Source of the DNA: Podarcis vaucheri
Lineage: Eukaryota
Assembly (NCBI GenBank): GCA_965113315.1
Contig: OZ220369.1
Direction: 5' to 3' (one strand)
Length of the DNA: 64,000 bases
The position numbers and the translations under genes were made by a program. Within the stretch, counting starts at the first letter, position 1. Each line of letters begins with the position of its first letter. Of this stretch, positions 1 to 64,000 are shown in pieces. The notes below the pieces were generated by a model. It saw only the letters and a program-made list of their open reading frames with translations. It ran no database searches and was not told the DNA's origin.

Positions 1-661
1 ATTTAGATAATATGACCTTAGTTGCATACCATGGTGAGCCATACTTAATGCTTTACCAATGAACATGTCTCGCTTGGCCCCTCTGCTCCTTCCCACACAC
101 TCTGGGAGGAAGCAAACAATTATCCCAGGGCTTAATATTATGACCAAACCAGCAATTATGGTTCACTTTGCTCTCAACAAGTCAATTATTGGCCATTAAG
201 GTGTGTGCACAGTAAACTATGGTTTACTATGTTGTGCAAACTGGGCCTCACAGTACTGCCTCCATTACATCCTCTGGATTGTCACGGCAACATTCTAAAG
301 CACCTTGAAACTGCCACAAGTTTAAACAGGAAAGGGAAGGGGAAGGCTAAGATAGTAGGGCCAGAGAAGCCCAGGCCAAAATTTCAGAGGAGTGGAAAGC
401 ATCAATTTATATCCAAGCCCCATCCCATTTCTAAATGGAGTGCCAACAATAATACCCATCTAAAGTTGTGATAGCCAAACTTCTACCAGTTATAGTATCT
501 GAAAGACATAATGTGCAGACAATCCTATAAGGATCTGCATTAAGATAATCGTTTCAGGATCCTCGTTTCTTTTCTGGATTACCACCAAATGTTTACCCCC
601 CACAAAAATTTATTCCTTTTAGAAATGGGTTTCAAATAGATGTATCAAATACAATACTTGC

Positions 662-865
662 CTCTACGTAATGTTTTGAGAAAAGCGTCAATCTGTTCCT
701 GTCCAACCCCAAAGGCTCCCTTCTGTCCAAAAAGAAGATGGGATAGGAGGAGGTGCAAGACCTCTATTGCAATATCTTGGAAGCCACCTTCTTGATTTCC
801 ACTGACGTCTGCGTCAATGTATGAACGCAGAAGATCAGGAAGTTTCTGTTTAATAAACTGAGCAG
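662..865 (-). CDS. CNOT1: CNOT1 exon 7 (204 bp)
   Basis: AG acceptor after a (CT)n tract; encodes [15 protein letters not shown]...DAFLKTLRR; followed by GC donor GCAAGT. Confidence 0.93.
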
Positions 866-869
866 CTTT

Positions 870-911
<42 letters not shown>

Positions 912-3900
912 GAAAGCAGTTAACTAAATTGCTTTTAAAAAAAGTTTATGCATCTGCTCTTCTGGTTTATCAACAGCACTTGCCAACTGCTCTGATCGTC
1001 ACACAATAAGTGTGACAGTATATAGACAGTTGCATACTAGAACAACCAGTCAGAATAACCCAGCACCACCCTGCCTTGGAATGCAACCTCACTTGATGCC
1101 ACCTTGCATTTCCTTACACTGTTTGGTACAAGCACAAGAAAGGAGAAGTGGAAGCTGGTACTTCTCCGGGCATACATGCTTGGCTTTTTCACCAATTTCA
1201 CTTTTTCCTGCTTAGGTTGCACCTAAAACCTGCCTGCCCTATCATGACTCTACTCAAATTCTAATGTGGATCCAGATACAGCTTCTATTACACCCTAAGA
1301 ATTTTTACTTCCAAATATATTTTAAACAGGACTAACAAGTGGTTCTAGGAAACTCAGATTAATGGAAAAATTGTTGCCTGTAGTTACCTCATTTAATTAA
1401 GAAAGAAGGGAATATTTTGGATCAGTGACCCGCAGATCAACTACTTTCAGAGTCCAGGTCAATAGAACTGACATAAGGAAGCAGATTTCATGTTTCTTAA
1501 TTACCTCTTAAGATTTTTTGGGTGGGTGTGTTGTATTAGATTTATATTGTGAGCTCAGAGCAGCTTGCATATGGTTCCCATGTTGTCTTCCCTTTCTGGA
1601 AGGGCTCAAGGAGAGCTGTATCTTATGTCTTCAGAACATTCTATTAGCCACAAAGATCAGGCAAGATTTTCAAGATCTGGGGTGTTTCCCCTCCCTCCAA
1701 ACATCAGCGGAGGCAACTACAAGGATGATCCTTGAATGAGTTAACTGGACCTTGAACTGTAGTCCCTTCTGGCCCTTGGATTCTACAACTTAAGCAACTA
1801 AATCCAGGAGAAGGATGAAAACTAAAGTCTCTTATAGACAACTCAGGAATCAGATTATACTAAAACTGAAGTAAAATCTGGTATGTGTGTCTATAATACT
1901 ATACAAATTTATCTTACCAAAACCTCGTAGATCTGGGTTGAAGGAGTTTAGCAAAGCAAGGCCAAAAATAACCTACAAATAGAAGAAAGAACTGTATTAT
2001 CACCTATCACATACATAGTCCAGCTGTTTTGCAACTAGACTGGCAAAGACAAACACCAGGGCTGAACTCTACTGTCCTCCCCACAACTTTCCTCATCCCA
2101 CTGAGTTAAAAAAACCCCCACTATGGATGCCCATGAGGTGGATTAGGATTTGGAGGGTGACGTTCTTGGCAGTGCTGCTACTCTAAAGCAAGATAGACAG
2201 GAAATCATTGTGACTAATGCCACACCTTATTTAATATGGTTGGAACATTTCCAAGAGCACTACCAGCTGTTAACCTTCCTCAGATTCTGTCAGTATGTCA
2301 GTCCCTCCATAGGATTCCTACTGGGGCCAGTGCTTTTAATTTGTTTATAAATGATCTATATTTAGGTAGCCAAGTTCATAGCCAACATCAAATTATTTGG
2401 GGCATTAAAACAAAATGGTGCTCCACAAGGTCTTCTCCAAACTGGGCGACTGGACATTTTAAAAGGAAATGCAGTTCAGCATAAAACAAGTGAAAAGTGA
2501 TAAACAAAAGTCTAAAAAAACCACTGATGAGATCCGAATTGAGAGAGTGACCAGGAAAAATATCTTGGGAGTTGTGATGGACAGTTTCATGAAAATACTG
2601 GTGTAGAGTGCAGCTGTTCTGAAAACAGCAGATTATAAAAGTGTTAATGTTTTACGCTTTTGTTTATATTCTGTTGTTACTGTTTCTGCTTGTTTTTGTT
2701 TGATTTTTTATGAACAATAATTGTTGAGGTTACAAATTATAAAATTAATAAAAAATTAATTACAAAAAAATGAAAACACATTTCATTGGTACAATTAGAA
2801 AGGAAATAAAAATTAAAACTGTCACTATCATAGTGCCTTTACACAAATCTATGATTTGCCTGTGTTCAGAGTAGCATGTAGAATTCTGTTCACCACACCT
2901 CAAAAAGCATATTGTAGAGCTACAAAAAGTGCAGAAAAGGGCAAGTAACATGATCAACTGAAGGAACTCCCCAGTGAGAAAGAGTTTCAATGACTGGGGC
3001 TAGTTGGGGGGTGAGGTGGTGGTAAGGACATGATAGAGGTCTATAAAATTAGGCATGCTGTTGAAAAAGTCATTGGACAAATATTCATTCCTCATTCATA
3101 ATACCAGAACTCAGGGTCAGACAATGAAACTGAATGTTGGGATATTCAGGTTGGACAAAAGGAGGCATTTCTTCACAGAACACACATAAAAAGCATGCAA
3201 CGATGGCCAACATTTTTAATGGTCAGACTAAAAGGGGATCAGACTACTTCATGGAAGATAAATATATGGACTTAACCCACCTCTTGAACCTTGCTTAATT
3301 TGATAACTTTGCTCAGCTGAGTGAATAAATGGGGTGACGGCTTAAGACTCTGAAAGAAAAAAGTTATATATGAGATGCTTATGTTTACAGTTTAACAGAA
3401 TACTGTACCAAGACAAAGATTCTCTGTGTCATAAGTTCCTCTACAGAAAAAATAAAATCAACTTCTGCTCATTAGTAGTACTTCCCAACTTCTCTGAAGA
3501 TAATATCATTTGTTGCCAAACTACCAGTATTCTCCAATTCCACCATACAATGTTCTGTAAATTGCTACAGAAGCCCCAATGAGGAGTGGGTGTTGCAGAG
3601 CAAAGAAATGTAAAATAAGTCAATTACCTGGATATTTTACGAGTACAGAATTTACATGATGTAAATCTTAAAAACTCCTTTGTTAATAATGAACATAGGT
3701 GTACATTTTGTAAAATTAGCTCACTGACACCTGAATAGGTTTTTAACATTCTTGTTAACAGCACTTTAAAACTGCATACAAACCTTTTGATAATGCAATG
3801 GATTTTCAATAGCATAGGACAGCGTCGAAATAAAATTTGGCTTTGTAATCAATGATGCACACTCCTGGATCAGAAACTGCGTCTGAAAAGAAAGGAGACA

Positions 3901-5656
3901 GCTATAGAAAAAGTTTTGGTTGGTTTGGGGGAGGCACCTATGATCTAGTTACCAGATATTACCAGGATTTTGTTTCTGTAAACATAATATATAAGCACAT
4001 TAAAGTACTTCAAACTGTCTTCTTACTATAGGATACGTTTGACAAATATTTTGATATCATAAAGATGAGATGGCAGATTAAACTATTTTGGTTCATCTTT
4101 CAAGAAGGTGAACGCAATTCACAATTCTTAGTCATTACAAACATCATCTGAATACTGTATCCATAGTAACAAAATAGAAGCTAATATTAAGAAATATTTT
4201 ACAGAGACAAGCCAAACAAGTGACTTGACTTGTGACTAAACTTGTGACTAAAATTCAAGTTACTGAACTCAGTTACTAAGTCATTCAAAGCTTGAGAAAA
4301 ATGAAGTTCCATCACACAAGACCTTAGGAACAGCAGTATTCAAAAGTAGCTCAAGTCTTCTATTTTAACATTTCCTGAAGTTCACAAATCTAAAATGTGT
4401 TGGGATTATTTACATTTACAAGCCACCTTAGAAGTACTCAGGGATACAGTTATTTCCATTTATGAATAGCTTCCTATGAAGCCTCCTGAAGCAATTAATA
4501 ATACCCACAATTAACACATATATGAAACAGTTCAAATACAACACATACACAGACTTGGCATTCAGATATGGCACTTCTATGCAACTTTTGTACTCATAAG
4601 TGGGCTAAGCCAATCTGAAAAAAGCACAGGTGTTCTCTGGAGTAGAGCCTCTTTTAAACTCTCCCGGAAAGATGTGCTTACCTGACTCCCTTCCAGATTT
4701 CTACAGAGTAACAAAAACAATGTTTCAGGAAGTTTTTGAACTAACTGCTGGGCAGAAAATCAAGCTATATTTTAAAACTTAGGAACACAGGAACCTGTCT
4801 TATACAGAGTCAAGCCACTGGTGAATCTAACTCATTTTTACAGACTGACTGGCAGGCACCTTTGTAGGGTTTCAGGCAGGAGTGCTTGGCATACCTGCCT
4901 GGAGATGCCTCTGGAGCATTTTATATGAAAAGCATGTGCTCTATCAATTAGCTATGGGACTTTTAAAAGTGGTGTTCTGTTGTAAATGTGCTGCCTGTAT
5001 GAAATGTATCCATACGTATGATGTTTTAGTAGTAGTTTCAGTGCTGCTTTTACTGTATGTATTTTCACAATGAATTTGTAAGTCGCTACAAGATGGACGC
5101 GGGTGGCGCTGTGGGCTAAAGCCTCAACGCCTAGGGCTTGCCGATCGAAAGGTCGGCGGTTCGAATCCCCGCGGCGGGGTGCGCTCCCGTTGTTCGGTCC
5201 CAGCGCCTGCCCACCTAGCAGTTCGAAAGCACCCCTGGGTGCAAGTAGATAAATAGGGACCGCTTACCAGCGGGAAGGTAAACGGCGTTCCGTGTGCGGC
5301 TCTGGCTCGCCAGAGCAGCGATGTCACGCTGGCCACGTGACCCGGAAGTGTCCCCGGACAGCGCTGGCCCCCGGCCAATAAATGTGAGATGGGCGCACAA
5401 ACCCCACAGTCTGTCAAGACTGGCCCATTCGGGCAGGGGTACCTTTACCTTTACCTTTACCTTACAAGATGGAAGCATTGTAGAATTAAAAAATGTAAAA
5501 ATTAAAAATCAAGAAACGAATTGGAAATTCTTTAAGGATAAAATTTACCTGATGGAAATCTTTACCGCTACTTTTACCATCGCCACTGAAATCCACATGC
5601 GAGAATAGACAGCGTAGTAAATGCCTGTCTGCCTCAGGGCCGTGCCGATTCACAAT
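662..5656 (-). CDS. CNOT1: CCR4-NOT transcription complex subunit 1, visible coding exons 3-7 (gene continues beyond the left edge; start codon probably hidden in the N-gap)
   Basis: join(complement): 5549-5656, 3784-3882, 3281-3349, 1918-1972, 662-865. Spliced translation [178 protein letters not shown] matches the CNOT1 N-terminus as I recall it; exon phases are consistent. Confidence 0.96.
871..906. repeat. (AG)n microsatellite
   Basis: Perfect dinucleotide run of about 18 units. Confidence 0.98.
1918..1972 (-). CDS. CNOT1: CNOT1 exon 6 (55 bp)
   Basis: tag|GTTATTTTTGGC...TTTG|gtaaga; [18 protein letters not shown]. Confidence 0.93.
2310..3262 (+). mobile_element. Degenerate CR1 LINE 3' fragment
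   Basis: Decayed RT C-terminal coding ([13 protein letters not shown]-like; GDMIEVYKI...RTQG..MKLNVG.FR.DKRR.FFT). Confidence 0.75.
3281..3349 (-). CDS. CNOT1: CNOT1 exon 5 (69 bp)
   Basis: cag|AGTCTTAAG...GAG|gtgggt; [23 protein letters not shown]. Confidence 0.93.
3784..3882 (-). CDS. CNOT1: CNOT1 exon 4 (99 bp)
   Basis: cag|ACGCAG...AAG|gtttgt; [33 protein letters not shown]. Confidence 0.93.
5095..5462 (+). mobile_element. Sauria SINE, full length, young
   Basis: tRNA-like head GGACGCGGGTGGCGCTGTGG...GGTTCGAATCC, 3' (ACCTTT)n tail, TSD TACAAGATGGA (5087-5097 / 5463-5473). Confidence 0.92.
5549..5656 (-). CDS. CNOT1: CNOT1 exon 3 (108 bp)
   Basis: tag|ATTGTG...CAG|gtaaat; [36 protein letters not shown]. 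Confidence 0.94.
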
Positions 5657-8334
5657 CTAGTTGCAAGAAAAACAAAAGAGCTGAAGCGAGGTACCATAGC
5701 ATTTGCAACTACATAGAATCACAGAACTGTAGAATTGGAAGGGACCCTGAGGATCATCTAGTCCAACCCCCTGCAACACAGGAATATGCAGTTGTTCCTT
5801 ATGGGGATCGGCCTTCAACCTTGGTGTTTATCAGCACCATGTTCTAACTGAGTGTTTCTACCACTTTCAGCTGCACTCTTAAGGAACAGGAGCCACACAG
5901 CTTTCTGGCAGGGTCCATGCTAGTAGCAAAAAGGAGAAAATAAGGGAAAGTCACACAGCGTCCAGGTCACATTAAACTACAGTTTAAACAAGTTTTGGTT
6001 TAACGTGACTGAACAGTGTGGGTGGTAAGCACTGCTTAAATGCTGCAGGGTCTGACTTCTGATGTCCTCCGAACCTGGGCTCATAGTTGTTTTCCCAAAA
6101 AAAACTCAAGTGGCAAGCCAAAAATGAACTTTGTTTAATGCTCGTGGTTTGTCAGGCAACATGACAAGCCAGACTGAAGGGGGAAGCAAGTACAGCAGCA
6201 AGTGACCCTAGCAGTCTTTCAGAGGTTCAAATGGGCCAATGACCCAGAAAAACAGGGAGGGCTGAGAACCACTTTGTAAAAATGAAAAAGGATATAACTT
6301 AAATTACTCTTTAATAAACAGAAAATCTGCTTGCTTTTAAAGTAGAGCATGTTAGCACTAAGCAAAATAAAATAAAAAAGCAACCTAAATATATTGCATA
6401 GTATGCATATAATTGAGGTAATTCCTGTTGAGTCCAGAATCGAAGATTTGTCATTTATCTGGGTTACTTATATTAAACATAAAAGCTATTTTAATACAAA
6501 GTAAGTTCTACAACCAAAAGCAGCATAAATATAACAAGAAGGTAACTGAATAGCAACCCCAAAATTAAAACAATATTTTAAAAATTGAGAGGCCCAAACC
6601 ACACCACTCTTTCAGAAGGCCTGAGTGAAACAAAAGATTTTACCTGGTGGCCAAAAGACCACATGAATGGGATAATATAAGCCTCCCAGAGATGGCTGTC
6701 TCATAACCAGGGTATTGCAACTGAAAGATTACCGCCCTCACTTATTTTGGTGGGGGCACCGGGAGCAGGGCCTCCAAAAGATCTTAAGGTTCAGGTAGGT
6801 ACACAGCTTGCCATTTATAAACCAGCACTTTTAAATTAGCCCCGGAAACAGATGGAGAACCAGCGCAGCTGAACAAAGCACAGGCATAATATGATCAAAC
6901 TGCACAGTCTTAGTTAAAACCTTTGAACTCCTGTTCTGAACCAACCACAGTTATTGGACCATTTTTATAGGCAGTCCCACATACAATGCAGTGCAATAGT
7001 CTAAAGGGGAAGTCAACAGAGGATGGGCAGTTGTGGCCATCAACACTCAGGCAAGGTCAAAGCTGGTGTATCCACCAAAGCTGAGAATAGGTAATTTGAG
7101 TCGTAAGATCATTTGAGCCTCCAGTGCTGGATCAATAAGCACCCCCAGTTGTACACCTGATCCTTTAGGGAGAGTAGAACAGGCTGAATACTATTCACCT
7201 GGATAGATAAACCAAGCAAACAGGGCAGCCCAACTTTTCATACCAAGTGGGCCACAATAGTAATTTGACACAGAGCCCATGGGCTGCACACTGCCTTGTT
7301 GCACACATGGGAGCATGGCCAAAATTTGATGCTGCCACCCACTCTGCCTTCGTAAAGCTGCCTAAGTGAGGCGCCAGGCTTTGGAAAGGAGGCATGAATC
7401 TCTATAAGGCTCCTACAGTTCTGACACCTCCTTCCAAAGCCTTGTTAGCTCTTTCCCAGCTTTGGGAAGGAGGCGGGAGAACTCTTAAGACATGGTTACA
7501 GTCCTCAGTCTTCCTTCCCAAAGCCCAGCTCCTCACTTAACCAGCTTTGGGTAGGCAGTGTGAGGAATGGGGTGGGTCTGTGTCAAATGTTGCAGAGGTT
7601 GCCAAAAAAAGCCTCAAGGCCTTATGTCACGCAATGGACCACCCTGAACCAATCAATACCTCTAATCTTCTGTGACTATGGGCAAGAGGGCTTCCACTTG
7701 CACAACAGGGCTTTCCTTGCTCTCCTCCTCCTACTACCCCCAAAGTTGGCTGCAAGGGGAGGTCAGAAGAATCCCCAAAACAGTGCACAGGAAGAAGAGA
7801 GAGGATCATTCCATCTGGCAAGCTGCATTGCTTGTACTAATAGGGACATTCATCATAGTGTGATGTTCAATTCCACCCTGAACTTCTGTTTTTCAGAGTT
7901 CATCCAGTTCATTGCCATGCCCAAGCAGTGTGCACAGCCTCACTTGCATGTGATGAGCAATAAATATAAAGCTGAGTATCATCTTCATTCTGGTGACACC
8001 TTCAACCAAATCTTCAGATGCTCTTTCTCAATGGTTTCATCAAGATGTTAAACAGTGTGGGCAAATGAATAGAACTCTGCAGAACAAGCATCAAGCAGTA
8101 CCTCTCAAACTTAAACCAGACAGCTGAACTGAAAGGACATGATTATTAATGGCACTGAACACTACTGAGAGGTCCAGGAGAATCAACAAGGTTCCATTTC
8201 CCATCTGCCAGCAAAGATCAGCCTACAGGATGACCAGGGTAATTTTTGGCTCCAAACCAGGTTAGAAGCCTAACAGAAATGGATCTGGGTTAGGAACCTC
8301 TGGCCTTCCTGATGTTGTTGAATCACAACTCCTA

Positions 8335-9140
8335 TTATACTGTGGAACCATAAGAGGGATAAACAATTCAAAACTAATCAGATAAGGTAAAGGTAAAGGG
8401 ACCCCTGACCATTAGGTCCAGTCGTGGTCGACTCTGGGGTTGCAGCGCTCATTTCGCTTTATTGGCTGAGGGAGCCGGCGTACAGCTTCTGGGTCATGTG
8501 GCCAGCATGACTAAGCCCCTTCTGGCGAACCAGAGCAGCGCACAGAAATGCCGTTTACCTTCCTGCCAGAGCAGTGCCTATTTATCTACTTGCACTTTGA
8601 CGTGCTTTCGAACTGCTAGGTTGGCAGGAGCAGGGACCGAACAATGGGAGTTCACCCCGTTGCGGGGATTCGAACCGCCAACCTTCTGATTGGCAAGTCC
8701 TAGGCTCTGTGGTTTAACCCACAGTGTCACCCGCGTCCCTACAATCTGATAAAGCACCTCTCAAATAATTTTTCCCTACCTAGAGCTTCGTAAAGGACAC
8801 TGGAAGCTTATTACTGAGCAGCGGAAGAAGAGAAAGCAGCTTTTTGCCAGTGCTGTCTTTTGATAATGTGTGTGCAATGAATCACATATTGGCTGTGTTT
8901 GCACATAAACTGTGGTTAATGTTATTTAACAGACCATGACTCACCTCGCAGACAAGCAAACAAGTCACAGCTTGTTTACTTCGTATCAGAGCGGGTACGG
9001 GGAACTGTGGCGCTCCAGATGTTGCTGAACTACAACTCCTATCATCCCTGACCCTGGCCACTAGCCATGCTTACTGCGACTGACGGGAGTTATAGTTCAG
9101 CAGCATCTGGATGGTCAGAGATTTCCAACCCCATTCTAGA
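8335..9140 (-). pseudogene. Decayed duplicate of the CTSA-like last-exon start and intron 10, split by a SINE
   Basis: 17-bp identity TTATACTGTGGAACCAT (8335-8351 = 21254-21270), then colinear similarity of 8751-8930 to 21322-21508, then the same MITE. Confidence 0.75.
8384..8739 (-). mobile_element. Sauria SINE, full length
   Basis: Reverse complement of the same head and (ACCTTT)n tail; imperfect TSD AATC(A/T)GATAA. Confidence 0.9.
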
Positions 9141-9488
9141 TAATCAGATTCATCTAAGAATAATTAGAATGAGCAGGCCCCTACTCTCTTGATCACTTTG
9201 TGAGGAAGGATTTATTTACAATTTTCTTTTTTAAAAAATACTTACAGCCCCACACATCACCAAATGGACATAGAAATTTTATACAAAATATCAGTTGAAA
9301 ACAATATATAGTTCATTAAAATCCTAAGCTAAATTCGGAAAACTAAACAAAATCACAAGAGCAACAAAACAGGAGTGCAGCAATACAGCAGAAGGGAAAG
9401 CATCCACTTGCCTGGAAGGCTTGGTAAAGAAGCATGTCTTAACCTGACACTGAAGATGTTACAATGACACACCCCAGAAGGGAAATAA

Positions 9489-9490
<2 letters not shown>

Positions 9491-9538
<48 letters not shown>
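9491..9538. repeat. (TAA)n microsatellite
   Basis: About 16 units, tail of a LINE-like 3' end. Confidence 0.97.
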
Positions 9539-9539
<1 letters not shown>

Positions 9540-9650
9540 TTATTACTTATACCCCACCCATCTTGCCAGGCTTCCCCAGCCACTCTGGGCGGCAGCCCTC
9601 TCATTTGTCACCAGTATTCAGTTTTTTGGGGATTTTTATATTAACATCTT

Positions 9651-10009
9651 GGAGGGACGCGGGTGGCGCTGTGGGCTAAAGCCTCAACGCCTAGGGCTTG
9701 CCGATCGAAAGGTCGGCGGTTCGAATCCCCGCGGCGGGGTGCGCTCCCGCTGCTCAGTCCCAGCGCCTGCCCACCTAGCAGTTCGAAAGCACCCCCGGGG
9801 GCAAGTAGATAAATAGGTACCGCTTACCAGCGGGAAGGTAAACGGCGTTCCGTGTGCGGCTCTGGCTCGCCAGAGCAGCGATGTCACGCTGGCCACGTGA
9901 CCCGGAAGTGTCCCCGGACAGCGCTGGCCCCCGGCCAATAGATGTGAGATGGGCGCACAAACCCCACAGTCTGTCAAGACTGGCCCGTTCGGGCAGGGGT
10001 ACCTTTACC
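9651..10009 (+). mobile_element. Sauria SINE, full length, young
   Basis: About 8 substitutions versus the 5095 copy by eye; 18-bp TSD TTTTTATATTAACATCTT (9633-9650 / 10010-10027). Confidence 0.92.
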
Positions 10010-11721
10010 TTTTTATATTAACATCTTAGACTGGGCTCAGCAGCAAATTGGCAACCAGCACAAAATCTTTCAGGACCTGCAGTAACACCCAGCAGTAACC
10101 TAGCTAGCTGCTATATTATGCACCAGTCGCAGCTTCCAAACCATCTTCAAGGGGAACCCCATATAGTGCACTGCAATAAACTGATAAGGAAACATTATCC
10201 ACTGGCCTATAGTTAATATCATCTGGATCCAGGCTGGGCTGACTTGTAGCTTCTTTTAAAGAAGATGCAACAGCTTATTTTGTCAATGAAGAAAGAGCAA
10301 ACGTGAGTTTAAGCACAGGGGCTTTCCTTATATCTTCTGCTGTGAATTCATTCAGCTTCTCTGCATTCACCTTTTCTTCCTTTTGACAGCTTTTGACTCC
10401 TTTACTGTTCAAAGGTCCAGCTGTCTACCTAGATGGTCTCTACTACTCAAGTATTTTATGGTTGTTGATTTTTGTTTTTAGCAGCTGTCATCCTCAAATT
10501 CTTTTTTTGCATCGCTTATGGTCTGCTTGCAATATGAAAAGTCTTACTTCCCCCTGCTATGTGCATATTTTATAGTTTTGTTTTTCATGTTTTAATTTTG
10601 GTCTATTATAACTGTTCTCCGTATTATATACACTATAAAATGAAAATTTAAAACTTTACAAAAGAATCAGTTATTTAAAGACCTTAAACATAGAAGTTAA
10701 AAATCATTTGAAAGTTGGATGTAAACAAGGATCAAAGTAGCATACTTCTAAGTAGTACTGAGTATAAGACCCTTCAAGTGAGGAAGACCAGAACACACTG
10801 CTAACCAAAAACCCTCTGCCAGCTTCAAATGTTTGCAGGAAAACTAGGGCAGCAACAACGTGGGCATATGGTGCCACATAGATGTTGCCCTGGAGTAATG
10901 GTTCTTCAGGTCACTATACTTCATGCTACACTTCTTCCACATTCACTTTTTCACATCTCATCCAGGTTGAGAATTAAATGACATTACTAGCCACACTGGG
11001 CAGGGAACTGCAAACCTGAAGGTTCACTTCACTGTTTTCACCATCATTTCTACCACCAGTACCAGCCTCAATTCTTTTTTCCCCTTTTAAAAAAATCTAA
11101 CCATTCAAAAAAGAAATGCAGACCTGGAGGCAACAAAAAGAAAGAGGCAACTACTTTTGTAACTATGAAAAATACAAGCTAGAATGAACAATTTTCATTT
11201 AATAAGCAAAACAGACAGTAATAACACTTGCAATAAATTCACCCTAGAATGAACTAAGTATTGCCAATTTAATTTTGCATTAAATTACTACAAGACATTG
11301 CAAGAAGGTCAGGACAGGCTGATTTTAAATACTCAAAAGAACTCTGTTATAAACATGGAAATGAGCAATAACTCTACAGGACCACTGAGTAATTAAAGCC
11401 AATGTCGTAAATCAATTCAGGTACAAACAAACAAAAAAAGATGAAATAACAGGATAAATAAGATATAAAACTACTTAGAGTTTAATAAACTTGACAATTG
11501 TCAACTCCCAGCAAGCAAAATATAGTAAGATCTTAGTGGCCTGTGGTGTTTTGAACTACAAATCACATCAACCAGTTAACATGGTCTGTGGCTCCACAAC
11601 ATCTGGAGATTACCAGGTTGGGGAAGGTTGTTCTAGCAACTAAACCAATCAAGAAGTGAGAAGTAGGAATATAAACAGTACGAACTAAGTTGTGGATACC
11701 CTTTTCATTTCTTTTTTTAAT

Positions 11722-11925
11722 NNNNNNNNNNNNNNNNNNNNNNNNNNNNNNNNNNNNNNNNNNNNNNNNNNNNNNNNNNNNNNNNNNNNNNNNNNNNNNN
11801 NNNNNNNNNNNNNNNNNNNNNNNNNNNNNNNNNNNNNNNNNNNNNNNNNNNNNNNNNNNNNNNNNNNNNNNNNNNNNNNNNNNNNNNNNNNNNNNNNNNN
11901 NNNNNNNNNNNNNNNNNNNNNNNNN
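11722..11925. other. Assembly gap (204 N)
   Basis: Run of n, flanked by T-rich runs. Confidence 1.
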
Positions 11926-12014
11926 TTTTTTTCCAGTTAGCCTATATAATCAATTTATGCTGTATGTTCAGCTCTTCTTTCCCAGTATTCTCACTCTGTT
12001 CTGAACCATGGCAC
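11926..12014 (-). other. CNOT1: CNOT1 exon 2, visible 5'UTR part; exon runs into the N-gap, which probably contains the ATG and first ~34 codons
   Basis: Strong acceptor ttttgtcctgcag|GTGCC at 12014; the [20 protein letters not shown]... coding segment was not found anywhere else between exon 1 and exon 3. Confidence 0.7.
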
Positions 12015-12517
12015 CTGCAGGACAAAACAGCAATGATTATACACAATCTATTTGCTAGTGACTGGTCATGTATAACTAAACAATCGTAAATGTAAGGATG
12101 GTACAGGCCAAAGTTTTATGGGAAAGCACTTGCTTTGCAAGCAAAAGGTTGCAGATTTGATAAGGCTGTTAAAGGCAGTTTGAACTATAGTTTATTTCAG
12201 GGCTCAGGAACTAGATCCGGTCCCGAGGGCTGAATCCAAAACTGCCACACCATCTGTGAACCACCTTCAAATGAAGAATCAAAGAGCACTCAAAGTACAC
12301 TCTGGATACTTTCCAGCCCCAAATTTAATTAAAATTGGGACTGCAGAGGAAGTTTATTCTGCAGAAGAATATTCTGCCACTGACCCTTCCAAAAGGAGGG
12401 CTTGTATGACATTGAATTTCAATTTAGCAATGAAAGCGAGTCAAGGATCATCTGCATTTGGGAGCTAAAAGGAACAAGTGGCAGATCACGGTAATGCTCC
12501 CAACTGTTTCTCTAGAG

Positions 12518-12655
12518 CAGCGGTTCTCAACCTGTGGGTCCCCAGATGTTGTTGGACTACAACTCTCATCATCCCTGAGCTCTGGCCTTGCTAGCTAGGA
12601 GTGATGGGAGTTGTAGTTCAACAACATTTGGGGATGCACAGGTTGAGAAAGGCTG
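12518..12655. mobile_element. hAT-type MITE (URR1-like)
   Basis: TIR CAGCGGTTCTCAACC / GGTTGAGAAAGGCTG, 8-bp TSD CTCTAGAG, internal hairpin ACTACAACTC...GAGTTGTAGT. Confidence 0.88.
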
Positions 12656-13595
12656 CTCTAGAGCCACAGCAGTACCTGCCCCGCACCTGAAGTCATAGGT
12701 GAGCGTGGCATGGGAGAAAATGGTATTGAAAGTCAATCTGGGGCTACAGGTAGGCTTGTGGTTATTCAAAGCCAGCATCATAAGCCACAGTCGGAAGTTG
12801 CCCTATTCAGACAAACCAACCAGAGTTAAAACTAACCACATTTGGCCCTAGTTTGGGCATAACAAGCCACTCCAAGGTGGAATAAAAAACAAGTGCTTTC
12901 GACTTCCTCCTCTAGGTTGCACTGGAAGAGGGAAGTAGTGCACAAGCCAAAGAACACTAAAATCCCTGTTTAGTGTATTGTCCAAATACAGTCAATGAGT
13001 CCAAAAGACTATTTTATTCAGATCTATAGAATTATGAATAGTCTTCACTTGTTAATGAGAACACAGGAGTTTATTTACACTTTCAACAGCATGAAGTGTC
13101 ATGTATAAGATGTGTACCCAAGTGCCAAATCCCAATTATTGTTTTAAGCAAATATACAATGTTAAAAAATAATTTTAAATGATCTGTTCATTGGCATTTG
13201 CCTCTCTTGAGGGAAGCTTATCATTAGGATTGTAGATTTCTTAACAGGTTATTGTCCTGCCAATATAGATTCCAAACTTATGCAATGATAAAATTGCTTC
13301 ATGTTTACAAGGCAATCTTGAAATCTTCACCAGTTTTGCTTTCAGTTTTTACAGGCCACTTCCAAGACCAATGCGGAAAAGATTGCAAGGCCTGAAATTC
13401 TGCTGAAGAAAGATGATCGTTCTGTAATATATGGAGAGAAGTGGCATTGATTTGTGGATGGACTGAATATGGGACAAAAGCAGAAAAAAAGAGTCAGAGA
13501 AACAAAGATTTCATCCTGATGAAGTGGGCAATAGAGGAAGTGTAAATGAGGATTGGTAGACGGGAGGAAAGATGAGACGTTTGGCTGTGGATGTA

Positions 13596-13819
13596 CAGTG
13601 GTCCCTCCAGATACGAACTTAATTCATTCCAGGGGTCTGTACATACCCTGAAAAGTCTGCATCTAGTTTCTGCGCACACAAAGTTTCTGCGCACACGTGC
13701 GGTGTGACAGAACACTTCTGCGCATGCGGTGAAACCTGGAAGTATACACTTCCGGGTTTGCTGCATTCACAACCTGAAAGTTAAGTTACCCAAAGGTAAC
13801 GTAACCTGAGGGTCCACTG
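13596..13819. mobile_element. Tc1/mariner (Tigger-like) MITE
   Basis: TA|CAGTGGTCCCTC ... GAGGGTCCACTG|TA. Confidence 0.8.
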
Positions 13820-15401
13820 TACTGGCAACAATGACACATCCCAGTGGAAATATCAGAGAAGTGATGTGGGATTGGAGGGAAATAAATATTTTTTGGGGGT
13901 ACAGCTGTACAGCATTAGCATACAAGTGGTAGCAAAGCCACAGTATGTGATGAGGTTACCCAAAAAGAATGTACCAAGAGAAATAGCAGAGGGCCAAAAA
14001 CAGAACCCTAAGGGATCCCTACAAACTGAGAAAGCAGAGGAAGACATTCCTCTTGTGTGTTAGAAGTCCGACTGGCCTTAACTAGAAGTCAGTCATTTGG
14101 TGTCACTGGTGTCCCATGCTGTGGAACACTTTTGCAGCACTGATTTGGCAGGCACCCTTACTTTTGACTGTCAAGCATCTCTTAAAGACTTTTTAATGCC
14201 TATGCAATTGCTTAGCATTTTCTTGAGCAGCCAGTCATTTTAATGATTGTTCTGTACTGCTTTTAAAGGATTGCTATAATGTTGATGTATAATGATTAGC
14301 CAGTTAGGAAGAGAATCAACTGAGGACAGAATCAAGGACCTAGGGCTTAAAGGGAATCACAACTTAATTGTGATCAGCTGTATCAAGGGGTGGCAGAGAG
14401 ATCGAGGAAGATGAGAACTGAACAGAAACCTTTCCACTTGCCAAATAAATTATTTTCATGAAATAAACTATTTTCTGAAGAAGTGTGCATGCACACAAAA
14501 GCTCATACCAGTAACTAACTTAGTTGGTCTCTAAGGTGCTACTGGAAGGGATTTTTAAATTTTATTTTCATGAGGGTAGCCAATATTGGTGAAATACATA
14601 GTGGGTAGTCAAAGTCTATCAAGGTTAGCCCAAATTCAGCTAGGGAACTTTTAGCATTTAAGCAGCAAGGTTTAAGACAAAAGAATCGGCTAGCTACACT
14701 ACAATTTAGATTACAACAAAACTGCTTTCAGCAACTTAGGCATTAGCCACTCTGCACAGATACTAACCAACTGGTAGGACTACCACTCAAACCACATTGT
14801 GACACACAGGGGCATAAAGCCACCTTAAATAAATATATAAATCTAATTATCTAAAAGGCAGAATTGAGTAGCTTAGTATTCTCAAAAACTAACAGCATAT
14901 TAAGATAAAAAATCATGATGAATGTGTAAGATAAAACAAACTTAAATGTTTCAAAAGGGGGAGGGGGAGGAAGGGTGAAAGGAATAGCTTCTTGAAAAAT
15001 GAGAGCAAGATGAGAATTGCACACAAGTGGAAAACAAAACATGAGTAGCCAACTGATCGAAATGTCTAAATGAGCATGCAGCAGCTTCTGCCCCACCCAT
15101 ATTAGTTTATTGCCTCACACGCAGTATCAAGGGTAAAGGTTAGTAGTACCTGTTGTGTATGTTGAACAAATGGAACTACGTACAATGTTGACGGATGTTA
15201 AATGCTTTAACCTGTATGAGTTAAATATGGAACATCCTGAATACAGCTCGAAAATCACATACCTTAGCACTAAAGTTTGCCACCTACCAAGGATTACAAG
15301 GTAGAGCTAACTACAATTGTTCTGCAAAGGAAGCCAATACTTTTGCTGAATTTGATTGGGATCCTAAAGCTGAAAGAGCTGTTCCTCAAGATGGTCTAGC
15401 T

Positions 15402-15750
15402 CAGTGTTTTTCAACCTTTTTTGGGCAAAGGCACACTTGTTTCATGAAAAAAATCACGAGGCACACCACCACTGTGTGCGGAGAGGGAGATGTCAGAGCC
15501 CCGCTGCTCTCTATGGGGAATCGGATGAGAGCGGACCGCCTGTCCGCTCTCATCCGATCCCATCCGATATGATCCCCACCCAGGATGGATGGAAAATAGG
15601 GTGGACACAGTCCGGCGCCCGCCTAGTGGGCGAAAATTTGACTTTTTAAAAAAATATATATATTTTGAATTTTTCGATTTTTCCCACGGCACACCAGTCA
15701 ACATCTCGCGGCACACTAGTGTGCCGCGGAACAGTGGTTGAAAAACACTG
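15402..15750. mobile_element. hAT-type non-autonomous DNA transposon, young
   Basis: Perfect 15-bp TIR CAGTGTTTTTCAACC, perfect 8-bp TSD GTCTAGCT, CpGs retained. Confidence 0.9.
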
Positions 15751-15899
15751 GTCTAGCTAATTCATGGTAAAGTGAGATTTGAACCAGCAACTTCCTAAAT
15801 CCACTCCTTTACACAAGAATTAGGCCTAAGTTGTTGGATCCATTATTGCCTCTAACTTGAGCCAAACCACAGCTATCATGGCCAGTAGCCACTGAAAGC

Positions 15900-17010
15900 C
15901 ATTCAAATGGGTTGCCATTAGTCTCCTGTAGGAGCAGGTTTCAGTTTAACTATGCACTGTGTGAAGAATTACAGTGGTACCTCTGGTTGTGAACGGGATC
16001 TGTTTCAGAGGCCCGTTCGCAACATGAAAAGCCCGCAACCTGAAAGTGCCGTATCTGCGCAGGTGCACGGTGTGATTTGGCACTTGTGTACATGCGCGAG
16101 CAGCGAAACCCAGAAAGTAACCCTTTCCGGTACTTCCAGTTCGCCGCGGGACGCAACCTGAAAAAACATAACGTGAAACGTAACATGAGGTATGACTGTA
16201 CTTCCTTTTGCCAATCCTGAATCTTCCAACACTAAGCTTCACTGCATGTTCATGAGTTCTAGTGCTATGACACACAGAGAGAAACTTTTCTCTTCCCACT
16301 TTATCCATGCTGTGAATAATTTTATAAACTTCCATCATATCATACCATATATTTGTATAATGGCGCTATGATACTGAAAGTTTTATTTTAATTTTTCCGC
16401 CCTAGTATGCCTTTTCCACAGCTGCTGCACACTGGGGTAGACATCCTCATTGAGTTACTTACTATGACCCCAATGGCTCATTCCTAGTCAGTCACTGCCA
16501 GTTCAGACTCCATGAGCATAGATGCATTATTATTTTTTGCATGCATCTCCTCACACTTTCTACACACTGAATTGCATTTGCCATTTTACAGTCCATTCAC
16601 TCAGTTTAGAGAATATTTTTTGAAGCTCTTGAAAATCTTTTGGGCACCTCATTGCTCACCCCTATCTCTAGATCCTCTATGAACAAGTTAAAAGGCACAG
16701 TATCAATCCTTGGAAAACTCCTACAGCTCTCCATTCAGAGAACTTTCCATTTATTCCTACTGTTTGCTTCCTATTAACCAATTCCTCTTATACCATAACT
16801 GCTAAGCTTACTTGGGAATCTCTGGTGGGGCAAGTTGTCATAAGCTGTAAGTACTGCAAGTACTGTAAGCAGATCACCTCTAACTATGTTTATTGACATT
16901 CTCAAAGAACTCTTAATAGCTTCATAAGACAAGAGTTGTCTTTGCAAAAGCTATGCAGGCTCTACTTCAGTAAAGTCTTGTTCTCCCATATGCTTAGTTA
17001 TTTTCTTATT
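15900..17010 (-). mobile_element. Degenerate CR1 LINE fragments
   Basis: ORF track MMEVYKIIHSMDKVGREKF...RT...KLSVGRFRIGKRKY is typical of the CR1 ORF2 end. Confidence 0.75.
15972..16198. mobile_element. Tc1/mariner (Tigger-like) MITE nested in a CR1 fragment
   Basis: TA|CAGTGGTACCTC ... GAGGTATGACTG|TA. Confidence 0.8.
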
Positions 17011-17399
17011 AACAACACTTTAGATCACTTTTTTTTGGCACAAGTCCAAGCCCATATAGGTGAAACCATGCGGTTCACATGAAAAGATAATGGTTTCAGT
17101 TCTGTAACATGAAGACAAGCAAATAAATCATTCTTCAAGTTACCAGAAAGCATTATTCCAGTGCCTGTCTCACCTGCCAAAAGAAGCCCGGCCAAACTGG
17201 CACCAGACCACAGACTTTTGCCAGAAATAAGATCCCACTACCTCCCCGCCTATCCCCGGTAAAGTAAGGATGTTTATAGGACGTTTGAAACAGATATAGC
17301 ACCTATAAGCAGATTAAAGTCCGTCGTGTATCAGATAGGAGGAAAAAAGAACAAAAACGGGAATTAAGCTCTTTCTCCGCCTGTATTGTAGCAGCCTCT

Positions 17400-18930
17400 G
17401 ACGGGTATCCTACAAGACGATTCGGGAGCGGCTGAGGAAGCCCAAGGGCGGCGCACACCTGGGGCTGGCGGGCGCCTCGACATGGATTAACTAAAGCCTC
17501 TGACCAAGCAACAACGCTTCTCGACCCGCCTCATTCGCTCCCACAAGTAGTGGCCCAAGTCACTTCCGGCTTCAGAGGGCGGGCAAGACAGGCCAACGGA
17601 GCGGACGGGGCCCCTCGCCATTTCTCGGCGGCCCAATTGGGAGGGCCTCCTGGGGTCAGGCAGGAGTCCGCCGTTGCCGCGAGCGACCCTCGGCTTTTAT
17701 TTATTCCGCGGCCGGACTCGCCTTCGGGGCGCAAGAGGGGAAGGAGGGAGAGAGGGGTAGGGGGTTTCCGGGAGGCCTCCTCGCCCCACCACAGGGGACA
17801 ACACGTGCAGGGACAGGCGAGCTACGGGCAGGCCCAGCTCACCACTCCTTTGCTTAGCGCTTCAGCGCCGGCTACGCCGGGAGAGACGCGGGACGCAGGC
17901 CGCCCACCGCTACCGCCACTACCGCTCGGCCTCCCGGTGGCTTCCGCCAGCGCCGGCCTTGCCGCCTGGAGCGAACGGCGCGGTTCTCACCTGGGGCGGG
18001 CCGGGGGCGAGGGTCTCGGGGCCGGGGCGGGCGCCTGGCTGAGCCGCTCGCGCTTCTCTAGCTACCTCCTCCGCTGGTTCCCAAACAAAATGGCGCCGGG
18101 AGTCGCGCGCTCACGTCGCGGCCCTTCTCTTCCCGTCTTCCCCTGCGACGGACGTAAGGCCAGGGGGCGGGGGCTCCTCGATCTCGCTTAGCTCGCCCGC
18201 GCGAGGAAGCCCTGGCCCAATCGCAGGCTGTGTCCAGCTCCCCGCTCGAGCCCGCCTCCCTGCTTTCGTCCAATCCCTACCTCGCGGGGCAGCGCGATAT
18301 TATTTTTTTCCCTTTGCGTCTGCGTAGGGACGAAGGCCAGGTTACCCAATCCGTGTTCGGAAGTGGTTGTTGGAAGCGGAGGGGATGGCTAGGGGGCGCT
18401 GCAGAACTATCGGCCGACAAGGATTGGCTAAAGGCAATATTGAGCTCAGCTCGGCCAATCATAACGTGGCGCCGCGAAGGGAGCGTGTCAGCTACGACCA
18501 ATAACAGTCGGGCGCGGTTGCTGTGGCCGAGGAGACAGGCGTGAGGCGCGATTCCTTGGGAAGTGTAACGGGGCAGCTAGGAGGTCGACGAGCACTCCAC
18601 CCTGCAAGGAAGCGCATGCGCACGGGCTTCCCTGAGGGCAGGGGTGCGCCTGAGGTGGTTGTGCAGCTGCTAAGCGGGTTTTCGCAGCCTCCCTTCGGAG
18701 CCGCTCCCGGCGCCTGGCTTGTGGGGGGTCCTCTCGGAAGTCCGCTTCCCTGGAGCTTCTCCGCGGGGCCGGAGTAGACGGGGGTCTGAGGGGGACCAAA
18801 GTGTTGGAGAAGCAGCATCCTGGGTGGGGGAAACCACGTGCCATTGGGGTCTGTTTCCTTCAGGAAAATAAAAAGGGCAACCGAGAGCGGACGTGAAAGA
18901 GGTGCTTAAAACCACGGCGGTGCGGTGGAG
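17400..18930. promoter_or_regulatory. CpG island / CNOT1 promoter
   Basis: High GC and CpG; six CCAAT boxes (18217, 18270, 18346, 18423 reverse, 18455, 18498), ETS CGGAAGT motifs (~17562 reverse, ~18358, ~18735), NRF1 palindrome GCGCATGCGC 18612-18621. Confidence 0.85.
17991..18110 (-). other. CNOT1: CNOT1 non-coding exon 1 (5' boundary approximate)
   Basis: Donor CAG|gtgaga at 17991/17990 inside a CpG island; YY1-type motif CAAAATGGCG at ~18086-18095 near the presumed TSS. Confidence 0.7.
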
Positions 18931-19849
18931 AAAGTGGGCAAAGAAGTCCCCCCCCTCTCGTAACGTTGAACCCCCGCCAGTGAAGCTGAATGTTGCAAGA
19001 TTCAGGCCCGACCAACTCGCTGCTACTTCCTCCTCGCCTAATTAAAGTGTGTTGCGAGGCCCACAACTCTGAGGGCTTAAACAAATCTGTTTAGGCAGAT
19101 TCGTGGAGAAGGAGAATAGATAGGCAGCTGTGTACAGTGCTGCCAGTAGTCAAGGCTGAGAGGCCTCCAAGTAGGTTAGTGGACAGCACAAGTGTGTTGC
19201 CTTCATGTGGCTGCTTTGGGGCTTCTGGCAGGCATTGGATTGGCCACTCTGAAAATAGGTTATTGGATCAGGTTGATGGCCTGATCAAGCAGTGCTCTTC
19301 CAATTTATTTAATTTGTATACCACCCATAGATCTCGGCAGTCCACAATGTACAAAACACAAAATATGTAATAAAAATAAAATCAAAGACAACACAATATC
19401 CCCTTCCACAGCACATTTTAAAAGGGCATCGGATGTCAGCCAAAGGCCTGGTTAAAGAGGACCATTCCACAAATGGGAAGCCATTGCAGAAAAGGGCCAT
19501 TCTTGTGTTGCCACTCTGAACCTCTCGTGGAGGGGCCTTCCAATGATCTTAAACAGTCTCTTCTTAAACTTCTGATATGTGACAAGAATGGATGTTGGTA
19601 TTAATCTTCTCTTGCTGCCATTTTCCCAGCAAAAATTACCTGGGGTAGGTTATCCTTGCACAAACCAGAGTCTTAATCCTAGGAAACAGGTTGTTTTAAA
19701 TCCCAGAACCCCAATCTTGATCTTTCTCCCCCTTCCCCAAAGTGAGTTGCAAAAAGGCATCACTGCATATGGTTTGGCTCTGCAGAGTAGGACATACTGG
19801 GTTTTTTTGACTACGTGCCATTTTGTGCAGCTTCACACAGTCAATTAAG

Positions 19850-20225
19850 AGTTGGCTGAAAGCCAAGGATGACTGAGCAGAGAGGAGTTAATTCTGCCTG
19901 GAGATATGAGACCTTGGATACAGATCTACCATTGGTTGAGGTCTCACACAGGCATGATGACTTATGACCTTACTGACTGGATAGTTTGTTGGTCAGTGTG
20001 GTGTTCTGAGAGTTGTTTGGAGTTTGTTATGAGAGAGCTAGTTAAGATCTGTTTCTGTTCTTGTATATAGTAACTTGTAGAGTCTGCTGTAAATAATAAA
20101 CACCTCTAAGTAATCAAATTACTGGTAGCAGCGTCTTGTTCCTGCTTCGTCCATCCTGCCTCCAATTGATTGCTTTCTGGAACTCTGTGAATGCTCTGCT
20201 AAGGTCTGGCTAAGGTCCTGCAACA
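19850..20225 (+). mobile_element. Possible degenerate solo LTR
   Basis: ATTGG box, AATAAA at ~20095, ends ...GCAACA; no TSD found, boundaries uncertain. Confidence 0.35.
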
Positions 20226-21195
20226 GGTCAATGTTGCGAAACACCAATAGGACTGGTAGTTTCCCCTGTAACGCTCTTGCTGTTTGTGGCTCTTTGTAAA
20301 ATCTGTTTTGGCAGCTTGTGAGCCTTGTAGACCTCAGGTTGGAGTGGAGGAGGATTTTCTGTCATAGCATGAAAAGCTGGGTAGAGTTGAGACAATCCCT
20401 GCCCCCTCCCTCTGCCCCCATGGCAATGGGATGACCAGCTTGGTCCTACCCAGTGACGGAGCAGCCTCAGAGAGCTTGCTCCTTTCCCACAACAACAAAA
20501 AACAGTTCCAACTGCCTGTTGCTCTTTGGCAAGCGAAGAGCAAGCCATTTTGGCCCTATGTCACCATCCAGACGATGAAGAGCCAGTTGCATACTTGCAC
20601 CACTTTTATGTGAGGAAAGGAGAATAACCTCAGCTGGATGTGGAGACTTTTGTACAACTTACGCTCTGTTCTCGCAACGTTAGGCTGATCTCCCGTTTCT
20701 CTTGCTTTCTTTTAGTTGGTAAGTCAAAGCGAAGGGCCTGTTACTTTTTTTATGTAAGCTGCTTTGCGAGACAATATTTTTCTGAAAGCAGTATATAAAT
20801 ATAATAAATATATTCAGGTAGGGTTGCCATATTTCAAAAAGTAAAAACCAGGACACCCCAAAAGTTGTTGAGCTTTTATATATATACAAAAGCATGATGT
20901 ATGGCAGCCCTAGAATCAGGTCATGTTATAGGTTCTCTGCCATGGGGGGGGGCATTTCTGTGTGATGCCCTCCCAAAAGTGCCATAGAAGTATCTGTTCT
21001 CCCTGTCCTGCCAAGACTGACCACACACCCAAGAGATTACATGATTTAATAAGTTTTTGCAACTATTCAATCATAAGAAGATAAGTATGTACATAGCTTC
21101 AATTATGTTACTATGTTACAAAGTATTGTGTACTATGTGGAATACCATTTCCCCACAACTTTTCAGTGGTATTTACTATTTTAAAATGCATTAGA

Positions 21196-21282
21196 TCAGA
21201 TGTAGCTGGCTTTGGAGAGGAAGCATTCAAACATCTTCTGAGCTTGTCCAGGCTTATACTGTGGAACCATGTGACCAGCACC
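21196..21282 (-). CDS. CTSA-like exon 11, catalytic His and stop
   Basis: [28 protein letters not shown]; candidate ATTAAA polyA signal at 21045-21050. Confidence 0.93.
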   Translation of the reverse strand, partial: GAGHMVPQYKPGQAQKMFECFLSKASYI

Positions 21283-24200
21283 CTATATATGAGAGGGAAG
21301 ATGCTTTAGAAAAGAGCTGAGAAAGCACATCTGAAATAATTTTCCCCTTCCCAAAACATCGTGAAGGATACTGGAAGCTTATATTGAGCAGAGCAAGAAG
21401 AGGCAGGAGAGAAAGTAACTTTTCGCCAGTGCTGTCTTGATAATGTGTGTGCAATCAATCATATATTGGCTGTGTTTTCACATAAACTGGGGTTAATGTT
21501 ATTTAACAAACAAGCCATGTATTGTTTATTTAGAGCAGGTGTGGGAAACCGTGGCCCTCCATTTGTTGCTGAACTACAACTCCCATCATCATTAGCCATG
21601 CTTGTTGGGACTAATGGGAGTGGTGGTTCAGCAACAGCTGGCAAGCCAAAGGTTCCCCACACCTGCTTAGATCTTATTTTGTTTTCTAGCTACTCTTGTG
21701 TCATGCCTTCTCAAGCTTGAGGAGCATCTGGGGTAACAGGTAGGGAAAACCACCGTAGTTAGGCAGGGTTGTTAGGTTCATAAGTAATGTTAAACCGTAG
21801 TTAGAATAAGCCATGATTTTTAAGCCAATACCAAGCCATGGCTTCACATTGTCATTTGCTGATAGAAAATAAACAGGCTAGTTTGCTGATATGTTTTCAC
21901 ATGTTCAGACAAACCACAGTTACGCTAAACAAACCATAGCTTAATGTTACATGAGAACCAGGCCTTTGTTACAGGGCTCAGGATTACACCTAAGCCCTTT
22001 TAATAGTGGGTCTCTCCAGCTAGAGAAGCCATTGCCCCCAACGTGTTTTCTGTTGGCTGCTTATGCTCTAACTGTCCAACATTTTTTATGGGACACTGCA
22101 CACACACATATGTCATAGGTGAGGGACTGGATGCTTCTGTAGGGCGCATGGAACAGGTCCTGTTTAACCGTGTACTAAAATCATAGTTGTCGCTTGATGG
22201 GGAGGTGATCTAGCAAGCAATAGCATTTCCCAGGCTAGAAGTAGTGTAAACTCAATCAAGCCATGAGTGCCAACCCTCCACGCCATGTATTGGGGGCAAC
22301 ATTTTATTTGCTCTGTCCCTGATTGGTAGTCAGTGCAGCAGTTTTCCACAGGCTTTTCCTTAAAGGTTTATCCTGGGAGCAAAAAGCCTCATTTTTAAGG
22401 GCAGAAGATTCCCAATGTAAAACTGTTACCCAGATCAGCACTTTTGCCTGCTAGGACCCATTTTGGCAAAGAAATAAAAGGTGCTTCCTCCTCCTAGAAC
22501 CTGAAGGAAAAGCTGGAAGAGTAGAAGTAGCTATCTTTTATAACCCAATGCTTTATATATTGGCTTTATTTACTGTTGGAAGAGGGGTCGACCTTTTTCT
22601 GTGGCTGTGTTGGGATGAGCAGTCACTGGGCCCATCACAAACCTCTATCTTGAGAGCCATGTCATGCTTAAAAAATAACTGAGCCCATATAATGTGCTTT
22701 CTAAACAAGCTTTTGGCTCTGCTCCTGCTTTAAAGTATTGGCTGTTAGTGTTGCTCTTCCTGTTTTTGTGTTATCCTGCTGTTTATAAACTAGTTATTTT
22801 GTCTTTTAATTATTAGCGTGTTGCTGATTTTTACTTGAAATCTGCTCTGAGTAACACTGTTGTACAGGGGAGAAGCAGGGCATAAATCTTTTAAATAATG
22901 AAAAGTATAATGCCCACTGGCTCCAATTAAATCACTGACCTTTACGGTGAGAAATGTGATCTTCTCATACTCCTTGAAAAATCCTGCAATCTGATCATTG
23001 AAATACCAGGGCTGGTAATCATTTAGCACCTGTGGAATTAATGAAAAAGAAGGTCACAAACTGGAAACGGACAGCAGACCCAATATTAGTGTACATACTA
23101 GTCTATCACAGATGCTCCAAAACTGGCTCTTAGTAGACTTATTACTCCAGATCATGTTTTGCTAACTTTCTCTTCATCTCTGCCCATCCATTCTAACTTC
23201 TTTTCTAAATGACAGCTTGGTTATGTCTTTAACAACAACTGCACATCTGTCGGTATTGGAAACCTGGGTCCTAAAAGGCAGGATCAGCTGTGTCTTCCCA
23301 CATAAATTAAGGAGCAATAGGTTTTCAATACAGCACTTAAGATAGCCAAAGTTCAAAGAAGTTACTTACAGTCTGGTTTAAAGACTCAACAAACTTTTCA
23401 GCCCCCAAGAAGTTGCAGGCCATGTCCACGTCTCCATTATAAACCAATGCTCGTAGGTCCTGAGCCAGCAGATACTTGTAGAAGGGAGTCATGTCTCTGT
23501 ACACCCTTTGGTAATGAGCGCTAACCTGTGTACTGCATCGAGAAGAGAAATGCTTGGGGGTGGGGTTCAAGGAGCTTGGGCCCCTCATCCCTTCTCCCCT
23601 TTGTTTCACCAGTAAGATCAACCAAGGGTGCCCTTTTGATTTTGTCACCAAGATGCAAATCCAAGCTGCCAAGAGCATGCAAGTTGGGGTTCTCATTGAC
23701 TGCCAACAGCCACAGAATTCCTTTCCTGCCCCTGCAGGCCTATCAGAATATGAGCAGGAGCCAAGGCCATCCACCACCAAGTGGTTTCAAGAGGAAATTA
23801 TGCTGAATATACAAACCCATGTACTCTATACCTTGCCCCAGAGGAAGAATAATAAATAAGCTGGGGAGAAATAAATGTTCCCAACCTTAGCGGTCCACAA
23901 CTGAGACAAATATGCTTTATAATTTAATCCAGTGATGTCTGGAAGGCAGTTTGTTTTACAACTGTTTCAGAATTCTCATACTATTGAGATCCAACTTATT
24001 AGTTCCAGGCAAAACCTCTTAATGCCCAGTAATAGCAGTTAGTTGTTGTATTCATTGTCTCTTTTAAGGAAAACCATCTAAGCCACAATAAGACATTTTA
24101 ATGGGAAATAGTGGTAAGCATCACTACTTAGAATACAGAAAAATGCGCAACTATGCTAGGTGTGAACAAACGTAAGGATTAGCCATGTGGAAAACCTTAC

Positions 24201-27200
24201 CCATGGAGAAGTTATTTTTGCAAATAAATTTCCTGAACATGTAATGTAACTTCTCAGTGAGACTGAAATACCCAAATAAAAAATGATAATGTTTTGCACA
24301 CCCCTCCAAATGCCCAACAAAAATACCACAGAAGACTATTGATGACTGCATGTCAGTAAGATGAACAAGAAGAAAGGTCCATTTGTCACCTGAAAAAGCT
24401 CTACCAGATGACTCACTATGCATGCAACCCCAACCGAGAAGCAGGGGAAAGATTTCTTCAATATCATAAAGGACTTTTGCCACTTCTTACAAGATGACTG
24501 TAACATGATTGTTGTTCTCCCAGGACTATCAGTATTGGAGATCTGTCAGCTCACCCGAGGGGTCTTGAAGAAGCAGGGTAGTCAGTACATCAGTAAAATC
24601 TTCAGTTCCCTTCACTTGATTTCATATTGTATATCCATACAAAAATTGGAAGTATTTGGGACAAAATTATCTGGGAAAGGAGACTACCCTTGCAGATAAT
24701 TCTGACATCGCTTCCAGGCTTAGGGCAAGAAAGTATGGGCAGAGTGAAACAGGTGCTTCACGTTAGAGGTTTGTCAAAACAAAGATGGGGAAGCTGTTTT
24801 TGTTGCAGTCTGCATTTTCATTTGATCTCAGTCCTAGTACATACCCATATGTTATCAAGCTCTGGCAACCTGCAGTGCATCAGTTCTATACCAGCAGAAA
24901 AACACCACTTTTCCACAAAGCCTTGCCAGGCCACTGCCCTTCATTACCATTCCATTGCCAAACAACTTTTGCATGCTTCTGAAGGGCAGAAACATTTGAT
25001 GGGAGTCACCTGCAGAGCTCCCAGTCTGGGAGAGTGCTGGGGATGTGGAGAGCCTGCCGGACTTCATCCTGGTTCAGCCACATATACATAGCGGTGGCAT
25101 TTATACAATGTGGCACTCCTGGGATAGAGCCAATTTTCTGAAAGTGAAAGCAAGGAGAAGGCAAGATGAGGTTGAATTATTCTGGGGAAAGCTGGTGCAA
25201 GATAACAGCACCTTGCTTTGCCAGACCCAAGCCTGATTCAGCAAGTGGCCCATAGTTCATTTATAAATGGATGAATCATGCCTTCCCAGCATAAACTTTT
25301 GGGAATAAATTTCCATACTGAATATTAATGCTTAAGAAAGCATTTTTTGGGTTGTTTTTTTTAAATTTGCCAAATTCACAGAATCGCTAGAGCCACCTGA
25401 GTGAAGTGTAAATTTGATGAAGATAGCCTAGCAACTCACTGGCACTGGAACATCAAACTGGTAGTGGTGGAAGAGGCTCGAGAAATCAGCTTCATAACGC
25501 TCCTGGTAGTGTGCTCCTCCCCAGCAAGATGCGTAGAGGTTGTACACGTTGAGGCCAATTCCATAAAGAATTCCATAGGCTTGTGATATCTTGAGGATGG
25601 GAACAGGGAAGAAGAGGATAGAAGAGTTAGCTACGCTCTGAGTTTATGTGCAGAAAGAGAAGAAAGGAAACAGATGTGTGGAATTCGGTAATATTTATAG
25701 CCTTTGAGGGTCATCAGTTTATTTTTATGGGTTTATTATCAAATTTATATCTTGCCCTTCTGCCCAAAGTAGCCCAGGGCAGCTAACAACAAAGCGATAA
25801 AACATATTCCAAAATCTTAAAAACAATTCCAATACAGATGCAGACTGGGGTAAAGATAGCCACTGAAAAGACAAGAGATTGCAGCTGTGTAATATTCAAG
25901 GGAAGGGGATCCCCAAGGGTAGGTGCCCCAACACTAAGGATCTGATTACTACATTGTGCAGAATGGACCTCATTATAAGCCGGTACCTGCAGGCAGCCTT
26001 CACCTACAGAGCACTATGGGGTGGGATTATCAGGAATCCTAGTTCCAATGTGTATAGGGATTTATGCACCAAAACCAGCACATTGAACTTAGCCCAGTAA
26101 CTAATTAGCACCCATTGCAATTATTTCAACGGTGTGGTAACATGTTGGCAATATCCTAATGCTGTTCAGAGAATTTGGTGTAGTAGGTGCTATGGGCACA
26201 AAAGAGGGCAAAGACATTTCCAGAAGACTTTACCAGTTCAGGCCAAAACACTTTACCAGTTCAGGCCAAAACACATTATTGCATAACAGTTAGAACATTC
26301 TAGTTTGTGGCCAGGTGCAAATGGAGTTTGCAAAGTGCACACTACATGAGTTAGTATCAAGGATTTTCAGACCAGGCACTCACTGCTGTGATACAATCAC
26401 TGTTCATGTTGCTGGAGAAGTTGCAAGTTCCTTCATCACAGCAGTTTTCATTCAAGGAGGCCCACAAGCTGTAAGGCAGGAGAGAAGGAGGTGGAGTGTC
26501 AGGTAGAGGGAAGCTTATTCATTTTTATTCAGTCATTAAATTTGTATACCACCCTTCACTCAAAGATCACAGGGTGGTTCACAACTTAGAAGCACAAAGT
26601 GTGTGTGTGCGTGCACACACACCGGCTCCCCTGCCCAACAAAGAACAGAAAGTTCAAACAATGTTGACAGATATCTGTCCTGTGTTCCCTGGAGATGTCA
26701 ACAACCTCCCTGACTATTCTGCCTACAGTTTGTGCAAGTTAAGTTTTTCTTTCTGTCCTCTCTTCAGTGGAGATAATTGCTAGTTTTATTCACTGAATGA
26801 AGGACAGGAAACAACGGCTTCCCCTTATTTAGCACACCTTTGACTCACTTGCCATCCAACCACCTTGCTTGCCAGTTTCTTGTTTCTGATGTACTCAGTG
26901 TTAACATGATAAGAGCAAGACCCTTTACTACAGTCTCCGCTCTCCTTTTTTGCTTCTGATTTGATCTGGCAAATGGAGAAAGCGAGGACAAATCTTTTAG
27001 AGGCCAGATGTGCTACCAGTTGTTGACTTGTATGGCGGGAGATTTACCTGTGGCCACTTGCTGACCCAACTCCCCTTGTCCTCTTCTGTACTCACTCATC
27101 TCCAAACACTCCATGGTAGTAGGCAAATTCCATCAGTGTCTCGTCGTTGAGGAAATAGCTCAGCATGCCATTGCCAACCCCAAATCCCTGAGGAATCAGA

Positions 27201-30200
27201 TAACAGAAGATCATGCCAAGAAAGGAGTTGTATGAAATTGGATGATGGGATAGTTAGTTGAAAGGCTATAATTAGAACCAGGCCTGATGCCAGGTTTGAA
27301 GATAGCAGGCAAAGGAACTGTAGTGACTAGTGCCTCATGAGATACAGCTCAACTGGATGTGGGGCAATGGCACCGGACATTCAAAGGCAGCTATCAAGCA
27401 AGGCCTTCAAAGTGGATCCACCTCCCCACTTGGAGAGAGGCCTTCAGGGCTTGTTGTCATCAGGGCAAAGTCTGCATTAGTGGCTGCTGCTTTTGGGTTG
27501 GCAGTGCTCACACATTGCCCCTAAATGTGCCATTTGGCCTACATGGAAGATCTTAACTCTCCTGGTTTTCCAGTGACTCTGCTTCCTGTAGCGCGATTGT
27601 GTTTACCTTCAGGTTAATGCCTGCTGATCCTTCCGCAATCTTGGCAGTGAGAGTGGGGACATAGATTCCACCATAACTTTCCCCAAAGACATAAAATTCG
27701 TTGTTTGCAAAGTCTGGAAATTTAGCAAAGAAACTCTGGAGAGCCTGGTAGTTGTCCTCAGCTACCTGAAGTAGGGAGAAATTTTGATCCACCACTTAGC
27801 TTTGGTGCAAATCATAGGACAGAGTTTGATGTGCATATCATGTGCGGCTGCATTTAGAAACACACTCCTGGCATTATCTTCCCCCACCCCACCCCTCTGC
27901 TCCTCATCCGTCAGGAGTATATGACAGAAGTCTTGATTTGGCTCAGTGAACAGCCAAATAAAGACTTCTCCTACCTGTAAGGCAAATGGATTCTGTCCCA
28001 ACAATACTTACAAACTTTGTGAGCTGATCCCTCACAGCCCAGGCAGCTGTGTAGGAAGTCTATATTGCCTCTGGATAGAAGCATGCCATACATTTAAGGC
28101 ACAGCCAATGCACATTTACAACACATGGCTCCCCCAAAGAATGTTGATAATTGTAGTTTCTTTCTCAAAGAGATGCAGTTCCCAGTGCCCTTAGCAAACT
28201 ACAATTCCCAGGATTCTTGAGGGGAAGTCGTATGGTTTACGTAAATGTGCACTGGCACTTTTAAATCTGTGACTGAGGTCCAGCTCAGAGGGCCTTCTGG
28301 CAATTCCCTCATTATGAAAAAGTGAAGTTACAGGGAGCCAGGCAGAGAGCCTTTTTGGTAGTGGAACATTCTCCCATCATATGTCAAAGATATAAACGAT
28401 TATATGACTTTCTGTAGACATCTGAAGCCAGCCCTGTATTGGGAAGCTTTTAATGTCTGATGTATCACATGTTATTTTATACTCTGTTGGAAGCTGCCCA
28501 GAGTGACTGAAGCAACCCAGTCAGTTGGGTGGAGTACAAATTAACGATGATGATGATGTATAGTGTGGTTCTGCCCTATATTACTGCCACAGGACTGACA
28601 ACCTTCCCCGATCAGCTGCTACCATCACCATTCCAATTATTGCCCCACCCACCACTGGCATGTGATATGCCTCACCCCCGGTTTGTTTCCTTAGGCCAGG
28701 AACGAACAGCAAGTGACCTACCTGGCTGTCATTGATAGGGCTGTCTTCTGTGGCATAAGAATAGCCAACTCCAGCCGGAGATTCCATGTAAAGCACGTTG
28801 GCTACCTTGTTCCAGCTGTTGGGGTTCAGGTAGAGTGTTGCATCATCATTCAGCTACACAAAACCATGAGGCAGACAAAGAGAGTTACTTTGGGCATGTG
28901 AGGTATTTGCAGCACGCTGTTCACTAAATCTTCCATATCAATTGCCTCCAAGCACAGTCTCAGATTCCCAGTCCTTGAGAAATCAGGCATCTGTGAGTTG
29001 GTCTGGGCATTATTGCAGGGTTGCTATACATCCAGATTCTCCCGGACACAAACAGAATACTGCAGTCAGCAGAAGTGTCCAGGCGGAAATTGGGCAAATG
29101 TATGAGAAAATCCCTAAAAGCTCAACAACTTTGGGCAAAACTAAAACAACATAGAGCCCCTTTGCACCTGGCGCTGGTGATCTTACAGTAAGTAAATAAT
29201 GTTGCCTCTGCGCCTGTATAGAGCACCTTTCCCTCCTGACAGAATGATCCCAGGCAGCCTCCACAACTTTGAGATGAGATCAAGAGCTTCAGGCCCAGTT
29301 GAGCCCCAACTGCCTGATCCACAACCCCTTCCTTGTCCTATGTTTCTCTCCTTTCCCATCAGCATACAGAGCGGCCACAGACTCACATGGAAAGGTCCAT
29401 TCTCAGCCAGGAGGCCTTCCATGGAACTACAGCCTGGTCCCCCATTTAGCCAGAGCACCACGGGGTCAGTCGCTGGGTTGCCCTGAGACTCCACAAACCT
29501 GTCAGGATAGAAAGGGAGAGAGCAAACACCCTGATGGATACGTTTAGAGGAGGCCTAAAGAATGGAGACCCGAGGAAGATACCTGATGCAGTAGCAGACT
29601 TTGGGCTCTCAAATTTCAGTGGCGCCCTGTGTGACACTAATATTTGGTGCAATCTCGCCTCTTATGCTTTGTTCTACAGCATTGTTTTGGTGAACCCTGC
29701 AGTGTGGCACCCAGTGTGACTGCTCTGGTTGTGCCACCCGAAAACTGCCTCTGCCTGATGTTGTAGCAGTCTTACAGCTAAGCATGCCTGTGCTGAGTGA
29801 GGGGCTGCATTGGGAACATGGAACAGGGGCATAATCATTGGGGGTGTAAATAAATGTGGTGTTAGCTGTGGGACTAGTGGGGCAGAAGGCAGAGAGGTTA
29901 ATGGTAGGCAGAGAGAGGTGGAGCCACAGCCAGCAACAGGCAGAGCCAGAAAATTTTGTCCCCATCTTCCTCCCAAGTGAGTTCTACAAGATCAACCCTG
30001 AGACTGAGGAAGAGGAAGGTGGCAAGCAGGGCCACTCCCTGGGCCCGTTGTAAATCATAAGGCAAGCAGTTGTGACATGGCTAGGGCTGTGCTTCATTTA
30101 CGCTAGTGAACCAACCCCCACTGAATCAACGTTTTCCTCCATGCAGCTACCCTATGGGCAGGAATCCAGGAGAGAGGCAGGCAAGGAACTACAACATACA

Positions 30201-31093
30201 ACATGGCAGCCTGCTCCTCCTGGACCTGCCTCCCTCCTGCCCCCCCCCCTGCAGGGACATGGATCACCACCAGAAATGAAACAGCTTCTGTTCACATAGT
30301 GGTCTTATTGTTATTGCACTTTGACTTTATTTGTCAGCTGCTTTGGGGGGAATTTGTGCCTGTAAAGGGAAGACACAAATTACTATAATCCATCAATCAA
30401 ACTAAGCAACCAATTTATTCTTAGGCTGCTCCACACAGCTAGTTCCAGGGCAGTAGAGAAGCATAAACGCTTCTGTAAGCTGCGGCTCATCCAGAACATC
30501 TTGGCAAAGGCAGTTTCAACAAATGGTTAGCAAGAGCAGAAGGACATCAGAAGAGCCTGCTGGATCACGCCCAAGGGGGCCCTTCTAGTCCAGCATCCTG
30601 CTCTCACAGGGGCCAACCAGATGCCCCCAAGGAAAACCTGCAGACAACACCCAAACACAAGAGTGCTCTGCCCTCCTGCACATTCCACCAACTGGCATTC
30701 AGAAGTGTTGCTGCTGCTGCCAATGGTGGAAGTCCATGAAGCAGCTGTTGCTTGGATGTTAGCAATGTGTCATGGCCAGGATTAGCTTTTTAGCTCTTAA
30801 TGAGCAAGTGGAAGCATGCATAGGTCGGCCAGCACATACCCAAAAGCAATGAACAGTTCAGTGAAGAGGAGACATGAATATTAACTCAATCTCTCTCTCT
30901 CTCTCTCTCTCTCTGCTTACCAGTAATGGAAGTATTGGCCAGATCCTGCCTGGAGATAGCCGGACCATTGCTGGAAGGTTGGCATCTCAGACAGTCCTGG
31001 CAGGGAAGTGATGAGATCCAGAGAGGCATCTGTCCCTGAGCAGAGGCAAAAGGAGGCACTGAAGACGACACACAACCTGAACAAGAGGTGCAT
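21196..31093 (-). CDS. Cathepsin A-like serine carboxypeptidase (lysosomal protective protein-like, peptidase S10), 11 exons, 456 aa; paralog of CTSA
   Basis: join(complement): 30921-31093, 29387-29498, 28722-28853, 27607-27765, 27096-27187, 26384-26468, 25440-25589, 25010-25137, 23370-23532, 22940-23029, 21196-21282 = 1371 nt, open frame, all GT-AG. Motifs: signal peptide, [26 protein letters not shown] (Ser), YNGDVDMAC (Asp), GAGHMVP (His). Confidence 0.95.
22940..23029 (-). CDS. CTSA-like exon 10 (90 bp)
   Basis: [30 protein letters not shown]. Confidence 0.93.
23370..23532 (-). CDS. CTSA-like exon 9 (163 bp), catalytic Asp
   Basis: [54 protein letters not shown]. Confidence 0.93.
25010..25137 (-). 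CDS. CTSA-like exon 8 (128 bp)
   Basis: [42 protein letters not shown]. Confidence 0.9.
25440..25589 (-). CDS. CTSA-like exon 7 (150 bp)
   Basis: [50 protein letters not shown]. Confidence 0.9.
26227..26272. repeat. 23-bp tandem duplication
   Basis: ACTTTACCAGTTCAGGCCAAAAC x2, perfect. Confidence 0.9.
26384..26468 (-). CDS. CTSA-like exon 6 (85 bp)
   Basis: [28 protein letters not shown] (conserved CC..C..C pattern). Confidence 0.92.
27096..27187 (-). CDS. CTSA-like exon 5 (92 bp)
   Basis: [30 protein letters not shown]. Confidence 0.93.
27607..27765 (-). CDS. CTSA-like exon 4 (159 bp), catalytic Ser
   Basis: [53 protein letters not shown]. Confidence 0.94.
28280..28558 (+). mobile_element. 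L2-like LINE 3' end with (GAT)n tail
   Basis: GAGAGCCTTTTTGGTAGTGG...GAAGCTGCCCAGAGTG...GGGTGGAGTACAAAT(GAT)n; a related 3' end is on the minus strand at ~9490-9597. Confidence 0.55.
28722..28853 (-). CDS. CTSA-like exon 3 (132 bp)
   Basis: [44 protein letters not shown]. Confidence 0.93.
29387..29498 (-). CDS. CTSA-like exon 2 (112 bp)
   Basis: [37 protein letters not shown]. Confidence 0.94.
30890..30914. repeat. (CT)n microsatellite
   Basis: About 12 units, adjacent to the CTSA-like exon 1 donor. Confidence 0.95.
30921..31093 (-). CDS. CTSA-like exon 1
   Basis: ACCATGC start; [20 protein letters not shown] (signal peptide) ...LPGL...[16 protein letters not shown]|gtaagc. Confidence 0.9.
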
Positions 31094-31143
31094 GGTGCTG
31101 TTTTGGCACAGGCTGCCATAGAGTGGGGGAGTTGCAGGGCACC

Positions 31144-31149
31144 TTATAT
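31144..31149 (-). promoter_or_regulatory. Putative TATA box of the CTSA-like gene
   Basis: GATATAAGG on the minus strand ~50 nt upstream of the ATG at 31093; no CpG island here. Confidence 0.55.
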
Positions 31150-33623
31150 CATGCTCGGCCTGTGTACTCTGACAACAAGCCAACAGCATAATCTTGCTTC
31201 TTGATTACTAGAGATAATGGGAAGGTGGGCAGCGTGGCTCAATGTACCAGCAAAACACAAGCCAGGCTTCTATGGAAGGAAATGTCACTTTGAAATGTCA
31301 CCTTCACTTTATTTAGCCTAACAAGACTTCAGATTAGATTGACCAATTTGGCTAAGTCTCTGGCTTCAAGGTAAATTATGATCAATCTTTTCCAAGAATT
31401 GGTACTGATACGGTTGAGGGACACTTCCTTAATGGAATCTCTCAAAATCTGAGAAGCAGAAATATTTAGGCATAGGCCCGGACTTAGGTTTGATGAGGCC
31501 CTAAGCTACTGAAGATAATGGGGCCCTTTATATGTGATATTTTAGGGAGCAGGCTAGCAGGCGGGGCCTATTACTTACATCATAGGAGCCTACACAACAC
31601 AAAACACTGTTGCTGTATGTAGGTTTTATTTATTTTTTTTAATCCTTGGATTAGCTCTTTTTCAAACCTAGGTCTCCCAGACATTTGGGGAAAAAAATGG
31701 ATAACCAACTAAGGATAACAAACTATTTCATTTGGACAGGTAAGAAAAGCTTAGATGTAGAAATAATACAGTACTGTAAGCTGTTGCTCAGTGACAAAAA
31801 AACAGCACAGTGATGTATGAGTCCCCCAATCTGAAACTTTTCTTTGATGAAGTGTATCAACAACCACTGCTGATTCACTTACAGAAAGACTTGAATCTTT
31901 ACTGGATCAATAGAGATAGACTGAATTATAGAATAGTGAATTACCTCTGGTTCTAGTAGCCTTAAAAACCAGCACTTAATTCAGAAATGGTAATTAGCCA
32001 CTTAAAAGCTGGGTCCAGCACCTCCATTATGTCAGTGCTCTTCTATTCCAACTTCACAACTATCTTAGCTAAAACCTGATGCATCACCTGGAAAAGTAAG
32101 GGTACAAGACACTTGGGTGATCTCATCTGTTGGAAGTTGGTATATCGGATCTCTAGCAGACTTAAGTAACAAGTTTGAAAAATTAGGTGGTTTTATTCAT
32201 AACCCAGCTGAATTTCACTTCTCCATCAGGAGTCAAGCTTTTCCAAAATATAAGGTACCCTTTCAGTTATGTGGAGCACATCACCTGAGACCGGCTTCTG
32301 ACTGTATGAAGAGATCCCGTTGAACAGTGCGGTCTTTGTGGTGGCCCAGGCTGATCTCCCTGGTAGATATGCATTGGCTCAATCCCACATGCTAACCGTC
32401 TCCTAAGTGTGTATGTGTGGGCCACCTCACAGGCTGGGTCCAGAGTTTCTAAAGTGCAAAACACGTCTTCTCAAAGTCATGGAAACTTTCCCTCCTGGCC
32501 TGAAATGCCCTCTTTTATTGATGTGGTGGATGCTGCAGACTGTGGCTGCCTTCTCCAGTTTGTTTCATCCAGCTGTGCCGGAAATATTTATATTTGAGGG
32601 TGGACTAGAACTTTTGGATGCCTGGAATCATGGTGTGCAAGCTTGAGATGGGCTGAAGACCAGCAGTCTGGTTCCCCCTCTCAGTAAGATGTTGCCCAGG
32701 TTGAGAGCTTAAATTCAGTCAGGAGTGCCAGGCTGGCTTGCCTGATGCCACCAGTCTGCCCAAGCCAGACAAATGATGGGCTATGGCACAAACACCCCAC
32801 TTGGAAGGAACCATCTGTAATTCACTCCTCTGAGAACCCACTTCCCTGAGGTGTCAATGGTGGATTCACAAATTTACCCATTCAAGCCTGGCAGGTGCTG
32901 GAAGGCACACAGATGAGGTTGCCCCTTATTGAACACAAGCTGGGTGCTTTGGGGTGACACCTGGTTTTCTACTCAGTCATATTCATTTCTCTCCAAATCC
33001 ATCAATTTGGGAAAGTGAATGCCATCTATCAAGTTATCTGATCCTTTGAGGGTCTTTGTGTACCTCTCAGTCCCTTCAAGAAAGTTCACCTGGATGAAAC
33101 TGAGGAACCCCTCTTCAAGTGGAAGTGAGACTCAGCAACACCTGCTCTTAATCAGCCCCACTTTTCACCTTTGGAATTTTCCCCCTCAGTGTGAGGTGGA
33201 ACAAACAAAAAAATACAGTACAGTAAGATAAAAATAGCAGTGACCCACACAAGCTCTAAGTAGGGTTTTCAAGGTTGCTGCCTCCTATTTTCCAGGCAAA
33301 ATATTTTCTATTGACTCAGCACATTTCCTGCCCTTGGAAAAGCTTGTTGCTAGTGCAGTTTGAGGCCAAGCAGATCCTACCAAAAAGGGTAGCACCAAAC
33401 AAGACACAAGTGAGGAATACAGCTGTGGTTTGAGACAGGTTTCTTGATGCAAATTATACAAATCTCACCATGGTGAATTTAAAGGACAGGGTCCTTTGTG
33501 GGAAGAGGAAATAAAAAATATAAAAATACGAGATGGGGAAGCTGCCCCCCCCCCAAGCCATTCACAAAAACTATTCCATGCACACCTCCAAACAAAGGTG
33601 ACTCTGTTGGCTCAAACTATGTA

Positions 33624-33833
33624 TAGTGGTACCTCTGGTTAAGTACTTAATTCGTTCCAGAGGTCTGCTCTTAACCTGAATCTGTTCTTAACCTGAAGCA
33701 CCACTTTAGCTAATGGGGCCTCCTGCTGCCGCTGCACCGCCAAAGCACGATTTCTGTTCTTATCCTGAAGCAAAGTTCTTAACCCAAGGTACTATTTCTG
33801 GGTTAGTGGAGTCTGTAACCTGAAGTACCACTG
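33624..33833. mobile_element. Tc1/mariner (Tigger-like) MITE
   Basis: TA|TAGTGGTACCTC ... GAAGTACCACTG|TA. Confidence 0.75.
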
Positions 33834-36107
33834 TACATGGCACTAAACCAAAGTCGTATACATAATAATGTTAATTTATTTAGACCATGGCAGCTCAATG
33901 GTATCCCCAATCTAGACACTCACCAGGAACAACTTAAAATCTAGGATGCTGGAAGAGAAAAATCCCCAAGTCGGCTTACATCTACACCACTGTAGTTGAC
34001 ACTGGCTGAGGATTTGCAACCCAAAACATCTGGAGGGCACCTGGTTGCGGAGCCTGAGAGGCCTGCTCCAGCTCTCACATTTTAGTAGCATTTCTGCTGG
34101 TGACTTTGACTGGTTTTATTTTTCTTTGTACTGACTTTCTAAACAGTGGTTCTTGTGATCATGACCCACAGAGTTCTATGCAGAAAGGCGGAACATAAAA
34201 ACAGATATGAAATTAAAGGGCCTGCAGCAAAGGATCTGGTTATGTATAGGAATATGTTATGCAAACATTAATCAAATGCAATTTGTTTCATAAAGATTAG
34301 ATAAACAGAACCTGTAAGGCAATGTTACCCTGCATGGATGGCCCACACCAGTTTCCCTAGTGCTGCCACTAGAAACTGTCTTCTCTCTCTCCACTTTCCA
34401 GATCTTGGAGAGGGGCAAAACTATTTTGCTCCAACTATGCTGCTTCACTCAATGAGCGAAAGAGAAGCTGGGAAGGGTTGCTCAATAGCTGGCAGTTTGA
34501 CAAAGAGATGGTTCCTGCAAGGAAGAAGGTGAAGGTGGGTAAGGGAGTTTTGGGTTTCTCTGTCCCGCTGCAGGAGAACCAAGCTATGAAGTCACCTAGA
34601 ACTGGATCTGCATTAATGGACAGGAATCAAAGCACAAGCAACCCATAAGTTGGAATTTTCCTTTTTAATTCTTATTTTCATTGTGACATTGTCCCATTAA
34701 AACCCAAACTTCACCACCACCACCCACCCTGGCACACAAGATTTTAAATGGGGGCTGGGAGGGTGTGTTGCACCTCCCCCCCCACAAAAAAATCTTCAAA
34801 ATTAGTGTATAATTGACATTGAGAGACTGGACTTTAGCCCCATCTGCCAGGACATAGAGACCTTCTAAAAATCTGCTTTGTAAACATCAGAACATGCTAC
34901 AAAATGCCACATTGGAACCAACAGATACGAATGGGATCCTGCAACAGAAGGTGTGGCCCTGAGATATTGCTGTACTAACAGAGCTCCCATCATCATCCCT
35001 GACACTTGGGCCTGGCTGGTTGCACAGGCCGATGAGAGCACCTGGGGGGCGGCTACAGGTTCCCCACACATGGCAAACCTGTGATACAGCCCCAGAATCT
35101 GGCATCAACTTAATCAAATGAAAACATAAAAGGAAATAGGTCTCTGACAACTGAGAACCAAATGAATACTGTGGGTTAAAACATGATTGGATGGAGCAGA
35201 GACACCGCCCAGCAAAGGAATAGAGTTTGTTCATGTGGCATCTGAATCTGGCGAATCTCACCAGAAAGGAGGGGAAGGAAGTAGTCAGGTGACAGGAAGG
35301 AAGGATCTGTGTGAATGTGATGCCAAGGAAATGCCCTCAAATGTAGTCAAATATTCCCTTTTCCAATGTACGTGTATCTAAAACTCAAGGATCTTTTCCC
35401 TCAGTTTTCATTTTCAAATATAAAAAGTAAAAGGATAGCAACAATATAAAAACGAATAACTTCCACAATAAGCACCAAGTCCACAGGCCAGCCTTTACCA
35501 ACAGGGTGCCTACCAAATGTTTCAGAGGGAAACTCCCATCTGTCCCAACATCATATGGCCGTACTAGCTGGGGCTGATGGGAGTTGTCATCCAAACCAGT
35601 CACCAGGCTGGGGAAGGCTGCCTTAAAGTAATTAAGCTGTAGTTCACACTGTGCAGTCATGTCATTATCAACCACATGACCTTTACTACATCACTGGTCA
35701 TGATACAAAGATGAGCCCCACGGGCACATAAATTTAGAGCAGAAGTTGTGTAGTGAATGGCCTGGGTCCTCTTACACAAGTGTGTGGAAGGCAAGGGCAA
35801 AAGGAGAGTCCTTTTTGAGAGCGATGTCCCAAAAGGCAAAGAGGAATTCAGTTTGTGTTCAGAGTGTGAAGCTGCATGCACAGCAAGTGGCCCTGTGGGG
35901 ACTTGACTGATCTATCAAGAATTAAATGGGAAAGAAAATGGAAATCAAAGTCTCGGAAGAGGCTCCCAACAAAACAAAACAGGAGTAGCATAATCACTGG
36001 GGGAGAGTGGAGGGAACGGCCGCCTCCTGCTGACACAAGACATCCCCAAATATTGGAATTCAAGAATCCAGAGGAGGAAAGGTACCCTCCGAGGGCAGTT
36101 GTAGGGA

Positions 36108-36210
36108 TCACTTCTTGAGATCCATAAAGATAGCGTTGGTAGTTGTCTGTCCAAAGATAAATGCGCCAAGGATAACCATGAAGACGCCGTAGCTCACCAT
36201 CGCCCACCAG
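36108..36210 (-). CDS. SLC38A7: SLC38A7 last coding exon
   Basis: [33 protein letters not shown]. Confidence 0.92.
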
Positions 36211-39200
36211 CTATGGATAAAAGAGGGGAGATTGGCATGAAGCACACATGATTCCATAACCACTGACCCCACATGGATGAACTGGGCAAGAGGAGGCAGA
36301 AAAGAAGAAGCACAGCTCTTACCTGGCTGGTCTGGCCTCTTGTATTTCGGAGAGCTTGGTGTGGATGAGGCAGAGTCCTGGCAAGGAAGGAGCAGAGGAA
36401 AACGGTGAAGGGAAAAAGCAGCAGAAGGAACCACCAAGGCATTTTTTTTGCAGCCATCTAGATCTCAGAACGATGAACAGTTCTAACAAAGCCAGTGTTA
36501 CATTAAACTGTTTTGAGCAATATCAGGTTCTTGTTGGTGTGCAAAGGAAGTATGTCTTGAACTCTTTAGTGAAAGAAGATCCACCGCTGAGGTGGCTGCA
36601 GAAGAGTCACTGTGCAGAAGAAAGTTGGTTGTGTGGGCTAACAATAAATTGCTAATTTATCCAAAGGAAGTGGGTGTGGGAAGGGTGGCAACTCGGGCTG
36701 AACTTATAGAGAAAGAGAATTCTGGCTAGGGGAATATTCTGGCCTGTCCAGAGCAGGTACCCGCGAGGTGAGGTGAGCCAGGCTGGTAGTAAAGACCACC
36801 AAATAAAGTTCCAAGGAAGCCATCGGCTCTGCTAAAAGCAGAAGTGAACTGAGGTCTTCTGAGTCCCTCTGTCCTGTTTACCCCTCCTAAGCGAGACTCC
36901 CCAGCCTGCGGGCAAGTGTTTCTCTGCCTCTCTGTAGCCTTCTGCCTGAAAGGCTCTCCCTGCCATTGGGCAGGGACCCTGGAGTGGGGGCACCTTGATT
37001 CCTCAGGCAAATCAAGCTGGGGGAGGCACCTCCATGGGTCCCTGCTCACAGCCTCAGGTTCAGATCCCCCCACCAAAAGCAGAATAAGAGCCCCCCTGTT
37101 ATACACAGTCAGCCAGGGGAAACTACCTGGGAAAACAAAGATGAAGCAGGCAGCCAGGCCCCCAATGAGAGAGATGACTTTGCCAATGTCAGGAATGAAC
37201 AAGGCCAGGAGGAGGGTGAGGAGGAACCAGCTGACCGTCTGCAAGAGGCGCCTCCTCCTCTCCCGCACGACGTCTTCTTCAACTGCCTCCCCCTTGTAGC
37301 GCAGCCAAAGGCCTTCCAGCACAGCTCTGGGCAGGAATCCAAGACAAAAGGAGGAGTTAGGGGTTGCCCTCTGCCACTGCAACACCCCCTGCAAGGACTG
37401 CACAGCAGCAGCTGAGGTTCACACCAGCCAGCCCCACCAACTCCTCCCGCTCCACACTCACCGGCCACAGAAATGCAGGATTGGGTAGGAAGTGAGAACA
37501 CAGACGATGATGGAAACCCGGGCAATGGCGACTGGGATGTCGTTGGAGGGGTAGGACATGAGCACATCCTGCTCCACACTGGACCCAAACGTCAAGTATC
37601 CACAGACTCCTGGCAGGAAACAGAAGGAGGAGGAAGAAGAGGAGAAGATGATGAAGAAAGAGGTTCACAATGACCCAGAGCCAACCACCAGCCACTTCTC
37701 ATCCCATGAGGGAAAAGGGTTAGGGATCAGTCTCCTTTTTGCAGCTCAGAAGAGGCAATTGCACGCTTCCTCTTTTTCATCCCGCCTACCTGTGCCCGTG
37801 TAGACAAAAAGAGCGATGACCATGGCTGCTGTCACAACGGCCCCCCATGGCTTCACCTCTGGTTGCTTCATGCTGTGGAAAACGGGCACGCTACTGACAT
37901 GGCACTGCCAGGGAGAAGAGGAATAGGAAAGGGTTTTTAGGTGTGGAAGAGGAGAATGCAAGTTTTCTGATTGCGCAGAAGTCATCAGCCTTTGTGATTA
38001 CTTGCACAGGAGATCCTTCTCCCAGGCTTGTTCTTTGGACTAGTGCAGTTTTTCCACACATACGTTTTCACAGCTGGAGACCAAAGAGCCAGTCAACAAA
38101 TTCAGCAAAAAGTAGCCTTCACCAACCTGGTGCCATGAACATCTGGAGGGAGGATGCTATAACAGGGCCTCTGATTTTCCCTTAAGACGGTTGAAGAATA
38201 AGAACCACCTCTGCCTCATTCCAGGACCCAAGTAACTCACATTATCCCTTTTTAAATGCTTTCTGAACCAAATTCCATCTTAACTTTTCCTAGGACAGCT
38301 GTATTCTTATTCTACAGTAAACCATTTCCCCTTATCCCTCATCTGTCAAAAGTAGGGAGTGCAGGCTCCATATGAGCATGTCAAAAGCTTTTGTCTGTCT
38401 GTTCACACCTTATTCAACCTTTCTTGCAAGAGGTTGAGACTAGTGTACTTAGGATATCACATCCTACTTATAAAAAAATGGACAGAAAAAGACAAGGCTA
38501 CATACCATAAACACCATACGAAAGAAAACACTACAATTTCATCCAAGATAAAAATGAATTAAACTTGAAACAAAGGTCAGGGTTTAGATTGATTATTCTG
38601 CCTCTCTCCCCATCCCATTGCACCCCCCGTGTCTCCAAATAGAGCTGTGAAAGGCCCCTGAATGAAACCCCAGAGAGACCCTGCCAGTCCGGAGGGCACC
38701 ATGATAGCATAGAAAATATTGTTGTGTGGTTCACTGTTCACAGAAATAAAAAGCTTTTTTACATTGAACCGCTGGTTTTACATTGGTACAATTATTATTA
38801 CTGATTAAATTTGTATGCTGCGCTTCGTCTGATCACAGGGCAGCTCACAAAATAAAAATACAAAATGAGAACACAAAATATATAATAAAACAAATACCAA
38901 TAGCTGCTCCCTTCCCCGCAACACACTTAAAAGGCCATAGAATGTTTAATCAGCCAAAGGCCTGGTTACAGAGGCACAGAGAGAGGTGGACTTTCTTGCC
39001 CTCAATGTGCCCACACCCACCTGGGGCCTTCAGACAAGCCTCACCTGGAAGCCAAAGCAAATGGTGGGCATGGCATTGAAGACAGACATCCAAGAGGAGG
39101 GGCTGTGGAGAGGAACACACACGTTAGTTCAGGGTGTGGTTCAGCAAATGTCTACCATCAGCATTTACTCAGAATTGAAAAACCTCCTCCTCTGAGGGGA

Positions 39201-42200
39201 GTAACGTGTCAAGAACTGATTGGCAGGATCTAGTTTTAACTCAGACAGTCAAAATTAATGCAGGAGAGGCACTTCCAAGGAAATCAATCTATCTTAAGAT
39301 GCACACCTCTATTTTCACAAGGATGAAGTCAGGTTACAATTTTCTATACAGACAATACCTAAACTGGAACCCTTCCACTCGCGAACACAGCCTTTCTAAA
39401 TCTGATGTCCTCCAGATGTTTTGGACTACAACTCCCATTAGCCCTAGCCAGCCCAGCCACTGAAATCCAAACATGGAAGGCATCGGGTTGGGAAAGGATG
39501 GGTTAATGCATCCTTCTTCCCCCTACAGTGAGAATTACCCTCTTCCTTTCAGGTGCCCCCCACTGACTGATAGTTGAAAGTTGTCAAGTCCTGAGCAGGG
39601 GAGAACTGGATGGGTCCCCAGCATAAGGATGGCCAAAGGTCAGAGGAACGGGATGTGCCTCTCAGCAGCTTAAAGAGTGGGCAGATACAGTGCCCACCAC
39701 AGAAATAAAAAAGCTTTTTTACATTGATAGTTAAAAACTAACTGGAGACTCTCGATTGGGTAGTCTAGTAATTAAATGGTCAGGTCTCTCCACTGCAGAA
39801 AACAAAGACAGGAGGTGAGGCAACTCAAGAAGGCGCCACCTCTTTCTGAAGGAGCATCACTCCCACATACCTCGTTGTAATTTCCTCTGGGATGTTCTCA
39901 TCAGGCCAAATATATTTGATGATTATGATGGCTGTGACATACCAGGTCCCGACAACACTCAAGCAGCTGTGAGAAAGAGAGAGAGTGGGACAGGTGATGG
40001 AGCTGCTGCCGCTGCTGCTATCTCCCTTCCAAGGATCATCTTGAGATGCCAACACCCACCTTTTGCATCTAGACCTGCCCTTGACAGAGCAGTTCAATGG
40101 CACCTAGTCTTTCACTCAAGCAACACATCCTGGCAAGCAACACAGAGGCACGGCCTGTTTGCCACCCTCACACTTTCATCTCGTGAGGACCCTGGTTGGC
40201 AGCAGTGGCTGAGGAGCATTTGCCAAGATATGTGCCAGCTGAGAACTGGCCTGTGCTTACCTGGCGTATTTCTGGAAGCCAATCTCCTTGGGCACTGAGA
40301 GGGGAAGGATGAGCAAGAAGGCTGTGATGCTGATGGTGAACTTGCGGTCTGTGTACCAGTGGCCGCTCTCTGCCCCTGTGGAGTCCTTCATTAATGCTGC
40401 AATTACTAGACAAAGAGAGACTGCAATCATCCTCTGGGCCCAATCCACCAGGCAGAGGGAAGTCAAAGCTCAAAGGCCAGTGCACAGCTACACACACACA
40501 AAAAAAGACTCTCACAGAGACTTGAACTTCTTATGTCCAAGGAAACACAAAGCAACTGGCATGGAACTAAGGGGAAATTTTGTGTTATAGAAAGGTGTAC
40601 AGAACACCAGAACCCAGGCAAGAGAAGCTCTGGGTTTCTTGCGCTGGACTACACCAGTCGCCAGACTTTGGGAGCTACGAGTCCTATCAGTCAAAGCCAG
40701 CATAGCCAATGGTCAGAGATGATAGAAGTTGAAGTTCAAACTATCTGGAGGGCACCAGGTTAATGGTAGCTCCCTCTGACCCTGTGATTCATGACGCTAT
40801 GAAGGCAATGCTGGCAGAAACCCTTTTCATCACTCAGCAGACACCGCCAGCAAGAGGCATGCCTAGGAGTCAGCACAGCCCTCCCTGCTCCCCAGCAAGG
40901 GTAGCCTAATTCAAGAGCACAATTACTGAGACACGGGAGCTGAGCGCCTTTTGCTATGTGCAAGCCCCACCCCCCAAGTAGTCAGTGGCACACTTGCCAA
41001 GAAACTCACAGGCAGGAGGCTGAACAGGCACCTGGTGCCCAACCTATTCAATGTATCTGTGTGGCAGTCTAGTGTGAATGTGGTGGGTATTAGCCACAAA
41101 GTTCAGTTGGTGGCCTGGGTGCAAGCCATCCTCCCTCAGCCTTGCTCACCACACAGAGCGGTTGTGAGGGCAAAATGCTGTAAAGAAACTTAAAGTATTC
41201 TATATACTGAAAAACAGCATAGGCAGTTATTCTATATAGCCCCCCAGGCTGTAATTCCTCTGAAGGCTACAGAGTATGCCCTCTACAAAGGAAACAGGAC
41301 CTCCTCTTGTGGCATAATTCTGTGAGTTTTCTAGTGTGGAAAGAACCTTTAGCTGTCCAGATGTTACTGAACTACAACTCTTTATCATCACCCCTGGCCA
41401 TTGGCTACAGGGGCTGGTGGGAGTTGCAGTTCAGCAACATCTGGAGGTGTTCCTACACCTGACCTACAGAAAAAGTAAATCAGGAGCTGCAGCCATGGTG
41501 GATGAAGCCAGAGCCAAAAACAGGCAGTTGGAAGCTCTAGGTTGTACAGCTCTTGTTCTCTCTGCAAGCTGCACAAAACAAAGGAGGGGGCGCAGCTTCA
41601 AGCCTCTCACAGTACCAGAAACAGAAGGCCGAGTACACGTCAAACCCCAATGGAGCTCAATCAAACCTTGTCTTCCCAATAAGATTTCAAAATGAGGGAA
41701 GAGGGAAGGGCACAAAAGCCCAAACAGGCCTCCTCCTTTCCCAGCAGTACTCACTCTTGTCCTGCTGATCTCCAATGATGATGAGGAAGGCAATGCAGGT
41801 GCCAAAGGTGTAGACAGCAATGGCCACTTCGCACAGGATCCCGGTGACTTTGCCACACACGGCCCACACTACCTCCTGGTAGGTGCGCTCATTGCTAGCC
41901 TGGGAGCAGTAGGCCAGGATGACAAGGCCACCAATGATGAAAACCAGCATGCACTGCAGCAGAAAAGGGAAGAGTGGCACCATGAGATGAGTGGCAGGCA
42001 CCAGCGGGCAAACTGAAAACAATAAAAAGCTCTGGGCATATTTTTTTTACTCATTTCCTGTCTTGCTTTCCTGCTCCATATATAGTTTAATTATTCTAGC
42101 TTTCCAACCTGCTGCCAACCTGGCTTTCCAGCCAGCACTGGTGTTATGATGCTAGGGCTGATGTGAGATGCAGTCCAAAACATCTGGAGGGCACCTACTT

Positions 42201-42926
42201 GGGGAAGGCTACCTTGTCCCCATGGCAATATTTTGGACATTCTATAGCTGAAAGTTTATTTTTAAAAATACTTTTAAGAGCCTAAGAACCACCTGCTGGA
42301 TCAGGCCAGGGGTAGCCCATTTGGTCCAGCATCCTGTTCTCACCTGCAAGTAGAACCCAAGCAGAAGAGCACTCTCCCCACCTGTGACTTCCAGATTTAG
42401 AAGCATTACTCCCTCCAACAGTGGAGGCAGAGCATAGGTATTGTTCCTCGCAGCCACTGAAAGGCTTCTCTGTGAATTTGCCCAGTTCTCTTTCAAAGCC
42501 ATCCAAGTTGGTGACCGTCACAAGACCTTCACAGCCGCCCACATCAAGCTGTGCTCCAGCCAGGCCAAATGAGAAAGAGCACCAGCACACACTGCAGATT
42601 CCCAAATGGATCCCTTCCCACCGCCCACACGTTTTCCCTCATCCCCACACCCTCCCTGCTTTCACCATCTGCAGCGTGATTCCTGCAGCCACTCCGCCTG
42701 CCATGCTGAAGGCTGCTGGGAAGTTCAGGAGGCCGGCACCCAGGGCCGCGTTCACAACAATGAAGACAGCTCCCAGCTTTGAGGTTGCGGCAGGTCCACG
42801 CTCTTCGTTGCCCTTGGGCCCCGTCTCCACATTGGGGCTCTGCAGCAGCCGGGCCCTCTCGCCGGCATCCGCACTCCATTCCCAGTCACCATATTCGGTG
42901 TTGATCCCCAAGTGGCTTTCAGACAT
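36108..42926 (-). CDS. SLC38A7: Sodium-coupled neutral amino acid transporter 7 (SNAT7), 10 coding exons, 459 aa
   Basis: join(complement): 42666-42926, 41755-41953, 40261-40405, 39871-39966, 39045-39102, 37790-37904, 37462-37609, 37127-37326, 36323-36377, 36108-36210 = 1380 nt; motifs [56 protein letters not shown]; position between CNOT1 and GOT2. Confidence 0.96.
36323..36377 (-). CDS. SLC38A7: SLC38A7 coding exon 9 (55 bp)
   Basis: [17 protein letters not shown]. Confidence 0.9.
37127..37326 (-). CDS. SLC38A7: SLC38A7 coding exon 8 (200 bp)
   Basis: [30 protein letters not shown]...[12 protein letters not shown]. Confidence 0.93.
37462..37609 (-). CDS. SLC38A7: SLC38A7 coding exon 7 (148 bp)
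   Basis: [48 protein letters not shown]. Confidence 0.93.
37790..37904 (-). CDS. SLC38A7: SLC38A7 coding exon 6 (115 bp)
   Basis: [38 protein letters not shown]. Confidence 0.93.
39045..39102 (-). CDS. SLC38A7: SLC38A7 coding exon 5 (58 bp)
   Basis: [19 protein letters not shown]. Confidence 0.92.
39871..39966 (-). CDS. SLC38A7: SLC38A7 coding exon 4 (96 bp)
   Basis: [31 protein letters not shown]. Confidence 0.92.
40261..40405 (-). CDS. SLC38A7: SLC38A7 coding exon 3 (145 bp)
   Basis: [47 protein letters not shown]. Confidence 0.93.
41755..41953 (-). CDS. SLC38A7: SLC38A7 coding exon 2 (199 bp)
   Basis: [29 protein letters not shown]...IIIGDQQDK. Confidence 0.93.
42666..42926 (-). CDS. 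SLC38A7: SLC38A7 coding exon 1 (exon begins at 43123 including 5'UTR)
   Basis: [31 protein letters not shown]...GITLQM|gtgaaa. Confidence 0.92.
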
Positions 42927-44269
42927 CTCCTCCGCTGGAAAGGGCCACTCAGTGGCAGGCTAATCTGTATCCAACGAACCACACTTTGCATCCCCCCCCA
43001 GCCTCCGAGAAGCACCAAGCGTTATCCTGACAGGCATGGATGTGTGGCATATAGAAGAGACATGCCTGAGCTCAGAATAATGTCACAAGCAGGGCTGCTT
43101 GCAGTTTGGTGGGTCATATGGCCCTAGAAGAAACCAAAGGAAAGAGTCAGCTCTGAGCAGATGGAGAGGAAATACAGGCCCCTGCTCACAGAAAACCTCA
43201 AAACCCATGCAGGAGGGGAACATTAAAAAACTCGTTTCTGGGCCTTGTGATTTTTAAAGGATGCAGCAACTGCTAAGAGCTCAGAATCCAAAGTGGAGAC
43301 CCAGGAAGCTATCCCAGCTCAGTACCATATTCACAAAGATTCAAAATTTGGCCCTAGCATACCTGTGGCCCAGCTCCCAAGGCACCAAACTCCAAGTGCC
43401 CAGCACCCAAATATTCCTTTGCAATGGCTAAAACAAGAAAAACTGAAGAGGTCTTCCATTGCTGCTTATCCTCTTTTGTGGGCTGCTAGAGAAACCAGCT
43501 GCATAAGCACTTCCCTCTACAACTCAGCAAAAAAGCTGTTTTGCTCATGCTGGGCAAAGTTTAGAATTGGATTTCTGGGGGGAAAACCACAAAACCACAG
43601 GGTGGAGCTGAAAGATTTCTCAACTGGTGAAAAAAATCAGTTTTGCTCCTCCCAAGCCCCATAATTTCTATTGCATATCCACTGTTGCGGTAAAACCATT
43701 TTTAAAAATTATTTGCTTACATCACCTAGTTTAGTCCTCAACTCCTCAATCGGCCATACAGAAGCGTGTGTTTTTTGGTAATCAGCAAGAGGAATTAAAA
43801 TCTCTGAGGAGCAGGAGTGAGTCATTTGTTCTGTTTAAATTTAAACCCCCCTTCCCCCCAAGATTAACAAACTAGTGTAGGTTTCAGAAAAATCTTCCAT
43901 CATTATACAACATTCTAGATAAGATTCACAATTAAAATTACCCACAAAGCTCTCCCCAATGTGTTCACTTGTGAGTTACATTTTAGGCTCAACTTTCCTC
44001 CAAGGGATTCAAGGTAGCGTCCTCCCCTCCCCTCCATTTAATCCTCACAACAGCCTGTAGGGCAGACAATGCTAAGAGATGACATCCGAGCCAAGGTCGC
44101 TCAGCGAGTTTCAGAGCGCAGAGAAGGCGCCTCTCCCTGACTCACCCACAGCAGGGAGAGGCGAAGGGCTAGACAGGGAGCCGGCAGGCCATTGTAAGCT
44201 GTGGGCTTAATGATCTCGGGGCTGGGAAGGAGACACCCCGCAACCCCTTTAGCTGCTCAGCCCATTCAA

Positions 44270-44880
44270 ATCGTGGCTGGCCGGCTCGCTCCAGCGGGCC
44301 GGGGAGCCGCAGCTTCTACTCCAAAGTGGATGACGGAGGGGATCCCGCCCCCCGCGGCACCCCCATAGATGCGCTTGCCGCTACCGCAGCGGCGGCCCCT
44401 TCGTCTCCCTGGCAAGCTAGCTTTCTGCTTGCAAGGGAGGGCGCCTTCAGCCCGGAGTGGGGGCGAAGAAGGCTCGCCAGGAGCGGCCCGGCAGCCTCCT
44501 TGCCTGCCGCAACCCCGCTTACCCACCTCCTTCCACACCGGCTGCTCAGCTGACGAGAATCACATGGCGGCGGCAGCTGCAGCGGCGCCCTCCCCCGTAC
44601 GCGCGGCATGCTGGGAGTCGTAGTTCTTGAGGCCTAACCGCGCCCCCTCAGGGGCAAGAAACAGAACAGGCGGCCTTGGACCGAGTCAGCCCACTATAGT
44701 CTCCGCTGACTCGCAGCAGCGGCTCTTCGGGGTTTCAGGAAGACAAAGTCCTGTCAGAACCAGGCCTAGAGGTGTCGCGGGTTGGAGCTGGGAGCTTTGG
44801 GTAGCAAGGATAAGGAACCTGCGTGGGGGAGCCCTCCGGGTGTTGTTGACCGGCAACTCCCATCATCCCGCCACATGCTG
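44270..44880 (-). promoter_or_regulatory. SLC38A7: CpG island / SLC38A7 promoter and non-coding exon 1 (donor at ~44523)
   Basis: CpG-rich; GG|gtaagc donor at 44523/44522; YY1-like ACATGGCGGC at ~44562; ZNF143/Staf-type motif GAACTACGACTCCCAGCATGC (minus) at 44606-44626. Confidence 0.75.
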
Positions 44881-47800
44881 GCTGTTGGGATTTGTAGGGC
44901 AGCGCCATCTAGAGGGCCAAAAGTCTCCCAGTCTGCTCTGGCAAACTGGTTTCCAAACTCCGTCCCCCTCCATAATCCACTTGAAAATGGCCAAGGGTCT
45001 TATTGGCAGACCACTTCCCGTCTTTCCTGCCTATTATAGTAATTGTAATGCGGTGTGTTTAGGTGTTGCATATTTTTAAAACAGCATGGGGTGGCTTTTT
45101 TTGCTCCTTTTGTTTCTTATATTGCATTTTATCGAAATACAATTTGTTTTCCATGGAATTCAAATTGTAATGCTGTGTAAGAAATAAAGGAAGCAAAAAA
45201 ACCCAAACAAAAACAGAGGGAGGGAGAGTAGTAATAATAATAATAATAATAATAGTTATTATTACTATTTTGATCCCAGCTGTAGCTTCCATTTGTGATG
45301 GGGAGGCTGAAGTGAAATCTGTAGTTGGATAAAGGAATAATGGCTCTCTCCTTCCCCAGAAAGTTCTGCTTCTGCCTTTCTCCACAGAGCCAAGTTCAGA
45401 AAGCTCCCCTTGTCCTCCGCTCACTCCACTTCTACTGGTATACAAAAAAAGGAAGCTTAGGCAGCTCTGGACAAATAGGCAAAGTCGCTCTACTTTTCCT
45501 ATAGGCTTGTGAGAAAGGACAACGCAGAGTCTGACCCAGTACTGATAAGTAGGACAAGGTAGGTACTCTTGTCAAACTAATCCAATATGGTATTCAGATC
45601 TAGAAACATCTTATACAATGTAAGAACAAGAGGTGAAAATATAGCCACTATTAACATGAGAGCATGAACGTGCACTTGTTACTTCAGAATCTGCCTGGTG
45701 TAAAGACTGTCTAGCATCTCTTCATCACACTCTAGCATAGCCAAGAGAAGAGATCTGGTTTATGCAGAGCAGGAACAAGCCAAATAGAATAGACCTCATT
45801 CCCCATGTTATTCCTCACTCCCCATTTACCAGGATGCTACTGCTATGGGTAGAAGTGCTCACATACCTCACGACCACTCCCCATATAACAGTAAGGTACA
45901 CTCTTCCTCACACCAGGCTGACTCCATTGTGCCTCCACCAGGATCATTCTGAACAGGATGAAAGTGTCAGCGCAAGGCAGCCTTGGTTATTCATTGTCAT
46001 GTTGCAACACAGAAAGTTGCTTTAACTGTGGAAACCTCACAGCCAGATTTCTGCAATGTGCGGTTACCTTGGGGCTGATCCAGTTGGTAGAATAGTTACT
46101 TTGTTGGATATTGGGGTTGATCAGAGTTGAGCTCTGAAAGTGCTGGAGGGCACACCAGGTTACAGAAGGCTTGATTTAGAGTAGTAGGATGCAGGCCTGA
46201 GCAGAATTCATCATAAATAAAAGCCTCAGATTTGTAACGCTCAGATGTACAGCAGCTTTAATTTTTTAACAGAAGTGACAGGCTGCATAAAGGGCAACAT
46301 GATTTATTACTGAACAGCAGAATATTCTCTAGTGAGAGGACGGATCATTGGAGACAGTAATCAGAGAAGAAGAGGCCTAAAACCACAGCACAGAAAAATG
46401 AGGATTATCCTCTAAATCAAATCTTTCAGTGTACAACAGCAGCATGAAGTGTAGGAGAATCAAAAGGAAGCTTTGGGAGTTGTGCTGCCTTGACTCTCCT
46501 GCCAAAACAAGCTGAAATAGGAGGACCACAAAGGCTACTGACAGAAGGAAAATGCTGTTCTCTTCTGTCATGTGAGAATTACAGCAAAACCTGCAAGCTC
46601 TTTGCAAGAACAACTTTCTTTCTGGTGATCAGCCGAACACAGCCTTTAGCTCTGCTATTCATGCAAATGAAAATCACAGCTAAGCACCCTAAACAGACTG
46701 GTTAAGGGCAGACAGGACAAGCGCACATACCCCAAACAAGGGGGAAAGCAACAGCAGGTGGTAGTATCTGAAAGCAATGGACAAACAGTTTCACTTCTGC
46801 CCCCTAGAGGCAGCTCCACATGTGCAGCTATGGCCACTGGGTGCAAAGGCAAGCCACCAGCCTGAGGCTTTTTCATGCTGTGGCAACAGCTCTCCTTGAC
46901 CTCTCAGCCCCTCCTCATTCAATATGCATGCTTTGACACTCAGCCAACACAGAGATGGGGCTTAAGGCCTGGCCTCTGGGCAGGCGCGAAAGCCTTAAGT
47001 TGTTCACACAACATAAAGGAGACACACACAATGCATTAAATACTCAACTGCCTTTTCACAACAGGGGCGGTGGGTAGGCAGCAAGGTATATGTTTTGTAG
47101 CTCCAGACAATCAACTTCTGGCCACAGAGAGGGAGGCTCAACTGTTCATGGTATCTGCTTCTTGTATAATTGCCAAAGCTGAAGAACTTATCTCTGTCGC
47201 TCACACACACAGACCAGAGATCTGGAAAGTTTCCCCATGGGTTTGACCTGCCCCCTTCTTTCCACTTTGCAGGGGGAGGAAGAAGAGTGAAGCAGTGAAA
47301 ACAGACAAAAATGTTTTCCATCTTAAGTTGTTTGAACACACTGAAGAGTTTATCTTGCCCTACTTTCATGCCTAGTGATCTGTCATTCAATTGCAGTGGA
47401 TCTCTTGGCTTAGGTGGTGGATATCCTGAGCATGTGAGTGGCAAGAACAGAGAGGAAACTAAAAGAGGCCAAAGTGAAGTTATACTTAAAGAGTTACATT
47501 TCCTGGGTTGGGGTGGGGTGGGGGAAGCTATTCCAAATTCATAACTGAGCTTTAGTCCCATTTAAGGATTACAAAGGATTGAAAAGGATTACAAAGCATT
47601 GTGTGAGAAAGAATTTTGGAGAGAATGAGCAAGGGCCCAGCAGGGCTTCCCATGACCAAAAATTAAAAGAAACACCGTTTAATATGTTGCCCTTATTGCT
47701 GATCAAAGATGCCAGAGAAGAGTTAAAATATTGTTCTATTATCTGCCTTTTATTTGATAGTGAAACAAACTTATGAGTCAGCTTTATAAACTGTCTATGC

Positions 47801-48635
47801 ATGGAAACAATGAGCTTTTTGGCAAGGAAGAACAAAAAGAGGAAGTAATTTCTCTTTCAAGCTTCATTACACAAATTCCTGGAGTGTGCCAGGGACTAGG
47901 GGTCCATTTAAAGCAGGCTGATTTCAAGTGATTTTTATTTATTTTTTGAGAAAAAGTGGAACTAGAAAGCCAAGAGCCAATGGAAATAAATGCTGACTCC
48001 GGAATACCCCTGCTTGCCTTTCTTTGGAAGAACTGGGCAAGAAGAGGATCCCCTGGGAGAAAGCCTCTTGTGAAGCCAGAGGCGGGCTCTGCAGAACTCC
48101 CCGATCCAAGTCCAAAAGGGCAGACAAGGAAAGGCTCGTCATCCAGAACCCTGGCTCAGGGGCAGGAAAGCTGCAGCCCTTCAACACCCATCAGCCCTAG
48201 CCAGCACAGCCAATGGACAAGGATGGTGGGAGTTGTAGTCCAACAAAGCCTGCAGGGCCCCACCCCTGCCCTGACACTGCTCTGATGAGGCCACCACACA
48301 CAAAATGCTGGCAGGCAAACATTCACTAAAACATTTGCATCAAATCCGCCACAAACTCTTGAAGGATTCAAGGATCCATTTTTGGTAAAGTGGCTACTTC
48401 TGAAGGGAGGAACAGAACACATGTCAACAGCCCTGCCTAGAGCCAAGCAGTGTGAGTAGGGAGGGCTGAGGAGGCCTTGCCGCTACAGAGATACATTCAA
48501 ATGACGTTGAAGTGTTGTGGAAAGAACCGTTTTGCTGCCGCCATCTCCTCCTCTCTCACCCACCCTCTGCTGAGTCAAAATGTCCAGAGAGCACGGAAGG
48601 GAAGGCCGGTCAGTCCACCCATTTCTGCCTTTGCT

Positions 48636-58579
<9,944 letters not shown>

Positions 58580-59169
58580 GGCGGAGCGGGTCGAATGGAG
58601 AGGAACCTGCGGCGGTAGCGGTTGCAGCTGCTGCCTTAGCCTGGAGGAAGCCGGAAGGAGGCGGAGTCGCCGCCGCACTTCCTACAGACCGCACCGAGCG
58701 AGGGAGGGAAGGAGGGCGGCGCTGGCTGGCTGTGGGGCGGGCCGAGCCTCGGCCTCGAGACTCAGGGAAAGGGAAGGCCGCTTTGCTTGGCCCCGCCTTG
58801 AGGCTGAAAGAGGAGCCGCAGGGAAGGGCAGCCAGCTCGCCAACCACAACAAAATATTTTATTATTTTACAGATGTAGTTGGTGGGCTTCATGAGACAGG
58901 CACTGCAGGAGTGGAAAACAGATCGCACAGACTTATGCCAACTGGCACATGATGGTCACACAATATTTTTCCTTCCCAAACTATTTCTCCTATGTCATCC
59001 AAGTGGGAGTTTCTATCAATGATGACATTTCTATGGGAGTCTACTCCAGGGACAGGGCTACTGGTGCTAAACTACTCTCTAAAATACAAGTTCAGATGGA
59101 CCAGTCCAATGGTGTATTTTTAAAAAATATATTTTTATTAAAGATTTCTTAATTTTCAAAAATACGTGC

Positions 59170-59519
59170 TGTTGTGACATAGGGTTTGTGATTTCAGCTC
59201 TCTTGACATAATACGCTGGAGACAGTTCTCTAGCAACACTTCTTTATTAAAGCAAACAAGACTCAAGACTGAGGAGGGGAAAGCTACATTTATAGGGACA
59301 GGGGACTAGCTAGAAAGGATACATTTTGGAGGGAACAATATCAGGCAATCACAGTCCTGCCTTTTGGAGGAAACCAATAAGACAGAGGATCCAAATACAG
59401 CAGCTTAAATGAACCAATAGTAGCTGTACCCTTTGAAACCAAAAGGCAGTTACTTTACCCTAATGCAAATACAGACAATAATAATACAGATATAAAATCC
59501 TTTGACTCAATACACAACA
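59170..59519 (-). mobile_element. Solo LTR (350 bp)
   Basis: TGTTGTG...CACAACA termini, 5-bp TSD CGTGC, TATAAA (59289-59294) followed by AATAAA (59243-59248) on the minus strand, two CCAAT boxes. Confidence 0.85.
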
Positions 59520-60833
59520 CGTGCATTGTCTCTTTTTTCCAATTGCGTTTTTTACAGATCTGTTTCATTTGTTGTGAGACTTTTGCATTGCATGTAGTAT
59601 TAGGTTAGGGGGGAAAGAGGGGAATGGTGAGTAGGGTGGGGTTGGGTGGTTATGCTTCTGTTCTTCTACTTAGTGTATGTGTGGGGTTTTGTGTCAGCAT
59701 AACTTGTATGAGTTATTATTCGCTTGCTGTAGTTCCTTGATGGTGAGAGAGGTTGGGGGTGACCTAGGTTGGGGGTGGTTGCCTTTGGTTTTGACTATCA
59801 CATGTTAGCTGCCGGGTGTCCAGCAATCCCACCTGCTTTGAATACCTCTTTATTTTAAAGCGTAAGCATCATATGTGTATAATCATTTGGTTTTTCATCA
59901 TTTGGTCAAAGGACCTCCTGTATATTAATAAGTGGTCAAGGAGATGCATTGAAGAGTGACAATTGATCCCAAAACTTCTACCAATATTTAGTCATCTTAA
60001 GTTCATTTCCTTTTTGCTCTGAAAGCATCGAAGAATTACCATAGCTCTCAAATTTGTCGCTAGGTGGCATTGTACACTAGGTTTGTTGCATCAGATACAG
60101 AATCACTGAATTGTCAAATTGGAAGGAACCATGAAGGCATGGGTGTAGCCAAGGGGGGGTAGCTGTCCCCCCTAAATCATGCAAATCTGAGGTTCTGCCA
60201 CACTAACAAAAGCCTGCCCCCTCCAACAAAAATCCTGGCTATGCCCATGCACGAGGGTCATGTAGTCCACCCCCTGCAATGCAGGAATCTTTAGCCCAAT
60301 GGACTCAAACCCACGACTCTGAAATTCAGTCTCATACTCCACTGACTTTGGTGTAAATATGGAGTCACTGGCCCAGTCCCTCAACTACTGAAGTCAGTCC
60401 TCAAACTGCAGTGATGAAAACAATTGTTAAGTGTGTGATCAGCAGCTGTACTTTTAGGTGCTCTGCTCCCCATTTATGGAAGGAATTCATTTTACATTTA
60501 GTAGCGGCAGCTAAATATTTAATAGCAACCAGATAAATATAGAAACCAAATGCACATCTATGCTAGAATGGTTCAGTCAGTTATGGGAAATGTTAGTTCT
60601 TGATAAAAGGTTGCTGCACAAATCAAAAGAAGTATAAGCACCAAAGGAATTATTCACTGTGAGGCAGAGTGAAGATGCAGCCTCAGAGGGCAGTTGTTAT
60701 AGGGCAGAGCTGTGTGTGTGTCATGGGACCAGACCTGCACCTCTGGGCAAGTCTACTGCCCTCAGGATCCTGCCCTGTTACCTGCAGCAGTTGAATAATC
60801 TGGCTTAATTTCTGACTTTGTATTTTTCTTTTT

Positions 60834-61145
60834 GGGGGGGTATAGCTCAGTGGCAGAGCCTATTCTTTGAATGCAGAAGCTCCCAGGTTCAGTCCCCACT
60901 GGCATCTCCACACAGGGCTGGACAAGACTTTTCTCTGGCTGAAAGAATGAAGAGCTGCTGCCAGTCAGTGCAGACAATACTGAGCTAGTTGGTCCAATGG
61001 TCTGACTCAGTAGAAAGTAAGTTTACCAGACTTTTTTCGATGAATCTGGGGACACTTTTCAACTTCAATGGATTTTGTCAGGGGACTGATTTGTCCGGGG
61101 GCGGATGTCTGGTAACCTTAGTATAAAGCAGCTTCCTATGTCCCT
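60834..61145 (+). mobile_element. tRNA-derived SINE (Squam3-like), interrupted
   Basis: A box TAGCTCAGTGG, B box-like GGTTCAGTCC, body GGCATCTCCA...GAGCTGCTGCCAGTCAGTG...GGTCTGACTCAGTA, tail GCAGCTTCCTATGT. Confidence 0.65.
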
Positions 61146-62260
61146 GTGGATGTGTGTGTGGTGTGGGGGAAGTGAAGAGACCACCTTGTCCTTGCCTCAG
61201 GCTGTGAAATGTCTTGGCTCAGTCATGAGTATAAAGATATATTCATATCTTTAGAAAAAAATGTGGTTAACATTTATTAACTATACACATAAGAAAAATG
61301 TGTATAGCAGACCTAAATGGTTGGCATCTGTTTTGTTTGAACTATTTATTGATGTTTATTTAGAGCAACCCTTATTGTAGCTCTCAGTTGCTTTAAGACT
61401 ATCTTTTTGGCTGCCACACAGGATAATGAAGACTGTATCGCATTCTTCCCCCAAAGCGCAAATCTTCCACTGTGGTCAATCAAGGCTGAGCCCAATGAGA
61501 GGCTACCAAAGGCTCCCTGCCTTTTAAGATTTGTTTAATAGCCTCTCAAAAGAGACAGGCCCTGGGGGCGAATCCCAGAGCCCACTAATTAAGAGGTCCA
61601 GCACTAATGGGGGCGAATGCTCTAGTTTCAACAACAACAACAAAATTCCAGCTGCATTCTGAGATGCGCCAAGGGAAAACATCTATTGTTGGTGCTTCTG
61701 GGTGGATACAATGCACCCTGTACTGTGCAATAGTCAGGTGGTCTTGGTGCGCCTGTTCACACCTGTCCTAATTTAGCCTCAGCATAGATTGCAATTTGCT
61801 GCAATTAAGACTAGCCCAGCAGATGTTGCCTGTCTGATCTTGTTTTGTCTCCCATTGGACATCAGAGCCTCCTTGTGTTCCACAGAATTTTTGCTAGAAG
61901 CCATCTGCTGGCTAACTTGGCAATTAGAGGAAACAATGCTGAGTGCCCTGAACTTTGATCTTATCAAGATGAAAATGTCAGCTGCTCTTTAAAAATATGA
62001 CATTCATTACCAAGCATGTTTCCCTCCCCACCCCCTTCCACTAGCTTTGGAAAGACTATTGAATATGTACAGACAGTTTCTATGAAAGCCTTCACTGTCC
62101 ATGCCCCATCTGTACAGAGGGCTCAGGGCGTAGTGGGGAGGGCTCAGCCATCCACCTCTACTGATCTTCACTCACATCTGCCCCTATTCCTTGTTTCCAG
62201 TTATAACAATTCACAATACTAAAAAATCCGGTTTGTTCTTATTAGCAGTTAGAAACATAT

Positions 62261-62624
62261 AAGTTAAAAATAGTAAAGGACCCCTGGACAGTTAAGTCCA
62301 GTCAAAGGTGACTATGGGGTTGCAGCGCTCATCTCACTTTCAGGCCGAGGGAGCTGGCGTTGGTCCACAGATAGCTTTCTGGGTCATGTGGTCAGCATGA
62401 CTAAACCGCTTCTGGTGCAATGGAACACTGTGACTCCATTTACCTTCCTGCCGCAGTGGTACCTATTTATCTACTCGCACTGGCGTGCTTTTGAACTGCT
62501 AGGTTGGCAGGAGCTGGGACTGAGCAAGGGGAGCTCACCCAGTTGCGGGGATTCGAACCGCCGCCCTTCTGATCGGCAAGTCCAACAGGCTCAGTGGTTT
62601 AGACCACAGCGCCACCCGCGTCCC
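62261..62624 (-). mobile_element. Sauria SINE
   Basis: Same family on the minus strand; TSD AGTTAGAAA(C/T)ATAT. Confidence 0.88.
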
Positions 62625-64000
62625 TAAGTTAGAAATATATGCACACAGGCAGAATGGGTGAAATGGATTGGGGTCTAAACCCCACATTTGGGGGAAGGAA
62701 GGAAATGATCCAGTGTGCTTATCCAGCCATGCCTTCACTTCCCCACCAAGGGTTGTTCCATATTGGTATGCCAGGTCATACCAGAGTGTCCATGCACATG
62801 TAGGTGTCACAGATTAGATTTTTCCATGTGTGCTTTTATGCACATTCATTCACACATGCCAGCTTTCAATTGAACTCTGCCTCAGTCTTTCCTACCCACA
62901 CTAGTGGGTGGTGCTTGATGAGTTCTGTTGTCCCCTCCCATCTATTAGTACTTCCTCTACCCACCCTGAGTTCTGGAAGCCTGAGGTTTATTGTGAACAT
63001 GCTTACTGGCATTGGTTTACGTGTGTGTGTGTGTGGTCATCTAAAAATAAAAAATAAAAAAAATAAATACAAGTTTTCTGATATACCAGACTTGCATAAA
63101 ACAGCATATTAATTTTCTTTATTTTAATGTGTTGTGCCACTCCTAGCAGGAACCCATCAATGAAAGTAGGAATGTAGGGAGTAGCACCCAGAAAAACATC
63201 ACTAAACACATTTTAAAAGCCCAATCCTGCCCCGACAAGATGCTTCACAGAATCTTAGAGCTGGAAGGGATCCAAGGGTCATCTAGTCCAACCCACCCAT
63301 AGCAGGAATCTCAGCTAAAGCATCCATGGCAGATGGCCATCCAGCCTCTGCTTAAAAACCTTTCAGTATGTCCAGAATTGGGTAACATGTGATATTATGT
63401 TGAATTCCCAACCCTGCCCCCCTTGCCACATTATCTGCAGATCAGGAAATCCAGATTAAAGGGGGGGGGAAGTGTGGGCTAATTGGATGAGAATGTCATG
63501 CAGATGACACACACCTCAGATACATCAAATCCCCTTTTAAATTGCTGTGTGTAGACAGCCAAAATGAGCCAAGTCACAAGTTGCTAACTTCATTAAGTCA
63601 TTGATTCTTCCCACCCCAAAAATTGTCTCTCTTCACCCAGTGTCTACAATGAGAAGGGAAGGCCAGCTGCACTTTTGCACTGCCAAGATCTGGGCATATA
63701 AGAATCTCACAGTTTCAGTCAAAGAGAGATATGAATGGGTGCCAAGTCTGCCCTCTTGAAAATCTGGCCCATCCTTGCAGAGCCTTGCAACATTTAGGGA
63801 ATGAAAAGATGCAACTACACAATTCCCGTAGCAGAAGATCAGTTTTATTTGTAAACTCTTCTTTGGTAATCAAGAAGACTTAGTGTGAAAAGAAAGCAAA
63901 AGATAAAAATTAAGAGCAAAAATAAAATACACTCCAGATCTGAGGATGTACAGGACACAAACTATGGTACCCAACACAGAGAGAGAAACAAGCAGGAAGA

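Follow-up and report, generated by a model that had tools for sequence, protein, structure and literature searches.

Cathepsin A (CTSA) is the product of a lysosomal disease gene (galactosialidosis) and serves two functions, namely, as a carboxypeptidase and as a chaperone for beta-galactosidase and NEU1. The human zymogen is activated upon excision of a linker that lies over the active site. In the human genome, the canonical CTSA gene adjoins PLTP and NEURL2. In many fishes and sharks, and also in rays, NCBI annotates a further group of genes, labelled 'cathepsin A-like' or 'lysosomal protective protein-like', examples being those encoding P0240 of Chiloscyllium, P0277 of Carcharodon, P0167 of Acipenser and P0213 of Erpetoichthys. 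A 2014 CNV study of stickleback also lists a 'CTSA paralog' found 4.5 kb from SLC38A7 (PMC4256280). That study aside, a full-text search returned no paper on the vertebrate 'cathepsin A-like' paralog.

Considered here is a gene found in a stretch of 64,000 nucleotides from Podarcis vaucheri (hereafter, the window), which an earlier sequence-only reading had described as a second cathepsin-A-type gene of essentially uncharacterised function. The latter point holds, as no paper addressing the function of the paralog was returned by the full-text search. Its novelty was, however, overrated, since the gene group already appears in NCBI annotations and a stickleback paralog beside SLC38A7 is on record. 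The gene is real and noteworthy but, as a probable member of the already annotated fish and shark 'cathepsin A-like' group, does not represent a new kind of gene.

Identification of a cathepsin-A-type gene between CNOT1 and SLC38A7

Stop-free segments of the minus strand combined with a scan for GT and AG boundaries yielded 11 exons, extending from position 31093 to position 21196 of the window, that splice into a frame of 1371 nt (456 codons and a stop codon) with no internal stops. The 10 introns present GT..AG ends at all internal junctions. The end coordinates and length are the same as in the sequence-only reading, and these observations support the gene being intact.

Exon 1 (30921..31093) opens with an ATG at 31093 in the context ACCATGC and contributes residues 1-57 and two bases of codon 58, including a hydrophobic N-terminus taken, by eye, as a signal peptide. 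Exon 2 (29387..29498; residues 58-95) contains a ten-residue motif at positions 74-83, while exon 3 (28722..28853; residues 96-139) contains the NDS136 sequon. Exon 4 (27607..27765; residues 140-192) encodes GESYGG (residues 167-172) with the catalytic Ser169. This is followed by exon 5 (27096..27187; residues 193-223) and exon 6 (26384..26468; residues 223-251), the latter bearing a cysteine cluster (C232, C233, C238 and C248). The shortened activation linker begins in exon 7 (25440..25589; residues 252-301), which aligns with residues 238-266 of human CTSA; exon 8 (25010..25137; residues 302-344), which includes the NAT314 sequon, C312 and C343, aligns with human residues 301-334. Exon 9 (23370..23532; residues 344-398) encodes NGDVDMAC (residues 376-383) with the catalytic Asp380, exon 10 (22940..23029; residues 399-428) was assigned on the basis of frame and the GT/AG scan, and exon 11 (21196..21282; residues 429-456 and the stop codon) encodes GAGHMVP (residues 429-435) with the catalytic His432. 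An ATTAAA sequence is found at 21050, 145 nt downstream of exon 11. Five single-exon ORFs of other genomes are 70-82% identical to exon 9, with homology stopping at the exon limits in three of them. A further argument, that canonical CTSA has an intron splitting the counterpart of exon 9, was set aside, as short ORF fragments of genomic and transcript-derived origin are indistinguishable.

The neighborhood of the gene comprises the 5' exons and CpG island of CNOT1 on one side and SLC38A7, with GOT2 beyond, on the other, as the sequence-only reading had it. The CNOT1 coding exons found lie at 5489-5656, 3769-3948 and 648-923, with the last of these, on the minus strand, corresponding to CNOT1 residues 128-212 (PDB 8fy4, E 2e-40). 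The CpG island (17251..19000, minus strand; CpG observed/expected >0.65, GC >0.55), some 2.2 kb downstream of the stop codon of the cathepsin-A-type gene, is probably the CNOT1 promoter. Upstream and on the same strand are the SLC38A7 coding exons (36111..42959), three exon ORFs of which match Pfam Aa_trans and of which the N-terminal exon was placed by eye at 42642-42959. GOT2 spans about 48.6-58.7 kb, again on the minus strand. Within the 64-kb window, the neighbors are thus CNOT1, SLC38A7 and GOT2 rather than PLTP and NEURL2. Rfam searches at gathering thresholds returned no match anywhere in the window.

Assignment of the predicted product to the S10 family

Database searches were run exon by exon, with the joined translation being used only in local BLAST, MAFFT and IQ-TREE. 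A Pfam scan of eight exon-bearing ORFs gave five matches to PF00450 (Peptidase_S10), with four scoring above the gathering score (exon 2, E 9.6e-17; exon 4, E 2.1e-18; exon 9, E 2.2e-13; and one further ORF, E 8.2e-05) and one just below. For the three exons tested, the nearest solved structure was human or mouse CTSA; exon 4 aligned with residues 121-165 of the human protein, covering the GESYAG site, with E values of 1.7e-11 to 5e-11. The Ser169/Asp380/His432 triad is complete, appearing in the order typical of the S10 family and in the contexts GESYxG, DxDxxC and GAGHMVP. Four N-glycan sequons (NDS136, NFS239, NAT314 and NQT396) were found, of which NDS136 and NAT314 presumably represent the two N-glycan sites of human CTSA. 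Eight cysteines are retained at the positions of the four CTSA disulfides. The putative signal peptide, catalytic motifs, cysteines and four sequons that had been read from the sequence are all present in the spliced model. The predicted product is a serine carboxypeptidase of the S10 family that, judging from its hydrophobic N-terminus, would enter the secretory pathway to be secreted or delivered to the lysosome, and may then act as an acid carboxypeptidase trimming C-terminal residues from peptides.

The gene is spliced and constrained in close relatives

Contigs from four public runs (X2, X7, X11 and X14), presumed to be of RNA and derived from three related organisms (B, C and D) in four studies, skip six introns of the model, the breaks falling at the bases predicted, and cover exons 1-8. 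The joints seen, namely, 25137>25440 (exons 8 and 7; four runs), 25589>26384, 26468>27096, 27186>27606 (+1), 27761>28718 (slack 7) and 28853>29387 (exons 3 and 2; three runs), all have CT..AC ends, such that exons 3, 4, 5, 6 and 7 are each joined on both sides. One contig of 592 nt joins exons 4-3-2-1; the joint between exons 2 and 1 was seen in one contig, from X14, that covers 30923-31044 of exon 1. Among the 18 exonic differences listed, 14 are synonymous and four are non-synonymous, corresponding to a crude dN/dS value of 0.08; no exonic indels were listed. In close relatives, the evidence thus supports splicing of the gene as well as purifying selection acting on it.

Comparison with canonical CTSA and the 'cathepsin A-like' group

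The product shares with CTSA (PPGB; MEROPS S10; PDB 1IVY, 4CI9 and 7KDV) the PF00450 signature and the Ser-Asp-His motifs, and resembles it in length and in having an N-terminal signal. At the same time, the two differ in that the gene considered here, with its 11 coding exons, adjoins CNOT1 and SLC38A7 instead of PLTP and NEURL2, and in that its product is only some 51% identical to a sauropsid CTSA, that of the tortoise. Over 296 good columns, identity to tortoise CTSA was 51.0%, as compared to 59.1% for the fish-like rows and to the 68.6% shared by the tortoise and bichir canonical proteins. None of the seven residues found only in canonical CTSA is present, whereas five of the eight states specific to the fish and shark group are.

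All of the best matches are of the cathepsin A type, with SCPEP1 and CPVL, which belong to the same alpha/beta-hydrolase S10 family, not appearing among the close matches. The best full-length matches are the fish and shark 'cathepsin A-like' proteins (54-59% identity), which are of similar length (452-467 aa, as compared to 456 aa) and share states such as YVFGESYGG and VPQ..PG. The short linker is likewise seen in the shark proteins, and the stickleback 'CTSA paralog', a candidate member of the group, is linked to SLC38A7 like the present gene. The shark genes occur in tandem duplicates, whereas a single copy is seen in the window.

Further relatives were sought by searches with proteins of the group. 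When tunicate P0060 and shark P0240 served as queries, the best 120 matches came from tunicates, fishes and sharks, together with one nematode protein; neither an ortholog from a named tetrapod nor a canonical CTSA of good quality was among them. A query comprising residues 276-359 of catshark P0284, the region where the model outscored every bony-fish row, gave 14 candidates and no tetrapod, a result to be read as a blank rather than as absence. A protein-cluster search with Acipenser P0167 returned only generic S10 clusters.

A concrete difference from CTSA concerns the activation linker. Model residues 287-309 stand for residues 267-300 of the human protein, corresponding to 23 rather than 34 residues and hence a linker that is 11 residues shorter. 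One lysine is the only basic residue in this stretch, as compared to about six basic residues, with the cleavage sites, in human CTSA. The long linker with basic cleavage sites that in canonical CTSA separates the 32-kDa and 20-kDa chains is thus missing from the model. Because the linker is short and nearly non-basic, activation probably either differs from that of CTSA or is not needed.

Phylogenetic position of the gene

In a maximum-likelihood tree from which three long or partial rows had been left out, the model and the fish and shark rows formed a clade (support 97/90) that excluded both canonical CTSA and tunicate CTSA. The same grouping was again best in the unpruned tree, although its support of 69/66 is not decisive. 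Placement of the model with canonical CTSA, a clade represented by two poor rows (a badly predicted tortoise protein, of whose 425 residues 125 were masked, and a bichir fragment of 311 aa), gave AU test p values of 0.025 in the pruned and 0.112 in the unpruned data set, the latter not amounting to rejection. In the best trees, in which canonical CTSA is covered by those two rows, the model falls outside canonical CTSA. Trees and AU test, combined with the levels of identity, the diagnostic residues and the genomic position, support the view of the gene as a CTSA paralog distinct from canonical CTSA.

The position of the model relative to the fish and shark group is less simple. In both careful trees, the model, on a long branch (0.9-1.1), is sister to the entire group of sharks and ray-finned fishes (fish-only branch 97/93), rather than nested at the place expected of an ortholog from a tetrapod or bony vertebrate. 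The placement demanded by the species tree, beside the ray-finned fishes, costs 7.2 lnL (p-AU 0.07). As the model falls outside sharks and ray-finned fishes rather than with the bony fishes, the sequences do not show it to be an ortholog of the fish gene.

Discussion

We consider it likely, with a probability of roughly 0.8, that the gene is a functional and expressed S10 cathepsin-A-type gene representing a separate, old CTSA paralog that belongs with or beside the fish and shark 'cathepsin A-like' group and occupies a conserved place by SLC38A7. That the gene is instead a decaying or silent duplicate, with a frame open by chance, is close to refuted. Although the contigs derive from related organisms and not from the source species, such a duplicate would have to present a frame of 456 codons across 10 correct GT-AG introns, an intact triad accompanied by the eight cysteines at presumed CTSA disulfide positions, exactly spliced contigs in three related organisms and an excess of synonymous over non-synonymous differences. 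Very improbable as well is that canonical CTSA left the PLTP/NEURL2 neighborhood, came to lie in this lineage between CNOT1 and SLC38A7, and evolved fast. In the unpruned data set, a clade joining the model to both canonical rows is indeed not rejected by the AU test, and among PDB entries the exons are best matched by human CTSA, although no structure of the paralog is available there. Against a move of this sort stand the identity to tortoise CTSA, which falls below that seen between bichir and tortoise, the lack of any canonical-only state, the pruned AU test and the same SLC38A7 linkage in a teleost (stickleback), while the low dN/dS value, indicative of purifying selection, speaks against a fast-drifting copy.

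Harder to set aside, yet still unlikely, is the gene being a third cathepsin-A-type paralog, separately retained from the early vertebrate genome duplications and not orthologous to the fish and shark 'cathepsin A-like' genes. This would account for the model lying outside sharks and ray-finned fishes in both careful trees, for the cost of forcing it beside the ray-finned fishes and for the presence of some but not all of the fish-like-only states. The species-tree placement was, however, not rejected by the AU test, and the long branch of the model would alone draw it toward the base. Moreover, the stickleback CTSA paralog, a candidate member of the fish-like clade, also lies beside SLC38A7.

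With the gene being regarded as an old paralog with or beside the fish and shark group, a broader scheme can be put forward tentatively, at somewhat less than even odds. According to this scheme, early genome duplications would have given rise to two vertebrate cathepsin A lineages, one lying by PLTP and the second by SLC38A7 and CNOT1, near the CETP paralogon. The second lineage would remain active in fishes and in the lineage considered here, whereas mammals would have lost it. Given that its linker is short and non-basic, the enzyme, whether lysosomal or secreted, may be a carboxypeptidase that is open constitutively or is activated in a different way, with a role apart from the protection provided by CTSA, such as in yolk or peptide processing.

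What is gained is a documented member of the family in a new lineage, with evidence for splicing and constraint, in a family already familiar to genome annotators and touched upon in the stickleback study. The altered activation linker offers a concrete difference from CTSA that is open to testing. For fish, reptile and bird models of CTSA deficiency, the paralog calls for caution, as it might compensate. A second conserved and expressed cathepsin-A-type gene in non-mammalian vertebrates would, moreover, provide a natural means to separate the carboxypeptidase and chaperone functions of CTSA.

A cathepsin-A-type gene between SLC38A7 and CNOT1

The gene was modeled by listing stop-free segments of the minus strand and then scanning for frame-keeping GT/AG pairs. 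This revealed one clear model of 11 minus-strand exons, namely, exons 1 (31093-30921), 2 (29498-29387), 3 (28853-28722), 4 (27765-27607), 5 (27187-27096), 6 (26468-26384), 7 (25589-25440), 8 (25137-25010), 9 (23532-23370), 10 (23029-22940), and 11 (21282-21196), with GT..AG bounding 10 of 10 introns. The joined frame of 1371 nt (456 codons plus stop) contains no internal stop, exactly reproducing the 11 exons and uninterrupted 456-residue ORF of an earlier, sequence-only reading. The start ATG at 31093 lies in a favorable context (ACCATGC) and precedes a hydrophobic stretch; ATTAAA is found 145 nt beyond the stop. A second in-frame ATG at 31189, 96 nt upstream, would place 32 more residues ahead of the hydrophobic N-terminus; none of the contigs aligned reached this codon, and the start at 31093 is provisional.

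Examination of the surrounding region revealed the order GOT2-SLC38A7-predicted gene-CNOT1, with all four on the minus strand; this agrees with the human order, GOT2-SLC38A7-CNOT1, with one gene extra. GOT2 (mitochondrial aspartate aminotransferase) spans ~58.7 to 48.6 kb, SLC38A7-type (Aa_trans) exons extend from ~43.0 to 36.1 kb, and 5' coding exons of CNOT1 lie at 5489-5656, 3769-3948, and 648-923, the last matching CNOT1 residues 128-212 (PDB 8fy4; E 2e-40). CpG islands mark the 5' ends of GOT2 (58001-59000), SLC38A7 (44251-44750), and CNOT1 (17251-19000, probably the CNOT1 promoter). Unlike these genes, the predicted gene lacks a CpG island at 31.1-31.6 kb, where its 5' end lies, suggesting that its promoter is tissue-restricted. 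The window also contains an assembly gap (11722-11925). At gathering score, no Rfam family was detected across positions 1-64000, and no snoRNA was detected by Rfam in that part of the CNOT1 intron sequence found in the window. In CNOT1 intron 1, a ~300-nt element with a tRNA-like end appears at 5092-5391 and 9652-9951 (direct, 97%), with an inverted copy at 8570-8720 (80-83%) and a similar translation at 62277-62624, near the window end; these tRNA-derived copies may be squamate SINEs, which they resemble.

Splicing and constraint in related species

Among sequencing runs, the probable source (organism G) matched 98% of the sampled words, with no RNA run on record for it, and many small runs contained 6-12%, close to the exonic share of the stretch. 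Four runs, from four studies of three relatives (organisms B, C, and D), were aligned to 25100-31099, corresponding to exons 1-8; the aligned sequences were Logan contigs, and the RNA nature of the runs is a guess. The contigs skipped 25137>25440, 25589>26384, 26468>27096, 27186>27606 (+1), 27761>28718 (with 7 letters of slack, hence 27765/28722), and 28853>29387, in each case with CT..AC ends, and exons 4, 3, 2, and 1 were joined in a single 592-nt contig. At least three related species therefore splice at the junctions predicted from exon 8 through exon 1. In each of the four runs, summed contig depth rose to very high values (hundreds to thousands), with many loose ends, within introns at 28100-28700, 30500-30700, 26500-26700, and 25700-25900; these stretches are interspersed repeats abundant in those transcriptomes.

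Among 18 exonic differences listed (44 further differences lay beyond the listing), 14 were synonymous and four non-synonymous, two of these in one codon, giving a crude dN/dS of 0.08 for the exon 1-8 span. No exonic indels were seen among those listed for 25100-31099. The sequence-only reading would have been abandoned had spliced transcripts been missing and dN/dS been near 1; spliced contigs were instead present in relatives, together with this low ratio. This is a real and intact gene that is both spliced and constrained.

Relation to canonical CTSA and to the fish gene

Database searches were performed by single exon, with the joined translation being used in local comparisons. A full HMMER search with exon 9 against 1.84 billion representatives matched animal cathepsin-A-type proteins, including tortoise CTSA (P0102) and a bichir 'PPGB' fragment (P0059), here considered as the canonical pair. 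Five single-exon ORFs were 70-82% identical to exon 9, with homology stopping at the exon limits in three of the five, and are assigned as orthologs from other genomes. Several matched representatives of 1400-2300 residues (P0001-P0006, P0010, and P0013) contain three or four tandem cathepsin-A-type S10 domains and could be either genuine multi-domain proteins or tandem genes that were fused. Word searches with tunicate and shark queries returned at least ~150 shark, ray, and ray-finned fish proteins of 452-467 residues, named 'cathepsin A-like', 'lysosomal protective protein-like', or 'lysosomal protective protein' at NCBI and 54-59% identical to the model. Two 'cathepsin A-like' genes, 69-85% alike, share a contig in Carcharodon (P0277/P0281), Scyliorhinus canicula (P0284/P0287), and Mobula (P0263/P0290), and the paralog was therefore duplicated in cartilaginous fishes, probably in tandem.

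Over the 296 columns with reliable tortoise CTSA (125 of 425 tortoise residues being masked), the model was 51.0% identical to tortoise CTSA and 59.1% identical to these fish-like proteins, as compared to 54.4% between tortoise CTSA and the fish-like proteins and 68.6% between tortoise and bichir canonical CTSA. The model presented none of seven states exclusive to the canonical pair and five of eight exclusive to the fish-like proteins. In a maximum-likelihood tree of 33 rows, the model grouped with the fish-like proteins (69/66), with the canonical pair being separate (98/91); forcing the model together with that pair cost 15.4 lnL and was not rejected (p-AU 0.112). When a snail row (P0082), an acorn-worm fragment (P0120), and a sea cucumber row (P0042), all long or partial, were pruned, a step decided after the first tree although for a hypothesis already named in the sequence-only reading, the grouping rose to 97/90 and canonical placement was rejected (delta lnL 23.4, p-AU 0.025). 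Together, these comparisons favor the earlier proposal of a CTSA paralog, and the gene is classified as distinct from canonical CTSA.

The model formed a long branch (0.9-1.1) in both trees, as sister to sharks plus ray-finned fishes, and its species-tree placement beside ray-finned fishes cost 7.2 lnL (p=0.07). Because of this, the gene is, on sequence grounds, only likely to be the ortholog of the fish gene; a third paralog, for which branching outside both fish groups would speak, is possible. In stickleback, SLC38A7 (ENSGACG00000015895, groupII:11731640) neighbors a 'CTSA' (ENSGACG00000015897, 11736098) termed a CTSA paralog, whose copy number differs between lake and river fish (Chain et al. 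2014, PMC4256280). If the stickleback and window genes are the same, then an SLC38A7-adjacent cathepsin-A-type paralog is older than the split between ray-finned fishes and the lineage considered here. The human regions 16q13-q22 and 20q13 are paralogous (CETP/PLTP, SLC12A4/5, ELMO3/2), such that an ohnolog origin is plausible.

Predicted activity and meaning

Pfam PF00450 (Peptidase_S10) matched five of eight exon-bearing ORFs scanned, and each of the three exons tested had human or mouse cathepsin A as its best solved-structure match. The model contains a 10-residue motif (residues 74-83) and a triad comprising Ser169 (GESYGG), Asp380 (NGDVDMAC), and His432 (GAGHMVP). Its eight cysteines (81, 232, 233, 238, 248, 273, 312, and 343) are taken to occupy the positions of the four human CTSA disulfides, and of the sequons NDS136, NFS239, NAT314, and NQT396, the first and third presumably correspond to human glycan positions N117 and N305. 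Given these features and the oxyanion-region motif, the product is predicted to adopt a cathepsin A-like fold and to function as a serine carboxypeptidase of the lysosomal or secretory pathway.

The alignment of exon 7 to human CTSA (1IVY numbering) extends to residue 266 and that of exon 8 starts at residue 301, leaving a linker of 23 residues, one of them basic, as compared to 34 in the human protein. The human stretch includes the peptide excised for zymogen activation and contains several Arg and Lys. As the model linker is shorter and has one basic residue, zymogen activation likely differs from that of human CTSA. A short linker is common to the model and the shark 'cathepsin A-like' proteins, whereas that of ray-finned fishes is longer.

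No paper describing the function of this gene group was found in the literature searched. Annotation of many fish and shark genomes already includes the group, and a cathepsin-A-type gene beside SLC38A7 appears in a published table (PMC4256280). The sequence-only reading holds as to a real, intact gene other than canonical CTSA, yet overstated the surprise. The gene is of use to the study of lysosomal biology and to models of CTSA deficiency.
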